Assembly (NCBI GenBank): GCA_964561145.1
Contig: CAZLNZ010000004.1
Span: forward strand, 27,047 to 91,046
Length of the DNA: 64,000 nucleotides
Direction of reading: 5' to 3'
DNA from: an uncultured Christensenellaceae bacterium
Lineage (GTDB): Bacteria; Bacillota; Clostridia; Christensenellales; CAG-1252
How positions within the stretch are numbered: position 1 is the stretch's first letter; the number at the start of each line of letters is the position of its first letter. Shown in pieces: positions 1 to 64,000 of this stretch. The position numbers were made by a program, and so were the translations under genes. The notes under the pieces are model-generated. The model was not told the DNA's origin. It did not search any database and saw only the letters and a program-made list of their open reading frames with translations.

Positions 1-51
1 AATAAGAATTATTGAATATAATGGAAGTTTGGCTTCCTTGGTATAATAAGG

Positions 52-1443
52 ATGAAATTAAGAACTAAGTTGATCATTTGTAATCTCCTATTGGGTGTTG
101 TTATAGCTGTAATAGCACTGAGCGGTATTTTTTATGTTAACGATGCCGCCAAGGGAGGTTCTATTACCTTGAATGCAAGGATAATAACAGAGGTTCGTTC
201 TGTAATGTCAAGTTTGAATGTTTTTACCGATTATAGTGAGGAGGAGCTTGAGGGTGCCGGTTATCGGTTGAGAGAGTATGGATTTAACTATTTCATATTC
301 GATCAATCCGGATCGATTAAATATACGAATTCGGAGGATGTTATTGAAAGAAGACTTGCAGACAAGCATCACATGGCATCTGTAGAACAGGCAGTTACTG
401 CCGAGGGCGGGTGTATTATAATCAGTCAAGCGACTGAGGGCGGTTGGATTGTTGTAATCAACTCTCAAAAGAGTATCTTAAGTCGATATAAGGCGTATCT
501 GAGCTTGTACATAGCTTCTATTATTGTAGCCTCAGTATTGATGGTTATTGCGGTAACTCTTGCTGAAAATGTGATGCTTACCCCTCGGCTTAATGCTATT
601 AAACAGGCAATGCATCAAGTATACCTCGGTAACTACGAAAAAATTGTCAATGTAGAGTTGAAGAAAAAGGATGAGCTGTCCGAGGTTTTATCCGAGTTTG
701 AGATGTTGAGGAAAAAGCTGTATGACCTTGACAAGGAAAAGGACGCTTTTGACAGAGAACGTGGAATAATGATTTCCGGTATATCTCACGACCTAAGGAC
801 CCCGCTCTCCATAATTCAGGGCTATGCAAAAGGAATTAAGGACGGAGTCGCTCGTAGAATCGGAAGAGAAGAGGAGTATATCGAAAAGATTTATACTACG
901 TCATTGTCGATGAATTCATTGATTGATAAACTATCTCAATTTGCCAAGATGCAATCTAAAGAAGTCATGTATACAATGCAAGAACAGGATATCTCCGATG
1001 TAGTGGACGATTATGTCAAGAAGAATTATCTACAATATTCAACTCGTGGAATTATCGTCAACGCTTCTTTACCAAAGGCGCCGAGGCTCATAGTCAATAT
1101 GGACAAGGAGCAATTCTTGAGAGTGTTGCAAAACATTTGTGAAAACAGCTTGAAGTACAAGAATAAAGCTGTCGCGCATCTTGAAATCAAGGTATATGAC
1201 GATGGAGAATATGCGGTAGTTGAATTGGCGGACGACGGACCGGGTATCAATAGCTTTGAAGCAGACTATATATTTGAGAGCTATTACAGAGGAGATCAAT
1301 CTAGAACAAATCCCGTATCGGGTAGCGGACTTGGTTTATCGATAGTGAAGAACGTTGTTTCTGCACATAAGGGAAAGGTTTCAGCCTACAACGATAACGG
1401 ATTGACAATAAAAATACAAATTCCCATAAGGAGAAGAAAATGA
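52..1443 (+). CDS. Sensor histidine kinase (membrane-bound, HisKA + HATPase_c)
   Basis: H-box SHDLRTPLSIIQGY. G-boxes DDGPGI and GSGLGLSIV. Two hydrophobic segments flank a ~130-aa extracytoplasmic region. ATGA overlap with the next gene. Confidence 0.9.
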   Translation: MKLRTKLIICNLLLGVVIAVIALSGIFYVNDAAKGGSITLNARIITEVRSVMSSLNVFTDYSEEELEGAGYRLREYGFNYFIFDQSGSIKYTNSEDVIERRLADKHHMASVEQAVTAEGGCIIISQATEGGWIVVINSQKSILSRYKAYLSLYIASIIVASVLMVIAVTLAENVMLTPRLNAIKQAMHQVYLGNYEKIVNVELKKKDELSEVLSEFEMLRKKLYDLDKEKDAFDRERGIMISGISHDLRTPLSIIQGYAKGIKDGVARRIGREEEYIEKIYTTSLSMNSLIDKLSQFAKMQSKEVMYTMQEQDISDVVDDYVKKNYLQYSTRGIIVNASLPKAPRLIVNMDKEQFLRVLQNICENSLKYKNKAVAHLEIKVYDDGEYAVVELADDGPGINSFEADYIFESYYRGDQSRTNPVSGSGLGLSIVKNVVSAHKGKVSAYNDNGLTIKIQIPIRRRK

Positions 1444-2120
1444 AAAGAATTCTTATTATAGAGGACGAAAAAGGAATAGCCGAAATAGAACGTGATTATC
1501 TTGAATTGGAGGGCTTTTCGGTATCAATTGAAAACAACGGAGTTTCCGGCTTGAACAGAGCGGAAAACGAGGATTTTGACCTTATTATTTTGGATATAAT
1601 GCTTCCCGACCTTGACGGCTTTGATATTTGCCGTAACATAAGAAAGACAAAGGATATACCAATGATAATGGTTTCCGCAAAGAGTGAAAAAATCGACAAA
1701 ATTCGTGGATTGGGACTTGGTGCCGATGACTATATTACAAAGCCCTTTGATCCTGCAGAGCTTGTAGCTAGAGTAAAGGCACATATTGCAAGGTATGAGC
1801 GTATCAAAGGCGGTAGCGGTGAAAAGGGTACCGAGATTGTTTATAGAGATTTGAAAATTCAACCCTTGTCAAGAAGAGTATTCTATAAGGAAGAAGAGGT
1901 TTTCTTAACTGCAAAAGAGTTCGATTTACTTTACTTCTTAGCAGGAAATCCAAACCGAGTATTTAGTAAGGATGATATTTTCGCAAAGGTATGGGGCATG
2001 CAATCCTTTGGTGATGCCGGTACCGTTGTCGTTCACTTGACACATATTAGAGAAAAGATACCTATGGATTACATAGAGACAGTTCGTGGCGTTGGGTATC
2101 GTTTTACAATGATAGATTAA
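1440..2120 (+). CDS. OmpR-family response regulator
   Basis: Receiver motifs (ILIIEDE, DLIILDIMLPDLDG, SAK) and a C-terminal winged helix (LTAKEFDLLYFLA ... VRGVGYRF). Translationally coupled to the kinase. Confidence 0.92.
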   Translation: MKRILIIEDEKGIAEIERDYLELEGFSVSIENNGVSGLNRAENEDFDLIILDIMLPDLDGFDICRNIRKTKDIPMIMVSAKSEKIDKIRGLGLGADDYITKPFDPAELVARVKAHIARYERIKGGSGEKGTEIVYRDLKIQPLSRRVFYKEEEVFLTAKEFDLLYFLAGNPNRVFSKDDIFAKVWGMQSFGDAGTVVVHLTHIREKIPMDYIETVRGVGYRFTMID

Positions 2121-2155
2121 AAACATAGATAATAAATTAAGGAGAGAGTCTTCTC

Positions 2156-2860
2156 ATGTTTAAATATTTCTGGGTATTAAATGATCTAAACGCACTTTTA
2201 GATTACGTTTTGCGTCTCCTTTCTGCGGCATTGGCGGGCTTTGTAATAGGTTATGAGAGAAAAACCCGTTCAAAGGAAGCCGGAGTTAGAACGCATACTA
2301 TGGTAACAGTCGGTGCAGCATTGATGATGATAGTATCGAAATACGCTTTTGGTGATGCGGTTGATGCGGCTTTGGGTATTAAAAGCGTTGACGGCTCAAG
2401 AATTGCTGCCTCTATTGTTTCAGGTATGGGATTCTTAGGTGCCGGTATTATTATTTACCGCAAGGACACCATATACGGATTAACCACTGCGGCGGGTATT
2501 TGGACTGCTGCAGGTATCGGTATGGCTTTTGGTGGAGGAATGTACCTTCTCGGCTTATGCTCCACGGTGCTGGTTTTGATTATTCAAATTGTATTGCACC
2601 TTCCGATCAAGCTTTTGCATGCAAGAACAGTCCATATGGTACGAGTTGTTATTAAGATGGAAGATGAGAATTCTTTGGATAGACTGAAGGAGTTATTCAG
2701 GGTTGAAAAATTTTTAGAGGTTCGTACTTATAGAGAGCAAGGCGATATAAAGGGCGATATAAAAATGAATACAGTAGATGCCTATGAGGCAGATACAATA
2801 TATAAAATTATCGAAGAGAACGAATTTATCTTAAGCATTGAAAAGGTAGATGAAATCTAA
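2156..2860 (+). CDS. MgtC/SapB family membrane protein
   Basis: N-terminal signature LLSAALAGFVIGYERKTRSKEAGVRTHTMV, several TM segments and a soluble C-terminal domain. RBS GGAGAG upstream. Confidence 0.85.
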   Translation: MFKYFWVLNDLNALLDYVLRLLSAALAGFVIGYERKTRSKEAGVRTHTMVTVGAALMMIVSKYAFGDAVDAALGIKSVDGSRIAASIVSGMGFLGAGIIIYRKDTIYGLTTAAGIWTAAGIGMAFGGGMYLLGLCSTVLVLIIQIVLHLPIKLLHARTVHMVRVVIKMEDENSLDRLKELFRVEKFLEVRTYREQGDIKGDIKMNTVDAYEADTIYKIIEENEFILSIEKVDEI

Positions 2861-2945
2861 TTTGAGAAAAATGTAATATACACTTGCATTTTTCGGTAAA
2901 CGTGATATAATAATTAAAGATATGAATTCACCTTAGGAGGATTAT

Positions 2946-3446
2946 ATGGCAAAGATCAAAATGACTACCGTTCCTTTCAACGGTACACCTGAACAAGAAG
3001 CAGAACTTAGAGCAAGACTCAATGAACTTAAGCATGTTGAAGGTCCTTTAATGAAGGCTTTGCAAACTGCACAAGAGATATACGGATACCTTCCCATTGA
3101 GGTTCAAAGCATCATAGCAGAAGAAATGAACGTTTCTCTTGAAAAAGTATTTGGCGTTTCAACTTTCTATGCCCAATTTACCCTCAATCCTCGTGGTGAA
3201 ACTCAAGTAGCTGTTTGCTTGGGAACCGCTTGCTACGTAAAGGGCTCCGGGGATATTATTGAAGAATGCAAGAAGGAGCTTGGCATTCAAACTGATGAAT
3301 GCACACCCGATAGACGTTTCTCGTTAGTTGCAACACGTTGCATCGGTTGCTGCGGTTTAGCTCCTGTATTGACCATCAACGGTACCGTTTATGGCAAGAT
3401 TACATATAAGGACGTACCCAAGATTTTAGCTCCCTACAAAGCTTAA
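2946..3446 (+). CDS. NuoE/HndA-like thioredoxin-fold [2Fe-2S] ferredoxin subunit (orphan)
   Basis: Cys pattern CLGTAC ... CIGCCGLAPV is typical of NuoE/HydC-type subunits. RBS TAGGAGG. No NuoF- or hydrogenase-like partner follows. Confidence 0.8.
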   Translation: MAKIKMTTVPFNGTPEQEAELRARLNELKHVEGPLMKALQTAQEIYGYLPIEVQSIIAEEMNVSLEKVFGVSTFYAQFTLNPRGETQVAVCLGTACYVKGSGDIIEECKKELGIQTDECTPDRRFSLVATRCIGCCGLAPVLTINGTVYGKITYKDVPKILAPYKA

Positions 3447-3671
3447 CAGAATACTCGATAAGTGCAAAACATAACATAATATGCTTGTGCTCAAATATCA
3501 AGCATACTAATGTATCAAACAAACAGATTATAAAGACCGAGTTAATTATGCTTGGTTTTTTTTCTTTTTCCTACATCTAAACGTTTATTATAGAGTCAAA
3601 ATCTTGTGATAAATTTTTCATGAACGGATTGTGTTCCTCCTTTGTAATTTGTGTTGGTGATTAAATTATAT

Positions 3672-3822
3672 CATTGGAACAATCGATACGCTCTTTTTAT
3701 ATGTCCTTTTTTATCCCCGTCCCAACATTTATTATAGAGCCATTATAACATAGGAACATTTGATTCGCTTTTTTATGTTTTTTATCTCCGCCCCATCATT
3801 TATTATAGAACCTATTATAATA
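3672..3822. repeat. Two tandem ~75-bp units, each ending in TTTTTATC(C/T)CCG(T/C)CCC..CATTTATTATAGA; a related motif occurs at ~3573-3600 and ~44023-44050
   Basis: Read directly: ...ggaacaatcgatacgctctttttatatgtccttttttatccccgtcccaacatttattatagagcc, followed by ...ggaacatttgattcgcttttttatgttttttatctccgccccatcatttattatagaacc. Confidence 0.7.
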
Positions 3823-3827
3823 TTATA

Positions 3828-3860
3828 CATCGTAGGGCGGGGGCTTGACTCCCGCCGCAC
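3828..3860 (+). repeat. GC-rich hairpin module CATCGTAGG-GCGGGGG...CCCGCCGC; other copies at 4173-4206, 4518-4550, 44175-44208 and a degenerate one at 44459-44493
   Basis: Read directly: catcgtagggcgggggcttgactcccgccgcac and variants. Each has a GGCGG(G)/(C)CCGCC stem. Confidence 0.6.
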
Positions 3861-4020
3861 ACATATTCTACACCATTATTACCGTATCGAAAACATGTAT
3901 GCCTCCAAGAAAATATATGTATTTTATCTAAAATGTCATACTGAGCGAAAGGTGAAATATTGGAAAATAACTTAAAAAATATTCAATAACTCAAATAAAA
4001 AAGAAATAACCTATATATAA

Positions 4021-4102
4021 TGTCATACTGAGCGGAAGAAATTGGTCTCAATTTCTGTAGTCGAACCCCAACGGGGCGATACGAAGTATCGGTATCTCAT
4101 CC
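4021..4102 (+). repeat. Three-hairpin structured element, copy 1 (candidate ncRNA/REP-like)
   Basis: TGTCATACTGAGCG, then hairpin AGAAATTG/CAATTTCT, GTAGTCGAA, hairpin CCCC/GGGG, hairpin CGATAC/GTATCG, GGTATCTCATCC. Confidence 0.6.
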
Positions 4103-4365
4103 TTGTTATTACAATATATGTTAGGCTAGGGGTTTGTTTCTTGCAAGATATTGTTATTATTATAATATGATACATCGTAGGGCGGGGGCTTGACTCTCGC
4201 CGCATCTGTTTATGAAAATCATATTTGTGAGATGCAATTTGTCATTTAGAGCAAGAAATACCAAGAACTTGTCTAAAATGTCATACTGAGCGAAAGGTGA
4301 AATATTGGAAAATAATTTAAAAAATATTCAATAACTCAAATAAAAAAGAAATAACCTATATATAA

Positions 4366-4447
4366 TGTCATACTGAGCGGAAGAAATTGGTCTCAATTTC
4401 TGTAGTCGAACCCCAACGGGGCGATACGAAGTATCGGTATCTCATCC
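4366..4447 (+). repeat. Three-hairpin structured element, copy 2 (identical to copy 1, inside the second tandem unit)
   Basis: Same sequence as 4021-4102. Confidence 0.6.
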
Positions 4448-4622
4448 TTGTTATTACAATATATGTTAGGCTAGGGGTTTGTTTCTTGCAAGATATTGTT
4501 ATTATTATAATATGATACATCGTGAGCGGATGCTTGACTCCCGCCGCATCTGTTTATGAAAATCATTTTTGTGAGATATAATTTGTCATTTAGAGTAAGA
4601 AATACCAAGAACTTGCCTAAAA

Positions 4623-4696
4623 TGTCATACTGAGCGAAAGGCGAAGCCTGGAGTCGAACCCCGGGCGGGGCGAGGTGTAACCTCGGTATCTCATCC
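4623..4696 (+). repeat. Three-hairpin structured element, copy 3 (variant stems)
   Basis: Same 5' and 3' boxes. Hairpins are replaced by AGGC/GCCT, CCCC/GGGG and CGAGGT/ACCTCG. Confidence 0.6.
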
Positions 4697-4765
4697 TTGT
4701 AATGGAAGGGAAAACATTATATTTATCTTCAACTTATATTAAAAACTTGATAAATACATGAGCTT

Positions 4766-5452
4766 TTACTCATTTGCTAACTGTCTTTTTTCCATTTTTT
4801 TCCAACTTATAAATCCATAAATATCATTGAAAAGAAAAGCTACAAAACATACCACTACTGATATATAGCTTAAGTTTTCAATTGATGCCAATACCCATAG
4901 AATAATCAAGACGACGTCATTTAATGCATATCCTAAGGCAAAGAACGGACTTCTTCTAAAGGTTAAGTATACTGCGATAAAGCTTGTTGTAACCGATATG
5001 GTACTTGGTATTATATTTGCGGTATTAAAGTGTTTCAAAACGAAGTAAAAACCAAAGGTTACTAGAAAGGATAGTATAAGCATTAATATCCATTCTTTGG
5101 CGGAAAGCTTATTAACCTTAACTTCCGATTTGTTTTTTTCATAAGGATTTTTTATCCAAGTAATTAAGGCAACAATCGCCATTGGTAATGTCATTCCTAG
5201 ATAGGTTAACATTTCCCCGTAATAAGCAAAGGAGTAAGATATGATTCCATAAAGAATACTAAATACAATCATTAATATTTGCCCTATAGGATTTCCCTTT
5301 GCATTGAAGATTAATGATGTTACCCCGATAATTGATGTCGCAAGTGTAAGGTAGTTAACCCTATCAAATATAGCAAAGGATACAACTATAACCAAGACAG
5401 AGCAGGACCATAAAAGAATTTCACCTAAAGTAAAGTATTTACGTATTTTCAT
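4766..5452 (-). CDS. pnuC: PnuC-family nicotinamide riboside (or related vitamin) transporter
   Basis: About 7 TM segments and PnuC-like motifs (FNAKGNPIGQ, WIKNP, NDIYG..SW). I prefer the ATG at 5452 (RBS GGAGG) over the TTG at 5464 given in the ORF track. Confidence 0.75.
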   Translation of the reverse strand: MKIRKYFTLGEILLWSCSVLVIVVSFAIFDRVNYLTLATSIIGVTSLIFNAKGNPIGQILMIVFSILYGIISYSFAYYGEMLTYLGMTLPMAIVALITWIKNPYEKNKSEVKVNKLSAKEWILMLILSFLVTFGFYFVLKHFNTANIIPSTISVTTSFIAVYLTFRRSPFFALGYALNDVVLIILWVLASIENLSYISVVVCFVAFLFNDIYGFISWKKMEKRQLANE

Positions 5453-5558
5453 TAAAACCTCCAAAAAAATAAGGCATCTGCAAACGCTTCTTCTAAGACC
5501 TAACGAAGCGAATGCAAATGCCTTTCAACTACCCGGTGGCAGTATAATATTCATATTT
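5453..5558 (-). promoter_or_regulatory. pnuC 5' leader with a small hairpin plus a long terminator hairpin and U-run (attenuator or riboswitch candidate)
   Basis: Minus strand reads ACUGCCACCGGGUAGU, then AAGGCAUUUGCAUUCGCUUC...GAAGCGUUUGCAGAUGCCUU, then AUUUUUUU directly before the RBS. Confidence 0.5.
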
Positions 5559-5564
5559 TTCATT

Positions 5565-5593
5565 ATGATATCGTATTAAGAAAAAATTGTCAA
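5565..5593 (-). promoter_or_regulatory. Sigma-70-type promoter for pnuC
   Basis: Minus strand: TTGACA, 17 nt, TATCAT. Confidence 0.55.
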
Positions 5594-5797
5594 GTAATTT
5601 TTGCAGCTGGTATTTTAAACCATTTTGTCAATTAGGGTAAAGGATATGTCTTTTGGGAGAGTCTTTTTTTAATTTGATTGTAGTGAGAGATGATTTTCAT
5701 TCGGGAAATCTTTAAAATAATAAAAACTATTGAAATGCCGGGAGGAATAATGGTATAATATACCAAAGACTTATTAGAAAGTCTTATTAGGTGGTAT

Positions 5798-7216
5798 ATG
5801 AAAAAGATTGTAATCATTGGGTTGGGGCTTGGTGGTTTGGCATTTGTACATAATTTGCCCTATGATCCGGATTTAGATATAACTATCTATGAAAAGGAAA
5901 AATACGAGGATTTAGGGTATCCATGGTGCGACTCCGTCAGCTATGACGGAATAGCTTCTGCAGGTATTATTTTGCCTAATGATGTTTATCACCCTAAAAA
6001 ACTATTCAATATGTACTCGCCCGATATGGGCGGAAGTGTACCGCAAAGACAAAAGACGGTAGATAATGGCGTTGAACTTGATAGAAAAGCATTTCTTAGG
6101 TATATGATAGAATGTGCAAGTCATAAAGCTACCATTCATTACGGTATCGGTGTTAAGCGGTTAATTATAAAAGAGGGAGTTGTTGTTGGTTTAAAGCTAG
6201 AGAATGGTAAAAAGGTGTTTGCAGATCTTGTAATTGATGCATCCGGACCGTTAAGTCTAATTAAAAATGACGTTATTTCTCCATTGGATAAGCTAGGAGC
6301 GGATGATATTCTTTCGGGGTACAGGGCAATCTTCAAACCAAATAAAGGTGTTTTGTATCCCGATGAGGATTCTGTATATCTCAAACATTTAAACCATGTC
6401 GGAGTTTCCTGGTGCAGGACGACGCCCGATGGAAATCTAGATGTTTTTATTTCAGAAATAACCGATAAACTTAAGCTTGCTCATATAGCTTTAGCATTGA
6501 AGGATATTCGAGAGAAAAATCCCATTTTATCAGATGAGCTGATTGAAGAGCGTTTCGCTAAGCTCGTTGTAAAAAGACCCTTGTCACGTTTTGTATATGA
6601 TGGTTATGTGCTGGTCGGTGATAGTGCATACATGTCTACGCCTACATCGGGTAGCGGCATTGAGAATGCATTAAGGGCAGGACGCATTTTGGCGGAGGTG
6701 TTTTTGGATGCAAAAGGTAACACTACGGCAGATTTATGGCACTATCAAACGAGGTTTATGCGTTCGATCGGATCTAGCCTATATGCAAAGGACTTGTTTA
6801 GAAGATATGCACAGACTTTACCTGTTGAAGAGGTAAATTGGTTCTTTTCGACAATGTTTAATGGCTTTAAAGAGTTCACAGAAGCCGATTATGACAGTGT
6901 TAAGCGTATGAAAGTATATGAGTACGCCAAGAAAGCCAAAGCATTATTATCAAACAAACCGCTTTTTTCAAGCGGTACTAGAATAGCCAATCTTGCATTA
7001 AAGGCAAAGCTCCACGCTTTTATGTTGCCTGTCGAATTTGAAAAGGAAAGTTTTTTGTTGTGGCAGGAAAGGTATGCTAAAATACTAGAAGAGGGTGATG
7101 AGAACTCTTATGTCGAGCTTCTTAACGAAGAAGCTGCAGCAGATAAAGCATCAATCGGTTTTGAGGATATACAGGATAAAATACGTGAGTTAATCAAAAG
7201 AAAAAGAGGAAATTGA
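5798..7216 (+). CDS. FAD-dependent oxidoreductase (geranylgeranyl-reductase-like)
   Basis: N-terminal dinucleotide fold KIVIIGLGLGGLA and the distal motif GDSAYMSTPTSGSGIENAL. Confidence 0.6.
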   Translation: MKKIVIIGLGLGGLAFVHNLPYDPDLDITIYEKEKYEDLGYPWCDSVSYDGIASAGIILPNDVYHPKKLFNMYSPDMGGSVPQRQKTVDNGVELDRKAFLRYMIECASHKATIHYGIGVKRLIIKEGVVVGLKLENGKKVFADLVIDASGPLSLIKNDVISPLDKLGADDILSGYRAIFKPNKGVLYPDEDSVYLKHLNHVGVSWCRTTPDGNLDVFISEITDKLKLAHIALALKDIREKNPILSDELIEERFAKLVVKRPLSRFVYDGYVLVGDSAYMSTPTSGSGIENALRAGRILAEVFLDAKGNTTADLWHYQTRFMRSIGSSLYAKDLFRRYAQTLPVEEVNWFFSTMFNGFKEFTEADYDSVKRMKVYEYAKKAKALLSNKPLFSSGTRIANLALKAKLHAFMLPVEFEKESFLLWQERYAKILEEGDENSYVELLNEEAAADKASIGFEDIQDKIRELIKRKRGN

Positions 7217-7283
7217 TTTTTTAAGGTTCACAAATATAAAAGCTTATGCTATATATAATACATAACAACAAAGGAGGCTTAAA

Positions 7284-8180
7284 ATGGCAGTTTATAAAAC
7301 CATTAAGGCAAGATGTCGTAAAAGCGGAAAATATATCGGATTACAAGTTCAAGTTGATTCCGATACAAAAGGAACCATTCTTGGCAGATATTTGATTACA
7401 AATCCGTCAACAGTTCAAAGCACAGCATATCTTCCCGATTTAGTTTCTGGGAAGCCCTGTCCTAAATGCGGAAAGAAGGGGCAAGGTTCATGTTCTTGTG
7501 GTCCTAAGGAAATGTCTTGCGGACCATCCACGAAACCTAATGAGTATTGTGCTACTTGTAAGGAGTTGGAGCTTGATTTTAATGAGCTTGATGCATCAAC
7601 TTTAAGTACCTCCGATAGAGAGTTGATCGTAAAGCAGGGCGGTGTGGTTGCACTTAGCCCCGGAATCAAAAAAGTTATGGTCGGTTTAGGTTGGGATCCT
7701 GCAAAAGTCGGAGACAGGATCGATGTTGACTCATCGGTTGTTTTAGTTAACTCTAAGAATAAGTATAATGATAATGAGTTGGTATATTTCGGAAGGTTAC
7801 AAGATAGTGCAGCAAGTGTCAATCACCACGGTGACGACTTATATGGAACCAATTCTGCGGGTGAAGATGATGAAAAGATTGACGTGGATCTTCAAAAAGT
7901 ACCCTCTAAATACGATATGATTTTCTTTGTCATCAATGTTTATTCCGGACAAACATTTAATTCTATAAGACATTTATTTATAAGGGTTGAGAATTCGGAA
8001 AACCATAAGTCGTTACTTCGTTACAATATAGCCCAAAGCAAGGCAAGCGATAAGGCAATGGTTGTTGCCAAGCTTGAGCGTTGCGGTTCAACTTGGAAGT
8101 TTACTGCAATCGGTGACAGTACAGATCATGTGAGATTGGATCCTCTTAAGGATTATTTGATATTCAATCACGTCAAGTAG
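7284..8180 (+). CDS. TerD-domain protein with an N-terminal Cys-rich (zinc-ribbon-like) module
   Basis: C-terminal ~190 aa match TerD signatures (GLGWD, IDVDSSVVL, VYFG, HHGDDLYG..GEDDEKIDVDL..VP, FVINVYS, WKFTAIG). N-terminal module carries CPKCG and CATC knuckles. RBS AAAGGAGG. Confidence 0.8.
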   Translation: MAVYKTIKARCRKSGKYIGLQVQVDSDTKGTILGRYLITNPSTVQSTAYLPDLVSGKPCPKCGKKGQGSCSCGPKEMSCGPSTKPNEYCATCKELELDFNELDASTLSTSDRELIVKQGGVVALSPGIKKVMVGLGWDPAKVGDRIDVDSSVVLVNSKNKYNDNELVYFGRLQDSAASVNHHGDDLYGTNSAGEDDEKIDVDLQKVPSKYDMIFFVINVYSGQTFNSIRHLFIRVENSENHKSLLRYNIAQSKASDKAMVVAKLERCGSTWKFTAIGDSTDHVRLDPLKDYLIFNHVK

Positions 8181-8216
8181 CAAGAGTTCAAGTATTCACA
8201 AATAAGGAGTATATCT

Positions 8217-9275
8217 GTGAAGTTCGTAGTTGGAAAATGTAAGAAGCATGCTGTTTACAGAGTGTTTCAAGTAAATGAAAGAGGTAGTGTTGCCGATATT
8301 CTAGGTTGTTTCTCCTCTAAGGAAAAGCCTTGCGATACTAACTGTTTTTCAACAAAGCTTATTAGTAATAAGCCTTGTCCCATATGCGGTAATACCGTTC
8401 TAGGTGGTTGTAATCACTCAGCCAAGACCTGTTCGGGAAAGCTTTGCGATGGTTGTAGAACCTGCTCTGAAATAGCTATAGACAGCAGCTACTCTAGCTC
8501 TAATTCATTTTACGGTAACTATGTAGGAATGAACGATATTCCCGGTAAAAAAGATAAGTATAATAACTATCGAGGAAGTGACGGAGATCTCGGCAGAGAC
8601 GGTGCTTTTCAGGGAAAAACAGTAGTAGTTATTTGTTTGTATTCTCATGCTGCAGAGAATGCAGATACTATGAAAAAGAACATCTCTAAAGCTCTTCACG
8701 ATAAGGGCTTTAATGTGAACTTTTATTCATTAAAGGACCTTCCTGCTCCGCAAAAGCTCAAGGCTGTTCTATTGAGTGCCTGTCAATTGTGGTTGATTTC
8801 CGATTATCGTAGTCACTTAAGCAGCGAACATATAAAAGTGATAACAGACTTTTATAATTTTGGACACGGACTCTATTTATGGGGAGATAACGATCCATGG
8901 TTTAAAGATGTTAATATTATTATAAACAACCTTTTCGGCACAGAATTAAAAGGGAATTATCGAGGCGATAAGGTTATCGGTGTTCGGAAGGGAAAATTTG
9001 GCGGTGGTATAATAGCGGGTCATCCCATGAGCACAGGTATAGCAAATTTCTACGAAGGAATTTCAATATCCAGTATTATACCTCAAAAGGGGTTGAAACC
9101 ATTGGTTTATTCTTCCGATGGAAAAATTGTTTGTGCGTATTGTGATGATTATGGCAGAAGACTACTTGTAGATGGCGGTTTTACCAGATTGTATTGCAAG
9201 TGGGATTCAGCAGGCACGGACAGATATGTAAAAAATGCTGCGGTATGGCTTGCAAACGTGGAAAGGTTTAATTAA
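8217..9275 (+). CDS. Protein with the same Cys-rich N-terminal module, fused to a flavodoxin-like/GATase1-like (DUF4159/ThuA-like) domain
   Basis: N-terminus aligns with the 7284 protein (K.C.K...QV...ILG; L(V/I)S.KPCP.CG; C.TC.E(L/I)). C-terminus has an alternating beta-alpha pattern with LWLISDYRSHLSSEHIKVITDFYNFGHGLYLWGDND ... GHPM. GTG start with RBS AAGGAG. Confidence 0.55.
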   Translation: MKFVVGKCKKHAVYRVFQVNERGSVADILGCFSSKEKPCDTNCFSTKLISNKPCPICGNTVLGGCNHSAKTCSGKLCDGCRTCSEIAIDSSYSSSNSFYGNYVGMNDIPGKKDKYNNYRGSDGDLGRDGAFQGKTVVVICLYSHAAENADTMKKNISKALHDKGFNVNFYSLKDLPAPQKLKAVLLSACQLWLISDYRSHLSSEHIKVITDFYNFGHGLYLWGDNDPWFKDVNIIINNLFGTELKGNYRGDKVIGVRKGKFGGGIIAGHPMSTGIANFYEGISISSIIPQKGLKPLVYSSDGKIVCAYCDDYGRRLLVDGGFTRLYCKWDSAGTDRYVKNAAVWLANVERFN

Positions 9276-9347
9276 CGTTTTGAAATAAGAACCCATAACC
9301 ACATCTTTTAAAAAATTGAATGAGGGAAGACCTCATAACAAAACAAG

Positions 9348-9380
9348 AAAGGGCAATGGTTGTTCACTGTCCTTTTTGTT
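9348..9380. terminator. Hairpin plus T-run between convergent genes
   Basis: AAAGGGCA..TGTCCTTTTTG (one G-T wobble). Confidence 0.5.
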
Positions 9381-9388
9381 TATGTTTA

Positions 9389-9964
9389 TTATTTGGATAA
9401 CGGGATATCTATTATTTGTATTTGAATCGGTTTTTCAGAGGAGCATAAGATTGTTAGCGAGTTTTTAAAGGTACAATCTACGACTTTCGGCGGACAGGAA
9501 AGACTTATGCCGTAATCTCCTAACTCGAACTCGGTGTCTATTGTGAAATGTTCCCTTTTGACGTTTAGGTAAAAAAGATATCTAAAGAAGTTGTCAATTT
9601 TGCACGAGGCTTTTTCTTTTAAAGGTTTATTATTTTTGTTTACTATATATCGCTTGTCGAGGGATATTCCGTTTTGAGTGATATCGTTATGTCCGTCAAA
9701 ATTGAAAATTATTGATGCATCGTATTTCTGTGGAACTATTAAGGCAATGGAACCATCATTAACGGAAATAAGTTTTGCCGAAATATTGCCGTTAAAAAAA
9801 ACTATCTCATCTTGTGAAACCTTTTCATATTTTTGCAAAGGGATTCTGACATGCTTTTTATCTGTTGAGAAAAGTGTAACAAAAGGACGGATATCACTAT
9901 GCAGTAATACCTTATGTCCGTTAATTATACAAGCTAAAGCGTTTTCTCCTTCAATGATTTTCAT
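9389..9964 (-). CDS. Hypothetical protein (beta-rich, no recognised motif)
   Basis: Long ORF with RBS GAGGTG upstream and no competing ORF. Confidence 0.55.
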   Translation of the reverse strand: MKIIEGENALACIINGHKVLLHSDIRPFVTLFSTDKKHVRIPLQKYEKVSQDEIVFFNGNISAKLISVNDGSIALIVPQKYDASIIFNFDGHNDITQNGISLDKRYIVNKNNKPLKEKASCKIDNFFRYLFYLNVKREHFTIDTEFELGDYGISLSCPPKVVDCTFKNSLTILCSSEKPIQIQIIDIPLSK

Positions 9965-10112
9965 AAATTCACCTCAATCATTATAATGCAAATTACTTAT
10001 TGTGTCAAGGGGAGAGTTGAACGGGGCTGAATTTAGGCATTACAATATTTATTATTGAAATACTATGTGGATTATGATATAATCTTATATATCAACTGTT
10101 AGGAGTATGATT

Positions 10113-10433
10113 ATGGTTTTAGGCGAACGAGTAAGTATAAAGATCGATCATCGAAAGGGCAGTATTGACGAAAACGGATTATACTATCCGATAAATGTCG
10201 GATACATTGAAGATTCTTATGGTCGAGTTGCAATACGGAAGGTATATCTATTAGGCGTCTTTGATCCTGTGGACGAGTATGATGGGGAATTTGTGGCATA
10301 TATTCGTTCGCGTGGCGAAGAAGATAGGATTGTATGTCAAGCTTTCGGAGCAAGTTACAGTGATGATCAGATAGAGGAAGAGATATCTTTTGCAGAAAAG
10401 TATGTAGCAATTGTGAGACCTGTAGGCTTATAG
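10113..10433 (+). CDS. Small inorganic-pyrophosphatase-like protein
   Basis: The pattern YPINVGYIE...YLLGV..PV.E..G..VA.I.R..EEDR resembles the ~110-aa 'inorganic pyrophosphatase' family of Firmicutes. I prefer the ATG at 10113 because of its spacing from the GGAG RBS. Confidence 0.4.
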   Translation: MVLGERVSIKIDHRKGSIDENGLYYPINVGYIEDSYGRVAIRKVYLLGVFDPVDEYDGEFVAYIRSRGEEDRIVCQAFGASYSDDQIEEEISFAEKYVAIVRPVGL

Positions 10434-10472
10434 GCAATTATATTCTTACAAATCTTCGGATAAACTTGTAAT

Positions 10473-10512
10473 AAAAAACCTTCGTTGGGATATGTCAAAC
10501 GAAGGTTTTTGT
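10473..10512. terminator. Bidirectional intrinsic terminator
   Basis: AAAAAACCTTCGTT-loop-AACGAAGGTTTTTG between convergent genes. Confidence 0.8.
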
Positions 10513-10514
10513 TT

Positions 10515-11732
10515 TTAAAGTGAATTATTTTCGGGTATTTCGATGGTTATATCTGTAAGAGGGAAACAGGCACAAGGGTGAATAAAGGAGTTTTCCTTAT
10601 CAGCCAGTCTTCTTCCATCGGTTGAGGGCGGAGTATACACCTCGCCTTCAAGAAGTTTTGAGCGGCACCAGCCGCAAACACCGCTTTTACATCTTGACGG
10701 AGGCGCAATACCGAGTTGCTCTAGTGAGGACAAGAGTGTACGATCAGACTTAACTAAATAGGTTTGTTTTTCTCCGTGAAGAATTATGGTAACATTAACT
10801 TGTTGTTCTTGTATTCTTCCGACTAGCTCTCCCTCCTTCTCAGGAGTTAAAGCATATTCTCCGAAAATCTCGAAGCGTATGAATTTTCTTCTTATATTAA
10901 GTTTTTCAAGTTCCTTCTCTTCGTATCGGTATAAGCCTTGAGGTCCGCATAGGAACACTGAGTATTCTGTCTTCCGCGGTGCATATTTTTTAATAAGCTC
11001 TGCGGAAATAAAGCCTTTTTCACCTCCTTCGATATCGTCTTGCTCTAATACATATACAACTTTAACTTTGTCGGTTTGGCATTGGATTTTATCGAAGTCA
11101 TCTTTGAAGAGTATATCGTTCTTGGATTTATTGCCGTAGAGGAGAATAAGCTTAACATCTTCGTCCCCTTCTGCGATACTTTTTGCAAGGGAGTGGAAGG
11201 GAGTTATTCCGCTTCCGCCTGCTATACCGATAATTGTATTAGCATCACGAAGTCTCTCAAAGGTAAAGTTCCCGAGTGGTGCGGATACCTCGATTTCGCT
11301 GCCTATATCCCAGTTATCCAATACATAATTTGAAACCAGATTATGGTCATTTCTCTTTATTGTAATCTTGTATTTTCCTTCCAAAGCCTCCTTTGGTGAG
11401 GAGGATAGAGAGAACGGTCTAGTGAAAAGCTTATTATTGATTCTTACGTTAACGGATATATACTGTCCGGCACTGAAGTAAGCAAGCTTTCTAGTACCCT
11501 TTAGAATGTTAGGAATAAGAGTGAAGGTTTTAACATTAGTGTTTTCCTCTTCGATTTTACTTATTTTAAGATGTTGTGTTAGAGGATGGAGTTCTTTTGC
11601 CAAAAGGTTTGGTTTGTATGTTGAAGGGGTCTTCACGCTTTTATCCAGAGTACCTTTGATAATCTTTTTTCTAGTGAAAATATTATTTATGACTTTCAGT
11701 CTTGAAATCTTTTTGATATCGGATTTTGCCAT
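10515..11732 (-). CDS. Ferredoxin-NAD(P) reductase-like flavoprotein with a C-terminal plant-type [2Fe-2S] domain
   Basis: FAD motif RPFSLSS, NAD motif GIAGGSGITP, and C-terminal CKSGVCGWC...C. The start codon follows the upstream gene's stop codon directly, with no gap. Confidence 0.8.
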   Translation of the reverse strand: MAKSDIKKISRLKVINNIFTRKKIIKGTLDKSVKTPSTYKPNLLAKELHPLTQHLKISKIEEENTNVKTFTLIPNILKGTRKLAYFSAGQYISVNVRINNKLFTRPFSLSSSPKEALEGKYKITIKRNDHNLVSNYVLDNWDIGSEIEVSAPLGNFTFERLRDANTIIGIAGGSGITPFHSLAKSIAEGDEDVKLILLYGNKSKNDILFKDDFDKIQCQTDKVKVVYVLEQDDIEGGEKGFISAELIKKYAPRKTEYSVFLCGPQGLYRYEEKELEKLNIRRKFIRFEIFGEYALTPEKEGELVGRIQEQQVNVTIILHGEKQTYLVKSDRTLLSSLEQLGIAPPSRCKSGVCGWCRSKLLEGEVYTPPSTDGRRLADKENSFIHPCACFPLTDITIEIPENNSL

Positions 11733-13241
11733 TTACTTGCCCTCCTTTAGCTCTTGAATGACCGCTGTAGCTGCCTCTTTCCCTGAGGAATAGGAGCAAG
11801 AGAAACCGTCACCCTTACTTTGGTGGCCACCGCAGAAATGTAAATTTTTGATTTTTTGCTCAGAAAAGGCACAAATTGTTCGATTTATTATGTTATCCCA
11901 GTCTGATACCTTGTAGCCATATACTTCTCCCATTGGTGTTCCAAGGTACCTTGCAAAGGTTACTGGTGTTGCAATTGAAATTTCTTCAATATGTGAGATT
12001 ACGTCTATACCGACTGTTTCGGCGTAGTCTCTAATATATTTCTCGGCAAGGTCGTTTTTATATTCTTTATACTTGTCTGCAGTAAGTGAATTGGGAATAT
12101 CCTCTCCCAGAAGAGGAATGGTAAAGAAAAGGGTACAGGTACCTTCGGGGGAAGCGTCCTCGACGACATTTTCAAGACAGTTAACGACATAGGCTCCCAT
12201 ATTTGTCCGATTATCGTATTGAACACGAGGATTTCCGTCTTTAAAGATGAAAAGACTGTAATCCTCGATCCCGAGTTCTTCACGTGAAGCATCCAACCCG
12301 AGATAAATTGTTAAGAAGGAAATGCCGAACTCTCTGGCATTTGCGAGCTTGATATTATATTCGGGCACTTTGTCGCTTAGTTCATAAACGACATCGGGCA
12401 TTATATTTGCGATAACTTTTTTAGCGTATATTTTTTGTCCCGACGCCTCAACACCTATACACTCTCCTTTTTTTCCATAAAGAAATTTTGTAACCGGAGT
12501 ATTATAAAATGCCTCGCCACCAAATCTTTCGAAGGATTTATCCAGCTCAACCGAGAGTGCGAAAGATTTGTTCCTAGGCATGGCAATAGGCGAAGCAACA
12601 TAGCTGCCCAAAAGGGTGAGAAAGTGCGTTGCGCATAGCTCATCGGTAGGCACGCCCAAATATGCCCAGTAGGTGCACAGAATTTGCTTAGCTTTTTCGG
12701 GAATATTCAGTTCGTTCATTATTGCTTCGGTGCTCGTACCGCTTGCTCTGAGAAAATCCCCATACTTAGTGATGAGCTTCATCGGATTAATCTTTCCTCC
12801 ACATTCATCCATATACTTGAGGGTATCAAAGATGTTATGAATGATCTTGAAAAGCTTTGTTACGCTTTCCCGAGAGCCCGGAACCTCGTCTTCTATTGCT
12901 TGAATAAAATTATTTTCTCCGGTAGGGAGTTTTACATCAAAGCCATCGTCACCCTTGCAAATCACTCTATAGGCATACTCGTCAAAACGCCAATCAATGT
13001 TAATCCCGAAATCGGCAAACATTTTTGTAAGATTGTCCGTATTGTCCAAAGTAATTCCCGATAGTTCATGAAGGGATGCCTCGAATTCAAAGCGTCCTCT
13101 GACAAAAGAGGTCGCACAGCCACCCGGAAGATTGTGTTTTTCAAAAAGGGCGGTTGAAAGACCTGCTTTTGCACATTGGTTAGCGGCAACAAGACCTCCG
13201 TTGCCTGCACCTACTACAATAACATCATAATTATTTTTCAT
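11733..13241 (-). CDS. CrtI/phytoene-desaturase-family FAD-dependent oxidoreductase
   Basis: N-terminal YDVIVVGAGNGGLVAA...E....GG and a length of ~500 aa, typical of the CrtI-like family. Confidence 0.75.
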   Translation of the reverse strand: MKNNYDVIVVGAGNGGLVAANQCAKAGLSTALFEKHNLPGGCATSFVRGRFEFEASLHELSGITLDNTDNLTKMFADFGINIDWRFDEYAYRVICKGDDGFDVKLPTGENNFIQAIEDEVPGSRESVTKLFKIIHNIFDTLKYMDECGGKINPMKLITKYGDFLRASGTSTEAIMNELNIPEKAKQILCTYWAYLGVPTDELCATHFLTLLGSYVASPIAMPRNKSFALSVELDKSFERFGGEAFYNTPVTKFLYGKKGECIGVEASGQKIYAKKVIANIMPDVVYELSDKVPEYNIKLANAREFGISFLTIYLGLDASREELGIEDYSLFIFKDGNPRVQYDNRTNMGAYVVNCLENVVEDASPEGTCTLFFTIPLLGEDIPNSLTADKYKEYKNDLAEKYIRDYAETVGIDVISHIEEISIATPVTFARYLGTPMGEVYGYKVSDWDNIINRTICAFSEQKIKNLHFCGGHQSKGDGFSCSYSSGKEAATAVIQELKEGK

Positions 13242-13367
13242 AAATACTCCACATCGAAATTAGCTTAAAGCCGATACAATTTTAAAATATATATAGGCGA
13301 AAGTCAATAGGCATTTTCTTTTTCGTCAAAAAAAGAACTTGTACGCGGAAAATCAAAGGATAAGCTA

Positions 13368-13396
13368 TTGACTTGGCATTTCAAAAATGTTAGAAT
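13368..13396 (+). promoter_or_regulatory. Sigma-70-type promoter upstream of the YbjN-like gene
   Basis: TTGACT, 17 nt, TAGAAT. Confidence 0.5.
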
Positions 13397-13429
13397 AATA
13401 AAAAATATACTATTAAGGAGTATTGTGAA

Positions 13430-13831
13430 ATGTTTAATACAACTCAAAACTTTATCAACGAATTGAACGCAAGGGAACTTACTTATAACTTTAATGAAAA
13501 CGGCAACAATGAGCTTGTTTCCATTGGTTTTGACAAATTCACGCTTCTGTGCATCTTTAGCGGAGAGAAGGGTGAGTATTTCACCATTTTCACCAGCTAT
13601 GCCCACTGTGAAAAGGATAAGTCCTTGGATGTTATCATTGCACTAAATCAACTCAACGCAACTTATAAGTGGACAAAGTTCTATCTTGATAAAGATAACG
13701 ATATCATCATTGATACCGATGCAATCATCGATGAGGAAACAAGCGGCGACGAATGCTTTGAGTTAGTTGCTCGTTTTGTAAACATCATCAAGGAAGCCAA
13801 CAACGATATCATGCGTGCTATTTACGCATAA
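13430..13831 (+). CDS. YbjN-like (type III secretion chaperone-fold) small acidic protein
   Basis: 133 aa. Pattern of N-terminal helix, beta-sheet and C-terminal helix, with ..F.I....Y.....D.D.....I..D.. as in the YbjN family. RBS AAGGAG. Confidence 0.5.
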   Translation: MFNTTQNFINELNARELTYNFNENGNNELVSIGFDKFTLLCIFSGEKGEYFTIFTSYAHCEKDKSLDVIIALNQLNATYKWTKFYLDKDNDIIIDTDAIIDEETSGDECFELVARFVNIIKEANNDIMRAIYA

Positions 13832-13922
13832 TAGAGGTATTGGTTGACAACAAAAGCTTTAATTATTAAGTCAAGATCCTCTTTGATGGGGGATTTTGAC
13901 TTTTTACAAAAATACAAGGATA

Positions 13923-16900
13923 ATGAAATTATATAAGTTAACTTTTTTCCCGTTATTTAGTAAAGATTTTAAAGATGCCTCTCTTGGTATATGGACTCAT
14001 TTAAAGGAACTTATCGAGGGCAATTCTTCTTGCGGACTTGTTGATTGGAATGGTGGTTCAAGGAACGCAATTTGTCTTGTTGCTTCAGGGTTAACGCAAA
14101 AGGAAATTTCTTCTCTCGTCTTGGGATACATTGCGGAAACCGATGATAAAAACCAATTCGGTATTACAGTCAAAGCGGAAATACTTAGCAAGGAAGACAT
14201 TGAAAAACTTAAGGCGGAAAACGAACGCTACGTAAATGACGAGCGTATCAATTCTTGTCTCGAGGAAACCGATGTTAATAGTATTGAAAAGCTCGATACT
14301 ACGGAAACCTTAGCTTCCTATAGTGATTCTGACAAGTCGGAGGATAAGGCACCTGATGAAAACAAAGAGTCTACCGATTCGACTAATGATAATAATATGT
14401 CGGTTGAGCCTTCTTCGATTGGTACCAATAAGCCGCTCCATGGTTTCAGTATGAGTGGTAAAGCCTCATTGAAGAAAAATGAAGAGGATAACGTAGAGCA
14501 AAATCCTCCAAAGCCTGAAACTCTGTCCGAGCTTATTAAGACGATTGTCGATTTGAAGAACTATCTATTAACAAATGTTAAGGGACAAAGACATGCAATC
14601 GATGTTTTTACTCAAGGAATATTTGAAACGGAAGCTTTTACCTCTCATAATTCGAAAAGAAAGGGTGTCGAAGCACTGTTTTTGTTTGCCGGACCTTCCG
14701 GTGTCGGTAAAACCTATTTGGCTGAGTTAAGTAAAGACGTTTTGGCAAGACCCTTCTTAAGAGTTGATATGAGCGAATTTAGTGATAATCTCGCAAATAT
14801 GAATTTCAACGGAGAGCATGGCAGCAAGAATATGGTAACGGGTTTTGTTAATAAGAATCCTAAGTCGATTATACTTTTCGATGAGATCGAAAAGGCACAT
14901 ATTAATACCATATATTTGTTCTTGCAACTTCTCGATGCGGGGCGGTTGTTTGACTATAAACTCAACAAGGAAATATCTTTTAAGGACGTTATCGTTATTA
15001 TTACAACAAATGTCGGAAAGAGCTTATATGAAGATCCAACCAGATTCGATTTGTCTACAATTCCTTCGAGTACTGTCCTTGATGCACTCTCAAAGGAGGT
15101 CAATCCTCAGAATAACTCTGAAGCCTTCCCCAAGTGTATAGTAACAAGAATGGCAAACGGAAACGTCATTCTTTTCAATCACTTGGAGCCATATGCGCTT
15201 CGTTCTATAATTGAAAGAGAGATAGCAACACAATTTGAGATATTTGAAAAAGCTTACGGAGTTACTATTGAGTATAATCCGGAACACTTGAGTGCTTTAG
15301 TTCTATATAAAGGTGGTGGTTTCTCTGACGCAAGGACCTTAAGGGGTATGGCTAGAGGAATGGTTAGTAAAGAGCTGCACGATGTAATCAATCAAGTTTT
15401 TGTCAAAAAGGGCAACATTACAGATATCAGAAAGATTAAGTTTATCGTTGAGCCGATGAAGTTTGATGAAGAGATTAAGAGCTTATTCTCTGTTACTAAG
15501 AAGTTGCGTGTTTTGGTTTTTGCTGCCGAGGAGGACGAGTCGGTCATTAGAGAAGGAGCCCCTGACAATATCGAACTTGTTTTTGCACAAGACTTAAATG
15601 ACCTTAAGAAGAAGATCAGAGGGGTTTCGGATTATGTTCTTCTCGATGTCTGCAGAGGCTATGTAAAAGGTGCAAGAATTCCTTCGGATATAGAGGATTT
15701 AGAAACCGAAGGAACTGAAGCATTCCATTATATCCAAGAGTTTTATCCCGAGATTCCCATTGAGCTTCTCAATACAAGGAATGGAAGCGAGGATACCTTC
15801 GCAACACTATTAGGTAAGGGTGCAAGAGGTGTTATCAAGCTGAGAAAGGGAAGAGCCTTTAGACGTGATTTGGAAGAGCTCACTTTTGCAGCCTTGGTTA
15901 ACAACGGAACTTTTGAATTAGCAAGGGCAGGAAAGGTGTTATCCTATAACTGTGCTCAATATGTTTCAAAAAATACAGTTACCATTTCCTTTAATCGTTT
16001 AAAACTGATTCCCGCTCCCAGTGCGGAGGATTCTCAGCATATAAGAAAGAGCGGACAGGATATCACTTTCAAGGATGTATCCGGTTGTAGTGAGGCAAAG
16101 AAGACCTTGATGGAATTTGCAGGGTATCTTGATAATCCTCGTGAAATGGCAATGAAGGGAAAGAGAATGCCAAAGGGCGTATTGCTTTACGGACCTCCGG
16201 GAACGGGCAAAACCTTACTTGCAAAAGCAATGGCAAACGAGTGCAAGGCGACATTTATTCCAACAACGGCGACAGCATTTTTTAATCCATATGTCGGTGT
16301 AAGTGAGCAGAACGTTAGGGATGTTTTCCAAAGAGCAAGAAGATATGCTCCGTCAATAGTTTTTATTGACGAGGTAGATGCAATCGGAAGGAACAGAACA
16401 GGAGCATCAAATTCTTCTCATGTGGAGTCTGTGTTGAATGCGTTTATTGCAGAAATGGACGGATTTATCGTAGATGAGAAGCGTCCTGTATTTATTCTTG
16501 CCGCAACCAACTATGAGATTAACGGACCGGGCGAACGAGTTTTAGATAAAGCTTTCGTAAGAAGATTTGACAGAGCGATTTTTGTAGATCTTCCCAATGA
16601 AGAAGAGAGGGCGGAACTCTTGTCGAAGAAACTTGCAAAACATGGTATAGTAGGTTTTGATAATGCATTGAAGAGCCTTGCGGAAAGGTCGGGCGGAATG
16701 AGTTGCGCCGAACTTGAGATGATGATAGAGTTCGCTTTAAGAATGGCGGGTGATAATGAACTTAATGAACAAATGTTGATTGAATCACTGGATGCCTACC
16801 GTTACGGAGAAGAGAAGGAGTTTGAGCCGGATAATCTTCGTCAAACGGCTTGTCACGAAGCAGGTCATGCATTGTTGAATTGGTTGTCGGGTGATATACC

Positions 16901-17354
16901 CACCTATCTAACGATAGTGTCGAGAGGTAATTTTGGCGGCTATATGCAAAGAGCAGAAGATAAGAGAGGCACTTTATCACGTAAGGACATATTGTCAAGA
17001 CTACGTTGTTCATTAGCGGGTAGAGGCGCAGAATGTGTTGTTTACGGAGATGGTGGAATAAACACCGGGGCTTCTTCGGATTTAGAGCATGCCAGATTCT
17101 ATATTGACTTGTATTTTAGAGATTTTGCGATGGGTGACAATCTATATGCGAAAACAGAAGATGCCGATTTAGAGAAAGCAATCAAAGCCGAATACGATAA
17201 CACCTTGCGTCTAATCGAGGCTAATCTAGACGTTCTCAACGAATTAACCGATTGTCTTGTTGAAGAGAAGTGCATGGATGAAAAACGTTTGAGTGAATTC
17301 TTCGGAAGTAAAACACCGATCCTTCCGGAGCTTATAGACATTCAGACAATATAA
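13923..17354 (+). CDS. Soluble multidomain AAA+ protease: N-terminal domain, acidic linker, ClpB-D2-like AAA+, receiver-like domain, FtsH-like AAA+, M41 metalloprotease
   Basis: First ATPase: GPSGVGKT, IILFDEIEKAH, ITTN. Second ATPase: GPPGTGKTLLAKA, IVFIDEVDA, pore-loop YVG. Protease: HEAGHAL and GASSDLEHA. No TM segments. I prefer the ATG at 13923 (AGGA upstream) over the TTG at 13896. Confidence 0.85.
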   Translation: MKLYKLTFFPLFSKDFKDASLGIWTHLKELIEGNSSCGLVDWNGGSRNAICLVASGLTQKEISSLVLGYIAETDDKNQFGITVKAEILSKEDIEKLKAENERYVNDERINSCLEETDVNSIEKLDTTETLASYSDSDKSEDKAPDENKESTDSTNDNNMSVEPSSIGTNKPLHGFSMSGKASLKKNEEDNVEQNPPKPETLSELIKTIVDLKNYLLTNVKGQRHAIDVFTQGIFETEAFTSHNSKRKGVEALFLFAGPSGVGKTYLAELSKDVLARPFLRVDMSEFSDNLANMNFNGEHGSKNMVTGFVNKNPKSIILFDEIEKAHINTIYLFLQLLDAGRLFDYKLNKEISFKDVIVIITTNVGKSLYEDPTRFDLSTIPSSTVLDALSKEVNPQNNSEAFPKCIVTRMANGNVILFNHLEPYALRSIIEREIATQFEIFEKAYGVTIEYNPEHLSALVLYKGGGFSDARTLRGMARGMVSKELHDVINQVFVKKGNITDIRKIKFIVEPMKFDEEIKSLFSVTKKLRVLVFAAEEDESVIREGAPDNIELVFAQDLNDLKKKIRGVSDYVLLDVCRGYVKGARIPSDIEDLETEGTEAFHYIQEFYPEIPIELLNTRNGSEDTFATLLGKGARGVIKLRKGRAFRRDLEELTFAALVNNGTFELARAGKVLSYNCAQYVSKNTVTISFNRLKLIPAPSAEDSQHIRKSGQDITFKDVSGCSEAKKTLMEFAGYLDNPREMAMKGKRMPKGVLLYGPPGTGKTLLAKAMANECKATFIPTTATAFFNPYVGVSEQNVRDVFQRARRYAPSIVFIDEVDAIGRNRTGASNSSHVESVLNAFIAEMDGFIVDEKRPVFILAATNYEINGPGERVLDKAFVRRFDRAIFVDLPNEEERAELLSKKLAKHGIVGFDNALKSLAERSGGMSCAELEMMIEFALRMAGDNELNEQMLIESLDAYRYGEEKEFEPDNLRQTACHEAGHALLNWLSGDIPTYLTIVSRGNFGGYMQRAEDKRGTLSRKDILSRLRCSLAGRGAECVVYGDGGINTGASSDLEHARFYIDLYFRDFAMGDNLYAKTEDADLEKAIKAEYDNTLRLIEANLDVLNELTDCLVEEKCMDEKRLSEFFGSKTPILPELIDIQTI

Positions 17355-17361
17355 AAAAAAT

Positions 17362-17387
17362 AGGGCTTCAACTCGAAGCCCTTTTTG
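17362..17387 (+). terminator. Intrinsic terminator after the AAA+ protease gene
   Basis: AGGGCTTC-aactc-GAAGCCCTTTTT. Confidence 0.75.
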
Positions 17388-17394
17388 AAAGAAA

Positions 17395-18303
17395 ATGAAG
17401 GAACAAAGAAGTTTTATAAAAATAATATCGGATATTGCAAGTACCGAAGGATACACGCTTGAGACATATGGCGGCGGTTGGCTCCTTGAATTAAAAAACG
17501 GAGAGGATCGCTTATTGCTGCACGGATATAAGTTCCCTGTAAATGATGCTTCTGCCAGCACTCTTGCCGATGATAAAGCAACGCTAAGCGAGTTTCTTAT
17601 GCTTCACGGAATACCGCAAATTCCCCATTATTTTATCGATTGTAGAGGGGGTTGGCAGAAAATCGAACCTCTAGCACTATCACAGTTTAGGCAATACCCT
17701 GCCTTGGTGATAAAACCGAACAATGGTACCGGCGGGCAGAACGTGATGTTTGTAAATACGATGGAGGAGCTTAGGTTATGTGTGGAAAAGCTATCTAAAA
17801 TATATGATATGCTTGCCCTTTCTCCTTACGTTGAAGCAGAGGCGGAGTACCGAGTAATCATCTATAACGGAGAGGTCGAAATATCATTTGAAAAAATTAG
17901 ACGTGTTGTTTACGGAGACGGAATTACCACTATTGGAGAGTTATCTAAGGGTGAGTACACAGACTTCCCTTTAGATTACATCCCACGAAAGGGCGAAAGG
18001 GTTTTACTTACAAAAAAACATAATTTGGGCTTGGGTGCAGTTCCAAAGACGATTGAGTCCAATGATAAAGATAAGATATTTGCACTTGCTAGAAAGGCTA
18101 TCAAGGTATCAGGCTTAAGCTTTGCATCGGTTGACATTTTAAGGGTTAAGGGCGAATTGTACGTTATTGAGATTAACAGTGGAGTTATGACAGAGCGGTA
18201 TTCGATGATGAGTAATGATAATTATGAAAGGGCAAGGGCAATGTACTCAAGGGTAATCAAGGATTGTTTCATGAAAAATAAAGGAAAAAATTCACATTCT
18301 TAA
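17395..18303 (+). CDS. ATP-grasp domain protein (RimK/ligase-like)
   Basis: LVIKPNNGTGGQNV, EYRVIIYNGEV and SVDILRVKGELYVIEINSG are typical ATP-grasp strands. Confidence 0.7.
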   Translation: MKEQRSFIKIISDIASTEGYTLETYGGGWLLELKNGEDRLLLHGYKFPVNDASASTLADDKATLSEFLMLHGIPQIPHYFIDCRGGWQKIEPLALSQFRQYPALVIKPNNGTGGQNVMFVNTMEELRLCVEKLSKIYDMLALSPYVEAEAEYRVIIYNGEVEISFEKIRRVVYGDGITTIGELSKGEYTDFPLDYIPRKGERVLLTKKHNLGLGAVPKTIESNDKDKIFALARKAIKVSGLSFASVDILRVKGELYVIEINSGVMTERYSMMSNDNYERARAMYSRVIKDCFMKNKGKNSHS

Positions 18304-18382
18304 AAAGTAATTTTCAATAAATCTTGAAATCATCTTCTAAATGTGATAAACTAAAACTAGTTTTATTTACGGAGGTCATATT

Positions 18383-19312
18383 ATGGCATATCAAAAATCG
18401 GAATTTTTCTTTCCTTCGACTACAGGATTAGCGGAAATTCATGCCGCAAAGTATATTCCCGTAGAAAAAGAGGTTGTGGCAGTCCTTCAGATTGCACACG
18501 GAATGGCTGAACACCTTGAAAGGTATGAAGCATTTATCGAAGCCTTGAGTGACGAGGGCATAGCAGTATATATAAACGATCATCTGGGACATGGTAAAAG
18601 TGTTAAATCTGAAGATGAGAAGGGCTATTTCGGTGAGCAGGGCTATAAAGGCTTAGTTGCCGATTGTGCAAGGCTTACTGAGATCGCAAAAGAAGATTAT
18701 CCCTCTATACCGTATTTTATTTTCGGACACAGTATGGGCTCCTTTGTTGCAAGAGCTTATTGTGTAGAACATCACGGGGCTATTGACGGAGCTATTATCT
18801 GTGGAACGGGAGGGGCAAATCCTGCCGCTGCAATGGGAATTGCTATTGCAAAGATGATTCAAAAATCCAAAGGGGATCATTATCACAGCACATTTATTAA
18901 TAATCTTGCTTTTGGTTCATATAACAAGAGGTTTGAGGGGCGTACCGACTTTGACTGGTTAACCAAGGATAACGAGCAGGTTGATAAATATATTGCAGAT
19001 CCCGATTGTGGTTTCTTGTTTACAGTCAACGGGTTTATTGCATTGTTCTCGGTTTTGAAATATGTTAACTCAAAGGATTGGTATCAAGGCGTCCCCGACA
19101 ATCTACCTATTTATTTGATTGCGGGAGAAGATGACCCCGTCGGCAATTACGGTATCGGTGTTTCCGATGTTTACAACAGATTGTTGGATACCGGGCATAT
19201 GGATGTTTCCATTTCTCTTTATCCCGACGCACGGCATGAAATTCTCAATGAGTCGGACACATTTGATAAGGTGGTAACCGACGTTGTTGCTTTTATAAAG
19301 AGTGTATCGTAG
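18383..19312 (+). CDS. Alpha/beta hydrolase (lysophospholipase/monoacylglycerol-lipase-like)
   Basis: HGMAEHLERY motif, nucleophile elbow GHSMGS, distal D and H (DARHEI). Confidence 0.8.
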   Translation: MAYQKSEFFFPSTTGLAEIHAAKYIPVEKEVVAVLQIAHGMAEHLERYEAFIEALSDEGIAVYINDHLGHGKSVKSEDEKGYFGEQGYKGLVADCARLTEIAKEDYPSIPYFIFGHSMGSFVARAYCVEHHGAIDGAIICGTGGANPAAAMGIAIAKMIQKSKGDHYHSTFINNLAFGSYNKRFEGRTDFDWLTKDNEQVDKYIADPDCGFLFTVNGFIALFSVLKYVNSKDWYQGVPDNLPIYLIAGEDDPVGNYGIGVSDVYNRLLDTGHMDVSISLYPDARHEILNESDTFDKVVTDVVAFIKSVS

Positions 19313-19344
19313 TAAATGAGATGTGTTTTTTAATAACATAGACC

Positions 19345-19372
19345 GGGGGCTTTAATTACAAAGCCCCTTTTT
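19345..19372 (+). terminator. Intrinsic terminator
   Basis: GGGGCTTT-aattac-AAAGCCCCTTTTT. Confidence 0.8.
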
Positions 19373-19450
19373 GGTTGTGACAATTTACTTGTCAGACAAG
19401 TTTATTTTGATGTAATATAAAATAATCGAAAGCTTAAAGAAGGTATCTCT

Positions 19451-20635
19451 ATGTATATGCTGTTGCTGGCAATTATTTATTTGGCTTTTATCAGCCTTGG
19501 GCTTCCCGATTCGTTACTAGGGTCGGCATGGCCTGTTATGCACCAAAGCTTATCGGCATCTCTTTCCGATGCAGGAATAATAACAATGATAATTTCCGGC
19601 TGTACCATTCTTTCCAGTGTTTTTTCAGAGAAACTGGTAGCCAAGCTAAAAACCCAGTGGGTGGTGGTAATAAGCGTATTTTTAACGGCAATAGCAATGT
19701 TAGGTTTCTCTTTCGCAACACGCTTTTGGCACTTGATAATTTGGGCAATCCCCTATGGGTTAGGTGCAGGTGCCATTGATTCCTCTTTGAATAATTTTGT
19801 AGCTTGTCATTATAAATCGAAACATATGAGTTGGCTTCACTGCTTTTGGGGAGTCGGTGCAATAGCAAGTCCTTTGATTATGGGTTATTCCATAAGGTTA
19901 AGCGGTTGGCAATTAGGGTATAGGCTAGTTGCTTACATTCAATTCGGACTTACGGTTATTTTTTTGGCTACAATTCCTATGTGGAAGAATAAAACAGTTA
20001 CTACAAATAATGAAGAGTCTATTCCGTTAGGTTTTAAGCGTCTGTTTAAGCTCAAGGGCGTGTTGCCTATGTTTATCGGGTTTTTCTGTTATACGGCAAT
20101 TGAGGCAACCTGCTTTTTGTGGGCAAGCACCTATTTAGTATCTGTACACGGTATTCAAGAGTCAAGTGCGGCATCCTTCTCTTCGTTGTTTTATGTAGGA
20201 ATGGCGGTGGGGCGTCTGTTGTCGGGGTTTGTATCTGAAAGACTAGGGGACAAAAAGCTTATATGGTTGGGTTATTCCATAGTACTTGTAGGAATCTTGA
20301 TGCTTATCTTTAATGCAGGAAGCGAGTATATGGCAATCATAGGTTTTTTGATTACCGGCTTGGGTTGCGGACCGATTTATCCTTCAACCGTTCATTCCTC
20401 TCCCGAAATGTACGGCAAGAATTATTCTCAAGGAATAATCGGAATACAAATGGGCTTTGCCTATGTCGGCACAACTTTTATGCCACCGCTATTCGGTCTT
20501 ATCGCAGAGAAGCATATAGGATTTTTCCCATTCTATCTCTTGATCTTTTTCGTTCTTGCTTTGATTATGGATAATCTGTATTTTATAAAAACAGCTAATA
20601 AAAAGGGACTTGTAACGATTGAGCCGGAAGATTAA
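19451..20635 (+). CDS. MFS transporter
   Basis: About 12 hydrophobic segments and a loop motif GRLLSGFVSERLGDKK between TM8 and TM9. Confidence 0.8.
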   Translation: MYMLLLAIIYLAFISLGLPDSLLGSAWPVMHQSLSASLSDAGIITMIISGCTILSSVFSEKLVAKLKTQWVVVISVFLTAIAMLGFSFATRFWHLIIWAIPYGLGAGAIDSSLNNFVACHYKSKHMSWLHCFWGVGAIASPLIMGYSIRLSGWQLGYRLVAYIQFGLTVIFLATIPMWKNKTVTTNNEESIPLGFKRLFKLKGVLPMFIGFFCYTAIEATCFLWASTYLVSVHGIQESSAASFSSLFYVGMAVGRLLSGFVSERLGDKKLIWLGYSIVLVGILMLIFNAGSEYMAIIGFLITGLGCGPIYPSTVHSSPEMYGKNYSQGIIGIQMGFAYVGTTFMPPLFGLIAEKHIGFFPFYLLIFFVLALIMDNLYFIKTANKKGLVTIEPED

Positions 20636-20756
20636 AGGGAAAGATAATCAGATGTATATTTGACACATTTATCTATTATTCGGTGCGAGGCTGTGTCGAA
20701 GAGTGTAGAAATTGCAGGATGGGGGTAAATTGTTGCAAATAATCTAAAAAGTAAAA

Positions 20757-20785
20757 TTGACTTTTTATATGCATTAATCTATAAT
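20757..20785 (+). promoter_or_regulatory. Sigma-70-type promoter for proS
   Basis: TTGACT, 17 nt, TATAAT. Confidence 0.6.
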
Positions 20786-20854
20786 AATATAGGCAGCTTG
20801 AGTTGCTAGTTTTTGTGGTTGAATTAAAGTATTCAAGCAAATAAGGAGTTTAAT

Positions 20855-22582
20855 ATGAAAGTCAGCTCATTATTAGGAGAAAGACTAAAATCGGTATCCG
20901 ATGATATAGTTATTGAAAGTCAGCTTTTGATGACCAAGGGCGGATATATGAAGAATGTGGGCAATGGTATTTATTCCCTTTTCACGCCTACTCAAAGAAT
21001 TTCACAAAAGATTCAAAAAATTTTAAGAGAGGAAATGGATGCTCTTGACGGACAAGAGGTGCTTTTTCCTGTTGTTATGCCGGCTTCCATTTGGCAAGAG
21101 TCCGGCAGATACTCCTCTATCGGTAGCGAAATGGTACGTTTCAAGGATAGAAGCGATTCTGATTTAGTACTTGGAATGACTCATGAGGAAGCATCTGTTC
21201 ATTTGGCAAGAAATGTTGCTAAGTCGTACACACAATATCCCTTTATGATATATCAAATTCAAACAAAGTTCCGTGATGAACCTAGAGCACGTGGTGGTTT
21301 GATTAGGGTAAGAGAGTTTACGATGAAGGATGCATATTCCTTCCATAGAACGCAAGAGGATCTCGATGTGTTTTATTCACGTTGCTATGAAGCCTATAAT
21401 CGTATTTTCAATAGGGCAGGCGTTAAGAATTTTATTTCCGTAAAATCTGATTCGGGAATGATGGGCGGAAGTGTTTCTCATGAATATATGCTATTAACTC
21501 CCATTGGTGAGGATACTTTGGCAATTTGTTCAGACAGGGAATGCGGATATACTGCTAATATGGAAGTTGCCGCTTGCCGGTATGATTATCCCGTGATAGA
21601 GGCAACAGAACTTCAAAAAATACACACACCTCATGTTAAGACCATCGAGGGGCTACAAAAGCTTTTGAAATGTAGCGGAAAAGAGCTTTGCAAGGCAGTA
21701 GTATATCAAACAAACGATACCGATGAGTATGTTGTTATTTTTATAAGAGGTGACCTTGAAGTAAACGAAACAAAGCTTAGAAATTATCTTAAACGTGAAA
21801 TACACAAGGCTCAGGATATATCCGAAAACAGCGGAATTACCGCAGGTTTCATCGGACCTGTCGGCTTTGACGGTAAGGCAATTGTCGTGTACGACCTTTC
21901 ATTGAAGGGATTGAATTCACTTGTTGCAGGTGCCAACGAAGAGGGCTATCATGTAAAGGGCGTGAATCTGTCACGTGATGTTGGTGACGTTGAGTACGTT
22001 GATGTGGCAAAAATCACAGAAGGGGCTATTTGTCCTAAGTGCGGCAAGAAGACAATAACACTCTCAAACGGCATTGAAATCGGTAACATTTTCCAATTAG
22101 GAACCAAGTACACAAAGAGTATGGAGATGACCTATATTGATGAGAACAATTCACCTCAATACCCGATTATGGGTTGTTACGGAATAGGTGTAGGTCGTTT
22201 GATTGCAAGTATTTGCGAGGAAAGTCATGATAAATACGGACCCATTTGGCCTATATCAATTGCCCCTTGGCAAGTAGAGATCTGTAATCTGAGAGCCGAC
22301 GATGAATATGTTAACGGTATTGCCGAAAATCTTTATGCCGATTTATCAAAGAATCTTGAAGTACTTTATGACGACAGAAATATTCGCCCCGGCTCGATGT
22401 TTGCCGATGCCGATCTATTCGGTATCCCTGTAAGGGTCGTTGTAAGTCCTAAGAACCTGGAACAAGGAATGCTTGAGATCAGCACGAGAGATAAGAGTGT
22501 TAAGACAACAGTTAAGCTCGAGGAAGCAAAAGCATTTATCTTAGAGCTTGTCGAAGAGTTGTATAAACCCTATAGAATATGA
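20855..22582 (+). CDS. proS: Prolyl-tRNA synthetase, bacterial type with an inserted editing domain
   Basis: Class II motifs (FRDE.R.R.GL.R.REF, GCYGIGVGR), 575 aa, RBS AAGGAG. Confidence 0.93.
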   Translation: MKVSSLLGERLKSVSDDIVIESQLLMTKGGYMKNVGNGIYSLFTPTQRISQKIQKILREEMDALDGQEVLFPVVMPASIWQESGRYSSIGSEMVRFKDRSDSDLVLGMTHEEASVHLARNVAKSYTQYPFMIYQIQTKFRDEPRARGGLIRVREFTMKDAYSFHRTQEDLDVFYSRCYEAYNRIFNRAGVKNFISVKSDSGMMGGSVSHEYMLLTPIGEDTLAICSDRECGYTANMEVAACRYDYPVIEATELQKIHTPHVKTIEGLQKLLKCSGKELCKAVVYQTNDTDEYVVIFIRGDLEVNETKLRNYLKREIHKAQDISENSGITAGFIGPVGFDGKAIVVYDLSLKGLNSLVAGANEEGYHVKGVNLSRDVGDVEYVDVAKITEGAICPKCGKKTITLSNGIEIGNIFQLGTKYTKSMEMTYIDENNSPQYPIMGCYGIGVGRLIASICEESHDKYGPIWPISIAPWQVEICNLRADDEYVNGIAENLYADLSKNLEVLYDDRNIRPGSMFADADLFGIPVRVVVSPKNLEQGMLEISTRDKSVKTTVKLEEAKAFILELVEELYKPYRI

Positions 22583-23046
22583 TTAGATTAGCGACAAAGG
22601 ACGATGCTAATGAGATATTGAGGCTATTGCAACAGATAGCCTCTTATCATGCTAAGTTGTATCCGGATATTCTTAGAGCAGAGGGCTTTAAGTACAGTGT
22701 TAGGCAGATAGTAGAGCTTATTGATAACCCTTCCGTTCAAGTCTTTGTTTTGGAAGAGGAGGGCGAAATATTAGCCGAAGCTATTTGTATAAAAAAGCTT
22801 ACGTATTCCACTCCGCTAAGCTTTGGTGCTAAAATCTTGTTTATTGATGATTTTTGTGTTGATGAATCAAGAAGGCACGAAGGATTAGGTGTAAAGCTTA
22901 TGCTAGGGATAAAAAGTTATGCTCAAGAGAATAAATACGATCAAATACAGCTTAACTGTTGGGAGAATAATGTAGCCGCTCACTCTTTTTATGAAAAAGA
23001 GGGTTTTTGCGATTTGAAGAGGACAATGCTTTTCAAAGTCAAATGA
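22579..23046 (+). CDS. GNAT-family N-acetyltransferase
   Basis: Acetyl-CoA motif RRHEGLGVKLM and C-terminal FYEKEGF. ATGA overlap with proS. Confidence 0.85.
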   Translation: MIRLATKDDANEILRLLQQIASYHAKLYPDILRAEGFKYSVRQIVELIDNPSVQVFVLEEEGEILAEAICIKKLTYSTPLSFGAKILFIDDFCVDESRRHEGLGVKLMLGIKSYAQENKYDQIQLNCWENNVAAHSFYEKEGFCDLKRTMLFKVK

Positions 23047-23108
23047 GTTTAAACGGCTAATATATGTTATAATAGTCAAAACTATTTAGGTAAAAGAAAA
23101 GGTGGATC

Positions 23109-25925
23109 ATGAAACCATATTCCCAAAATTTAGACGAATTATATCGTGAATTAAATACCTCAAAGACCGGACTGTCGAGTGATGAGGCTAGGGCTAGACT
23201 TACAGCAAATGGAAGGAATGAACTTGACGAGGGAAAGAAAAAAAGTATAGCACAAAGGTTTTTCTCTCAATTTAAGGACGTAATGATTATAGTTTTGATT
23301 GTTGCGGCAGTAGTTTCCTCCATTCTCGCAATCATACAAGGTCAAAAATCAGGGGAATACACCGACTTGATTGACGCCGGTATAATACTTTTCATTGTTC
23401 TTTTGAATGCGGTAATCGGTACCATACAAGAGATCAAAGCGGACAATTCTCTTGAGGCATTAAGGAATATGAACAAGCCTGCATGTAAGGTATACCGAGA
23501 CGGAATTCTAGAGCGTATTAATTCCGAGGACCTTGTAACGGGTGATGTCGTTGTTCTTGAGGCAGGTGATTATGTTCCTGCAGACTTACGTCTTATCGAC
23601 AGTGCCTCCTTGAAAATCGAAGAATCTGCGCTTACAGGGGAATCTGTCCCGGTAGAAAAGGATTTTAATCAGATTATACCGGAAAATGCACCTCTAGGAG
23701 ATAGGGTTAATATGGCATACAGCACAGGCACTGTTAGTTATGGTAGAGGCATCGGTGTTGTTGTCGGTACCGGGATGAATACCGAAGTAGGTAAAATTGC
23801 AGGTATGCTCACAGGGGAGGAGCAAACAACTCCTTTACAAAAGCAACTCGCCAAAACTGCAAAGATAATATCTGTTGTCGTGCTTATCGTTGCGGCAGTT
23901 ATTTTTGCAGTGTCTTTAATTAGGGGTTTAATAACCAAAGAAGGGGAACTGTTGGATGAAATAATCTCTTGCTTTATGACAGCTGTAGCTATAGCCGTAG
24001 CCGCGATTCCCGAAGGATTACCTGCAGTTATAACCATAGTTTTAGCTCTTGGTGTACAGCGTATGAGTAAAAGAAACGCAATAATACGCAATTTGCCTGC
24101 GGTTGAAACTCTTGGTTGCTGTGAAGTAATCTGCTCAGATAAAACAGGAACGCTGACCTTGAATAAAATGACTGTTAAGGAGGTATATTTACCCTCCGGT
24201 CACTACGTTAATGAGCTTCCGGAAAATCAAGAGAGTGAACTTTTGATGAAGGTGATGTGCTTAGCTAACGATACAAATAAGACAGAAGAGGGACTATTCG
24301 GAGACCCGACGGAAACTGCACTTGTTGCCTTCTGTGAAGAAAGGGGTGTTAGCTATAAGCAAATAAGAAATGAGAATAAGCGAATGGACGAAATACCCTT
24401 TGACAGTATTCGCAAGCTCATGACTACCCTTAATAAGCGTGACGGTAAATTTCTACAATGTACAAAGGGCGCACCCGATATATTGATACGAAGATGCACT
24501 AGCATATATGTTAACGGTGAGGTTAGAGCAATTACTCCTAACGACGTACAGTCGATAGAAGAGGCTAATCTTGCAATGGGAAAGAAGGCATTAAGGGTAT
24601 TGGGTATTGCCGTTAAGTTTGAATTTAATCGCAGTATCGATGAAAACGAACTTTGCTTCGTGGGTTTGGTCGGAATGATCGATCCTCCTAGAGATGAAGT
24701 TAAGGAAGCTGTTCAGCGTTGTATTAAAGCGGGTATCCGGCCCATAATGATAACGGGTGATCATATGCAAACGGCTGCGGCAATTGCCGAAGAAATCGGT
24801 ATAAAGCGTGGCGGTGACATGGTTATGAGCGGTGCTATGATCGATTTGTTAACAGATGAAGAATTTGCTGAATGTATTAAGAATTATAGTGTTTTTGCGA
24901 GAGTCAGTCCTGAAAATAAGGTGAGAATTGTAAAAGCGTATCAAGCACAGGGCATGGTTGTCGCAATGACCGGTGACGGTGTAAATGACGCTCCTGCAAT
25001 TAAGAACGCCGATATCGGTGTCGGCATGGGAATTACAGGTACCGATGTTAGCAAGGGTGCCGCCGACATGGTTCTTGCCGATGATAACTTTGTAACAATA
25101 GTAGGTGCCATAGAGGAAGGAAGAAAGATTTTCGCAAATATTATAAAAGCGGTACAGTTTTTATTTTCTGCCAATATTGCAGAGGTAATGTGTTTGTTTA
25201 TAGCTACTGTAATACTTGGCTCGATTCAAGGAGAAAACGTAACTTTCCTAACTGCAGTAATGATTTTGTGGGTTAACCTTATAACTGATACTTTGCCGGC
25301 ATTGGCATTAGGTGTTGAAAAGGCTGAAACAAATATTATGAAGGAGCCACCGAGGAAACAAGGTAAATCACTCTTTTCCGGTAACGTTGGAAAGAATATT
25401 ATTATTCAAGGGATAATGCAAACAGTATTATGCATGTTGTCTTTCTGTTTGGGATATTATGTTTTAAAAGCACCGATGGAAGCTTCTACAATGGCATTTA
25501 TCACTATAAGTTTTATTCAATTATTCCATGCCTATAACTTAAGATCCGAAGATGATAGTATTTTAAAAAAGGGTTTATTCTCCAACAAGCTGTTGAATCT
25601 ATCCTTTATAATCGGTGCAGTCCTTATGTTGTTTGTGATTCTTGTCCCGGGCATTAACAGTTGGTTTGGAGTTGTTTCGCTTTCCTTTGGACAGTGGGGC
25701 ATTGCTTTAGGTTTAGCAATCGCAATAATTCCTTGTGTTGAAATACAAAAACTTATTGAACGGAGAGTCAAAAGAAATAAAAGAAAGAATGCTTATAGGA
25801 AATCATTGATGCGTGCTTCCAAAGAGAGAAGAGCGTCAAGACGCAAGACAAACACAACGACGGCAGGGTACGCAACACACCAAAGCGGTGCTTTCTCCGA
25901 GAAGGACATTACCGAGGAGAAGTAA
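23109..25925 (+). CDS. Calcium-translocating P-type ATPase (type IIA/IIB-like) with a basic C-terminal tail
   Basis: TGES, PEGLP, CSDKTGTLT, TGDHM, MTGDGVNDAPA, ten TM segments. Confidence 0.9.
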   Translation: MKPYSQNLDELYRELNTSKTGLSSDEARARLTANGRNELDEGKKKSIAQRFFSQFKDVMIIVLIVAAVVSSILAIIQGQKSGEYTDLIDAGIILFIVLLNAVIGTIQEIKADNSLEALRNMNKPACKVYRDGILERINSEDLVTGDVVVLEAGDYVPADLRLIDSASLKIEESALTGESVPVEKDFNQIIPENAPLGDRVNMAYSTGTVSYGRGIGVVVGTGMNTEVGKIAGMLTGEEQTTPLQKQLAKTAKIISVVVLIVAAVIFAVSLIRGLITKEGELLDEIISCFMTAVAIAVAAIPEGLPAVITIVLALGVQRMSKRNAIIRNLPAVETLGCCEVICSDKTGTLTLNKMTVKEVYLPSGHYVNELPENQESELLMKVMCLANDTNKTEEGLFGDPTETALVAFCEERGVSYKQIRNENKRMDEIPFDSIRKLMTTLNKRDGKFLQCTKGAPDILIRRCTSIYVNGEVRAITPNDVQSIEEANLAMGKKALRVLGIAVKFEFNRSIDENELCFVGLVGMIDPPRDEVKEAVQRCIKAGIRPIMITGDHMQTAAAIAEEIGIKRGGDMVMSGAMIDLLTDEEFAECIKNYSVFARVSPENKVRIVKAYQAQGMVVAMTGDGVNDAPAIKNADIGVGMGITGTDVSKGAADMVLADDNFVTIVGAIEEGRKIFANIIKAVQFLFSANIAEVMCLFIATVILGSIQGENVTFLTAVMILWVNLITDTLPALALGVEKAETNIMKEPPRKQGKSLFSGNVGKNIIIQGIMQTVLCMLSFCLGYYVLKAPMEASTMAFITISFIQLFHAYNLRSEDDSILKKGLFSNKLLNLSFIIGAVLMLFVILVPGINSWFGVVSLSFGQWGIALGLAIAIIPCVEIQKLIERRVKRNKRKNAYRKSLMRASKERRASRRKTNTTTAGYATHQSGAFSEKDITEEK

Positions 25926-25927
25926 CT

Positions 25928-26614
25928 GTGAAAAATATACTATTAATCGACGTTGATAATACCATTCTAGACTTTGATTTAGGCGAACGACTTGCTTTAA
26001 TTGCGGCACTCAAGCAATTAGGCTTACCTTATGATGAAGAGGTTATTCAAGCCTACCATCACTTTAATATAGGTGTATGGGAGGAATTTGAGCGGGGTGA
26101 ACTTACCCAAAAGGAGCTGATAGGAAAACGTTTCCGGCTACTTCTCGATTATCTGGGAAATGAAGAATATAGCGGAGAATTTGTAAATAGCCTCTATTCT
26201 GATATGTTGTCTAAACAACATCATTATATGCCCGGGGCGGAGAAGTTTCTCCAAGAAATATCGAAGCATTACAGAATCATCCTTGTATCGAACGGGATTG
26301 ACTACATACAGGATAGAAGATTGCGTGAAAGCGGATTGATTAATATTGCCGAGAAAGCATTCATTTCTTCAAAGCTTGGTGTTCAAAAACCTTCTTTGGA
26401 ATACTTTGAAAGGGTTTCAAGAGATATACCGATGTTTTCAAAGGATAAGGCTGTTATGGTAGGAGATAGCTTGACCAGCGATGTTCAGGGCGGCATTAAT
26501 TTCGGAGTAACCACTATTTGGTTCAACTATAAGAAGAAAAGTATAGCACCTCCATCAGGCGTAATACAAGCTCATAATTTTGATGATTTAAAATGGGTAT
26601 TGTTATCTATATAA
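25928..26614 (+). CDS. HAD-superfamily hydrolase, YjjG-like nucleotidase
   Basis: Motif I IDVDNT, SNG, motif IV GDSLTSDVQGG. GTG start 8 nt after GAGGAG. Confidence 0.75.
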   Translation: MKNILLIDVDNTILDFDLGERLALIAALKQLGLPYDEEVIQAYHHFNIGVWEEFERGELTQKELIGKRFRLLLDYLGNEEYSGEFVNSLYSDMLSKQHHYMPGAEKFLQEISKHYRIILVSNGIDYIQDRRLRESGLINIAEKAFISSKLGVQKPSLEYFERVSRDIPMFSKDKAVMVGDSLTSDVQGGINFGVTTIWFNYKKKSIAPPSGVIQAHNFDDLKWVLLSI

Positions 26615-26770
26615 TAGAGACAAGTTAGAGCAGTAAGCATATGTGCTACTGGTTTTTTGTGAACGTTATTATCTTCAGGATAATTGTAGCTTTTATAATT
26701 TATTTTTAATCTTTAAAACGATGACCGAATTTTTATACGTAGAAGAAGTGATTGTTCCTACGTGAGACAA

Positions 26771-26798
26771 TAAAAAAAGGCTGGAAAACCAACCCTTG
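26771..26798 (-). terminator. Intrinsic terminator of the lipoprotein gene
   Basis: Minus strand: AAGGGTTGG-uuuu-CCAGCCUUUUUUU. Confidence 0.6.
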
Positions 26799-26816
26799 TA
26801 GATTTTATTGTAGATA

Positions 26817-27668
26817 CTATTCAGAAACCTTGATATCCTTTAACACGTAATTGTAGCCGTCTTCTTCAATTTTAACCATTGCTTTGATTACGTCCTTGCC
26901 TTCAACTGAAACGGGTTGATCTGCATAGTATATATATCTCGCAGTACCTGAGCCCTTGTCTGCAGCCATATTGGCGACAATGCATGTGCATGTTAGTGTG
27001 GGATTATCAATTAAGGTTAACTCGCTTTTTACTTCAACTTCAACGCTGTTCTTGTATACTGAAACCGATTTTGCGGAATAATCCTCATTGCTTAAAAGAC
27101 TGAATGAAAGGGAATAGTTGCTTGAGAAAACAGAGCCTCTTATTAAGGTATATATGCTTTCATTATCATATCTATAAACCTTGCTTTTAATCTTTGTGAA
27201 CTCTTTTTCCTCTCCGCCGTTTCTAACATATGTACCTGTTTTACTACCTGTGGTATAATCTGCAAAAACGGTGTAGCTTATATCATCGTTCTTTTGTCCG
27301 TCGACTATTGCATTATACGCCTTGAAGCTTGCAACCGGAATGAAAAGGCTATCAAAAAGTATGGAGGAATTGAGAGTGGAACCTTTATACTTGCCTTCTG
27401 TGATATCCAAAGAATATGTGGTAATGCAACCATTATTGCAATCAAAGTTTTTACCGTTGATTTCAGCACTGTTAACACGTTTGAAGGTGTACACCATTTC
27501 TCCAATAAGTTGTGCTTGCTCTGCGGTGTTATCGTAAACATTGTAAGTATATTGCTCATAATCGAGCCAACCAATGGAAATCATATTGATTTGATTGACA
27601 CTGGAACAGCCGGTTAAGCAAACCATACCGACGATAACTAGAACTAAAACGAATACTATTTTTTTCAT
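26817..27668 (-). CDS. Hypothetical lipoprotein
   Basis: Signal peptide ending in the lipobox LTGC. RBS GAGGTG before the ATG at 27668. Confidence 0.7.
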   Translation of the reverse strand: MKKIVFVLVLVIVGMVCLTGCSSVNQINMISIGWLDYEQYTYNVYDNTAEQAQLIGEMVYTFKRVNSAEINGKNFDCNNGCITTYSLDITEGKYKGSTLNSSILFDSLFIPVASFKAYNAIVDGQKNDDISYTVFADYTTGSKTGTYVRNGGEEKEFTKIKSKVYRYDNESIYTLIRGSVFSSNYSLSFSLLSNEDYSAKSVSVYKNSVEVEVKSELTLIDNPTLTCTCIVANMAADKGSGTARYIYYADQPVSVEGKDVIKAMVKIEEDGYNYVLKDIKVSE

Positions 27669-27807
27669 ATACACCTCTTTGAGATTTCACGCATTCTGTT
27701 TTGTTATTATATCACGCTTTAAAAAAAAAATAAAGCATTATAACGTTGAAAATAGCTTGTGTAATATGCTATAATACATATAATTCAGATTGAATAGGCG
27801 TTTTTGA

Positions 27808-30800
27808 ATGATTAAGCTCTTTTTCGGAAACACAATCGAAGGCTGTACAAATGCCATACTTTCCTCAATAAACGGGGATAGACAAGCTATCGTAATCGCG
27901 CCCGATAGTTATTCTTTTGCTATTGAAGCCAATATTTCGAAGTTGGTTGCACGGAGTATGGATATAGAGGTTATGACCTTTGCACGTTTTGCGATGAGAT
28001 TACTTGGAAGTAAAATAAATAAGTGTTTGTCTCCGGAAGGCTGTAACATGATTATGTTAAGGGCAGTTGCCGAATGTGAGAAGGATTTGACTTATTATAA
28101 AGTGTCCTGTGCCAAAGAGGGCTTTGCCAATGAAATATACAGTTCAATAACAGCCATGCGTTCAAGTGGAATAACTGCGGAAAGGCTTTTAAGAACCTCG
28201 GAAGAAATGACCTGTTTTTCAAAGAATAAAACAAGAGATTTGGCGATAATACTAAGTTCATATTTAAGGCTTATGGAAAATAGGTATACCGATCCCATAA
28301 CAAGACTCGAAGCATTATGTCATGAGATTCCGCATAACGAGTATGTAAAAGATACGGATTTTTATATTGTTGACTTTTATGCTTTTAACGACAAGCAATA
28401 TGAGGTTCTTTCTGCTTTAATGAAGTATTCGCATTCTTTTAATATTGGCATCCTTGACGGTGGAGGATTATCTAACTTCAGTGTATTTCCTTTGGATACT
28501 TCAAAAAGGATAGTGGAGCTCGCAAAAGGGGCGGGCACACCTGTACAGCGTATCAATTCCTATAGGGTTTTGGATGAATTTGCTTCCGTTATCAATGAAA
28601 AACTATTCGGAATACCGGATAGCGGTTTTTCGCTAGGTAAGGTGAAGCTTAGACTAATACAAACTCCTTCTCCTCAAGATGAAGCGGACGGTGTTTGCAG
28701 AGAGATTGCAAAACTTGTAAGAGGCGGGTTGAGGTATAAAGATATAGCAGTTGTATCGGGTGACTATGACGATGCAACATTGGAGTCAACTTTTAAGGAC
28801 TATAATATACCCTATTTCTTGGATAGAAAATCTCCTATTACAGATGAGCCGGGTGTAAAACTTATCACAGACAGTGTTCAAGCAGCCGCCAAGAGGTTAG
28901 AGTTTAATGAAATCATGGCGGTTGTCAAAAATCCTTTGTCGGGAATTGCCGATGAAGAGGGAATGCTTTTTGAGAATTATTGTTTAAGGTATGGTATTAA
29001 TTACACAAGATTCTCCTCTCCTTTTGAGCTGGGGACTTTTGAGGAACGTTCTATACCGGAGAAGGTAAGACAAATCGTGACGGAACTTATTCCGAATTTA
29101 CCGGAAGAAGGTGTGGTAGCTGTATATGTTGACCTGATAAGGGAGCATTTGAATAAGATAGACTTCGATTTTAATCTTCAAAGTTTTTTAGATAGAGAAC
29201 TTGAACTTGGTGAAGAGCTTGCAGCCAAAAGAACAGTTCAGCTTCCCGAGAGAATACGGGGAGTTCTAGATATGATGGAGGAACTACTAAATGACTTTAG
29301 TATTAACCTTCAAGGTTTTGCAACTCTTATTTTTAATAGCTTCAACAGTGTAAAGCTTGCTTTGATTCCTTTAAGTTCCGATTGTGTTCACATTGGAAAG
29401 GCGAGAGATTGTAGATTTGAGGAGGAAAAGGTATTTTTCTTTACCTCTTGTGCAGAGGGTAAAATTCCGGAATGTACCGCTGACGGAACGATCTTAAGCG
29501 CAAAATATCATCAAGATTTGCAGATGTACGATATGGTTATAAGACCGAGTGTAAAAGAGGATAATAGGTATGCTAAGTATTCTCTAATACAGCTATTGAA
29601 TACACCGGAACGTATTTACATAAGCTGTCCCGAGAGGGCAAGCGATGGGACGATATGGAATAAATCGGAGATTTTTTCCTCCCTTTCGTCGTTATTCGGC
29701 GTAAGGCTCGAGTATGGTTTTTCCCATGAACTATTTGAACAAGCTGTTACTCAAAAGGAATGTGCTAGAATGGTGTCATATGGATTGAGTCAAGCAGATG
29801 ATAACTTTAACTATTATAGCGGAGTTTACTCTATCCTGGAGGGCGATTATAAGGACAAGATAGCTTTATCCTTAAACCCCTTCTCCGATGATATAGAAGG
29901 CGGAGAGCTTTTCTTTACGATGGGTAATACAAGCGTATCTCAAATTGAAACGTTTTATAGTTGTCCCTATAAATTTTTCTTACGATACGGCTTGAGAGCT
30001 AAGGAAAGAGATGTTCAAGAGGTGCAAGTGAACGAGAGCGGAACTTTTACACACGCAGTTTTAGAGCGACTTCTGGATCGTTACAAGGATAGTATAGATG
30101 AGCTTGATGAAGGACTGATTATATCTGTTGCCAATGAAATAGGTGAACAGCTACTAGCTAGCGACGATAGGTTGAAAGGTCTATTAAAGGGAGAGAGTGA
30201 AAGGAAGATTCTTAATATGAAAAAGAATGCTTGCCTTGTTTGTGTAGAAGTAGTACGCATAATCAAGAAAGGAAAATTCCGTCCTATAGGAACAGAGGTA
30301 AGCTTTGGATTTAAGGAAACCACTTTTAGAGGGGTAGAACTACCGCAAGGTACAAGGATAGTCGGTACTGTCGATAGAATAGACAGTTGTGACGGAAGGG
30401 TTATAGTTATTGACTACAAAACGGGACGGACCGAGCCTGAACTGAAGAGTATATTTTACGGAAAAAAGCTGCAGTTGTATATATACTTGTATGCACTTCG
30501 TCAGGCAGGCTTAAAGCCCTCCGGTGCTTTTTATCAAAAGGTTGAATCGAGATATGCCAAGACCGAGGAAAAGGAGCGTTTCCGTTACGAAGGCTATTTC
30601 ATAGATGACAGTTACTTTTTTACGCTGATGGATCAAGGACTTTTCGAAGAGGATAAAAGCAGTGTCCTGGATCTAGATCTTGGAGCAAAGAACAAGAGTA
30701 AATACGCCCTATCCGAAGATGATTTTTCAAAACTGATTGATTATTCCTATAGAATGGCGGCGAGGGCAGAGGAACTTATCAAGAGCGGATATACAAAGGC

Positions 30801-30903
30801 AACTCCATTGGAACATGCTTGCGACTATTGTCCTATCAAAGGCACATGTAGTAAAGATAAACCGCAAAGAAAGGCTTTGACTAAAAAGGTTGGTGATTTC
30901 TAA
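27808..30903 (+). CDS. addB: Helicase-nuclease AddAB, subunit B
   Basis: RecB-type nuclease motif VDRID...VIDYKTG. Fe-S cysteines SCPYKF ... CDYCPIKGTC. Position immediately upstream of addA. Confidence 0.9.
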   Translation: MIKLFFGNTIEGCTNAILSSINGDRQAIVIAPDSYSFAIEANISKLVARSMDIEVMTFARFAMRLLGSKINKCLSPEGCNMIMLRAVAECEKDLTYYKVSCAKEGFANEIYSSITAMRSSGITAERLLRTSEEMTCFSKNKTRDLAIILSSYLRLMENRYTDPITRLEALCHEIPHNEYVKDTDFYIVDFYAFNDKQYEVLSALMKYSHSFNIGILDGGGLSNFSVFPLDTSKRIVELAKGAGTPVQRINSYRVLDEFASVINEKLFGIPDSGFSLGKVKLRLIQTPSPQDEADGVCREIAKLVRGGLRYKDIAVVSGDYDDATLESTFKDYNIPYFLDRKSPITDEPGVKLITDSVQAAAKRLEFNEIMAVVKNPLSGIADEEGMLFENYCLRYGINYTRFSSPFELGTFEERSIPEKVRQIVTELIPNLPEEGVVAVYVDLIREHLNKIDFDFNLQSFLDRELELGEELAAKRTVQLPERIRGVLDMMEELLNDFSINLQGFATLIFNSFNSVKLALIPLSSDCVHIGKARDCRFEEEKVFFFTSCAEGKIPECTADGTILSAKYHQDLQMYDMVIRPSVKEDNRYAKYSLIQLLNTPERIYISCPERASDGTIWNKSEIFSSLSSLFGVRLEYGFSHELFEQAVTQKECARMVSYGLSQADDNFNYYSGVYSILEGDYKDKIALSLNPFSDDIEGGELFFTMGNTSVSQIETFYSCPYKFFLRYGLRAKERDVQEVQVNESGTFTHAVLERLLDRYKDSIDELDEGLIISVANEIGEQLLASDDRLKGLLKGESERKILNMKKNACLVCVEVVRIIKKGKFRPIGTEVSFGFKETTFRGVELPQGTRIVGTVDRIDSCDGRVIVIDYKTGRTEPELKSIFYGKKLQLYIYLYALRQAGLKPSGAFYQKVESRYAKTEEKERFRYEGYFIDDSYFFTLMDQGLFEEDKSSVLDLDLGAKNKSKYALSEDDFSKLIDYSYRMAARAEELIKSGYTKATPLEHACDYCPIKGTCSKDKPQRKALTKKVGDF

Positions 30904-33900
30904 TGGGTTGGACAATAGAACAGCAAAAAGCCATAGACTTTAAGGGCAATTTGATAGTTAGTGCATCGGCAGGCTCAGGAAAAACCTCGACCATGATAGC
31001 ACGTGCGATTCGTCTTATAACCAAGGAAAGGGTCCCTGTAGAGAGGATAATGCTTTTAGCTTATAATAATGCTGCTGCGCTTGAATTAAGGGAAAAGCTT
31101 CGACAAGGCTTATTGAATTACGGAAAGGAAAACCCTTTTGAAGGAATGTACATAAGAGAGCAGCTTGATAATTTGTACTTAGCAGATATAAGCACTATTC
31201 ATGGTTTTTGTTTTAAGCTTATACGAGAATTTTTCGAAGAAGCCGGTGCCTCTCCGTCAATAGCGGTCCAATCTCAAGAGGAAGAGAGTGAGAATATAGC
31301 CAAGGCTGCAAAGAACACCCTTGCAATTGTTGAAAAAGATGCTGAAATACGCACTTTAATGAATAAGTATTCTTTGAAAAATGACGACTCCTTTATAAAC
31401 TCTATAATTACTTTGTACAATTATACAACCACACAAGCTGATAGAGAGGGCTTTTTAAGAGCATGCGAGGAAGCGTATCTTGTACCGCTTGAGGAAAGTC
31501 GGACAGTCAAGTATTTCATTGGTTATTATCGGGATATGGCAATGAAATATACAGACTATTTCAAAGAAATACTTTTGTTTGTTCAGGAATATGAAAAGGA
31601 TTCAATCCCGTTTGTTTCAAATATTTATGAGATAGTCGAAAGGTGTAGTAGGGTATCTAACTTAAAGGAGTACTGTACATTAGTGCTAAATCCTCCTTCC
31701 TTTGGTCGTGCAAAGAAGGGTGAAATGGACCCGCTACTATACAATAAGATTATCGCTGCAAGGGATTCCTTTAAGAGTCATTATCTTACAAAACTAAAGA
31801 GCTTTCCTTCATATGCCGAACTAGAGGAGGGGCATAGGCTGGCAGCCGATCATGTCAGACTACTTCTTAAGGCTGTTAGGGTATTTGAAAGGGAGTATGA
31901 TAAACTAAAGGCTGAACAGAATAGAATTGACTTTCAGGATATGGAGCGTTATGCCGTAAAGCTGTTATCTGATGAAGGGCTTAAGGCAGAGATTCGTGAC
32001 CGTCATGATTATGTATTCGTCGACGAGTATCAGGACGCCAATGCGGTACAGGAAAGTATAATAACTTCGATTACAAAGGAAGGACGACTTTTCTTGGTAG
32101 GAGATGTCAAGCAAAGCATCTATCGTTTTCGTCTAGCCGAGCCCAAGATTTTCCTTAAGACATATGAGGAATGGCGTAAGGCGGGGAACGCTCTTAGCTT
32201 TAATAATAACTTCCGTTCCGACTGCGGAATTTTGTCCTTTGTTAATAACTTATTTGAGAATATAATGATTCCCTCTTTTGGAGGTATTAATTATAAAGAT
32301 GACGGAGCCTTTATTATTTCTGAAAACAAAGCAACGGGAAATATACCAGCTGTTAGTATTCTTTCATATCCTCAAGCCGCACTTACCGCAATGAAACTTG
32401 CCGCAAAGGATGAGAGGGAAAGCAGAACTGACAATCTATATATCGATGATAATGGAAACACCGTTTATGATATATCTCAAAATATAGAAGTCGAGCTTGA
32501 TGAGGATTACAACGAGGCAAGCATAGTGCTGGATTATATAAACAGCGTAAGAGGAAAAGAGGTGATTGTAAAAGGCAATAGAATAGTCGTTGACTATAAA
32601 CATATAGCAATTCTTTTCCAAAAGAGGGGAGATGCTAAGGTAATACTGTCTGCATTGGCGGCAAAAGGAATCCCCCTTAATTTAGGTTCCTTTGAAGGTA
32701 ATATAGGAGAGGTACAACTCAATGTATTAATTGATTATCTATCGGTGATTGATAATATTTACGATGATTATTCGTTGATAACATCATTGCACTCATTTAT
32801 AGGAGGTTTTTCCAACAATGAGCTAAAGTCTATAAGGCTTAAATACTTAAATAAAATGAGTTTTGCAGAGGTCTGTTTAAAGTATTCTAGGGAGCAAGAT
32901 ACCGAGTTGGCAAAAAAACTTAGAAGTTTTTTCAACAAGGTAGAAGCTTTTAGATTCAAAGCCTCTTTTACGGAACTATCTACATTTATCAAAGAGGTGA
33001 TGGAAGAGAGCGGTTATGCAACATATGTTGTCTCTCTTGAGAACGGCATTAATATAATATCTGCACTCAATGGATATATCAAGGGGTTAAAGGGAAAAAC
33101 ATATGCACGTAATCTATCGGGGTATCTGAAGCACTTTAGAGAAAACGAACCGCCCGAATTAAAGGCACTGAGTTCTGTAGAAAACGGCATAGTAATTAGT
33201 ACATTACATGGAAGTAAAGGCTTAGAGTATCCTATTGTAATATTAGCAGAACTTGATAAGACCTCAGGCGGCGGAAATATGCAGAGTATATTGACAGACA
33301 GAGATTTGGGTGTGGGTTTCGATTTCTTTAAGGATGAAGGAAGGCAGAAACTTGCGACAATCGATAAAATGGCAATAGGATTGAAAAAGCGACTTGATGA
33401 GAAAATGGACAAGTTGAGACTTTTTTATGTTGCCACGACCAGACCTCAATCAGCACTTTGTATTATATGCGATGTCAACAAGGAATCCCCGTTTTCAGTC
33501 GAAGAGTGCAATTGTATGGGGGATTACGTACGTCTTGCTATTAGTAAGAACGAAGAATTAAAAAAGGTGATTCGTTATGTTTCTCCCGAAAAGATAGAGC
33601 CGGAAGAAAGGCGAAGGGAATTAACAATTACAGATATTGATTGCCCCGAAGAGGTTTTAGAGGTATTGTCATATAAGTATCCTTATTTAGAGGCAACTAA
33701 AACAGCTAGAAAATATACGGTTTCCTCTCTTAACAATGAAGATTTAGGCTATACCTTGAGTCCTGTAAGTGTTGAAGAGGAGAGAAACGTATTAGGTACC
33801 GCTCATCATGCAGTAATGCAGTACATAGATCTATATGCTGACAGCGAAGAGGAAGTTAAAGCGGAAATAGAGAGAATGTGTTTAAGCGGTTTAATAGACG

Positions 33901-34271
33901 ACGAAACTGCAAAGAGTATAGATATAGACGAGATTTTAGGCTGTTTAAAGTCACCTGTAATTGCAGAAGCCAGGGTATCCGATTGTTATAGAGAAAGACG
34001 ATTTGTATTAAGGAAGAGTGCAAGAGAACTTGGCATATCAGATACGGATGAGAACGTTTTAGTTCAAGGAACAGTTGATATGCTTATAGTTGGAGAGCGT
34101 ATTATAGTAGTTGATTTTAAGAGAAGCAAGTTATCGGATGCAAAGCTAAAAGAACGCTATTCAACGCAATTAAAGCTATACGGCGAGGCGGTAAAGTCAA
34201 CCTTTGGTAGGTATCCCGATAAGCTTTTACTGTACGTGCTTGGAAGAAATAGTATAGTCGAAATCGACTAA
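30903..34271 (+). CDS. addA: Helicase-nuclease AddAB, subunit A (UvrD/Rep-type helicase plus RecB nuclease)
   Basis: ASAGSGKT, VDEYQD, TLHGSKGLEYP, C-terminal GTVDMLI...VVDFK. TAATG overlap with addB. Confidence 0.93.
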   Translation: MGWTIEQQKAIDFKGNLIVSASAGSGKTSTMIARAIRLITKERVPVERIMLLAYNNAAALELREKLRQGLLNYGKENPFEGMYIREQLDNLYLADISTIHGFCFKLIREFFEEAGASPSIAVQSQEEESENIAKAAKNTLAIVEKDAEIRTLMNKYSLKNDDSFINSIITLYNYTTTQADREGFLRACEEAYLVPLEESRTVKYFIGYYRDMAMKYTDYFKEILLFVQEYEKDSIPFVSNIYEIVERCSRVSNLKEYCTLVLNPPSFGRAKKGEMDPLLYNKIIAARDSFKSHYLTKLKSFPSYAELEEGHRLAADHVRLLLKAVRVFEREYDKLKAEQNRIDFQDMERYAVKLLSDEGLKAEIRDRHDYVFVDEYQDANAVQESIITSITKEGRLFLVGDVKQSIYRFRLAEPKIFLKTYEEWRKAGNALSFNNNFRSDCGILSFVNNLFENIMIPSFGGINYKDDGAFIISENKATGNIPAVSILSYPQAALTAMKLAAKDERESRTDNLYIDDNGNTVYDISQNIEVELDEDYNEASIVLDYINSVRGKEVIVKGNRIVVDYKHIAILFQKRGDAKVILSALAAKGIPLNLGSFEGNIGEVQLNVLIDYLSVIDNIYDDYSLITSLHSFIGGFSNNELKSIRLKYLNKMSFAEVCLKYSREQDTELAKKLRSFFNKVEAFRFKASFTELSTFIKEVMEESGYATYVVSLENGINIISALNGYIKGLKGKTYARNLSGYLKHFRENEPPELKALSSVENGIVISTLHGSKGLEYPIVILAELDKTSGGGNMQSILTDRDLGVGFDFFKDEGRQKLATIDKMAIGLKKRLDEKMDKLRLFYVATTRPQSALCIICDVNKESPFSVEECNCMGDYVRLAISKNEELKKVIRYVSPEKIEPEERRRELTITDIDCPEEVLEVLSYKYPYLEATKTARKYTVSSLNNEDLGYTLSPVSVEEERNVLGTAHHAVMQYIDLYADSEEEVKAEIERMCLSGLIDDETAKSIDIDEILGCLKSPVIAEARVSDCYRERRFVLRKSARELGISDTDENVLVQGTVDMLIVGERIIVVDFKRSKLSDAKLKERYSTQLKLYGEAVKSTFGRYPDKLLLYVLGRNSIVEID

Positions 34272-34524
34272 AGAAGTATTGTTCTAAGGTGATATTTGCT
34301 TTTAGCGAAGCAATATTTGCGAACTTTGAGCTATATTTTTGCGTGGCGGTGTATGTGTTATCGGTGAGTTGAGTCTTACTACCGCAAGTGTTCGCATTTT
34401 CATTTTAAGGCAGGCGACAAGACTTACGCTGCATCCTTAAAAAGGTTGCAAGTAACGTAAAAGGAAATGTTTTATGTAGACTTTTTATTAATTCTTGTTA
34501 TTTTCTAGAAAGCATACATCTAAA

Positions 34525-34606
34525 AGTCATACTGAGCGGAAGAAATTGGTACCAATTTCTGTAGTCGAACCCTGAAAGGGTGATGTGCAACATCGGTATC
34601 TCGTCA
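34525..34606 (+). repeat. Three-hairpin structured element, copy 4
   Basis: AGTCATACTGAGCG box. Hairpins AGAAATTGG/CCAATTTCT, CCCT/AGGG and GATGT/ACATC. 3' box GGTATCTCGTC. Confidence 0.6.
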
Positions 34607-34864
34607 TTTTTTATACCTACGGATACAAATATTCTTGAACTTTTGCATTTATCGATGCTGAATCCATTTTCTGTGGTGTTTCGATCCCAAAAAAACTAAT
34701 TATTTTTAATGTAAAGGTTGATATATTCACTATTTTATTCTATAATTAAAATATCGTAAATGATCAATAATGCCATCGTCTGTCTTCTCGGGTGAAAATC
34801 ATTATGGCATTACTTCGTGCTTCATATACAATAGAGAACCTTATATGGGAAAAGGAGTCAATTG

Positions 34865-37800
34865 GTGAACGTGAAAAAGGCATTGGGTTTTGTAGGGTTG
34901 ATAATTATACTGCTGGCTATTCTGTCGGTTTCTTTGATTTTTGTTGGTTGTAATAGTGATGTTTTAGTTACGGTTCATACAGATCAGTTCGGCGATATTG
35001 CGTGGAATGCATCAAAAGAATCTTTTGATTCCTTTATTATTACCCTAGGAAAAGTTGAGAATTTCAGACCGATATATTATTTTGATTCAGATTATTCAGT
35101 TAGAGCTGATGTTAATGTATTAACTGCAGATAAGCTTAAAAAGGCAGATTGCAAAGATGTTTATATAAAGTGGGTTATTTGTGAACATACAAGTGCACAG
35201 AATATGAGCAACGGTGTTGATGCAACCTGCTCTACAGAGGGAAAAGCCCCCGATTACCTATGTCCTACATGCGGACATGTTGAGATAGGGGAAAGTATAC
35301 CCTGTATTCCGCATACTTATATTGAATATAAATACCGTGCTGCAAGCTGTACCGAAGATGGTCAGATGGCTCATAAAGAATGTACGATTTGCCATTATCT
35401 TACCGATGGGCAAAAGCAATTAAACGTTGATGATATAATAATTGAAAAGCTCCCCCACATAGAAAGTGACTGGATTGTAGATTATGATTCAACTTGTACA
35501 AAAATAGGAAATAAGCACAAAGAATGTACAATTTGTAATTTTATTATTAAAAATGAAGTTATTCTCGCTAAGGATCATGATTTAATACTTCATTCTGCTA
35601 AAGGAGCCACATGCACTGAGATTGGTTGGAATGAATATGACAATTGTTCCAGATGCAGTTATACGACTTATGTTGAAATATCTGCAAAAGGACACAATAC
35701 CCTTCGTCACGAAGGAAAACATGCTACATGCGATTCTGACGGCTATGAGTCATACGATTATTGTGTAAATCCGGGGTGTGTATATTCTACAAAGGTCGTA
35801 ATTCCCGCACTTGGGCATGATACTATTAATCACGAGGCACAAGAAGCTACTTGTTTGAGTATTGGCTGGAATAAGTATGAAACTTGCTCACGGTGTAGCT
35901 ACACAACATATCAAGAGATAGCAGCCTTCGGGCACGAGATGATTCACCATGATGCTAAGAAGGAAACTTGCACGGAGATTGGCTGGGAAGAATATGATGG
36001 TTGTACTAGATGTGATTATAAGATAGGCTACAATGAAATACAGCCTCATCATACTATTGTTGAAGTTTCTGCAAGGTTCCCTACTTGTATCGATCCGGGA
36101 TATAACGTATATGAGAAATGCACTGAGTGTGATTATTCTACGCTAGTTATTATTGCCGCTCTCGGTCACGATGATGGTGTGTGGGTAACCGATATCCAAC
36201 CTACTTGTACCGATGTCGGAAGTGAAGATAGAAAGTGTACTCGTTGTCAGCATATCTTAGAAACAAGAGAAGTTAATGCCTTAGGTCATGACGTGATATA
36301 CCACAAAGCACAGGATGCGACTTGTCTTGAGATCGGCTGGTATGAATACGATACATGTTCAAGGTGTAATTATACGACCTATGTTGTAATTCCCGCATTA
36401 GAACATGATCTCGTATACGTTGATAAAAAGGAGCCTAAATGCTACGAGCCTGGGCATAATGCCTTTGAGTATTGCAACCGTTGTAGTTATACAACGTATG
36501 AGGAATTAACTATAGATCACTCTATAATCCACCACGAGGGCAAAAGTGCAACTTGTTTAGATAAAGGTTGGTATGATTATGATACTTGCTCAAGAGTGGA
36601 TTGTAAGTATTCGACCTATGTCGAAATCCCTGCGATTGGTCACGATAACGGAAAGTGGATAGTAGACTATGATCCCACTTGCACGGAAAAGGGCTCTAAA
36701 CATAAAATATGCACAAGGTGTGAGTCTCCTCTGGAACACGCATTTATTGATTCTCTAGGTCACGAGATTGTACACCATGCAGCACAAAATGCCACTTGCA
36801 TAGACATTGGTTGGTACGCATATGATACCTGCTCAAGGTGTGATTATAGTACATACGAGGAAATAGGTGCCCTAGGTCATGATGATGGAGTTTGGGCAAC
36901 TGAAATTCAACCTACTTGTATAGAAAATGGAAGAGAAGCTCGAAAGTGTGTCCGCTGTCAGTATGTCTTAGAAACAAGAGAAGTTAATGCCTTAGGTCAT
37001 GATACGATACACCACACAGCTCAAGATGCTACTTGTTTAGAAGTTGGTTGGTACGCATATGATACTTGCTCAAGGTGTGATTATAGTACATACGAGGAAA
37101 TAAGTGCCATGGGGCACAATGATGGAGTGTGGGTAACCAAAATTCAACCTACGTGTACGCGAAATGGAAGCGAGGTTAGAAAGTGTACCCGCTGTCAATA
37201 TATAATAGAAACTAGAAAAATAGACGCCTTAGGTCACGACACTATCCACCATGCAGCACAAGATGCTACTTGCCTTGAGGTTGGTTGGTATGAATACGAT
37301 ACCTGTTCAAGATGTAATTATAGTACATACGAGGAAATAGATGCCTTGGGTCATAGCTATGTAGATTGCATATGCACTAGATGTTCCTTGGAAAACCATA
37401 TTAACAGTGGTGAATTATGCCGTCATGATAAATATATCTATTTCGGCACATATCCTCAGAGCGAAGTTAAAGACTCCTCTTTAATTGCGGTTTTAACATC
37501 ACAAGCAGGAGTTCTCCCTACAGAAAATAATTCAGCTAATTGGACAAGCTACGGTTATTACATAGAGGGGAAAATAAGCAACTATATGTGGTATATTGAT
37601 ATATCCTATAGTAGTGAAACCTATAGAGGTGTGTATTTTACATCTTATCGTCCGGAAAAGACAAACTATTCAAGTTCCTCTGATTATAGCTATCAGGATG
37701 ACAATGGGTATTTAGTATCCACAGTCTATTGGTTTAGGTATGAGCCTATCAAGTGGAGAGTCTTGAGCGAGTCAAACGGAGAAGCCTTGGTTCTTTCTGA

Positions 37801-40800
37801 AATGATCATTGATTCTCGTGACTATTATGATAATGATAAAGATCGTACTATAGACGGAGCAACAGTGTATGCAAATAACTATGCTTACAGTAATATACGA
37901 GCATTTTTGAATAATACCTTCTACAACGTAGCTTTTTCATCACTTCAAAAGGAATTGATATTGTTAACTGACATTGATAATAGTGCTAGAAGTTCATATG
38001 AAATTGAACCTGGCTTTGAAAATGATAGTGAATGTGTCAATAGCTATGCATGTAACAACACTTCAGACCATGTATTCTTTTTAAGTACATTTGAGGTATC
38101 AAATCCAGATTACGGATTTGGTGGTGAAGAAGATATCGATTTGATTAGAGCTGCTACTGATTATGCACAGTGTCAAGGTGCTCATATAACGGAAAATGAC
38201 GAAGAGTACTTTTCCGGTTGGTGGTGGCTACGTTCACCTGCAAATTACAAGTATGACGGTGCAAGGGGTGTTAATTATTGTGGTAGTCGGTCTTACTGCT
38301 ACTATCTATATAGTGCTGATGTGGGTGTTGTTCCGGCTTTGCGAATTCATCTTACAGACTGTATTGAGAATGGGCATGAACCTAATGAGAAATGTATTTG
38401 TACAAAGTGCGGAGATACGGTACATGACCTTATACGCCACGAAGCAAAAGGTGCAACTTGCCTTGACGTTGGTTGGTATGAGTACGATACCTGTTCAAGA
38501 TGTAATTATAGTACATATCAAGAAATTGCGGCACTAGGACATGATTATGTAGACTGCATATGTGCTAGGTGTTCATTGGAAACTCATATTAACGATGGGA
38601 AATTCTGCCGCCATGATGATTATATTTACTTTGGTTTATATCCACAAAGTGAAGTAACTGATGAGAACTTAACAAGCGTATTAACCGCTCAAGCAGGTGC
38701 CTTACCCACAGAAAATAACCCAGCTAATTGGACAAGTTATGGTTATTACATAGAGAACGAGATTACCGATTTTATGTGGTACATTGACTTAACCTATGGT
38801 TGTGAAACCTACAGAGGTGTATATTTTACATCATACCGTCCTTCTTATCATTCAGTTTCAAGTATTGAGACTAACAGTTATCAGGATGAAAACGGTTATA
38901 GTTTATCAACAGTGTATTGGTTTAAATATGAACCTGTTAAGTGGAGAATATTAAATGAGAATAACGGAGTTGCGTTAATTCTTTGTGAATTAATAATTGA
39001 CAGCCAAGCTTTTTATGATAATTTGAGTGGTAGAACTATAGACGGTAGTACGGTATACGCAAACAACTATGCATATAGTAGTATTCGCACCTTCTTAAAC
39101 GATACTTTCTACAACACATCATTTACAGCACTTCAGAAAGAATTGATATTATTGACAGAGGTGGATAATACTGCAAGGGGCACTAACCTTGATACTAATA
39201 GTTCCTATTGGAATAGTGGCAAAAATACGTATGCTTGTGGAAATACAAACGATTATTTATTCCTGTTAAGCAGTAGAGAAATGACGACCAAGGCAAATGG
39301 ATTTATTGCAACTACCGGAGTTTCCACTACCAGACAAAAGAAAATGACAGACTACGCCCTATCACAAGGATTAGCTGTAAGTACAGAGAGCTCTTATATT
39401 GGTTGTGCCAATTGGTTGATCCGTTCTCCCGATTTTGATAGTGGTGCGAAGATTCGTTTTGTTCAATATAGCGGACACGATTACTATAACGATCTTGCAG
39501 CAACGGACTATACTGCGTGTGGTATAGTCCCTGCATTAAGAATAAAACTATCTGATTCCTTCGGTATTGAGCATACTACAAATTCTAACTGTGTTTGTGC
39601 CGCGTGCGGAACTGTATTGCATTGCTTGATTTATCATTCTGCCAAGGCAGCCACCTGTACCGAGATTGGTTGGAACGAGTATATGACTTGTACACGTTGT
39701 AGCTATACAACTTATAAGGAAATTCCCGCGTTAGACCATGATTATATTATCCATGCGGCTGTTTCTCCAACCTGCACCGAAATTGGTTGGAAAGAGTTTG
39801 CTACCTGTTCTCGATGTAATTATTCAACATATCAAGAGCTATCCCCTTTAGGCGGAAAGCATTTATACGAGCTAGGTATTTGTAGTAAGTGCGGTGTAAA
39901 CGCTTACACTCGAGATGGTGATTATATCTACTTCGGAACATATCCTCAAAGCGAAGTGACTGATACCACACTTACAACATTTCTTACTTCATCAGCAGGA
40001 AGTTTGCCAACAGCTAGCAATTCCGCTAATTGGACAAGTTATAAGTATTACATTTCCACAAACGTTAAGGATTACATGTGGTATATTGACTTGAACCACA
40101 ATGGTGACCAATACAGGGGAGTGTACTTTACCTCTTACCGTCCATATTGGACAATGGGTACCAGTTCTTTAGCTAATAGCTATCAGGATGACAATGGCTA
40201 CAGTATATCCACAGTGTATTGGTTTAAGTACGAGCCTATTAAATGGCGTATTCTTTCCGAGAGTGATGGAATAGCACTAATGCTTTGCGAAATGATAATA
40301 GATAGTCAAGAGTATTATCATACTACCAGCAATCGTACAATCGATGGTTCTACAATATATGCTAACAACTATGCGTATAGTAATATTCGCACCTTCTTGA
40401 ATGAAAATTTTTATAATACCGCCTTTAGTTCATTACAAAAGGAATTAATATTATTTACGAAAATCGATAATAGTGAAAGAAGTACAAATCCGGATAATAA
40501 CCCGTCAGAATGGAATGGTGGTACAAATAAGTATGCGTGTTCTAACACTAATGATCATATATTCCTACTGAGCGAGCAAGAGGTTACAACTGAGGCATAT
40601 GGCTTTAGTGCGGATTATAGTGCGGCTGATATCCAAAGACAAAAGAAAACCACGGCTTATGCTAGGTGCCAAGGGGCACTTACGAATGCATCGAGCGGTT
40701 ATGAACAAAATGGCTGGTGGTGGCTACGTTTCCCATATTACGATAGCAACTATAACGCACGTCGTACTAACTATTACGGTTACGCAGGTATTGGCAGTAA

Positions 40801-42154
40801 TGTTCATGACAATAGTAACGGAATAGTTCCCGCTTTACGTATTAGGCTAAGTGACTGCATTGATAATGGACACACGTTAGATTCCAATTGTGTTTGTACG
40901 AAGTGTGGTGATACTGTTCATACTCTCACTTATCACTCGGCACAAGCGGTTAGTTGTACCGAAATAGGCTGGAATGAATACGAGACATGCTCTCGTTGTA
41001 ACTATTCAACATACCAAGAAATCCCTGCATTGGATCATGATTGTATCACACATGAAGCCCTAGCTGTTACATGCACCGAAATAGGTTGGAATGAATATCA
41101 AACATGCACCAGGTGCGATTACTCAACCTATCTAGAGATTCCGGCATTAGGTGGCGAGCATTTGTATGAACAAGGTACTTGTAGTAAATGCGGTGTGAAA
41201 GTATATACTCGAGATGGTGATTATATCTATTTTGGCACATATCCTCAAAGCGAAGTGATCGACACTGAGTTTGTCTCAATTCTTACCTCACAATCGGGAA
41301 GTTTACCTACAGCTGGTAATTCCGCTAATTGGACAAGCTATAAGTATTACATTTCCTCTAGTGTTAAGGATTTTATGTGGTATATCGATTTAAAATATGA
41401 AGGAGAGTATTATAGGGGTGTGTACTTCACATCTTATCGTCCGACTCAGACCAGTAAATCGAGTTCTACGGGTAATAGTTTTCAAGATGATAACGGATAT
41501 AAGATATCCACTATCTATTGGTTTAAGCATGAGCCGATTCAATGGCGTATATTAAGTGAGAGCAATGGCGAGGCATTAATCCTTTGTGAAATGGTGATTG
41601 ACAGTCAAGAGTATTATATTAGTACTAGCAATCGAACAATAAATGGCTCAACTGTTTATTCTAATAACTATGCTCATAGTAGTATTCGTGCCTTCTTGAA
41701 TGATACTTTCTATAACACAGCATTTAGTTCATTGCAAAAAGAGTTAATACTATTAACGGAAGTTGATAATAGCGTGAGAAGTACGAATCCTGACAGTAAT
41801 GCAACACAATGGAATAGTGGCACAAATAAAAATGCTTGTTCAAATACCAATGATTATGTATTTCTGTTAAGCGAGCAAGAGGTAACAACGCCAGCATATG
41901 GTTTCAGTGCAGATCACAGCAATGCAGATAGTGTAAGGCAGAAAATACCCACCAATTATGCTAAAATACAAGGTGTATCAGTAAGTACTGCAAGTGGAAC
42001 ACAAGGTAATGTATATTGGTGGTTGCGTTCTCCATACTATGCAAATAACACTGATATTCTTGGGATTAGTATTGATGGTAATACTTATGGTGATTATTAT
42101 GTTAACTACATCAACCTTGGTACTGTTCCCGCTTTGAGAATTAAACTTGAATAG
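34865..42154 (+). CDS. Giant (~2430 aa) surface lipoprotein with about two dozen ~40-aa Cys/His repeats and four DUF6273-like modules
   Basis: Signal peptide plus lipobox (LIFVGC). Repeat GH-x4-H-x5-TC-x3-G-x5-C-x-RC-x-Y. Four modules read YIYFGTYPQSEV...YWFKYEPIKWRIL...WWLRSP...GVVPALRI. RBS AAGGAG with GTG at 34865 or TTG at 34862. Confidence 0.85.
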   Translation: MNVKKALGFVGLIIILLAILSVSLIFVGCNSDVLVTVHTDQFGDIAWNASKESFDSFIITLGKVENFRPIYYFDSDYSVRADVNVLTADKLKKADCKDVYIKWVICEHTSAQNMSNGVDATCSTEGKAPDYLCPTCGHVEIGESIPCIPHTYIEYKYRAASCTEDGQMAHKECTICHYLTDGQKQLNVDDIIIEKLPHIESDWIVDYDSTCTKIGNKHKECTICNFIIKNEVILAKDHDLILHSAKGATCTEIGWNEYDNCSRCSYTTYVEISAKGHNTLRHEGKHATCDSDGYESYDYCVNPGCVYSTKVVIPALGHDTINHEAQEATCLSIGWNKYETCSRCSYTTYQEIAAFGHEMIHHDAKKETCTEIGWEEYDGCTRCDYKIGYNEIQPHHTIVEVSARFPTCIDPGYNVYEKCTECDYSTLVIIAALGHDDGVWVTDIQPTCTDVGSEDRKCTRCQHILETREVNALGHDVIYHKAQDATCLEIGWYEYDTCSRCNYTTYVVIPALEHDLVYVDKKEPKCYEPGHNAFEYCNRCSYTTYEELTIDHSIIHHEGKSATCLDKGWYDYDTCSRVDCKYSTYVEIPAIGHDNGKWIVDYDPTCTEKGSKHKICTRCESPLEHAFIDSLGHEIVHHAAQNATCIDIGWYAYDTCSRCDYSTYEEIGALGHDDGVWATEIQPTCIENGREARKCVRCQYVLETREVNALGHDTIHHTAQDATCLEVGWYAYDTCSRCDYSTYEEISAMGHNDGVWVTKIQPTCTRNGSEVRKCTRCQYIIETRKIDALGHDTIHHAAQDATCLEVGWYEYDTCSRCNYSTYEEIDALGHSYVDCICTRCSLENHINSGELCRHDKYIYFGTYPQSEVKDSSLIAVLTSQAGVLPTENNSANWTSYGYYIEGKISNYMWYIDISYSSETYRGVYFTSYRPEKTNYSSSSDYSYQDDNGYLVSTVYWFRYEPIKWRVLSESNGEALVLSEMIIDSRDYYDNDKDRTIDGATVYANNYAYSNIRAFLNNTFYNVAFSSLQKELILLTDIDNSARSSYEIEPGFENDSECVNSYACNNTSDHVFFLSTFEVSNPDYGFGGEEDIDLIRAATDYAQCQGAHITENDEEYFSGWWWLRSPANYKYDGARGVNYCGSRSYCYYLYSADVGVVPALRIHLTDCIENGHEPNEKCICTKCGDTVHDLIRHEAKGATCLDVGWYEYDTCSRCNYSTYQEIAALGHDYVDCICARCSLETHINDGKFCRHDDYIYFGLYPQSEVTDENLTSVLTAQAGALPTENNPANWTSYGYYIENEITDFMWYIDLTYGCETYRGVYFTSYRPSYHSVSSIETNSYQDENGYSLSTVYWFKYEPVKWRILNENNGVALILCELIIDSQAFYDNLSGRTIDGSTVYANNYAYSSIRTFLNDTFYNTSFTALQKELILLTEVDNTARGTNLDTNSSYWNSGKNTYACGNTNDYLFLLSSREMTTKANGFIATTGVSTTRQKKMTDYALSQGLAVSTESSYIGCANWLIRSPDFDSGAKIRFVQYSGHDYYNDLAATDYTACGIVPALRIKLSDSFGIEHTTNSNCVCAACGTVLHCLIYHSAKAATCTEIGWNEYMTCTRCSYTTYKEIPALDHDYIIHAAVSPTCTEIGWKEFATCSRCNYSTYQELSPLGGKHLYELGICSKCGVNAYTRDGDYIYFGTYPQSEVTDTTLTTFLTSSAGSLPTASNSANWTSYKYYISTNVKDYMWYIDLNHNGDQYRGVYFTSYRPYWTMGTSSLANSYQDDNGYSISTVYWFKYEPIKWRILSESDGIALMLCEMIIDSQEYYHTTSNRTIDGSTIYANNYAYSNIRTFLNENFYNTAFSSLQKELILFTKIDNSERSTNPDNNPSEWNGGTNKYACSNTNDHIFLLSEQEVTTEAYGFSADYSAADIQRQKKTTAYARCQGALTNASSGYEQNGWWWLRFPYYDSNYNARRTNYYGYAGIGSNVHDNSNGIVPALRIRLSDCIDNGHTLDSNCVCTKCGDTVHTLTYHSAQAVSCTEIGWNEYETCSRCNYSTYQEIPALDHDCITHEALAVTCTEIGWNEYQTCTRCDYSTYLEIPALGGEHLYEQGTCSKCGVKVYTRDGDYIYFGTYPQSEVIDTEFVSILTSQSGSLPTAGNSANWTSYKYYISSSVKDFMWYIDLKYEGEYYRGVYFTSYRPTQTSKSSSTGNSFQDDNGYKISTIYWFKHEPIQWRILSESNGEALILCEMVIDSQEYYISTSNRTINGSTVYSNNYAHSSIRAFLNDTFYNTAFSSLQKELILLTEVDNSVRSTNPDSNATQWNSGTNKNACSNTNDYVFLLSEQEVTTPAYGFSADHSNADSVRQKIPTNYAKIQGVSVSTASGTQGNVYWWLRSPYYANNTDILGISIDGNTYGDYYVNYINLGTVPALRIKLE
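37240..42151 (+). repeat. Four tandem ~1.2-1.3 kb intragenic DNA modules inside the giant gene
   Basis: The YIYFG(T/L)YPQSEV-coding sequence recurs at ~37430, 38617, 39916 and 41216. The PALRI-coding sequence recurs at ~38340, 39535, 40835 and 42135. Confidence 0.85.
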
Positions 42155-42327
42155 TATTTAGCAATCCATAGACGATGAAATAGATAAAAGGAAAAGAGGT
42201 TTAGTTTGCGTTGTAGTCAATGGGTTGAATAATGACTGAATATGTAGTAATAGATCGTAACTCAGTTACTTATAGTAAAAGCTCATAGAACTACAAGCCA
42301 TTGAAGTCTTTCAGTTATTCTTTAATT

Positions 42328-42366
42328 AAAAAAATAACTTGGATATTGCACCAAGTTATTTTTTAT
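42328..42366. terminator. Bidirectional intrinsic terminator
   Basis: AAAATAACTTGG-atattgca-CCAAGTTATTTTTT between convergent genes. Confidence 0.85.
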
Positions 42367-42378
42367 AAGATATTTCTT

Positions 42379-43884
42379 TTATTCCTTTATGGGTGTGAAG
42401 ATGGGAAGTAGCAAGAAGGCCATTCCGAGAAGTGCGTATTTCAAATCATAGGTAACCTTCAATATTACGGGAGGTGTTATTTTCTCTAGGATTTCCGATG
42501 CTTCGGCAAGTGCTGCAAGTATTGCTACAATGATTCCAATAACAGCAGCTTTTTTTGAATTTCTGTCGGATTTATTCATAAGAATAAGAGTGAATGTACC
42601 TGCAAGAAATACCAATCCTATCGGGATAAATACGAGGAGGTTGGCATACTTATATAGTTCGTTAAAAAATGCTACTTTTTGTTCATATTGTAAACTATTG
42701 CCGTAATAAACATAAGCGGCATAAGCTACTCCGAAAAGTGAAGCAAGTAGGTATCCAATTCCTGCAACTTTTTGTCCGCCTTGTAGGTTTATCAAAAGAG
42801 CAATTGAGATAATAATCCCTAGCCCCCACACTACAATTGAGGTGCTATAATATATATCGAAAACAATAAGATCTACGTTTATTGGCATTGACGGTAATCG
42901 GATATATGTCCATCTAAATATCCCGAATAACAATGCAATCACGCCCGCTATAATACCTATTAGCCTTGCGATCTTACCCTTGCGAGAGTTGCCTTTATCT
43001 TTTTTCTTTTTCTTTTCGGCACTTAATTCTTCAAGTGTGGTGACTTTTATACCGTCTTTCTTAGGCTCTATTTCCCTTGGTTCGTCATTCGATTTAGTAT
43101 CATCATCGGCGAGTTTGATAACAACGCTTGGGGAGGGACTTTCGAACTTTTTCTTTTTACCATCACCTAAATGTTCATATGAATCTTTACTTGGGGATTC
43201 TACAGAAGAAGGGTTGGTCTCTTCCGTTTTTTTCTCTTTAGAATCATCTTCAATAACATCACCGATAGAAAACGCTTCCTCGTTATTCTTTTGAGAATCC
43301 TCATCTTCTAATAGATCGTCGATGTCAATCGGGGATTCCTCTTTATGAGCGACTATTTCAGTGTCTAGCACGTCGTCGATATTTGGAATGTTATCTTCCG
43401 ACTTTTTATGAGGGATATCTCTTGTTTCCTCTTCGGGAGTGTCTCGTTTATCACACTTCGTTTCATCTGTATTAGGCGTGGTCGAGGCGGTTTCCTCAAG
43501 ACTTGAATTTATCTTCGGAATATCATCCTTTGCAATAGAGACAAGTTTTTCCGGTTCTGACGCGTGTCTTTCTTCAGTAACATTTACGGTGTGATCGATG
43601 TTCTCATTATCACTTAGGGCAAGAGAACCATCTAAAGCATCGGCTTCTTTTTTTTCTTCAACTTTGCCTGACCGAGTATCTTCCTTTCTTATTGATGAAA
43701 ACCTATATTTTTTTCCGCAAGAAGGACAGAACCAAGTATCGTCTTCGCACTTTTTTAGTGGAGTGGAACAGCTCTTACATTTCTTTATTGAAGAAATTTT
43801 GAATTTTTTATTACAGTGAGGGCAATAATAAAAATCCTCAAGATCAGACTTGATTAACTCAGTGTTACAAATTCTACAATTCAT
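42379..43884 (-). CDS. Membrane protein with two N-terminal zinc ribbons, a long acidic disordered linker and a polytopic C-terminal domain
   Basis: CRICN..CPHCN and CKSC..CPSCG. About 230 aa of D/E/K/S-rich low complexity. About 6 hydrophobic segments. I prefer the ATG at 43884 (RBS GAGGA). Confidence 0.7.
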   Translation of the reverse strand: MNCRICNTELIKSDLEDFYYCPHCNKKFKISSIKKCKSCSTPLKKCEDDTWFCPSCGKKYRFSSIRKEDTRSGKVEEKKEADALDGSLALSDNENIDHTVNVTEERHASEPEKLVSIAKDDIPKINSSLEETASTTPNTDETKCDKRDTPEEETRDIPHKKSEDNIPNIDDVLDTEIVAHKEESPIDIDDLLEDEDSQKNNEEAFSIGDVIEDDSKEKKTEETNPSSVESPSKDSYEHLGDGKKKKFESPSPSVVIKLADDDTKSNDEPREIEPKKDGIKVTTLEELSAEKKKKKDKGNSRKGKIARLIGIIAGVIALLFGIFRWTYIRLPSMPINVDLIVFDIYYSTSIVVWGLGIIISIALLINLQGGQKVAGIGYLLASLFGVAYAAYVYYGNSLQYEQKVAFFNELYKYANLLVFIPIGLVFLAGTFTLILMNKSDRNSKKAAVIGIIVAILAALAEASEILEKITPPVILKVTYDLKYALLGMAFLLLPIFTPIKE

Positions 43885-44376
43885 ATTATCCTCGATGCTC
43901 CCTTTAGCTTGAGAATTAAGCAATATCGGTGCAATGTACACGGATACCCTGAACACTCATAGTTATGATATAGTATTATAACATATAGAGACTAACATTT
44001 ATTAATAAGAATAGAATAATTTTTATCCCCAACCTTCATTTATTGATTCATGCGAGGGTTTAATTGTTTTGAGTCAATGAACTGGCATTTAATAACAAAA
44101 TAACATACGAAGAATCCTTAGAACAAACCGGTATATGTAAACCTAAAATTGAATCACAAACAGTAATGTCTAATCATTGTAGGAAGGGCGGCTCGACTTC
44201 CGCCGCACTCTTATATATTCTACGCCAAGTACCTTAGCTATAACCTTTCGGGCTTGTTTCTACGCCTCAATCCTGCTCCTTTTACACAAGTAATGCAATG
44301 ACTTAAGAAAACATATATAGGACAAAGAAAAATGGTGCTAAAAGATTGTAAAATTATAACAAAATAATATCCGGAT

Positions 44377-44447
44377 TTCGTACTGAACGAAGGCAACGAC
44401 GTAGTCATAATCCGAAGGAGCGATACTACGGTATCGGTATTTCATCC
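44377..44447 (+). repeat. Three-hairpin structured element, copy 5 (most diverged)
   Basis: TTCGTACTGAACG box, GTAGTC, hairpins TCC/GGA and CGATAC/GTATCG, 3' box GGTATTTCATCC. The first hairpin is not evident. Confidence 0.45.
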
Positions 44448-44610
44448 CTTTTATTATACATCGTAGGCTGTGATGTAGGCTTACCCCCGCATTAATATGA
44501 AAGACAAGCTGGTGTCTAAAACGTATAGAGGAAATGTGTTTCCTATGCTTTAGTTTCGTATTGACAAGATGTTATAATAAAAAAGTATTTTATCTTGCGA
44601 GGTACTTACG

Positions 44611-46095
44611 ATGAAACAAGGTTTCGATAATGATATATATCTCAATAACCAGTATAATCACATTGTAGAAAGAGTTTCTATGTTTGACAAGCTTTACCTT
44701 GAATTTGGAGGCAAGCTTTTTGATGATTATCATGCAGCGAGGGTTTTGCCCGGGTTTAATCCTAATGTCAAAATGCTTCTTTTAGAGCGCTTCAAGGAGA
44801 TGGCTGAGATTATCATTTGCGTTAAGGCATCGGATATTGAGAAGAAAAAGATTAGAGCGGATATCGGAATAACTTATGATGAAGAGGTAATTAGACTTGA
44901 AGAGATTTTTAGAAAGAGAGGACTTCCTGTTAATAATATAGTAATTACGCAATACAAGGGTGAACCCGGTGCATTGGCTTTTAAGGAGCGCTTGGAGGGG
45001 ATTGGAAAAAAAGTTACAATTCATAGTCCGATTAACGGTTATCCCTATAATGCGGACTTAATTGTATCCGACAAGGGATATGGAATGAATGAGTATATGC
45101 CAACGGAAAAGCCATTGGTTATTGTAACTGCTCCCGGTCCGGGCAGTGGTAAAATGGCAACTTGCTTGAATCAGCTCTACCACGAGTATAAAAGAGGGCA
45201 TGTAGCAGGTTATGCTAAATTTGAAACCTTCCCTGTTTGGAATCTCCCCATAGATCATCCCGTAAACATTGCATATGAGGCGGCTACATTGGATTTGGAC
45301 GATCAAAATATGATAGATCCTTACCACCTCAAGGCGTATGGAATTTCCACCGTAAACTATAATAGGGATATTGATATCTTCCATATTGTTCAAGCTATCC
45401 TTGAAAAGATAACAGGGAAAAATGATATTTACCGTTCTCCTACCGATATGGGCGTTAATATGGTAGCTTCTGCAATATACGATGACGATGCGGTAAGATA
45501 TGCTGCAAAGATGGAAATAATCCGTCGATATTATACTGCACTTTATGAAGAAAAACAACGCAAGGTCAGTGAGGCTGTTGTGCAAAAGGCAGAAGCGCTT
45601 ATGCATAAGGTAGGAGTTAATGTTAATGATAGAGACGTTGTGGTGGCAAGCCATGAAAAACAACGCAAAAAGGGATGTCCTGCGGTAGCAATGAGGCTTC
45701 CCGACGGTACAATAATAACCGGGCGTGATAATCGAGCAATGAACGCTTCCGCTTCATGCGTGTTTAATGCGATAAAATATTTGGCAGGAATAGATGATAA
45801 AATCAAGCTTTTGGCTTTGGAAATGATTGAACCAATCCTAAAGCTTAAAAGGGAGGTTTTCAAATACAAGAGAAGGTTCTTGACTTTGGAGGAGGCTTTG
45901 ATTGTTTTGGCTTATAGTTCATCTTCGGGTGATGAAATATTGAATAGAGCGATGGCATGCTTGAAAAAACTTTCGGGAAGTGATGCTCACTCAACCGTTA
46001 TGCTTGCAGAGCATGAGAGAAGAAGTTTTAGGCAGCTTGGTATAAGTATAACTTGTGGTATAGTAACCCCGGATTTTAATAAAGTTTCCCAATAA
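44611..46095 (+). CDS. UPF0371/DUF1846 family protein
   Basis: N-terminal signature LYLEFGGKLFDDYHAARVLPGF and a length of ~494 aa. Confidence 0.75.
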   Translation: MKQGFDNDIYLNNQYNHIVERVSMFDKLYLEFGGKLFDDYHAARVLPGFNPNVKMLLLERFKEMAEIIICVKASDIEKKKIRADIGITYDEEVIRLEEIFRKRGLPVNNIVITQYKGEPGALAFKERLEGIGKKVTIHSPINGYPYNADLIVSDKGYGMNEYMPTEKPLVIVTAPGPGSGKMATCLNQLYHEYKRGHVAGYAKFETFPVWNLPIDHPVNIAYEAATLDLDDQNMIDPYHLKAYGISTVNYNRDIDIFHIVQAILEKITGKNDIYRSPTDMGVNMVASAIYDDDAVRYAAKMEIIRRYYTALYEEKQRKVSEAVVQKAEALMHKVGVNVNDRDVVVASHEKQRKKGCPAVAMRLPDGTIITGRDNRAMNASASCVFNAIKYLAGIDDKIKLLALEMIEPILKLKREVFKYKRRFLTLEEALIVLAYSSSSGDEILNRAMACLKKLSGSDAHSTVMLAEHERRSFRQLGISITCGIVTPDFNKVSQ

Positions 46096-46116
46096 GTATA
46101 CGGACAAGAGGTATAA

Positions 46117-47454
<1,338 letters not shown>

Positions 47455-47494
47455 ATATATAATAAGGAAAAAAGAGTTGAAATACGTAATACAT

Positions 47495-47540
47495 TGCGTG
47501 TGCCTAAACGCCTCTTATAGGGTGGGCACACGCTTTCTTT
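47495..47540 (+). terminator. Terminator hairpin after gdhA
   Basis: GCGTGTGCC-20 nt-GGCACACGCTTTCTTTT. Confidence 0.65.
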
Positions 47541-47782
47541 TAATCTATTCGATCATATCGCCCATTGTAGAATGAATATGTTCCGGAATAAGATGAGTAT
47601 TTTGGAGCATACCTTAGTATAAATCCTTCACTTTGCGGTGATAATCTTACCGATATCCCACAGCTCAAGCTTAAGCTTCGCGGGGTATTTATTATATCGG
47701 CTCTCAGCCTTCTTGCACGTGCTTGTTCAAGAAAGGCTATAGCCTCATGTCTTGTAGAAAAAATAACTAACAGATAATTCAT
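47540..47782 (-). CDS. DUF3343-like putative S/Se carrier protein
   Basis: 80 aa. The pattern VIFSTRHEAIAFLE....R.RADIINTPRSLSLSCGISVRL matches the family. Divergent from a class V aminotransferase gene. Confidence 0.65.
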   Translation of the reverse strand: MNYLLVIFSTRHEAIAFLEQARARRLRADIINTPRSLSLSCGISVRLSPQSEGFILRYAPKYSSYSGTYSFYNGRYDRID

Positions 47783-47846
47783 TTTATTCTCCTTGGCTTA
47801 AAATATTGTTCCCAATTCCTCGCTATGTGTAAATATAATATAGTAT

Positions 47847-48992
47847 ATGAAAGAGGGAAGAAGAATGGTTTATTTAGATAATGCAGCAACATCGAGGTTT
47901 GTTCCAAGGTCTGTTTTAAATGCACTTCAAGATCAGCTTTTAACAAAGGTAAATCCCGGTCGTGGGGGTTATGAGGAGTCTATTAATGCTGCATTAGAGG
48001 TTTTTAGAACAAGACAAGCAATACTGAAGTATTATGGGAACTCCGATGGAAAGGTTGTATTTACTAAAAACTGCACTGAGGCACTAAACTTGGCAATATT
48101 CGGAACGGCAAAGAAGGGGCATGTAATATCTACCGTTACGGAGCATAATTCTGTCTTGCGTCCTCTAAAGGAGCTTGAGAAACGGGGGCTAATTCGTTTG
48201 ACACTTGTTGACCCGCAAGGAGCAATGGGAATCACTGCCGAAGATATAAAAAAGCACTTGAAAGCTGATACGTATTTGATTTGTGTGAATCATTGTAGCA
48301 ATGTGAACGGAATGAAAAATGACGTGGAGGGTATTTGTCGTTTGGCATCGAGGTATGGCATTAGAAGTTTGGTGGACGATGCACAAGGGGCGGGGCATCT
48401 ACGTCTTGATATGAAATCATCGGGAATAGATATGGTCGCTTCTGCAGGTCATAAGGGTTTACATGGAATTCAAGGCACGGGATTTTTAACTTATAAGGGT
48501 GTTGAACTTAAGCCACTATTATATGGGGGAACGGGAACTGATAGTATGAACGTTTATCAACCTGAAAGAGATCCCGAAGGACTGGAGTCGGGAACACTTA
48601 ATACCGCAGGCATTTGTGCTCTAAAGGCTGGAGTTGAATGGACTGAAAAGAGACTTTCCTCCCTAGCACGGGAAAATCGAAAAATGACAAGCTTTTTATT
48701 GGAGGAATTAAGTTTAATCAAAGATATAAGAACATATTCTTCAGCTAATTCATCGGGTGTGGTTGCCTTTATAATTCAAGGACACACAAGTGAAGAAATA
48801 GCCGATTACCTAAACCAATGCGGTTACGAGGTTCGAGCGGGATTGCATTGTGCACCTTTGATGCATAAGTATTTAAAAACTCTTGAAACCGGTTTGGTAA
48901 GAATCAGTGTTGGCAAAAATAACTCGGAACGAGATTTAGAGGGCGTTATTCGTTACATAGCTCGTTTTGCAAAATCTTTTCGTAATAAATAG
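47847..48992 (+). CDS. Class V aminotransferase/cysteine-desulfurase-family PLP enzyme
   Basis: YLDNAATS start motif and PLP lysine context SAGHKGL. An alternative start at 47865 has the better RBS. Confidence 0.85.
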   Translation: MKEGRRMVYLDNAATSRFVPRSVLNALQDQLLTKVNPGRGGYEESINAALEVFRTRQAILKYYGNSDGKVVFTKNCTEALNLAIFGTAKKGHVISTVTEHNSVLRPLKELEKRGLIRLTLVDPQGAMGITAEDIKKHLKADTYLICVNHCSNVNGMKNDVEGICRLASRYGIRSLVDDAQGAGHLRLDMKSSGIDMVASAGHKGLHGIQGTGFLTYKGVELKPLLYGGTGTDSMNVYQPERDPEGLESGTLNTAGICALKAGVEWTEKRLSSLARENRKMTSFLLEELSLIKDIRTYSSANSSGVVAFIIQGHTSEEIADYLNQCGYEVRAGLHCAPLMHKYLKTLETGLVRISVGKNNSERDLEGVIRYIARFAKSFRNK

Positions 48993-49468
48993 TATATCTG
49001 AGCTAGATGCATTATTAATGATGGTTCGGGTTGTTTTGCTCCGATGAATTGAATGAAAGATGCCGGAAGATTATATGAAAAGCATATTGCCTCGATATAT
49101 AAATGGTGTACTGCTCGAAAGTAAAACAATGATGTAAAGTTTAAAAATAATAAACTTTAATAATATGAAGTACAAACATCATTACATGGAATGCTTAATA
49201 AAACAGTCTTTGTGTAAAGTTGACTTGGAATGTGGCGAAAGGACGAAGAGCTTGTAGGCATATTTGATGTCGTAGCATAAACCTACATTTCAGCACTAAA
49301 AAGGTTTTGTTATACTTTTACCTTTCTAGCGACTCAAAATATCCTGATATGAAATTAATTTGTTATTTTGCGTTATTTGAATTAGGATTGCCAAACAATA
49401 ACTTACGCCAAGTGACTCGGCTATACTACCTCACAAATTTTCTTAATAATCGAAATGCCTTGTATTTG

Positions 49469-49498
49469 TTGACGGAATTCCTATCTTAAGGCTATAAT
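49469..49498 (+). promoter_or_regulatory. Sigma-70-type promoter immediately upstream of the ThrRS N-terminal ORF
   Basis: TTGACG, 18 nt, TATAAT, about 30 nt before the RBS GAGGTGAAGG. Confidence 0.6.
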
Positions 49499-49529
49499 TA
49501 TTAGGCTAATAAAGTGTAGAGGTGAAGGT

Positions 49530-50312
49530 ATGGTTGTAGACTTAAATGGAAACAAGCAGGAATTTCAGAATTCCATTACTGTTGAGGGTATTGCGGAAAG
49601 TTTGGGAGATAACGTCAAAAAAACAGCTCTTTGTGGTAAGGTTAACGGTAAGCTTGTCGATTTAAGTTATGTTGTAGATGATTCCGCCGATGTCGAAATC
49701 TTATCCTTCAAAGATGAAGAGGGGAGACGGGTTTTTAACCATACAGCCGCTCATGTTTTGGCACAAGCTGTTAAAACTATTTTTCCTACAGCTAAGCTTG
49801 CTTTAGGTCCTGCAACCGATGATGGCTTTTATTGTGATTTTAAGTTTAAAACTCCACCGACACTTGATGATTTAGAAACAATAGAAGTTGAGATGAGTAA
49901 CATAATAAAGGCAAATCTTCCTATGTCAAGAGAGGAGGTTTCAAGAGAGGTTGCTTATTCGTTGATGTCCGGTTTTGGAGAAATCTATAAGCTTGAGATT
50001 ATAGAAGCCCTTCAAGAGGACAATGTGTTTTCCATATATAGACAAGGTAATTTTGCAGACCTATGTTCCGGACCTCACCTGAAATCTACCGGACTCATCA
50101 AAGCTTTTAAACTTTTGGGTATCGGTAAGGCTTATTGGAAAAACGACAATAAGAATGAGTTGTTAACTCGAATATATGGAATTGCCTTTGATAGGAAATC
50201 GTCACTTCAAGATTACCTTCAATTAACCGAAAATAACAATAATCAAGAGGAACCTAAAACGGGCAGAGCCATAACATCGATTTTTCGCAAAAAAGTTGCA
50301 AAAAGAAGTTAA
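49530..50312 (+). CDS. Stand-alone ThrRS N-terminal fragment (TGS + editing/SAD domains, no catalytic core); either a trans-editing factor or a gene remnant
   Basis: TGS-like N-terminus. Editing motifs HTAAH and DLCSGPH. Homology to ThrRS ends near YLQLTE, followed by an unrelated basic tail and a stop. Confidence 0.75.
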   Translation: MVVDLNGNKQEFQNSITVEGIAESLGDNVKKTALCGKVNGKLVDLSYVVDDSADVEILSFKDEEGRRVFNHTAAHVLAQAVKTIFPTAKLALGPATDDGFYCDFKFKTPPTLDDLETIEVEMSNIIKANLPMSREEVSREVAYSLMSGFGEIYKLEIIEALQEDNVFSIYRQGNFADLCSGPHLKSTGLIKAFKLLGIGKAYWKNDNKNELLTRIYGIAFDRKSSLQDYLQLTENNNNQEEPKTGRAITSIFRKKVAKRS

Positions 50313-50319
50313 AAAATAA

Positions 50320-50348
50320 TTGACAAAAACATACACTAATGTTAACAT
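50320..50348 (+). promoter_or_regulatory. Sigma-70-type promoter of the infC-rpmI-rplT operon
   Basis: TTGACA, 17 nt, TAACAT. Confidence 0.6.
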
Positions 50349-50354
50349 ATTACC

Positions 50355-50475
50355 GAAGTAGAAGCTTTCTCACCTTGAGTATATCGTTACTCTCGTGTTT
50401 CTTAAATGTAAAATTGGCATAATTATGCGTTGACATTTTTGATCGGATGGCTTTTACTATCCGATTTTTATTTTA
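50355..50475 (+). promoter_or_regulatory. infC operon leader with terminator hairpin (L20-leader-like attenuator)
   Basis: ATCGGAT-ggcttttact-ATCCGATTTTTATTTT lies directly before the RBS AGGAGG. The position matches the Firmicutes L20 leader. Confidence 0.5.
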
Positions 50476-50489
50476 GGAGGACTAAAACT

Positions 50490-50996
50490 ATAAAAGAGTA
50501 CCTTATCAATGAACAAATTCGTGACAGAGAAGTTGTTCTCATCGACTCAAACGGTGTATCTAGAGGACTTATGCAAACAAGAGATGCATTGGCAATTGCC
50601 GAAGAGCAAGGCTTGGATCTCGTAAAGGTTGGCGAAGGTCGTACCCCTACTTGTAAGTTAATGGATTATTCAAAGTGGGTATATGACAAGGCTAAAAAAG
50701 AGAAAGAGCAAAAGAAGGCTCAAAAGAGAATCGAGATCAAGGAAATCCAACTTTCTGTAACCATTGACACCGGTGACCTTAGAGTCAAAGCCAACAAAAC
50801 GAATGAGTTTATAAGTGACGGAGATAAAGTTAGGGTGGTTATTCGTATGCGTGGCAGACAGAATGTACGTCCTGAACTTGGATTGAAAGTAATGAACGAG
50901 TTCTATAAAATGATAGAAAACGCAAATATGGAGCAAGCACCCGCTATTGAGGGTAATACAATTAGGATGACACTTGCTCCCCAAACAAAAAAATAA
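50490..50996 (+). CDS. infC: Translation initiation factor IF-3, probable non-AUG (ATA) start
   Basis: The conserved IF-3 sequence begins (M)KEYLINEQIRDREVVLID. AGGAGG lies 9 nt upstream of the ATA at 50490. The ORF-track TTG at 50430 falls inside the leader terminator. Confidence 0.85.
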   Translation: MKEYLINEQIRDREVVLIDSNGVSRGLMQTRDALAIAEEQGLDLVKVGEGRTPTCKLMDYSKWVYDKAKKEKEQKKAQKRIEIKEIQLSVTIDTGDLRVKANKTNEFISDGDKVRVVIRMRGRQNVRPELGLKVMNEFYKMIENANMEQAPAIEGNTIRMTLAPQTKK

Positions 50997-51013
50997 TTAC
51001 GGAGGTATAAATC

Positions 51014-51211
51014 ATGCCAAAAATGAAGTCGCATTCTGGCGCAGGAAAACGTTTCCGTGTAACCAAGAACGGAAAGATTAAGAGAGCAAAGATGGGTAAA
51101 AACCACATCTTGACAAAGAAAGAAACCAAGAGAAAACGCGGTCTTAGAGCCGGTGGATACGTAGATGAGTCCTTTGCAGGTACTCTTAGAACTATGTTAC
51201 CCAAGAAATAG
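51014..51211 (+). CDS. rpmI: 50S ribosomal protein L35
   Basis: [14 protein letters not shown] canonical N-terminus. Confidence 0.95.
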
Positions 51212-51221
51212 GAGGTAGAAT

Positions 51222-51584
51222 ATGAGAATTAAGAGAGCTGTAAATGGTGTAAAGAAACGTAGAAAAATATTGAAGCTCGCAAAAGGCTACTGGGGTTCTA
51301 AAAAGAATTTGTACAGAGTAGCACGTGAAGCTGTTATGAAATCTCAAAGCTATGCTTATGTTGGAAGAAAGCACAAGAAGAGAGATTTTCGTCGTCTTTG
51401 GATTGCTCGTATCAACGCTGCCGCACATATGAACGGAACTTCCTACAGCCAATTCATGTATGGCTTGAAGCTTGCAGGTATCGATCTCAACCGTAAGGTG
51501 TTAGCGGATATGGCTGTTAACGATCAAGAAGGTTTTGCTGCACTTGCTCAAAAGGCAATCAGTGCTGTTGCTGCTTCTAAATAA
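51222..51584 (+). CDS. rplT: 50S ribosomal protein L20
   Basis: [25 protein letters not shown] canonical N-terminus. Confidence 0.95.
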
Positions 51585-51593
51585 GTTGTTTAT

Positions 51594-51631
51594 TGCCGAC
51601 AGATCCGCATAAGATTTGTCGGCATTTTTTT
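51594..51631 (+). terminator. Intrinsic terminator after rplT
   Basis: TGCCGACA-loop-TGTCGGCATTTTTTT. Confidence 0.8.
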
Positions 51632-51636
51632 AAACC

Positions 51637-52404
51637 ATGGTAATCGAAAGCATAAGCAATCCCAAAGTTCAACTATTAAGGTCGCTTTATTCCAAGAAGG
51701 GAAGAGAAGAGAGCGGCTTGTTTGTCGTTGAGGGGATTAACATTCTCAAGGATCTTCCGGACGACGTCGTTGTCAAATATCTCTTTATTGATGAGAACAG
51801 ATGCGATATGGTAGATACTCTTGTAACCATAATTCTTGAAAGAAATAACGAAGCAGAGGTTATTACCTTATCGACCAAGCTTTTTTCAAGAGTTGCAGAA
51901 ACAATTGTACCTCAAGGGCTTATTGCTTGTTGCGAAATACCCGAACAAAAGCGTGATGTCGTTCTTAAGAAGGAGAAATTGATGCTATTGGACGGTGTAT
52001 CGGATCCCGGGAATGTTGGAACCATTATAAGAAGTGCCGCTGCTGCAGGCTTTGACGGAGTTGTGCTTTTTGATTGCTGTGACCCATATTCACCCAAAGT
52101 AGTTCGTTCTTCAATGGGTGGTATATTTAGAATTCCTTGTATTACTCTTGAACATGAGGAGTTTAAATTTGACGGAACAGTGTATTTGCTCGATGCATCG
52201 TTTATAAGTGTCAACATCTTCGATGAGTATCCTCAAGGGAGATATGCGATAGTGGTAGGTTCAGAGGCACATGGTCCTTCCCTGTACTTTAGACTACATC
52301 ATGACAGGAGTTTAAAAATTCCTATGAAAAATACCACAGAATCCTTGAATGCAGGCGTTAGTGCTTCGCTTGCAATGTATATACTAGAAAACAATAGGAG
52401 GTAA
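51637..52404 (+). CDS. TrmH/SpoU-family RNA 2'-O-methyltransferase
   Basis: SpoU motifs [21 protein letters not shown] and [13 protein letters not shown]. Confidence 0.85.
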
Positions 52405-52408
52405 TCAT

Positions 52409-53149
52409 ATGTCCGGCCATAGCAAATGGGCTAATATTAAAAATAAGAAAGCAAAGGGCGATGCCCAACGCAGTAATGTCTTTACGAAAATCGGTAGAGA
52501 AATAGCAATTGCAGTTAAACAAGGCGGTGGAAATCCAGATACAAACTCTAGATTACGTGACGTCATCGCAAAAGCAAAGGCAGCCAATATGCCCAATGAT
52601 AACATCAAAAGAAGCATTCAAAAAGCTTCGGGTGAACTTGGTAATGTCAATTACGAAGAATGTACTTATGAAGGCTATGGTGCAGGCGGTTGTGCCATAA
52701 TCGTAGAATGCTTGACCGATAATAAGACTCGTACTGTCGGTGACGTTCGTCACTATTTCGATAAATGCGGTGGACAATTGGGTAACACCGGTTGTGTGTC
52801 TTATATGTTCGATAAGCAAGGTATCATCACCATAGATGCGCAAGGATTGGACGAAGATGAGCTTATAATGATGGCATTGGATGCAGGTGCAGATGATGTT
52901 GTCAATGATGGCGATGTTTTTGAGGTTATCACAGCTCCTCAAAATCTCGGAACGGTTCGTGAAGCATTGGAAGCAAACGGCTTACCTATTTTAGCCGCCG
53001 AATCCGAAATGGTTCCTCAAAGCACGGTAACTCCCGATGATGAAACTGCAAAGAAGATCGTTCGTCTTATTGATATGCTCGAGGATAATGATGACGTTCA
53101 AAATGTTTATCATAATGCCAATCTTCCCGAAGAAGAGGACGAGGATTAA
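52409..53149 (+). CDS. yebC: YebC/PmpR-family transcriptional regulator
   Basis: [27 protein letters not shown] canonical N-terminus. Confidence 0.92.
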
Positions 53150-53176
53150 TACTCGGAAAAACTTTATAAAATATAT

Positions 53177-53767
53177 ATGTACTCTTACATTAAGGGCATA
53201 GTCGCTGACTATTTTATAGGCGGTGCGATAATAGAAAACAATGGTATCGGATATGAAATTTTCTTATCCGATTCCACTTTATATCAGCTTCCTGCTAAGG
53301 GCTCGCCTTGTGTTGTGTACCTATACCAAGTGGTAAGAGAGGACGAACTCTCATTATACGGCTTTTTAACACTTCAGGAGAAGAATATGTTTATTAAGCT
53401 TATAAGTGTATCTGGTGTTGGACCCAAGCTTGCTCTCGCAATCTTGTCGGGTATAAAGCTTGACCAGCTTACCACAGCAATTATAACTGCTGACTCCAGG
53501 GCTTTGTCTGGAATAAAGGGAATTGGAAAAAAGACTGCGGAAAGAATAATTCTCGAGTTAAAAGAAAACGTTGAAAACGATTTGTCCGGCTTGACCGTGG
53601 AGCGTACCGCAGTTGATAACGCTGTCAATTCCGCCTTAGAGGTATTGGAGGGAATGGGTTTATCACGTTCGCAAGCCTATGAAAAGGTGGTCAAGGCAAG
53701 ACAAAGCACCTCGGACATTGCCGAGATAGTTAGAATTGTATTAAAGGGATTGAAGAGCAATGGATGA
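53177..53767 (+). CDS. ruvA: Holliday junction helicase subunit RuvA
   Basis: HhH motifs [10 protein letters not shown] and [12 protein letters not shown]. Overlaps ruvB. Confidence 0.92.
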
Positions 53768-54782
53768 ATATAATCGTTTCAATACTCCGGAAGAGGATGA
53801 ATATTCGTTAAGACCAAAGACCTTTGACGATTATGTGGGGCAAGATAAGATCAAGTCTAACTTACAAGTTTTTATTGCCTCTGCAAAAAAGAGGGGCGAG
53901 TCGCTAGACCATCTTCTTTTCTATGGACCTCCCGGGCTTGGAAAGACCACGCTTGCCAACATTGTAGCAAGTGAGATGGGTGCTCGCATACGTGTTACTT
54001 CGGGTCCCGCTATTGAAAAAGCGGTTGACCTTGCATCCATTCTTACAAATCTTGAAGAGGGTGATGTTCTGTTTATAGATGAGATACACCGCCTAAACCA
54101 TGCGGCAGAGGAAATGCTGTATCCCGCCATGGAGGATTATTCAATAGACTTTGTAGTAGGGAAAGGACCTACGGCACAAAGTGTTAGAATGCCAATTTGT
54201 CATTTTACATTAATTGGTGCTACAACTAGAGCCGGCATGCTTACTTCTCCTTTGCGTGACCGCTTCGGCGTTATGTGTAGACTTGAGCTTTACAATCCTG
54301 AAGAGCTATCAAAAATAGTTGACAGGTCTGCCGGATTGTTGGGAATGTCCATAACGGATGCTGCAAGCTATGAGATTGCTGTTAGAAGTAGAGGAACGCC
54401 GAGAATTGCCAATAGATTTCTTAAGAGAGTTAGAGATTTTGCCGAGTATCACGGAAGTAAGATTATTACCACTGAATATGCCAAGATGGCACTTGAAGCT
54501 TTAGAGGTAGATTCGCTTGGATTGGATTATACAGATAAACGTATTTTGTTAAGCATCATAGAGCAATACAACGGTGGTCCGGTAGGTCTTGATACGCTTG
54601 CCGCTTCAACCGGCGAAGAGGTTAGCACAATTGAGGACGTATACGAACCTTATTTGTTGCAGATAGGATTTTTAGCTCGAACAGCAAGAGGAAGAATCGC
54701 ATTGGCTCCTGCCTATAAGCATTTAGGAAAAACTATCCCGAAGGATAAACTTAGCTTGCTTTGTCCCGATGAGGTCGATTGA
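53760..54782 (+). CDS. ruvB: Holliday junction helicase RuvB
   Basis: [29 protein letters not shown]. Confidence 0.95.
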
Positions 54783-55801
54783 TGAAAACTAGTGACTTTT
54801 ATTATTATTTACCCGAAAATCAAATAGCGCAAACCCCGGTAGAGCCCAGAGATCACTCTAGGCTTTTAGTTTATGATAGACAAACAGACAAGGTTTCTCA
54901 TAAACATTTTTATGATGTATGCGATTATTTGAAAAAAGGTGATGTTTTAGTTATAAACGATACAAAGGTTATCCCTGCCAGGCTTTTCGGAAAAAGAGAA
55001 GGCTTTGAAGGTAAAATCGAAATATTCCTTCTAAAAAGGGTGGATCTTACACATTGGAAATGTATGGGTAAGCCCGGAAGGAGACTGAAGGTCGGTACTA
55101 AGGTTATATTCAACGATGAGTTATCCTGTGTTATCACCGATACATTGGAAGAGGGTTTGATTCTTTGTGAGTTTATCTATGACGGAGTTTTTGAGGATAT
55201 TTTAGACAAAACAGGAAATATGCCCCTTCCTCCATATATAACAGAGCATTTGGATGACCCGACGAGATATCAAACGGTCTATTCAAAGTATGATGGTTCT
55301 GCTGCAGCTCCTACTGCGGGCTTACATTTTACAACAGAGTTGTTGGAAAAGATTAAGGCGATGGGCGTTGAGGTTGTTGAGGTTCTTCTTAATGTCGGAC
55401 TAGGAACCTTTAGACCTGTCAAGGTTGATGTTATCGAAGAACATGTTATGCACTCGGAGTTTTATAGTGTTTCTGAGGATGCTGCAAATAAAATCAATCT
55501 AGCTCTTGCCGAGAATAGAAGGGTAATATGCGTCGGTACCACTTCTGTTAGAACCCTGGAAAGTGCTTTTAAGGATGGAAAAGTTCAAGCCGGAAGCGGT
55601 GATACCTCGATTTTCATCTATCCGGGATATAAGTTTAATGTCGTTAAGGGCTTGATTACCAATTTTCATTTGCCGGAAAGCACCTTGATCATGTTAGTAT
55701 CTGCTCTTATCACAAGAGAGAGAACTTTGGAAATATATAAAGATGCTGTCGATGAAAAATACAGATTCTTCAGCTTTGGCGATGCAATGATGATTATTTG
55801 A
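54782..55801 (+). CDS. queA: S-adenosylmethionine:tRNA ribosyltransferase-isomerase
   Basis: FYYYLPENQIAQTPVEPRDHSRLL, PLPPYI and TNFHLPESTL. ATG at 54782 overlaps the ruvB stop (TGATG). Confidence 0.93.
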   Translation: MKTSDFYYYLPENQIAQTPVEPRDHSRLLVYDRQTDKVSHKHFYDVCDYLKKGDVLVINDTKVIPARLFGKREGFEGKIEIFLLKRVDLTHWKCMGKPGRRLKVGTKVIFNDELSCVITDTLEEGLILCEFIYDGVFEDILDKTGNMPLPPYITEHLDDPTRYQTVYSKYDGSAAAPTAGLHFTTELLEKIKAMGVEVVEVLLNVGLGTFRPVKVDVIEEHVMHSEFYSVSEDAANKINLALAENRRVICVGTTSVRTLESAFKDGKVQAGSGDTSIFIYPGYKFNVVKGLITNFHLPESTLIMLVSALITRERTLEIYKDAVDEKYRFFSFGDAMMII

Positions 55802-55846
55802 TGGGTTTTAATCAAGCTTTAAGGTCCATCTATTAAGATATTATAG

Positions 55847-56983
<1,137 letters not shown>

Positions 56984-57110
56984 TGTCGATAACATACGTA
57001 TAATAAACGTTATATTGCCATGGATATCTAAGGAAATCAAATAACCCTTGATTTTCTGTCAATAATAATGTATAATTATAAAAGTAGATTTTTATCAAAA
57101 GGAGATTAGT

Positions 57111-57641
57111 ATGAATTTATTATTGGAAGCCGCTGAAAGTGCAGGAACCACAACCAATAACGCAGGTGGCAACACTAGTTCGGTATGGGTATGGGTTATT
57201 TTTGCCGTAATGATCGTTGCTATGATTCTCTTAACCGTTGTTCCCAACAAGAAGAGACAAAAAGAGTATCAAAAAATGCAAGACGAAATGAGAGTCGGCA
57301 CAAAGATTATGACAATTGGAAGAATGATTGGTGTTATTACCAAAATAAACAGCGATAATTCAATCGAGGTTGATGTTGGCACTGCAGGTAATCCCGTTGT
57401 TATCACGATCAATCGTGAAGCTATCGCAATCAATTTAACAGCACAAGAGGCTGCCAAGGCTGAAAAGCAAGCTTTTGAGGCTAAAAAGCAGGCACTTAAA
57501 GAACAAAAATCTGTTGAGGTTGTTGCAGAAGAGAATTCTGAGGAAACTGTTGTAGCAGAAGATAGCGAAAACGGAGAGGAAGAAGCTCACGAGGCTGAAG
57601 CTGTTAATCCTCAAATTAATGACGAGGACGACGCAATCTAA
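57111..57641 (+). CDS. yajC: Preprotein translocase subunit YajC with a long acidic C-terminal extension
   Basis: Single TM followed by KKRQKEYQKMQDEMRVGTKIMTIGRMIGVI. Position between tgt and secDF. Confidence 0.85.
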   Translation: MNLLLEAAESAGTTTNNAGGNTSSVWVWVIFAVMIVAMILLTVVPNKKRQKEYQKMQDEMRVGTKIMTIGRMIGVITKINSDNSIEVDVGTAGNPVVITINREAIAINLTAQEAAKAEKQAFEAKKQALKEQKSVEVVAEENSEETVVAEDSENGEEEAHEAEAVNPQINDEDDAI

Positions 57642-57668
57642 ACTTAAGCTTAAAGTATTATTATAATC

Positions 57669-57706
57669 GGGTGTGTTAAGGCTAAATAGTCTGGCACACC
57701 TTTTTT
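57669..57706 (+). terminator. Intrinsic terminator after yajC
   Basis: GGGTGTG-loop-CACACCTTTTTT. Confidence 0.75.
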
Positions 57707-57790
57707 ATGTCGTTTTTTATCATAGGAGTCTATTTTGAATGGGTTTATTCATATATATTTTCAGATACTATTAATTCGGAGGATATATTA

Positions 57791-58192
57791 ATGAGTAAGG
57801 CGACATATAAGCAAAGCATACTGAATATAGTACGAGGAACATTGTTCAGTCTCTTGTTTTCAGTTGTAGGAGTACTAATATTAACTATTGTTGCAAAGTA
57901 TACGGAAATTGCAGATAAACCAATTATGATAATAAATCAGATTATAAAAATTGTAGCCTGTACATTGGGGATTTTTGTTGGATTTAGAGGAGAAAAGGGC
58001 GGATTCTTTGTTGGTCTTATAGTCGGTTTGTTATATACGGTACTGTCTTTCTTGATATTTTCCTTATTAAGCGGAGGATTAAACTTCTCCGACGTAACCA
58101 TATATGATTTCCTTTTAGGAATTGCCTGTGGGGTGATAAGCGGAATTCTTGCAGTGAATCTCAAAGGATTAAGAAGGAGAAAAAGAGCATAG
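57791..58192 (+). CDS. Small polytopic membrane protein (TIGR04086/YrzE-like, judged by context)
   Basis: Four hydrophobic segments. I prefer the ATG at 57791 (RBS GGAGG), because the 57707 start lies in the yajC terminator T-run. Confidence 0.6.
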   Translation: MSKATYKQSILNIVRGTLFSLLFSVVGVLILTIVAKYTEIADKPIMIINQIIKIVACTLGIFVGFRGEKGGFFVGLIVGLLYTVLSFLIFSLLSGGLNFSDVTIYDFLLGIACGVISGILAVNLKGLRRRKRA

Positions 58193-58314
58193 GTAAATCT
58201 CGATACCTTCGTTATTCGAATTTGTATTCTGATACGATGTTTTATTTAAAAAAACACTTGCAATTTGAAGGTATATACATTATAATTGTATAAGAATACA
58301 TTAGGAGGTTTCCT

Positions 58315-58482
58315 ATGAAACACATTAAAACTATAGCTAAGCCCGAAAGAAAAAGTAACGTTATCGGTTGTGGCGAATGCCAATCTAGCTGTCAATCCGC
58401 ATGCAAAACCAGCTGCACAGTCGGAAATCAAACCTGCAAGCAAGAAGAGCGTATCAACCATAAGGAAACAAAGAACGTCTAA
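58315..58482 (+). CDS. SCIFF (six-cysteine) ranthipeptide precursor, 55 aa, absent from the ORF track
   Basis: Hand translation: MKHIKTIAKPERKSNVIGCGECQSSCQSACKTSCTVGNQTCKQEERINHKETKNV. RBS AGGAGG. The stop abuts the maturase ATG. Confidence 0.9.
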   Translation: MKHIKTIAKPERKSNVIGCGECQSSCQSACKTSCTVGNQTCKQEERINHKETKNV

Positions 58483-59832
58483 ATGACCCATTGTTTTAGT
58501 TACGAATATAAAGGCAAGGTTTACTACTTTGTCTTTCATCCCTTTAGCAGCAGTCTTCACCAAGTAGATTATGCTGCTTTTCTTGTTTTAAAGAAAAGAT
58601 ATGAAAGCCTTACTCCCGAGGAGGAAAAGGATTATTTGTTGTTGAGTTCTCAAGAAGTTGCTGAAATAGAAGAAGAGGCTAGAGCGTTGGAGGAGGAAAA
58701 CCTCCTTAAGACTGATGTCAAGCTTCCTTTTAGAAAAACAAATCTTGTGAAGGCACTTTGTTTGCATATATGTCATGATTGTAATCTTTGTTGCGAATAT
58801 TGCTTTGCAAAAGAGGGCACATATAACACAGCGAGAGACTATATGAGCAAAGAAGTCGGCTTTAAGGCTATTGATTTTCTTATCGAGCATTCGGGATCTA
58901 GAAAGAGCTTAGAGGTTGATTTCTTTGGCGGAGAACCTTTGATGAATTTTGATGTTGTCAAGGCAATTGTCTCTTATGGAAGGAGTCGTGAAAAGGAAAC
59001 CGGCAAAGTTTTCAGTTTTACAATGACAACAAATTGTCTTTTGCTCAACGACGATGCCATAGAGTATCTTAACAGAGAGATGGATAATGTCGTATTAAGC
59101 ATAGACGGACGTCCCGAAGTTCACAATGCAGTGAGGCACGCACGTAACGGAAAGGATTGTTATGATGTAATATACAATAATGCCAAGAAATTTCGTGCAG
59201 TTCGCGGAGATAAGCGTTACTATGTCAGAGGAACGTTTACATCGAAAAATTTGGATTTTTCAAAGGATATCGAAATGTTGTCAAAAGATTTTGATCAGAT
59301 ATCTGTAGAGCCCGTTGTTCTTCCTCTTGACCATCCTTTGGCATTGCAACCTGAAAGTTTGCCGGTTGTTTTAAAAGAGTATGATCAACTTGCCGAGCTA
59401 TTTTTAAGAAAACAAGAAGAGGGCAATTCGTTTAATTTCTTCCATTTCATGCTCGACTTGGAGCAGAATCCTTGTCTAAATAAGAGGCTCTCCGGGTGTG
59501 GCGTAGGCTGTGAGTATCTGGCTATATCCCCTGTGGGAGACATATATCCTTGTCATCAATTTGTAGGCGGTAGCAAGGAATATTATATGGGCAATGTTTT
59601 AGATGGAACCTATGATTACAATGTAGCGGAGATCTTTAGAGATAACACCGTATATGAGAAGAAGGGCTGTGAAGAGTGTTTTGCAAAGTATTATTGCTCG
59701 GGCGGCTGCACGGCAAGCGCATTGAACTTTGAGGGCAGCATAAAAACACCTTACAGGTATGCTTGCGAAATGATGAAAAAGCGTTTGGAGTTATCTTTGG
59801 CAATAAATGCTTTATCGAAAATCGAGGATTGA
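58483..59832 (+). CDS. SCIFF radical-SAM/SPASM thioether-forming maturase
   Basis: CHDCNLCCEYC (CxxxCxxC), a C-terminal SPASM cysteine cluster and adjacency to the SCIFF gene. Confidence 0.9.
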   Translation: MTHCFSYEYKGKVYYFVFHPFSSSLHQVDYAAFLVLKKRYESLTPEEEKDYLLLSSQEVAEIEEEARALEEENLLKTDVKLPFRKTNLVKALCLHICHDCNLCCEYCFAKEGTYNTARDYMSKEVGFKAIDFLIEHSGSRKSLEVDFFGGEPLMNFDVVKAIVSYGRSREKETGKVFSFTMTTNCLLLNDDAIEYLNREMDNVVLSIDGRPEVHNAVRHARNGKDCYDVIYNNAKKFRAVRGDKRYYVRGTFTSKNLDFSKDIEMLSKDFDQISVEPVVLPLDHPLALQPESLPVVLKEYDQLAELFLRKQEEGNSFNFFHFMLDLEQNPCLNKRLSGCGVGCEYLAISPVGDIYPCHQFVGGSKEYYMGNVLDGTYDYNVAEIFRDNTVYEKKGCEECFAKYYCSGGCTASALNFEGSIKTPYRYACEMMKKRLELSLAINALSKIED

Positions 59833-59939
59833 ATTAATAATTTACCGATAGTTGATCGAAAATCGAAATAAGAAAATCGATTCGATGTCATTTTGCAATC
59901 ATTTTTACAACTTTTTGTTGTTTTTTATTGAATATTTTA

Positions 59940-59969
59940 TTGACTTATTTGGTGCAATAAAGATATAAT
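59940..59969 (+). promoter_or_regulatory. Sigma-70-type promoter for secDF
   Basis: TTGACT, 18 nt, TATAAT. Confidence 0.55.
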
Positions 59970-60034
59970 ACATAAGTACGATTATATAATAATAAGCAAA
60001 TGTAATTGTGCACTAACATACAGGAGGCAGTTTT

Positions 60035-61387
60035 GTGAAAAAGTCAGTAGCAATTGTGGTTTTAACCATCTTTTGCGTGCTTATAGTTGCAGGCGGCTTG
60101 TTCGCGTTTGTATCGTTCGATAACGGCGAATTGGGCTTATATGACTATATTGCATATCCAAAGAATATTTCTCTTGGTCTTGACTTGGTTGGCGGTGTAT
60201 ATGCCGTTTTTGAACCGAAGAGTGACTCAACGGAGGACCTAGAGAGCAGAATGCAGGGCACGGCAGACTCATTGGAAAGCTTATTGTTCGATAAGGGATA
60301 TACCGAAGCGGTAGTTACCCTTGATGACAATAATTCACGTATCAGAGTTGAAGTACCCGACGTAGATGACCCCGAGGAAATCTTCGACCTTATCGGACGT
60401 CCGGCATCATTGGAATTCCGTAAAGAGGGAGAAAATGAGGAAATAACAACCACAGCATACGTTACGGGTAAAGATATTGAAAGTGCTTACGTTTCTTACG
60501 ACAGTAGTTCAGGCTATGTTGTAGCACTCAAATTTAACGAAGAAGGAACTGTTAAGTTTGCAAATGCAACTACAGAGCTTCTAAACAAAGCATTAAATAT
60601 TTGGATCAACGGTGAGTGGTACATGGGACCTACCGTCAATTCGGTTATTTCCAACGGACAAGCCATTATTACCGGTAACTACACATATGAACAAGCAAAT
60701 GAGCTTGCTACACAAATTCAGGCAGGTGCCTTTGACGTGGAGCTCACATTGGTCGAGTCGAACAACATCACAGCTAGTTTAGGAGCTAGTTCCTTGAAGA
60801 CTTCTATCATCGCAGGTTTTATAGGTCTTGCATTGGTCATTGTCTTCATGTTAGTGTTCTTCAGAATGCTTGGTGTTGCTTCATCCCTTTCATTGCTGTT
60901 CTATACAAGTTTCTACATTTTCTTCTTATCCATCTTCCCTTGGGTTCAATTAACCCTTTCCGGTATTGCAGGTATTATCCTTTCTATCGGTATGGCTGTT
61001 GACTCCAACATTGTTATTTTCGCTCGTATTAGAGATGAGTATAAGACGACAAGAGTACAGATGCTTGATAACGGAGTAGATGCAGATGCGTACAGAAGAT
61101 CGGTTCAATCCTCAATTAGACAAGGATTTTCCAAAGCTACTCCCGCAATTATCGACGGTAACGTTACTACAATCCTTGGTTGTATCGTAATGTTCTTCGT
61201 TGGCGGTTCTTCAATTAAGAGTTTTGCAATAACCCTTCTCATTGGTGTTATCCTGTCTATGATTAACGCATTGGTTATTTTAAGATGTTTCGTAAATTCG
61301 ATATTTACTTTGAGCAAGAATCGTAAGAATGTAGCTAGTATGTTCAACTTACCTGAGCTTGAGGTAGAAGGAGGGGAACATGAGTAA
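60035..61387 (+). CDS. secD: Protein translocase subunit SecD
   Basis: N-terminal TM, periplasmic-type domain LGLDLVGG and a C-terminal six-TM bundle. GTG start after AGGAGG. Confidence 0.92.
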   Translation: MKKSVAIVVLTIFCVLIVAGGLFAFVSFDNGELGLYDYIAYPKNISLGLDLVGGVYAVFEPKSDSTEDLESRMQGTADSLESLLFDKGYTEAVVTLDDNNSRIRVEVPDVDDPEEIFDLIGRPASLEFRKEGENEEITTTAYVTGKDIESAYVSYDSSSGYVVALKFNEEGTVKFANATTELLNKALNIWINGEWYMGPTVNSVISNGQAIITGNYTYEQANELATQIQAGAFDVELTLVESNNITASLGASSLKTSIIAGFIGLALVIVFMLVFFRMLGVASSLSLLFYTSFYIFFLSIFPWVQLTLSGIAGIILSIGMAVDSNIVIFARIRDEYKTTRVQMLDNGVDADAYRRSVQSSIRQGFSKATPAIIDGNVTTILGCIVMFFVGGSSIKSFAITLLIGVILSMINALVILRCFVNSIFTLSKNRKNVASMFNLPELEVEGGEHE

Positions 61388-62516
61388 AAAGTTTAACATC
61401 AATGATAAATTAGATATTGTTTCCGGAAAACTTAAGGTCGTTGATAAGCTCAAAATATGGGCTTTGATTCCTACTGTTATACTTCTCGTAGCAATCATAG
61501 TCTTTTCTGTATTTGCAATCGTTGAGGGCGACGCCTCCAAAGGCATGAACTTGGGCTTGGACTTCACCGGTGGTAGTGCTGTTACCGTAACCTTTAACAA
61601 GGATTTAACAGATGCAGAGTTTAACGAATATAGTGAAAGAATTATCAAGGTAATCAACAGCATTGCTGCAAACAATAACGATACCTATGACTGCGGTGAA
61701 GCTCAAAAGACGGGCTCCGGTGCCGATACCGGTATATACATCAAATATCAAAACGGACATTCTGATATTCAAACAGTCAATATTGATATCAAAAATGCGT
61801 TGGTAGAAGAGTTTAAGGCTGAAGGCATCAATGCCGATGACAATGTAAACATCACATCGATCAGTTCTAGTGCCGCTTCTAAGCTTGTTAAGCAAGCAAT
61901 CATTGCTGTATTGGTTACTTGGGCAGTAGTATTGGTATACATTATTATACGTTTCGAGTTCTTGAGCGGTGTTGCTGCTGTCGTTGGTCTACTTGTTGAC
62001 GTTATAGTTATGGTAGCTTGTACAACAATCTTCCGCATTCAAATTAATACAACATTTATTGCTGCTTTGATTACTATAGTTTCATATTCTATCAACAACA
62101 CTATCGTTGTATTCGATAGAGTAAGAGAACACGTTAAGAATCAAGGCACCTCCTTGACACCTGCAAATGTTGGCTATGAAGTTAACAACGCAGTACGTGA
62201 GAGCTTTAACAGATCTATTGCTTCCACAATTACTACAATGTTAACTATAGTTGTTCTCTGTATCATTGGTGTTGAGTCAATTCAACAATTCTGTTTACCA
62301 ATTATCTTCGGTTTGGTTTCCGGTGTAAATAGCTCACTATGCTTAGCTCCTTCACTTTATGTTGCTATGAAGAGCTCTTACTTGAAGCGTAAATCGTCAA
62401 AGAATAACTATGTTGCCGTTGCTGACAAGGAAGGCAATCTTCCTTCGCAACAACCCAAAAAGAAGAAGGTAAATACAAAGGCAAATAAGAGTGTTAAATA
62501 TAAGAGAAAGAAATAG
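61380..62516 (+). CDS. secF: Protein translocase subunit SecF with a Lys-rich C-terminal tail
   Basis: GLDFTGG motif and six TM segments. Overlaps secD. Confidence 0.92.
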   Translation: MSKKFNINDKLDIVSGKLKVVDKLKIWALIPTVILLVAIIVFSVFAIVEGDASKGMNLGLDFTGGSAVTVTFNKDLTDAEFNEYSERIIKVINSIAANNNDTYDCGEAQKTGSGADTGIYIKYQNGHSDIQTVNIDIKNALVEEFKAEGINADDNVNITSISSSAASKLVKQAIIAVLVTWAVVLVYIIIRFEFLSGVAAVVGLLVDVIVMVACTTIFRIQINTTFIAALITIVSYSINNTIVVFDRVREHVKNQGTSLTPANVGYEVNNAVRESFNRSIASTITTMLTIVVLCIIGVESIQQFCLPIIFGLVSGVNSSLCLAPSLYVAMKSSYLKRKSSKNNYVAVADKEGNLPSQQPKKKKVNTKANKSVKYKRKK

Positions 62517-62536
62517 TCATCGATTTGGCTAATTGA

Positions 62537-62570
62537 AAAAGGTTCTCCGAGCGGAGAACCTTTTCTTTTC
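62537..62570 (+). terminator. Intrinsic terminator after secF
   Basis: AAGGTTCTCC-gagc-GGAGAACCTTTTCTTTT. Confidence 0.85.
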
Positions 62571-62735
62571 GTCTATTCATCAGTTATAAGCAATTGATGT
62601 TACTAATAAAACTAGAAGTGAATAATGATGAATAATGACAGAGTATGTTATTGATAGTTGTATGATTGATTTTATGTAATCAATATTATAGGTTTATTTC
62701 AATTATCCCAATAATTATAAATAAAACAATATTCC

Positions 62736-63539
62736 TCACTTCTTTTTCATTCTTATTCCATAAAAAATATATTGTTGTGCAGTTCCCGGATAGGGATTAT
62801 AAAGATTTATCATGGTTTCTCTGATTTCTTTTTCTTTGGATGTTTTACCTGTTAGATTGAAATATGCTTTTTTTATCCAAGTATCCACCGGAAAGGTATC
62901 TTCTCTATGATAGGAAAAAAGTAATACGCAATCTGCGACCTTTGGACCAACGCCCGGAAGTGTAAGGAGATTCTTTGTTATTTCATCGGTTGTAAGGACT
63001 GCTATTTCTTCTAAGTCGATGCGACCCTCGACAATAGCTTTTGAAGTATTCAAAATGAATTCAGCTCTATACCCGGCACCAATTTCCTTGTAAAACTCAA
63101 CGCTTTGAGCCGCCATTACTTGCGGAGTAGGAAATGCATAAAAATCGCCCATATTTTCTCCAAGGTTTAAGCAGAGTTTTTCTATTATTTTTTGTATTCT
63201 GGGAATGAAATTTTGAGTGCTAATTATGAAACTTATCAAGGTTTCGAACTTGTCTTGATTAAGTATTCTGATTCCGCTTCCGATTTTCAGTGCTTCTTCA
63301 ATCATAGGCTTAGCCCTAAGGCTCTCTATAATTGTGAAGTAATCACGTTTTAAGTCAAAGTAGTTGATAAAATAGTCTATATCATCACTAAAGATTATTC
63401 TATCACGAATAACGGCTTTTTTGTTTTTTGAGTACACTACCCATTCGTTTTCTCTTTGCTCATATCTAAAAACTTGTCCGCAAGTTAATATTGATTCAAT
63501 ATCGAAGGGTATATTATTATCAACCTTATAACAATTCAT
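62736..63539 (-). CDS. ogg: HhH-GPD DNA glycosylase (8-oxoguanine glycosylase/AP-lyase type)
   Basis: TCGQVFRY near the N-terminus and the HhH-GPD motif LPGVGPKVADCVLLF...D. The ATG at 63539 overlaps the ung stop (TAATG). Confidence 0.8.
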   Translation of the reverse strand: MNCYKVDNNIPFDIESILTCGQVFRYEQRENEWVVYSKNKKAVIRDRIIFSDDIDYFINYFDLKRDYFTIIESLRAKPMIEEALKIGSGIRILNQDKFETLISFIISTQNFIPRIQKIIEKLCLNLGENMGDFYAFPTPQVMAAQSVEFYKEIGAGYRAEFILNTSKAIVEGRIDLEEIAVLTTDEITKNLLTLPGVGPKVADCVLLFSYHREDTFPVDTWIKKAYFNLTGKTSKEKEIRETMINLYNPYPGTAQQYIFYGIRMKKK

Positions 63540-64000
63540 TATTTGATACTCCAATCTAGTTCGATTCCTTTATTATTAAGAAACTCTTGTGCTTTACTAA
63601 AATGCTTACACCCAAAGAAACCTTGGTAAGCAGATAGCGGACTTGGGTGTGGTGCTTGCAAAACTAAGTGATTCGTATTGTTTAATAGACTTGCTTTACT
63701 TCTTGCGTTTCCACCCCATAAAAGAAATACTACGGGTTCTGTTTTTTGATTGATTATCTTAATTACATCATCTGTAAATATCTCCCATCCTTTTCCCTTA
63801 TGTGAGTTTGCTTGATGAGCTCTCACCGTAAGAGAGGTGTTTAATAGGAATATTCCTTTATTTGCCCAATCGATAAGACATCCGTGATTTGGGATTTTAA
63901 AGCCAATATCGTCGTGAAGCTCTTTAAAAATATTACATAATGATGGAGGCGGTTGAATTCCTTTTTGTACGGAGAAAGCGAGACCGTGAGCTTGATTTTC
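63539..64000 (-). CDS. ung: Uracil-DNA glycosylase, 5'-truncated by the window edge
   Basis: QAHGLAFSV, LLNTSLTV, HPSPLSA. The reading frame stays open to position 64000. Confidence 0.9.
   Translation of the reverse strand, partial: ENQAHGLAFSVQKGIQPPPSLCNIFKELHDDIGFKIPNHGCLIDWANKGIFLLNTSLTVRAHQANSHKGKGWEIFTDDVIKIINQKTEPVVFLLWGGNARSKASLLNNTNHLVLQAPHPSPLSAYQGFFGCKHFSKAQEFLNNKGIELDWSIK

Follow-up and report, generated by a model that had tools for sequence, protein, structure and literature searches.

Short intergenic repeats with three covarying hairpins on one strand of an uncultured Christensenellaceae genome

Introduction

What is the short element that recurs on one strand of an uncultured Christensenellaceae genome? 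In the 64,000-nucleotide stretch of DNA analysed here (the window), a non-coding element of about 82 nt is found in several copies, each built of short hairpins, three in most copies, that stand between the conserved single-stranded boxes TCATACTGAGCGRAAG, GKAGTCGAA, and GGTATCTCATCC. A first-pass annotation, made from the sequence alone, had left it as either a structured RNA or a mobile or REP-like element. I performed a computational analysis of its copies, pairing, folding, surroundings, turnover, and distribution.

Results

Copies and layout of the element

The general layout of the element is a 5′ box, (T)GTCATACTGAGCG, followed by the hairpin H1, the linker GTAGTCGAA, the hairpin H2 directly adjoining the hairpin H3, and the 3′ box. 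From the invariant columns, the scan pattern TACTGARCG-N(6-36)-GKAGTC-N(18-40)-TCGGTATYTC was derived. It was found that the pattern matches the 64-kb window at five positions, 4026, 4371, 4628, 34530, and 44381, all on the + strand, while it gave no match in 100 shuffles of the sequence. A covariance model (R1), with the four distinct copies as input, was run on both strands of the window with the filters off. The same five copies were recovered at 71-102 bits, the next best score being 15.9 bits (Table 1). A weak R1 match at 5567-5623 was rejected as a copy.

The five same-strand sites listed in the first-pass annotation were thus all recovered by the pattern, and all are on the + strand. 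However, the copies at 4021 and 4366 are identical because both lie inside a 345-bp tandem duplication, so that the number of independent full copies is four, not five. The list had also missed two truncated copies at 3935 and 4280, which consist of the 5′ box plus about 13 nt (the box, AAAGG, and then unrelated AT-rich DNA). Each tandem unit contains a truncated 5′ box, 65 nt of AT-rich DNA, a type A copy, and a GTAG-tagged hairpin repeat, and the unit boundaries fall within the shared type-B 5′ box of the truncated copies. The boxes and stems quoted in that annotation are present in the sequence as it stated, apart from two corrections. Its central GTAGTCGAA is not invariant, since the box reads GKAGTC and continues with GAAC, except in the 44377 copy, where ATAA follows. 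Of the three stems that it assigned to all copies, H2 and H3 do occur throughout, but the 44377 copy lacks H1. This copy is the most diverged one, with 62-67% identity to the other copies.

Table 1. Positions and layout of the full and truncated copies and of the tandem duplication in the window
Feature	Positions	Strand	H1	H2	H3	Boxes, linker, scores, and remarks
Full copy, type A	4021..4102	+	AGAAATTG/CAATTTCT	CCCC/GGGG	CGATAC-GAA-GTATCG	5′ box TGTCATACTGAGCG; linker GTAGTCGAA; 3′ box GTATCTCATCC; R1 102.4 bits, pattern match
Full copy, repeat of 4021-4102	4366..4447	+				100% identity to 4021-4102; unit 2 of the 345-bp tandem duplication
Full copy, type B	4623..4696	+	short, AGGC-GAA-GCCT (includes GCGAAGC)	CCCC/GGGG	CGAGGT-GTA-ACCTCG	R1 87.3 bits, pattern match
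Full copy	34525..34606	+		CCCT/AGGG	(T)GATGT-GCA-ACATC(G)	two T-G wobbles; 5′ half near-identical to type A; R1 99.3 bits
Degenerate copy	44377..44447	+	absent	TCC-GAA-GGA	CGATAC-TACG-GTATCG	altered boxes TCGTACTGAACG and GTATTTCATCC; R1 71.3 bits
Truncated copy	3935..3955	+				type-B 5′ box GTCATACTGAGCGAAAGG, then unrelated AT-rich DNA; partial R1 match, 14 bits
Truncated copy	4280..4300	+				duplicate of 3935-3955 inside the tandem array
Tandem duplication, 345 bp	3927..4645	+				2.1 units, 96% identity

Covariation of the stems

Are the three hairpins real? A pairing test was performed with 22 proposed pairs (H1, H2, H3, and a putative 4-bp closing stem) in the four distinct sequences. It was revealed that 98.7% of the pair cells are paired and that eight pairs are changed on both sides. 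None of 500 column shuffles matched the observed pairing, double-change counts, or covariation score. When the 3′ partners were slid by 1-3 columns, 40-53% of the cells were paired, with at most one double change. Across the copies, H3 varies among CGATAC/GTATCG, CGAGGT/ACCTCG, and GATGT/ACATC, and H2 among CCCC/GGGG, CCCT/AGGG, and TCC/GGA, while H1 is a stem of either 8-9 bp or 4 bp where it is present. The compensatory stem changes seen in the first-pass annotation therefore hold against the controls, and so does its view that the copies are not passively drifting duplicated DNA, since the stems are kept by paired changes. Thus, the three hairpins are strongly supported by covariation. The stems are either under constraint or corrected arm to arm, and the linkers are conserved.

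In addition, a 4-bp closing stem, TGAG/CTCA, is newly and tentatively proposed. It is based on one paired change (G-C to A-T, resulting in TGAA/TTCA in the 44377 copy) and one T-G wobble, and it has to compete with an equally conserved ATAC/GTAT pairing; for these reasons it is called tentative. Both of the informative wobble cells are T-G on the + strand, which indicates that the + strand is the folding strand. The T-G pair of the 34.5 kb copy had been read as a wobble that is tolerated only if the + strand is transcribed. It does not show transcription and marks the + strand as the folding strand only, since G-T is also tolerated in single-stranded DNA. Conserved single-stranded linkers between covarying stems are, in general, also a hallmark of functional RNA.

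Folding with DNA and RNA parameters

Does the element fold better as DNA or as RNA? When DNA parameters were used, three of the four distinct copies had precisely the three hairpins as their minimum-energy fold (z = -2.7, -2.3, and -0.4), the 4021 copy being the one with z = -2.7. With RNA parameters, neither strand of the copies showed unusual stability (z = -0.2 to -1.2). The three-hairpin fold then lies 3.5-6.5 kcal/mol above the optimum and is the optimum in no copy, and the RNA-parameter optimum disrupts H3.

Among the 13 loops seen, seven are GNA triloops. GCGAAGC is present in H1 of the 4623 copy, and CCGAAGG in H2 of the 44377 copy. Mini-hairpin DNAs of the GCGAAGC and CCGAAGG types are reported to be extraordinarily stable and to occur at the single-stranded DNA initiation sites of phage G4 and at ssiA of RSF1010 (PMC13037366). 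The GC skew is positive on the + strand over the whole window, and the majority of the window genes are on the + strand. Thus, the + strand should be the leading-strand sequence, and the parental + strand the lagging-strand template. Taken together, the fold energies, the mini-hairpins, and the skew point to a single-stranded DNA form; they lean towards it and do not prove it.

Genomic context

The copies are all intergenic and, as the first-pass annotation had it, co-oriented, all being on the + strand. The chance of four independent copies being on one strand is 1 in 8. With the bias in gene strand, the co-orientation of the copies fits an RNA explanation equally well.

The 4 kb locus has a NuoE-like gene on one side and the 3′ end of a convergent pnuC-like gene on the other. 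The 34525 copy lies 254 nt after addA and 256 nt before the gene for a 2,430-aa DUF6273 repeat protein, and the 44377 copy lies in the spacer between the divergent genes for a Zn-ribbon membrane protein and DUF1846. Well-formed promoters of the downstream genes are located 3′ of these two copies: TTGATA-17-TATAAT at 34719 for the 34525 copy, and an extended -10, TGTTATAAT, at about 44570 for the 44377 copy. Thus, if these promoters are used, the element is outside the leaders of those genes.

A consensus scan at the copies gave no consistent + strand sigma-70 promoter and no intrinsic terminator. A -10-like hexamer (TATAAT, TAAAAT, or TATAAA; TAWAAW) ends 1-2 nt 5′ of the 5′ box in five of six copies, and no usable -35 was seen beside it. 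A T-rich tail follows each copy.

In both the 4 kb and the 44 kb spacer, I found two further short repeat types beside the element, which share its strand and keep the same order. The first, about 75 nt in length, is a GC-rich hairpin unit with a GTAG tag, and the second has the motif TTTATCYCC...CATTTATT. The element and its two companion repeats form a BIME-like mosaic. A larger common unit of the two spacers was considered and rejected, since only the three short repeat types are shared and the DNA between them is unrelated.

Turnover between close relatives

Is the element conserved at orthologous sites? In a ~90% relative (L035), the genes for the Zn-ribbon protein and DUF1846 are also adjacent and are orthologous to those of the window. 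The spacer between them measures 290 nt, versus 654 nt in the window, and has neither the element nor the companion repeats. The homology of L035 to the window restarts at GTCTAAAACGTA, 66 nt 3′ of the element. A GTAGG..GGCGG match at the end of the L035 sequence resembles the beginning of a coding sequence (an FAD-binding GGG.AG motif, translated by eye) and was not taken as a repeat.

In a ~95% relative, the contigs from five runs all start inside a copy of the element at the same DUF1846 site. This copy has a canonical 3′ box and the H3 GAGGT-GCA-ACCTC, while the promoter-proximal 100 nt beside it are about 91% identical to the window. Such a different H3 beside a ~91% identical flank indicates that the copy at the DUF1846 site was exchanged, or else changed far more rapidly than the DNA beside it. 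A further copy of the ~95% relative follows the NuoE-like gene, where the flanking DNA bears no relation to that of the window.

Within the window, the 34525 and 4021 copies differ at 3 of the first 50 columns and at 13 of the last 39 columns (p = 0.0015). This uneven difference between the halves shows that the copies are chimeric. Logan contigs of the window strain end inside the 34525 copy (L009), inside the 4623 copy (L010), and at the truncated copy. Since the contigs break at copy-specific 30-mers, further near-identical copies elsewhere in the genome are implied.

In a 75% relative, addA and the DUF1846 gene are 144 nt apart, and thus the 10.3 kb between them in the window are lineage-specific. 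This segment, which carries the giant DUF6273 gene and the Zn-ribbon gene, is bracketed by two co-oriented copies of the element. It is not a simple cassette, because the pair of Zn-ribbon and DUF1846 genes occurs without elements in L035. No terminal inverted repeat or target-site duplication was found at the copies, and no clean pair of filled and empty sites with exact ends was found among the compared relatives.

Distribution

How widely is the element distributed? An Rfam search of the whole window at the gathering thresholds gave no match. At E <= 10 or E <= 1, the three loci gave chance-level matches only, none of which covers a whole copy. ARAGORN found no tRNA or tmRNA gene in the window, and the loops of the element are 3-4 nt in length. 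The search against known RNA families called for at the first pass was thus carried out, and its statement that no known family was recognised stands with both programs.

The strict pattern had no true match in 185,579 GTDB species genomes (one each); a single match in a Desulfomonile MAG had none of the hairpins on reading and was taken as chance. Two patterns gave no match in the JGI metagenomes, and the matches of three patterns in IMG/VR score at most 18 bits with R1, none being real. With the 0.9-kb repeat region as the query, blastn gave no match among plasmids and phages. A spurious 60-aa reverse-strand ORF across a copy, used as a query against protein databases, gave no candidate for miscalled copies.

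The nearest DUF1846 homologues outside the window's own 90% identity cluster are 75% identical, and the named matches, with about 55% identity, come from Clostridia such as Oscillospiraceae. The relatives with 75% DUF1846 identity have no copy in about 55 kb of sequence, and 12 kb of the ~90% relative have no copy either. For comparison, the density in the window is five copies per 64 kb, versus none in these ~67 kb from relatives. Thus, the family is confined to its lineage and corresponds to no known RNA or repeat family.

Discussion

Between the two natures offered at the first pass, the evidence tends towards the repeat or mobile element. The element behaves as a small, fast-changing genomic repeat, not as a conserved RNA gene. 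I tentatively favour, as the best explanation, a new lineage-restricted family of small non-coding, non-autonomous structured interspersed repeats that would work as folded single-stranded DNA with a trans-acting enzyme of the HUH type. A repeat is favoured over a housekeeping RNA because the lineage is narrow, the element is multi-copy, recombining, and present or absent at orthologous sites, and it has neither an associated gene class nor transcription signals.

The functional form of such a repeat would be the folded + strand. As the lagging-strand template, the + strand would be transiently single-stranded in each replication, and the hairpins, many of them C-GAA-G or GNA mini-hairpins, would then display the conserved boxes to a trans-acting protein whose gene lies elsewhere in the genome. 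The likeliest partner would be a single-strand-specific transposase or nuclease (HUH/Y1-type), as for REP/RAYT and the ends of IS200/IS605. It may copy or move the element, and recombination between copies may shuffle the hairpin modules. The upkeep of the stems would reflect the needs of the partner protein or arm-to-arm correction in palindromes, not an RNA function. The partner enzyme and the movement are purely what I infer; no transposase, integrase, or reverse transcriptase domain was found in the scanned ORFs of at least 100 aa in the 64-kb window.

Could the element be a structured RNA instead? It might be a multi-copy small RNA gene or a cis-acting module in transcripts, such as a stabiliser, a processing site, or a self-cleaving motif, and I regard this main rival as possible but rather unlikely. 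The linkers may be an active or binding core, and the three stems may form a cloverleaf-like four-way junction with the TGAG/CTCA closing stem. Covarying stems with invariant single-stranded junctions would suit this, and so would the paired closing-stem change in the 44377 copy, the U-G wobbles on the + strand, the orientation that the copies share with most genes, and the T-rich tail behind each copy. The -10-like hexamer in five of six copies would set a transcription start at about ACUGAG, so that the closing stem would pair the two ends of the RNA. However, no Rfam family matches even at E <= 10, no copy has a usable -35 or an intrinsic terminator, and the RNA-parameter z values are only -0.2 to -1.2, the covarying fold never being the RNA optimum. 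Furthermore, the element is absent or exchanged at orthologous sites while the adjoining promoter DNA is conserved. It is linked to no gene class, the 4 kb locus has no + strand gene after it, and H1 is wholly lost from one copy. Two narrower RNA readings were rejected. A hammerhead-like CUGAGCG is present, while the core would need CUGANGA, and no ribozyme model matched. The reverse complement contains GGTTCGA, while no arm of a tRNA-derived structure pairs correctly.

It is improbable, in my estimate, that the copies serve as recombination sites that depend on structure, like integron attC or single-strand att sites, for the insertion, excision, or exchange of DNA segments, with the crossover in the conserved 5′ box. 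Two co-oriented copies do flank the 10.3 kb absent between addA and DUF1846 of a relative, the 345-bp tandem units start and stop in the 5′ box, and the DNA after the NuoE-like gene is unrelated in two strains that each have a copy there. Structure is also kept more than sequence, and the orientation is single, as in attC arrays. But no integrase was found in the window, the bracketing copies are only 62% identical, and there is no core of the R′/R′′ type (GTTRRRY). The adjacency of the Zn-ribbon and DUF1846 genes without the element in the closer relative means that the "cassette" is not a single unit, and unequal crossing-over is a simpler account of the tandem array. Less credible still is ordinary duplicated intergenic DNA with fortuitous hairpins and no structure-dependent role. 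Although two of the five copies are a tandem duplicate and the covariation rests on only four sequences, the eight both-side changes and 98.7% pairing against about 45% in the slid controls speak against it. So do the distance of 30-40 kb between copies with unrelated flanks and the further copies that other strains have in different flanks.

A doubtful but wider option is that the element is the recognition module of an undescribed system, with ACUGAGCG, GUAGUCGAA, and GGUAUCUCA as the active core. Such a system would be either a new class of single-stranded DNA mobile or recombination element in Clostridia or a new small RNA, catalytic or protein-binding, that propagates as a repeat. In the DNA case, a trans-acting enzyme may read the three-hairpin, four-way-junction fold, not inverted repeats.

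Which known elements does the favoured structured repeat resemble? GTAG- or CGTC-tagged REP elements and BIMEs with their RAYT transposases are, like the element, small, extragenic, multi-copy, and species-restricted, and they keep their pairing while the sequence varies (PMC3733652). Three of the four distinct copies carry an unpaired GTAG in their central linker. The element also forms mosaics with other short repeats, among them a GTAG-tagged GC-rich hairpin, and handling as single-stranded DNA is proposed for both. In contrast, a REP is a single imperfect palindrome of 20-40 bp with the tag directly at one end, while the element has three different hairpins in 82 nt, and its GTAG is 5 nt from H2 and replaced by GGAG in the 4623 copy. 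The five copies and two fragments are all direct, without the inverted pairs of a BIME or REPIN. No RAYT (Y1 transposase) gene was found among the window ORFs. The text of the REP survey does not mention Firmicutes or clostridia (PMC3733652).

Unlike a MITE, the element has a 5′ end, TGTCATACTGAGCG, that does not match the reverse complement of its 3′ end, GGATGAGATACCGA, and its flanks are without direct duplication. The ends of the IS200/IS605 family have no terminal inverted repeat or target duplication; they have similar sub-terminal hairpins at both ends in one strand, recognised by one TnpA, and insertion is strand-specific, 3′ of a fixed short target, with the active strand on the lagging-strand template. 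The element resembles these ends and the ORF-less PATEs in that it has no terminal inverted repeat or target-site duplication and would depend on sub-terminal hairpins of one strand. A 5′ flank of TAWAAWG is observed in five of six copies, and all copies of the window are on the G-rich strand, so that the strand bias would fit the lagging-strand template, although this comes from four independent copies and no empty-site pair. On the other hand, the twin hairpins of IS200/IS605 have no counterpart, since H1 (AGAAATTG.. or AGGC..) and H3 (CGATAC.., CGAGGT.., or GATGT..) are unrelated within every copy. The element is only 82 nt in length, has a third hairpin, and has no TnpA or TnpB nearby, and no pair of excision and insertion was observed.

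Integron attC sites and CALINs share with the element the priority of structure over sequence, the folded single strand, the uniform orientation, and the location at borders of variable DNA. The element differs in having neither a single long imperfect hairpin with R and L boxes nor a GTTRRRY core, and its copies are dispersed, not arrayed as cassettes, in a window without an integrase domain. BOX (A-B-C) and RUP of pneumococci and ERIC of enterobacteria are short, intergenic, multi-copy, modular units that can fold. They are longer than the element and are either MITEs with terminal inverted repeats or long imperfect palindromes. Their variable module content recalls the short or missing H1 of some copies. 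No sequence relation was found, Rfam, which is not known to model these DNA repeats, giving no match. The element differs from them in being built of three independent mini-hairpins with conserved single-stranded linkers.

Finally, single-stranded DNA initiation signals, such as the G4-type three-hairpin origin and RSF1010 ssiA (PMC13037366), also consist of several short hairpins of one strand with GCGAAGC or CCGAAGG cores. Like them, the element is orientation-specific and is found on the strand that becomes single-stranded in replication. However, those signals each occur once, as parts of phage or plasmid origins, are about 40-140 nt in length, and are recognised by primase (PMC13037366), while nothing in this analysis ties the element to a replicon or to priming. 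Thus, the element lacks the defining features of REPs, MITEs, IS200/IS605 ends, attC sites, and every Rfam family, and it shares the logic of a strand-specific folded site with REPs, PATEs, and attC.

Good descriptions of REP, BIME, BOX, and PATE elements are available from Proteobacteria and from a few pathogenic Firmicutes, but hardly from the uncultured gut and environmental Clostridia that dominate metagenomes. The build of the element is unusual: its three mini-hairpins are unlike each other, its single-stranded linkers are conserved, it has one orientation, and inverted repeats are absent. Should a partner enzyme or a transcript come to light, the element would define a new type of substrate for single-stranded DNA transposition or recombination, or a new RNA motif. 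Even without a partner or a transcript, the element, which marks hypervariable spacers and breaks short-read assemblies, is useful for tracing rearrangements at the strain level and is known to cause contig breaks in this lineage.

Repeat mosaic in the intergenic spacers

When its copies were aligned, a second repeat family was found to consist of CATYGTAGG, followed by a GC-rich hairpin (GGCGGG..CCCGCC) and then by GCAC..ATATTCTACRCC. The family is a REP-like unit with a GTAG tag and a length of about 75 nt. In a pattern scan, its YCGCCGCAY motif gave four matches against 0.6 expected. The GTAG-tagged repeat always adjoins the three-hairpin element, an intergenic repeat of about 82 nt, and always shares its strand. 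I also found a third short repeat, TTTATCYCC-N-CATTTATT(ATAGA), which was matched three times by the pattern scan against zero expected; an additional degenerate copy lies near position 3563. In the 4 kb and 44 kb spacers alike, this third repeat is found on the upstream side of the GTAG-tagged one. Jointly, the three repeat types make up a BIME-like mosaic whose order is fixed.

The 4 kb spacer begins after a stand-alone NuoE-like 2Fe-2S gene, which has neither a hydrogenase nor a NuoF partner and is followed by a terminator. Beyond this terminator, the DNA is completely different between the loci of two strains (L001 and L002), though the encoded protein is identical. The spacer downstream of the NuoE-like gene is hypervariable. 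The leader region of the pnuC-like (NMN-transporter) gene contains a long, nested inverted repeat (AAGGCATCTGCAAACGCTTC ... GAAGCGAATGCAAATGCCTT). This inverted repeat, for which no Rfam match was found at the gathering threshold, could be a terminator or else a hairpin of leader or riboswitch-like type.

Features of the repeat-rich spacers and their neighbourhood
Feature	Position	Strand	Remark
NuoE-like gene	2946-3446	+
Third short repeat	3710-3733, 3781-3804, 44022-44044	+
GTAG-tagged hairpin repeat	3829-3900, 4174-4210, 4519-4555, 44179-44250, 44459-44490	+
Nested inverted repeat	5465-5530		upstream of pnuC-like gene, - strand
Flavin-dependent (halogenase-like) enzyme	5798-7216
TerD protein	7284-8180	+	Cys-rich, Zn-ribbon-like N-terminus
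TerD-neighbouring protein	8217-9275	+	Cys-rich, Zn-ribbon-like N-terminus
AAA+/M41 protein	13896-17354	+	1,152 aa; two AAA+ modules, partial M41 (FtsH-type) peptidase domain
DUF6273 protein	34862-42154	+	2,430 aa; Cys-rich repeat units
Zn-ribbon membrane protein	42379-43956	-
Zn-ribbon membrane protein, L035	4705-6090	-

Protein-coding genes around the spacers

The TerD protein, so called for its TerD domain, and its neighbour, the latter lacking any Pfam match, adjoin the halogenase-like enzyme, and the three may form an accessory stress or defence cluster near the repeat-rich spacer. The architecture of the AAA+/M41 protein is unusual among FtsH relatives.

The DUF6273 protein contains four DUF6273 domains and many Cys-rich units of about 79 residues each, which recur in the DNA with a period of 237 nt in at least 12 copies. 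The 10.3-kb segment carrying its gene is missing between addA and DUF1846 in a relative whose DUF1846 is 75% identical. The Zn-ribbon membrane protein has an overall identity of 37% with its counterpart in L035, a contig of a roughly 90% relative. Residues 1-60 are nearly identical between the relatives, and the middle is strongly diverged and gap-rich; from this alignment, the middle looks like a fast-evolving region, either surface-exposed or a linker.

Follow-up and report, generated by a model that had tools for sequence, protein, structure and literature searches.

FtsH (TIGR01241; MEROPS M41), known from E. coli, T. maritima and T. thermophilus and as the mitochondrial AFG3L2/YME1, carries a classical-clade AAA+ module with a hydrophobic-Val-Gly pore loop, EMDGF and SRH, fused directly to an M41 protease with HEXXH and an Asp ligand. 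All of these features recur in a protein encoded in the window, the 64,000-nucleotide stretch of DNA that we analyzed. Unlike FtsH, however, this protein lacks the N-terminal transmembrane helices and the periplasmic domain, has ~700 extra N-terminal residues (N-domain, linker, an AAA+ module of another clade, receiver and hairpin), and scores 274 bits against an NCBIfam cut-off of 600. The additional AAA+ module shares the AAA_2 large domain, sensor-2 and D2-small with the D2 of the Clp/Hsp100 proteins (ClpA, ClpC, ClpB and ClpV/TssH), including conserved Walker A/B, sensor-1 and Arg residues, but the protein contains the D2 type only, without Hsp100 D1, Clp_N or M-domain. A soluble double-AAA+ layout with an FtsH-type second module has been described in the ‘FtsH ternary systems’, for which regulated conflict roles are proposed; in those systems the first module, too, is FtsH-type and is catalytically dead, linkage to MoxR and vWA is obligate, and the hosts are deltaproteobacteria, actinobacteria and planctomycetes (Kaur, Burroughs, Iyer, Aravind 2020, PMC7159879). 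In contrast, the first module of the window family is of an active Clp-D2 type, the hosts are Clostridia, and no MoxR or vWA neighbors of the protease genes were found in the loci compared.

The preliminary description of this DNA, a fusion gene encoding a ~1140-aa protease downstream of a YbjN-like gene, was confirmed in nearly every detail (Table 1). The protease reading frame runs uninterrupted on the plus strand from 13896 (TTG) or 13923 (ATG, MKLYKL...) to 17354 and gives a single protein of 1143 aa from the ATG, which lies 5 nt downstream of an AAGGA ribosome-binding site and encodes the same start Met as in homologues (A3). Its modules follow the order ferredoxin-like N-domain, acidic variable linker, Clp/Hsp100-D2-type AAA+, divergent receiver, β-hairpin, FtsH-type AAA+ and M41, with Pfam matches to AAA_2 (252-375), AAA (753-889) and Peptidase_M41 (971-1073) and an NCBIfam match to the ClpA/TssH/ClpB D2 and small domain (201-501). 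The motifs quoted earlier are all present, and GPSGVGKT, FDEIEKAH, GPPGTGKT, HEAGH, the SRH and Asp1053 (TGASSD) are 90-100% conserved in 119 homologues. No transmembrane segment was found in the protease, as had been claimed; its Kyte-Doolittle 19-residue mean is at most 1.28.

Table 1. Features of the protease locus (positions in the window).
Feature	Position	Strand	Basis or description
Sigma-70-like promoter candidate	13368..13396	+	TTGACT-17-TAGAAT with TG extension; consensus scan only
YbjN-like gene	13430..13831	+	133 aa, C-terminus ...IMRAIYA; Pfam PF10722
Whole protease gene	13923..17354	+	1143 aa, soluble double-AAA+ M41 metalloprotease
N-domain (aa 1-100)	13923..14222	+	predicted ferredoxin-like β-α-β-β-α-β fold, AF2 pLDDT 86.3
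Acidic Ser/Thr/Asn-rich linker (aa 101-200)	14223..14522	+	composition, alignment gaps
Clp/Hsp100 D2-type AAA+ and small domain (aa 201-500)	14523..15422	+	Pfam AAA_2, NCBIfam ClpA 445-724/734, PDB ClpA D2 alignment
Divergent receiver (CheY-like) domain (aa 526-668)	15498..15926	+	AF2, Foldseek, hhalign, column counts
Conserved long β-hairpin (aa 671-697, motif NCAQY)	15933..16013	+	AF2 secondary structure
FtsH-type (classical clade) AAA+ (aa 705-950)	16035..16772	+	Pfam AAA 1e-45; NCBIfam FtsH_fam 705-1072
M41 zinc metalloprotease domain (aa 960-1143)	16800..17351	+	Pfam Peptidase_M41 1e-17
GC-rich hairpin	17362..17382	.	8 nt past protease stop; A-run and T-run flanks

The family to which this protein belongs comprises more than 118 full-length homologues at about 50% identity, with further branches at 35-39% identity, in Oscillospiraceae, Lachnospiraceae, Eubacterium and other Clostridia. 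Hundreds of full-length relatives are named only ‘AAA family ATPase’. A profile of the receiver and hairpin recovered about 200 clusters at 50% identity, nearly all of 1000-1250 aa and with this module at the identical position, so that profiling upholds the fusion as a conserved architecture. An assembly or sequencing artefact joining a Clp-like and an FtsH-like gene, raised earlier as a possible frameshift fusion, is virtually inconceivable: it is refuted by the same module order and a conserved junction segment in hundreds of full-length homologues, which come independently from assemblies of NCBI, ENA, JGI and Logan, and no support for it was found. The architecture had also been proposed to be new, and family databases, the PDB and the literature yielded neither a named family nor a solved structure nor a paper for a double-AAA+ receiver M41 protein. 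This is a real and uncharacterized family of membrane-free FtsH-type proteases of gut and rumen Clostridia, and its features suggest an as yet undescribed machine for regulated protein degradation.

The C-terminal part was correctly recognized as a complete FtsH-type AAA+ plus M41 protease by its Pfam and NCBIfam matches and by its intact site, H978-E-A-G-H982 plus Asp1053, which we take to be the third zinc ligand from the established FtsH structures. The best PDB matches spanning both domains together are FtsH chains, whose alignments reach ~residue 1081. The ATPase has Walker A (757-764), Walker B (D816/E817), EMDGF and an SRH with VRRFDR; the YVG pore loop noted earlier is present in the window protein as PYVG, but it is clade-specific, the family consensus being LVG. 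In the window protein, the Pfam M41 match stops at profile position 110 of 191, the Clp-type module is strongly conserved (60-80% column identity in the homologue alignment), and the receiver active site is degenerate, all of which would suit a protein that is mainly an ATP-driven remodeler or disaggregase, with a vestigial protease and/or receiver and a Clp-type ring that does the real work. We regard this as very unlikely, since conservation of HEAGH and of the TGASSD Asp is 90% or more, the full M41 profile is matched by other family members, and the non-canonical pore loop of the protein belongs to the Clp-type module.

In the Clp-type module we located Walker A (257-264), Walker B (D320/E321), sensor-1 N363, Arg409 and the sensor-2 ARTLR motif; judged by these motifs, it and the FtsH-type ATPase module both look catalytically competent. 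The earlier assignment to the ClpB-D2 type with a D2-small-like region holds for the domain and its motifs, but the canonical GYVG pore loop is absent: the PDB ClpA D2 alignment has a deletion at this position, where the window family has a shorter conserved KFNGEHG. The IGL/IGF ClpP-docking tripeptide is also missing from this alignment, the protease being fused in cis. With no GYVG pore-1 loop in the Clp-type module, it is uncertain whether substrates would pass through both tiers and whether the rings stack as a Clp-like translocase. In ClpAP, Cdc48/p97-20S and PAN-20S, a proteolytic chamber is fed by two ATPase tiers; the window family differs in placing all tiers and the protease on one polypeptide, in drawing its two tiers from different AAA+ clades, and in having its putative docking motif on the small YbjN-like partner, whose C-terminus resembles the C-terminal hydrophobic-Tyr-X docking peptides of the proteasome world. 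The two AAA+ modules are separated by ~200 residues, unlike stacked Hsp100 or p97 rings, and this spacing counts against stacking.

The segment between the two modules, described earlier as ~140 aa with a CheY-like alternation, indeed adopts a receiver fold in the AF2 model (pLDDT 86.2, (βα)5 order). The top 50 Foldseek matches of this model in the PDB are all receiver domains (E from 1.7e-5; target-normalized TM-score 0.6-0.8 against isolated receiver-domain chains), the best including those of NtrC1, NtrX, DctD, HupR and RssB. By hhalign, D575 pairs with D57 of CheY, and column counts show that Asp575 is invariant at this phospho-acceptor position while conservation of the acidic pair and Lys is partial. 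CheY-like domains lie beside the AAA+ ring in the NtrC1/DctD/NtrX enhancer-binding proteins or act on an AAA+ protease as the ClpXP adaptors RssB/CpdR. The window receiver, in contrast, lies inside a protease, flanked by an AAA+ module on either side, has no Pfam Response_reg match, and bears a large acidic insert of 14 residues with an invariant P-N-D-I-E-D motif in its β3-α3 loop; no linked cognate histidine kinase gene was found. Phosphorylation of Asp575 is a hypothetical signal, given the partial conservation of the rest of the active site, and the domain may instead be purely structural, as a pseudo-receiver. Following its last helix, the β-hairpin (N676/Q679 invariant, C677/Y680 near-invariant) leads into the FtsH-type module.

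At the other end of the protein, the N-domain had been called unknown; AF2 gives it a ferredoxin-like fold, for which Foldseek returned only weak, generic ferredoxin-fold matches. HMM matches to this domain are confined to the window’s clade, and it is presumed to be a docking site for a substrate or partner. The ~100-aa acidic linker is as previously outlined, with 24 D/E and 33 S/T/N, and is probably disordered, judging from its variable length and its alignment columns (22-67% gaps, ~5% identity).

The upstream gene encodes a true YbjN-like protein (Pfam YbjN 1.8e-7, 31.8 bits, cut-off 22; weak PDB match to DR_1245), has a TAAGGAG ribosome-binding site ahead of its ATG, and is a conserved partner of the protease. 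A ybjN gene lies directly 5’ of the protease gene on the same strand in 17 of the 21 assessable distinct loci, 33-305 nt away, and the linkage extends to a protease branch only 37% identical, while the other neighbors all differ between loci; at L007 and L010, two loci of the window’s clade, an adjacent ybjN is absent. In the partners, the extreme C-terminus [ILM]-[YFW]-[AGS] is kept in 17 of 18. Canonical FtsH recognizes non-polar C-terminal tails such as the ssrA tag. Together with the tight gene pairing, this would fit a YbjN-like protein that is not an adaptor but a controlled substrate or inhibitor, labile through a C-terminal degron, in a protease/anti-protease switch. We consider this reading quite unlikely, as a conserved folded chaperone-type domain exceeds the needs of a degron and the C-terminal motif fits a tethering peptide equally well, as in SspB-ClpX. 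Type III secretion chaperones pass their clients to a hexameric ATPase (e.g., InvC) that strips and unfolds them, and the window genes likewise pair a small chaperone-fold protein with an unfoldase. The YbjN-like protein belongs to the type III secretion chaperone-type (‘TY-chaperone’) fold family, the YbjN/AmyR/DR1245 fold being related to class I type III secretion chaperones (PMC5398634, PMC3575483, PMC9503650). However, the hosts here are Gram-positive anaerobes without a secretion system in the neighborhood, the partner is an AAA+ protease rather than a RecA-like secretion ATPase, and the C-terminal aromatic motif is particular to the protease-linked subfamily.

Sister branches and some neighborhoods provide hints of signaling or conflict roles. 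In place of the N-domain, the same AAA_2-receiver-AAA-M41 core carries an N-terminal Ser/Thr kinase in P0250, P0211, P0236 and P0251 and an N-terminal NADAR-DarT1 domain in P0235; in P0233 it carries a C-terminal RNase H1 hybrid-binding domain. At L028, FHA and TIR-kinase genes come immediately before the protease gene and a TIR-NLR-like gene comes after it. The protease gene precedes a Shango system (SngABC) at L007, lies among TIR and CARF-nuclease genes at L011 and L012, and adjoins cas6 at L026; the locus is non-syntenic between genomes, and TY-chaperones are known from ADP-ribose-centered conflict systems (PMC9503650). The family might then belong to signaling-coupled conflict or anti-phage systems in which the protease is an effector or regulator triggered by an infection or stress signal; sensing would fall to the variable N-terminal domain or to the YbjN-like protein, and the receiver-like domain would be the switch. 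We hold this idea tentatively and think it unlikely: the window locus and most YbjN-linked loci lie amid housekeeping genes (amino-acid metabolism, glycoside hydrolases, MutS, ProRS), no defense family recurred in a census of 125 neighboring ORFs, PADLOC gave only generic AAA+ matches for the protease, and no family members were found in viral contigs.

On balance, we favor a two-gene unit of a hexameric cytosolic ATP-dependent zinc metalloprotease and a dedicated YbjN-type chaperone-fold adaptor or regulator. The protease would form a hexamer by analogy with FtsH and other AAA+ proteases, and its FtsH-type ring, with the hydrophobic-Val-Gly pore loop kept, would thread the substrate into the M41 chamber. 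The Clp-type ring, its pore loop shortened and non-canonical, would hydrolyze ATP and most likely serve as an upstream engagement, remodeling or gating tier rather than as a classical Clp translocase. Docking would be supplied by the clade-specific N-domain and the acidic linker. YbjN relatives bind extended peptides, and the YbjN-like protein is most likely an adaptor or anti-adaptor that delivers or withholds a client, tethered through its C-terminal hydrophobic-aromatic-small motif. The receiver-like domain, on the model of the receivers of NtrC1-type AAA+ activators, is probably an allosteric switch linking a signal (Asp575 phosphorylation, a partner protein, or binding of a ligand or metal to the acidic PNDIED loop) to ring assembly or inter-ring coupling.

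The YbjN-like gene had been credited with its own promoter, and the consensus scan placed a sigma-70-like candidate 34 nt upstream of its start, which probably drives both genes. Downstream of the protease, a terminator-like hairpin, scored by the scan on the minus strand and reading AGGGCTTCAACTCGAAGCCCT then TTTT on the plus strand, is probably a bidirectional intrinsic terminator closing the two-gene unit.

The start of the protease ORF was placed at the ATG at 13923 (MKLYKL...), which has an AAGGA ribosome-binding site ahead of it and matches the first Met of 39 homologues in our alignment, and the protein is therefore 1143 aa long. A promoter-like site at 13896-13924 was rejected for this gene because it overlaps the start codon. 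Pfam located one Clp-type and one FtsH-type AAA+ domain and an M41 peptidase domain (see table), and NCBIfam gave the following alignments: aa 201-501 align with ClpA, TssH/ClpV and ClpB over their D2 halves, as far as the end of the small domain, and aa 705-1072 to positions 150-519 of 598 of FtsH_fam, with scores that are all far under the curated cut-offs. The linker (aa 101-200), previously described as acidic, contains 24 Asp/Glu and 33 Ser/Thr/Asn and is gap-rich and unconserved in the family alignment. The highest 19-residue Kyte-Doolittle mean is just 1.28; therefore, the protease has no TM segment, in agreement with the preliminary description, all of whose listed elements were found where it had placed them.

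Coordinates of the features of the protease, its receiver-like segment and the neighboring genes (window nucleotides unless a residue range or another locus is named)
Feature	Position	Strand	Detail
Protease ORF	13896 (TTG)-17354	+	no interruption
AAA_2 (PF07724)	protease aa 252-375		Pfam, 95 bits vs cut-off 27
AAA	protease aa 753-889		Pfam
Peptidase_M41	protease aa 971-1073		Pfam
Residue after beta1	protease aa 535		single acidic residue, D/E in 76% of 119; window Ala, then E536-E537-D538
Asp570	protease aa 570		Asp in 119/119; window Asp
Asp575, acceptor position	protease aa 575		Asp in 119/119; window Asp
Family-specific insert	protease aa 581-594; 15663-15704		beta3-alpha3 loop
Residue after beta4	protease aa 618		T/S in 84% of 119; window Thr
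Residue after beta5	protease aa 639		R/K in 60% of 119; window Lys
Sigma-70-like site	13368-13396		ahead of YbjN-like gene
YbjN-like gene	13430-13831	+	133 aa
C-terminal motif of YbjN-like protein	13811-13831
GC-rich hairpin	17362-17382		after protease stop codon
ATP-grasp gene	17395-18303	+	RimK/ATPgrasp_ST-like
ATPgrasp_ST gene	L007 4826-5860
Shango system	L007 9519-14538		SngA/TerB, SngB, SngC helicase
Candidate cassette regions	L028 2722-4981, 11257-13495
Histidine kinase gene	52-1443	+	HisKA + HATPase_c
Two divergent genes	10515-13241	-
AddB/AddA (RexBA) pair	27808-34271	+	helicase-nuclease
Giant ORF	34862-42154	+	2430 aa

A search of 5.8 billion proteins recovered more than 118 full-length relatives (1044-1178 aa) with about 45-53% identity, together with three at 83-92%, originating in independent NCBI, ENA, JGI and Logan assemblies. 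The sole name that they carry is "AAA family ATPase", and their taxonomy, read from the source names, is that of Ruminococcaceae/Oscillospiraceae or Clostridia MAGs; a further search that started from a distant member added relatives from Lachnospiraceae, Eubacterium and Clostridiales. Across the distant branches, the region from the Clp-type module through the C-terminus keeps 35-39% identity. When a profile of the middle segment was run exhaustively against 1.84 billion cluster representatives, it matched 200 clusters, 125 of them at E<=1e-10. Almost all are proteins of 1000-1250 aa in which the segment sits at residues ~450-700. A scan of viral contigs with the receiver-segment profile gave no relative. 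Since the junction between the two AAA+ modules is a conserved, family-specific module and the full-length relatives are independent of one another, the concern that the ORF might be two genes joined by a frameshift is refuted.

The catalytic motifs were compared among 119 sequences. In the Clp-type module, Walker A (GPSGVGKT), Walker B (FDE[IV]EKAH) and sensor-1 (TTN) are essentially invariant, and the Arg in ...TRMANG... and the sensor-2 DARTLRG are conserved; the same holds for GPPGTGKT, F[IV]DEVDAI, AATNY...AFVRRFD and the pore motif of the FtsH-type module and for CHEAGHAL and NTGASSD of the M41 domain. The earlier assignment of the first module to the Clp-D2 type is borne out by the D2 alignment, Walker A/B and sensor-2, but it does not extend to the pore-1 loop, where GYVGF is hit by a 5-6 residue deletion compared to ClpA D2 and a strictly conserved but shorter K-F-N-G-E-H-G is found instead, nor to the ClpP-docking IGL, whose position in ClpA corresponds to D-L-S. 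Similarly, the YVG pore loop reported for the FtsH-type module is correct for the window's clade but confined to it, the family consensus being L-V-G. Together, sequence and models show a soluble polypeptide in which a receiver-fold domain separates two intact ATPase sites, each from its own AAA+ clade, and which also has an intact M41 site.

The middle segment (aa 495-715) was modeled by AlphaFold2 with 40 diverse homologues in the input (mean pLDDT 86.2, pTM 0.75), and the model runs from a strand and a helix through five beta-alpha units to a long beta-hairpin. The top 50 Foldseek matches in the PDB were response-regulator receiver domains exclusively, including NtrC1, NtrX, HupR, DctD, LuxO, YycF, PhoP, CpxR and RssB, with E from 1.7e-5, a probability of 1.00 and target-normalised TM-scores of 0.6-0.8 for isolated receiver-domain chains. 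The CheY-like fold, first suspected from the alternation of the sequence, is thus confirmed at the level of the predicted structure. In a profile-profile alignment (hhalign) with five classical receivers, whose own alignment shows the expected invariant D13, D57, T87 and K109, the D-Y-V-L-[LI]-D stretch falls on the canonical beta3 motif and Asp575 on CheY Asp57, and homology of the segment to receivers is likely. Next to Asp575, the beta3-alpha3 loop holds a 14-residue family-specific insert with an invariant P-N-D-I-E-D, an acidic cluster whose ligand could be a metal or a basic partner, in place of a phosphoryl group or in addition to it. Pfam Response_reg gave no match to the middle segment at E<=10, and sequence-profile searches of Pfam and the PDB returned nothing meaningful for either the middle or the N-terminal segment. 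The domain may be phosphorylated or may be a pseudo-receiver. Among the rival accounts of the protein, one in which the protease or the receiver domain is vestigial is considered very unlikely. No HisKA/HATPase_c gene recurs beside the protease loci in the neighbor census. The sole kinase in the window is a histidine kinase encoded 12 kb upstream of the protease locus and followed by two ~230-aa ORFs, and nothing ties it to the receiver-like domain.

The N-domain (aa 1-112; AF2 pLDDT 86.3) was predicted to adopt a beta-alpha-beta-beta-alpha-beta ferredoxin-like fold with additional short helices. Its Foldseek matches were weak and heterogeneous (IS200 transposase, HPPK, PII-like and BMC shell proteins; TM-score <0.6, large rmsd), and they indicate only a generic ferredoxin fold; no specific homology is claimed. 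An HMM of the N-domain matched 118/118 sequences of the window's clade, 0/115 of the branch of the relative P0139 and 4/105 full-length representatives; this nearly clade-limited distribution makes the N-terminal region the variable part of the family.

The protease differs from the nearest known systems as follows: First, its C-terminal half is FtsH-like, since a classical AAA+ module (Walker A/B, pore loop, SRH) is directly followed by an M41 domain with HEXXH and the Asp ligand, but the protein is not a member of the FtsH family, which a current review defines as membrane-anchored (PMC9020784). The anchor of FtsH (TIGR01241) consists of two TM helices around a periplasmic domain, whereas the protease has a soluble ferredoxin-like N-terminus; FtsH has one AAA+ module, whereas the protease carries a second one ahead of it; and the NCBIfam scores are 273.9 bits for TIGR01241 (cut-off 600) and 189.7 bits for PRK10733 (cut-off 1008). 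Second, the Clp D2-type module is present, with the AAA_2 large domain and a D2-small domain with sensor-2 that together cover positions 445-724 of 734 of the ClpA model, yet the pore loop, the architecture and the score (114 bits, cut-off 993; NCBIfam) place the protein outside Hsp100, and neither Clp_N nor D1 was matched in Pfam or NCBIfam. Third, the FtsH ternary systems, a computational description from other phyla, also have two AAA+ modules, but there each is of the FtsH type, the N-terminal one is inactive, and MoxR and vWA partners are needed (Kaur et al., PMC7159879). The first AAA+ of the protease is instead of the Clp-D2 type with intact Walker A/B, and neither MoxR nor vWA was among the 25 most recurrent families in a census of 125 ORFs flanking the protease genes. 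At last, PADLOC-DB 2.0 gave just partial, generic AAA+ matches to the protease (IetA, DolB, TRIP13), covering one module each, and no match to the YbjN-like protein; no PDB chain spans both AAA+ modules; no family for the entire protease exists in NCBIfam, Pfam, PADLOC or PHROG; and literature searches on YbjN, on FtsH and M41 proteases and on FtsH-like proteins in anti-phage defence turned up no account of its architecture, the closest being the FtsH ternary system, which is distinct from it. The architecture, which had been put forward as new, is that of an uncharacterised, widespread family of soluble double-AAA+ M41 proteases that hold a receiver-like domain within the chain and have a YbjN-type partner of their own.

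The upstream gene had been described as YbjN-like with its own promoter: the protein matches PF10722 with 31.8 bits (cut-off 22; profile positions 26-118 of 126), as its orthologues in other loci are likewise annotated, and the gene has its own Shine-Dalgarno and a good sigma-70-like site. We examined 24 distinct protease loci, obtained from exact-protein look-ups and a metagenome scan, of which 21 have enough upstream sequence. In 17 of these a YbjN-like gene is the nearest one ahead of the protease gene and has the same orientation, with a gap of 33-305 nt measured to the longest ORF start. One of the linked loci (L030) encodes a protease just 37% identical to the window's. The partners are 30-42% identical to the window's partner, and all except one of 18 terminate in [ILM]-[YFW]-[AGS]-COOH (e.g. 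...AIYA, ...ALYS, ...AMWA); the C-termini seen are IYA, LYA, IYS, IYG, IFG and MWA, and one protein ends IYGL. Judged from sequence, the YbjN-like protein is an obligate-looking genetic partner with a putative type III secretion chaperone/YbjN fold. The YbjN family is not known to have a defined function, E. coli included. The conserved C-terminus resembles either the proteasomal HbYX docking motif or a non-polar degron. Through this aromatic motif, the protein may be tethered as a peptide-binding adaptor or anti-adaptor in the style of SspB, which is tethered to ClpX by its own C-terminal peptide. With a degron-like end it might instead be a labile inhibitor or substrate, which we regard as rather unlikely beside the adaptor reading. 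A Trigger_C neighbor in L029 was rejected as an alternative chaperone partner since its lipoprotein-type signal peptide makes it extracytoplasmic.

Past the stop codon of the protease gene, a GC-rich terminator-like hairpin flanked by an A-run and a T-run is consistent with a two-gene transcription unit. This hairpin separates the protease gene from an ATP-grasp gene 40 nt downstream, which was rejected as a third component (e.g. a tagging ligase) on this and the following grounds. At L007, the upstream position usual for ybjN is taken by an ATPgrasp_ST gene that abuts the protease gene; this gene has no detectable similarity to the ATP-grasp gene of the window, and the neighbor census found none in the other protease loci. 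A peptide-ligase/protease connection would be the possible import of these adjacent genes, and the link may be coincidence.

The AAA_2-receiver-AAA-M41 core is kept in longer family members to which other domains are added. An N-terminal Ser/Thr protein kinase is fused to the core in four relatives (P0250, P0211, P0236 and P0251), one of them also with TPR; P0235 has an N-terminal DarT1-associated NADAR domain and adjoins cas6 and two small overlapping genes of unknown function; and P0233 has a C-terminal RNase H1-type hybrid-binding domain. At L028, the locus of the relative P0353, a TIR-Ser/Thr-kinase gene and an FHA gene lie ahead of the protease gene, 20 nt away, and HTH, RyR-domain and TIR-NLR-like genes come after it, together resembling a candidate multi-gene signaling or defence cassette. 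A complete Shango system is directly downstream of the protease gene at L007 (PADLOC E down to 1e-280), and in L011 and L012 the protease gene is found amid TIR and CARF-nuclease genes. The core is thus tied genetically to phospho-signaling, and a minority of its loci also to defence islands; neither tie applies to the window locus. That the family is a conflict-system effector would agree with these islands, and is doubtful though worth keeping in view beside the rest of the census, in which the 125 flanking ORFs are mostly housekeeping genes and, YbjN apart, no family is common to more than three loci (Pfam and PADLOC).

By analogy with established knowledge of FtsH, Hsp100 and NtrC-type proteins, the protease would assemble as a hexamer in which the FtsH-type ring threads the substrate into the M41 chamber and the Clp-type ring, with its atypical pore loop, serves in upstream engagement or gating; the N-domain and the acidic linker may be docking elements, and the receiver domain may be a switch that controls assembly, or the coupling between the rings, allosterically. 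The textbook ATP-dependent proteases of bacteria are ClpXP/ClpAP, HslUV, Lon and FtsH, with the proteasome in some lineages. We tentatively propose, as a possibility rather than an expectation, that the family could form a distinct further class: a two-tier machine gated by a signal and built from a Clp-type ring, an embedded receiver switch, an FtsH-type ring and an M41 chamber, with specific clients loaded by a type III secretion chaperone-like adaptor, and, with the same core wired to Ser/Thr kinase, FHA, TIR and NADAR across branches, a proteolytic effector controlled by phosphorylation or nucleotide signals in the stress or anti-invader responses of gut Clostridia. The family itself would be a soluble FtsH derivative with a second motor that belongs to a different AAA+ clade, a receiver-type domain inside the chain and a chaperone-fold partner dedicated to it. 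Its members are abundant in the Clostridia of gut and rumen, a group whose proteostasis has seen little study. Such a family would offer a natural system for the cooperation of two unlike AAA+ rings, the in-cis gating of an unfoldase by a receiver domain and the real role of YbjN-family proteins, and a connection of regulated proteolysis with bacterial signaling or immunity could run through the sister forms linked to kinase, TIR and NADAR.

The window itself is ordinary chromosome, with AddAB, a P-type ATPase, ProRS and glutamate dehydrogenase; the AddB/AddA pair marks it as the ordinary chromosomal DNA of a Firmicute. The giant ORF contains four DUF6273 repeats with no further Pfam match and probably encodes a large surface or secreted protein. 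Two unrelated loci have Tubulin_2 (bacterial tubulin-like) genes in the vicinity of the protease gene, probably by chance. The two genes divergent from the ybjN promoter region encode a 502-aa FAD-dependent oxidoreductase (phytoene-desaturase/amine-oxidase-like) and a 405-aa ferredoxin-NAD(P) reductase-type protein with a 2Fe-2S domain, and the 92%-identical relative at L004 has both genes as well.

Follow-up and report, generated by a model that had tools for sequence, protein, structure and literature searches.

A gut-type clostridial lipoprotein with a putatively metal-stapled repeat stalk and four C-type-lectin-like DUF6273 modules

Based on our analysis, we suggest that a giant gene of an uncultured, monoderm gut-type Clostridia bacterium probably encodes a multivalent surface lipoprotein, in which a putatively metal-stapled stalk of 18 units extends four different lectin-like heads outwards. 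Its two building blocks, the ~40-aa His/Cys unit of the stalk and the DUF6273 domain of the heads, are widespread in bacteria of this kind; the protein itself is no unique structure but has many counterparts. The sole published protein with both building blocks is the IgA protease of Thomasclavelia ramosa (IgAse/ThomasA, Q9AES2; 9QA6, 9QDH).

Gene and protein architecture

The gene is one uninterrupted open reading frame (34862/34865..42154, + strand) within the window, i.e. the whole stretch of 64 kb that was analysed. It encodes 2,429 residues from a GTG start at 34865, and gene call P0392 of the public annotation has the same length. The promoter listed in Table 1 is a candidate by consensus match alone. 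Judging from its sequence, the inverted repeat between the convergent genes is likely a bidirectional terminator; a simple terminator scan did not flag it, and an Rfam scan of positions 34000-45000 matched no family. The neighbouring genes are housekeeping genes (AddAB, a P-type ATPase, a HAD hydrolase, DUF1846 and GDH). A search of sequencing runs returned no run containing the locus, and likewise none for the neighbouring gdh. At the DNA level the repeat copies share just 60-80% identity, and exact internal repeats reach 37 bp at most, which indicates that the array is old and is no assembly artefact; the reading of the locus as such an artefact or as a recombination hotspot was rejected on the same grounds. 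The protein is a singleton, its nearest relative being 49% identical.

The original prediction had placed about 18 consecutive repeats behind a lipoprotein signal peptide, and both parts of this claim held. The N-terminus fits the PROSITE PS51257-type lipoprotein rule ({DERK}(6)-[LIVMFWSTAG](2)-[LIVMFYSTAGCQ]-[AGS]-C, with the Cys at position 15-35, a basic n-region and a hydrophobic h-region): ILSVSLIFVG-C ends at Cys29, and Lys4 and Lys5 lie within the first 7 residues. A lipobox was also found in 9 of the 15 multi-module relatives. Following Sec export, the protein would be attached to lipid at Cys29, on the outer face of the cytoplasmic membrane. The region between the lipobox and the stalk (aa 30-105) gave no Pfam match even at E <= 10.

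A profile self-scan counted 23 full units, each at E <= 1e-12. Eighteen of them form one unbroken series (aa 106-829; period 38-49, mostly 39-40), and the other five are placed in the linkers that separate the modules; about 8 truncated units add to this total. The two flavours that had been described both exist, A (GW...CSRC.YSTY) and B (DDGVW...CTRCQ..ETR), but their strict alternation is confined to units 13-18 and to the pair at aa 433-512. The expected CxCxxC knuckles are also present. They look like truncated units, since the CxCxxC and CxxC stretches match profile columns 15-30, although weakly and partially.

Table 1. Features of the lipoprotein gene and its flanks, in positions of the window
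Feature	Position	Strand	Basis or remark
Candidate sigma-70-like promoter, TTGATA-17-TATAAT	34718..34746	+	11/12 consensus matches, best in the region upstream of the gene
Ribosome-binding site AAGGAG	34852..34857	+	7 nt 5' of the GTG at 34865; read directly
Lipoprotein signal peptide (aa 1-28) and lipobox Cys29 (IFVG-C)	34865..34951	+	PROSITE-type rule fit
N-terminal region of ~76 aa (aa 30-105)	34952..35179	+	no Pfam match
Stalk, 18 consecutive ~40-aa His-Cys-Cys-Cys units (aa 106-829)	35180..37351	+	each unit E <= 1e-12
Truncated unit (H-x4-CxCxxC...C-x-H), before module 1	37352..37432	+	weak partial match, profile columns 25-30; read directly
Module 1, C-type-lectin-like (aa 857-1163)	37433..38353	+	variable loop 38240-38323; Pfam, AF2, Foldseek
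Linker 1: half-unit (C-x10-CxCxxC), one full unit, half-unit	38354..38620	+	profile self-scan
Module 2 (aa 1253-1562)	38621..39550	+	variable loop 39431-39520; Pfam
Linker 2: half-unit, two full units, CxxC half-unit	39551..39922	+	profile self-scan
Module 3 (aa 1687-1995)	39923..40849	+	variable loop 40736-40819; Pfam
Linker 3: half-unit, two full units, CxxC half-unit	40850..41221	+	profile self-scan
Module 4 (aa 2120-2428), last residue and stop codon	41222..42154	+	variable loop 42035-42118; Pfam
Inverted repeat with flanking A and T runs, between convergent genes	42329..42364	.	self inverted match and printed sequence

The DUF6273 heads and their probable role

The four modules (307-310 aa each) belong, as had been proposed, to DUF6273 (PF19789), which matches four stretches of the protein (E = 3.6e-73, 245.5 bits versus a cut-off of 23.5); module 1 alone reaches 73.4 bits. 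The accompanying view of DUF6273 as a domain of unknown function needs correcting. Its fold is C-type-lectin-like, as seen by cryo-EM in 9QA6, and it is the usual scaffold of variable regions of phage diversity-generating retroelements (DGRs) and of receptor-binding proteins. An AF2 model of module 1 (pLDDT 89.4) was compared with the PDB using Foldseek, and 9qa6 was the only match at E <= 0.001 (E = 5.9e-7, prob 1.00, 260 columns, 17% identity). By sequence, neither phmmer nor a profile search found a homologue among the PDB chains and the module profile did not reach IgAse, hence the modules are linked to 9qa6 by fold and shared Pfam family only.

The modules are conserved unevenly, with a mean pairwise identity of 62-78% across the first ~180 columns versus 27-39% across the last ~60. 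They diverge most in the Tyr/Asn-rich loop, whose phage counterpart is hypervariable; flanked by the conserved motifs WWLRSP and GxVPALRI, the loops of the four modules contain 13-25% Tyr and up to 21% Asn. The best viral matches of the module were phage DUF6273 and tail-fibre-type proteins. DGR-targeted phage proteins (tentaclins, Mtd-like gut-phage targets and Faecalibacterium prophage targets) share the Pfam family and the fold, and their variable, presumably ligand-contacting region is C-terminal, where the four modules diverge too. For this DGR variable region at the DUF6273 C-terminus, receptor binding has been proposed (PMC10743442, PMC11792537, bioRxiv 10.1101/2024.10.15.618418). However, each of these phage proteins belongs to the virion and has a single head, which is rewritten by means of a reverse transcriptase and a template repeat located nearby, whereas here one lipoprotein of a bacterial chromosome carries four heads and the 64-kb window has no DGR parts.

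In the arrangement that we propose, the 18 units would form a rather stiff rod, roughly 65 nm long if scaled from the published length of three IgAse-type subdomains (~110 Angstrom), and able to cross the wall and any surface layer. The four paralogous heads would be located at its far end, with one or two beads between them and truncated beads as caps. Each head would show a different Tyr/Asn/Gly/Asp-rich loop, at the position which phages hypermutate in receptor-binding DUF6273 proteins. Such a protein would probably be a multivalent, multispecific binder (adhesin or sensor) whose targets, glycans or proteins, would come from the host, the diet, other microbes or phages. A surface binding role, as an adhesin or binding protein, seems to be the best reading; the binding function, its ligands, the expression of the gene, and the rigidity and length of the rod are what we infer.

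Alternatively, the protein might be a structural or steric component of the envelope (a spacer, a fence, or a decoy such as a phage-receptor mimic), or its heads might dock partner enzymes, much as the DUF6273 domain of IgAse lies beside its catalytic domain. The catalysis of IgAse needs neither its DUF6273 domain nor its zinc-binding domains (ZBDs), no ligand has been found for either, and stability, pivoting or localisation have been suggested as their roles (PMC12237041, PMC12402451); moreover, the repeat often occurs in cohesin/dockerin scaffold proteins. We nevertheless consider a role of this kind unlikely. The four conserved scaffolds bear individually diversified surface loops, which favours recognition over filler, and the phage homologues are receptor-binding proteins, while a Pfam scan of the protein found no catalytic, cohesin or dockerin domain.

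The Legionella collagen-like protein Lcl (8Q4E; cited in PMC12237041) has a collagen-like stalk and a C-terminal lectin-like domain; it differs in that the stalk is a trimeric collagen triple helix, the head is of the DUF1566/Lcl type and the host is a Gram-negative pathogen. Foldseek of the module model did not recover 8Q4E, and DUF1566 matches in the viral library were weak (E = 0.26-0.66).

In Gram-positives, the G5-E repeats of SasG/Aap and the Rib domains are tandem small beta modules that push a functional head past the wall. The function of Aap/SasG is zinc-dependent, and in Aap zinc mediates dimerisation between molecules. The stalk described here has no sequence or fold relationship to G5-E or Rib, judging from the PDB search with the five-unit model, and its zinc would act as an intramolecular staple.

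The His/Cys unit and its putative metal site

Five columns of the unit, and exactly five, are invariant in 23/23 copies: His3, Cys15, Gly19, Cys26 and Cys29. Elsewhere, the same residues recur in 97.8-100% of the 2,943 units that were collected across 289 proteins, an invariance of ligand columns that is partly favoured by the profile which gathered these units, and the other columns vary freely. The AF2 model of units 14-18 (pLDDT 96.3, pTM 0.61) is all-beta with three strands per unit, and in these five units the strand pattern is identical within each flavour. Real homologues were used for the five-unit alignment; MAFFT slid identical parts of overlapping windows together. Foldseek of the five-unit rod model against the PDB gave nothing significant (best E = 0.013, TM <= 0.2, rmsd > 25 Angstrom).

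We propose that each unit is a small three-stranded beta sheet, closed at its membrane-proximal end by a single tetrahedral metal site that would most likely contain Zn. The four ligands of this site would be the invariant His that immediately precedes strand 1 and three Cys, located in the loop between strands 1 and 2, at the end of strand 2, and in the knuckle between strands 2 and 3. With such a putative His+3Cys set in every unit, the dozens of Zn sites once envisaged for the array are plausible; we likewise infer the identity of the metal and its stoichiometry.

The repeat had been regarded as unrecognised, and this is true in so far as searches of Pfam and NCBIfam gave no model for it; the precomputed Pfam field is '-' for nearly all repeat-rich homologues. 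Nonetheless, the profile matches ZBD1/ZBD2 of IgAse (9qa6_A, E = 3e-13, stretches 854-881, 939-977 and 1103-1137). These were described in 2025 from AlphaFold as three-stranded beta subdomains with putative Zn sites and a possible new metal-binding fold, the predicted Zn binding being 'pending experimental validation' (PMC12237041); elsewhere, the same regions are termed 'beta-sheet domains' (PMC12402451). A literature search for an earlier name of the repeat surfaced the IgAse papers alone. The repeat thus does not map to an existing characterised family, as its sole precedent, the IgAse ZBDs, is itself predicted and uncharacterised. No Pfam zinc-ribbon or zinc-finger model exceeded its gathering threshold for the repeat, the best being zf-C2H2_ZNF142_18 (14.2 bits, cut-off 27), DnaJ_CXXCXGXG (10.7, cut-off 32.7) and zn-ribbon_14 (9.4, cut-off 34.9). 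Against the PDB, the profile gave RPA12 and ribosomal zinc ribbons at E = 0.03-3.

The units studied here are of the IgAse ZBD type, with a profile match, three strands and four putative His/Cys ligands. The two proteins have further features in common: IgAse carries an N-terminal DUF6273 with a C-type-lectin-like core, its C-terminal ZBD1/ZBD2 consist of the same ~35-40-aa His/Cys three-stranded units, and it is a surface-anchored protein of a gut Firmicute. On the other hand, IgAse is an enzyme with an M64 metzincin core, one DUF6273, five ZBD subdomains and a C-terminal sortase anchor, whereas the present protein has no catalytic domain, four DUF6273 modules, 23 full and about 8 truncated units, and an N-terminal lipid anchor. 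The ligands differ as well, as the IgAse units are mostly 2His2Cys and all units here are 1His3Cys.

It might be argued that the units are held by disulfides, or by packing alone, without any metal, and that the His and Cys residues serve folding or redox functions. The profile gave short local matches to the sushi domains of factor H and CFHR (TC.E.GW....C, E = 6e-4 to 0.05), a likeness that would point to a disulfide-based bead; Cys-rich extracellular repeats are disulfide-bonded as a rule, and the monodispersity of IgAse depended on reducing agents (PMC12237041). Several observations make this improbable. Exactly three Cys are present in 96% of the 2,943 units, an odd number that makes full pairing within the unit impossible, and they are accompanied by a 100% conserved His. 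A sushi/CCP domain requires four Cys forming two disulfides, and a Trp, in about 60 aa, while the matches span only about 15 residues of units that have ~40 aa, three Cys and one His. In IgAse, disulfides were neither predicted nor seen in the experimental parts, and AlphaFold places tetrahedral 2His2Cys or 3Cys1His sites at the subdomain junctions (PMC12237041). Furthermore, a His directly follows CxxC in 11% of the units without Cys15 versus 3% of the others, as in the 2His2Cys sites of IgAse; such a ligand swap is sensible for metal binding only. Finally, the hosts are presumably strict anaerobes of a reducing habitat.

The repeat profile matched 12,055 cluster representatives at E <= 1e-10, and the repeat was found fused to cohesin, dockerin, SLH, Flg_new, LRR_5 and other surface modules, all extracellular. 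We tentatively put forward the wider possibility, to which we give somewhat less credence than to the lipoprotein reading itself, that the unit is a new extracellular fold: a zinc-stapled bead which replaces disulfides in anaerobes and counts as one of the most frequent stalk elements in surface proteins of gut and rumen Clostridia (>12,000 sequence clusters, no model and no solved structure). Here it might form a ~65 nm rod with >20 zinc ions, bearing four lectin-like heads of different specificity, a fixed, germline-encoded counterpart of the diversity that retro-mutagenesis creates in this loop in phages.

Loop diversity and wider implications

It is very unlikely that the heads are themselves DGR targets, in which one or more of the Tyr/Asn-rich C-terminal loops would be rewritten by adenine-specific mutagenesis, the template repeat and reverse transcriptase being encoded at another site of the genome. 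In favour of this, DUF6273 is a recurrent DGR target with a C-terminal variable region, and the loops are the most divergent part of the four modules and have the Asn/Tyr/Ser/Gly/Asp-rich composition typical of such regions. Against it, the loops are about 55% identical in DNA, with indels, which makes a single shared template impossible, and the neighbours are housekeeping genes; moreover, two multi-module relatives are located among sporulation genes of the chromosome, and the 10 kb around them contain no RVT_1. A DGR in the 64-kb window was rejected, as blastn of the four module 3' ends found no template-like partner and a six-frame motif scan no [ILVM]G..[TS]SQ + YxDD reverse-transcriptase pair; no DGR component was thus found within the window.

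As a single locus, the gene described here is another member of a large class. If the reading of a metal-stapled stalk with four heads is true, a very abundant surface building block of gut Clostridia, which neither Pfam nor NCBIfam models and which has no solved structure, would be a metal-dependent rod. This would bear on the disulfide-free stabilisation of extracellular proteins in strict anaerobes, on the zinc demand of the cell surface (>20 ions per molecule in this case) and on how thousands of giant 'hypothetical' proteins are annotated. Four heads on one scaffold, differing in the loop that phages hypermutate, would constitute a convenient system for studies of DUF6273 ligands. The protein would also present, in an enzyme-free setting, the two kinds of accessory domain that have an unexplained role in the medically studied IgA protease.

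Architecture of the giant lipoprotein and its His/Cys units

The giant gene occupies a single open reading frame, and its GTG start yields a protein of 2,429 aa, equal in length to the public gene call. The N-terminus, MNVKKALGFVGLIIILLAILSVSLIFVG-C, satisfies a PROSITE-type lipoprotein rule with Cys29 as the lipobox cysteine, and a lipobox is also present in 9 of 15 relatives with several DUF6273 modules. The ~76 aa that separate the lipobox from the first unit matched nothing in Pfam, even at E <= 10.

Coordinates of features in and around the giant gene
Feature	Position	Strand	Remark
Promoter-like site TTGATA-17-TATAAT	34718-34746		upstream of giant gene; best match of region
AAGGAG ribosome-binding site	34852-34857	+	GTG start 34865 after 7 nt
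Single open reading frame	34862..42154	+	giant gene
Lipobox to first unit	aa 30-105 (34952-35179)	+	
Consecutive units	aa 106-829		n=18
Units between modules 1 and 2			n=1
Units between modules 2 and 3			n=2
Units between modules 3 and 4			n=2
Inverted repeat, A and T runs either side	42329-42364		between giant and convergent genes
Convergent gene	42379-43956	-	
~89-nt intergenic element	34523-34611		upstream of giant gene
Copies of element	4019-4107; 4364-4452		82% identity
Weaker partial copy	44401-44456		56 nt, 77%; downstream of convergent gene

A profile made from the ~40-aa His/Cys units and scanned against the giant protein returned 23 full copies, every one at E <= 1e-12, and the anchor pattern C-x9-10-C-x2-4-C occurs at 25 sites. 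Exactly five columns are invariant in 23/23 units: His3, Cys15, Gly19, Cys26 and Cys29. The original prediction described two alternating flavours of the repeat; both are present, but strict alternation is limited to the six units that end the array, plus one earlier pair. As the 'knuckles' beside the modules gave weak partial profile matches, to columns 15-30 only, we read them as truncated units that would cap each module. The DNA copies of the unit are 60-80% identical and no exact internal repeat is longer than one of 37 bp, which rules out an assembly artefact as the origin of the array and argues that it is ancient and kept at the protein level.

A 41-column profile, run exhaustively with HMMER against 1.84 billion cluster representatives, recovered 26,048 proteins at E <= 1e-3; of these, 12,055 reached E <= 1e-10 and 2,680 reached E <= 1e-30. 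Up to 66 copies occur in some of the proteins. Across 2,943 units from 289 retrieved proteins, conservation reached 100% for His3, 97.8% for Cys15, 99.7% for Gly19, ~100% for Cys26 and 99.4% for Cys29, figures that are somewhat circular because the collecting profile itself favours these columns. The remaining columns are variable, and 96% of the units contain exactly three cysteines. The partner domains of the unit (cohesin, dockerin, SLH, Flg_new, LRR_5, FIVAR, DUF1542, transglutaminase-like and DUF1566) are extracellular. The DUF6273 module is present in only 5 of the 150 top module-blind matches, so the unit is a stalk element of general occurrence.

Precedent and predicted structure of the unit

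No Pfam or NCBIfam model for the unit was found with the whole protein or excised pieces at E <= 10, where sub-threshold noise alone was returned. Among PDB sequences the profile had one clear match, 9qa6_A 'IgA protease' (E = 3e-13, three stretches). [quoted passage not shown] Elsewhere these regions are named 'beta-sheet domains', with no similar structures (PMC12402451). The deposited 9QA6 coordinates end at N876, and thus the unit is without any experimental structure.

The AF2 model of five units (79 homologues; mean pLDDT 96.3, pTM 0.61) is all-beta, with a strand pattern that recurs exactly inside each flavour, and Foldseek found nothing significant for it in the PDB (best E = 0.013, TM <= 0.2). 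In the model His3 lies just ahead of strand 1, the loop from strand 1 to strand 2 contains Cys15, strand 2 has Cys26 at its end and the turn between strands 2 and 3 contains Cys29, so that all four are placed at the sheet end abutting the preceding unit. This modelled placement, for which we infer the site geometry, is consistent with the IgAse junction sites. A small hint of ligand swapping, which would mirror the 2His2Cys sites of IgAse, comes from the units lacking Cys15, 11% of which have a His directly after CxxC, versus 3% of the others.

The PDB profile search also gave short local matches of the unit motif TC.E.GW....C to sushi modules of complement factor H / CFHR (E = 6e-4 to 0.05); this resemblance is probably convergent, given its span of ~15 residues and the different cysteine chemistry.

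The DUF6273 modules and the question of hypermutation

The supposition that the ~300-aa domain is DUF6273 was borne out, as four stretches match PF19789. The four modules lie at 37433-42148 of the window, the first of them at aa 857-1163. This model (172 positions) covers just the C-terminal half of a conserved module of ~308 aa, about twice its length, and Pfam therefore under-describes the domain. The module has 957 homologues, spanning about 90% of the ~308 aa at around 50% identity, and its AF2 model (pLDDT 89.4, pTM 0.88) suggests that it folds as one globular domain, throughout which pLDDT is above 95.

Mean pairwise identity among the four modules falls from 62-78% in the first ~180 alignment columns to 27-39% in the last ~60. 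Between the conserved WWLRSP and GxVPALRI motifs lie loops of 28-30 aa with a Tyr content of 13-25% and an Asn content of up to 21%, as is typical of binding sites. Among viral sequences, the module finds its top matches in DUF6273 proteins of phages and in a tail-collar fibre protein (E = 1.5e-7 to 5e-4). Variable regions of diversity-generating retroelements lie at the C-terminus of DUF6273, and receptor binding has been proposed (PMC10743442, PMC11792537, bioRxiv 10.1101/2024.10.15.618418). As regards such a retroelement here, the window contains neither a template-like partner for any module 3' end nor, in any frame, a reverse-transcriptase motif pair. Two multi-module relatives from human-gut metagenomes adjoin the sporulation genes YabP, YqfD and SpoIIE, and neither has an RVT_1 within 10 kb.

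In a 1552-aa Clostridia MAG protein, to which NCBI gives the name 'TIR domain-containing protein', DUF6273 occurs together with TPR and TIR domains. DUF6273 heads are therefore also carried by putative signalling or defence receptors, in keeping with a sensing role for the domain.

Relatives, genomic setting and proposed function

The giant protein, encoded on a 136.6-kb contig, is a singleton in a 5.8-billion-cluster collection, and the next-best relative, a protein of 1,708 aa, shares 49% identity with it. Searches of sequencing runs for the giant gene and for the neighbouring glutamate dehydrogenase gene returned none. Relatives at 43-54% identity occur in uncultured Christensenellaceae, Clostridia and Eubacteriales MAGs (species-representative genomes). 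DUF6273 modules number 2-7 in some other proteins, and modules and units are combined in 49 retrieved proteins. Multi-module proteins have at most 10 units each, versus 23 in the giant protein. Two relatives of this Clostridia-type protein belong to an 'uncultured Staphylococcaceae bacterium' MAG (CAYLLO01 contigs), the label of which looks doubtful; their loci start with identical N-terminal sequence, and a single repeat-rich gene may have been assembled in two alternative forms as these contigs.

The neighbours of the giant gene are housekeeping genes: a P-type ATPase, HAD hydrolase, AddB and AddA upstream, and a convergent zinc-ribbon membrane protein, DUF1846 and glutamate dehydrogenase downstream. 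G+C is even throughout the window, and there is no sign of a prophage or island. The convergent gene encodes two N-terminal zinc ribbons (Pfam Zn_ribbon matches sub-threshold), a long acidic low-complexity linker and a polytopic membrane domain; a shared terminator region is its only evident link to the giant gene. The ~89-nt element is an intergenic repeat with dispersed copies, and the region 34000-45000 gave no Rfam match.

Based on these observations, we suggest that the giant protein would be a lipid-anchored rod stapled by putative metal sites, with a stalk of perhaps about 65 nm, as extrapolated from the published length of three IgAse subdomains, ~110 Angstrom (PMC12237041). The rod would present four differently tuned lectin-like heads, and with four heads on one rod the protein may serve as a multivalent binding protein.
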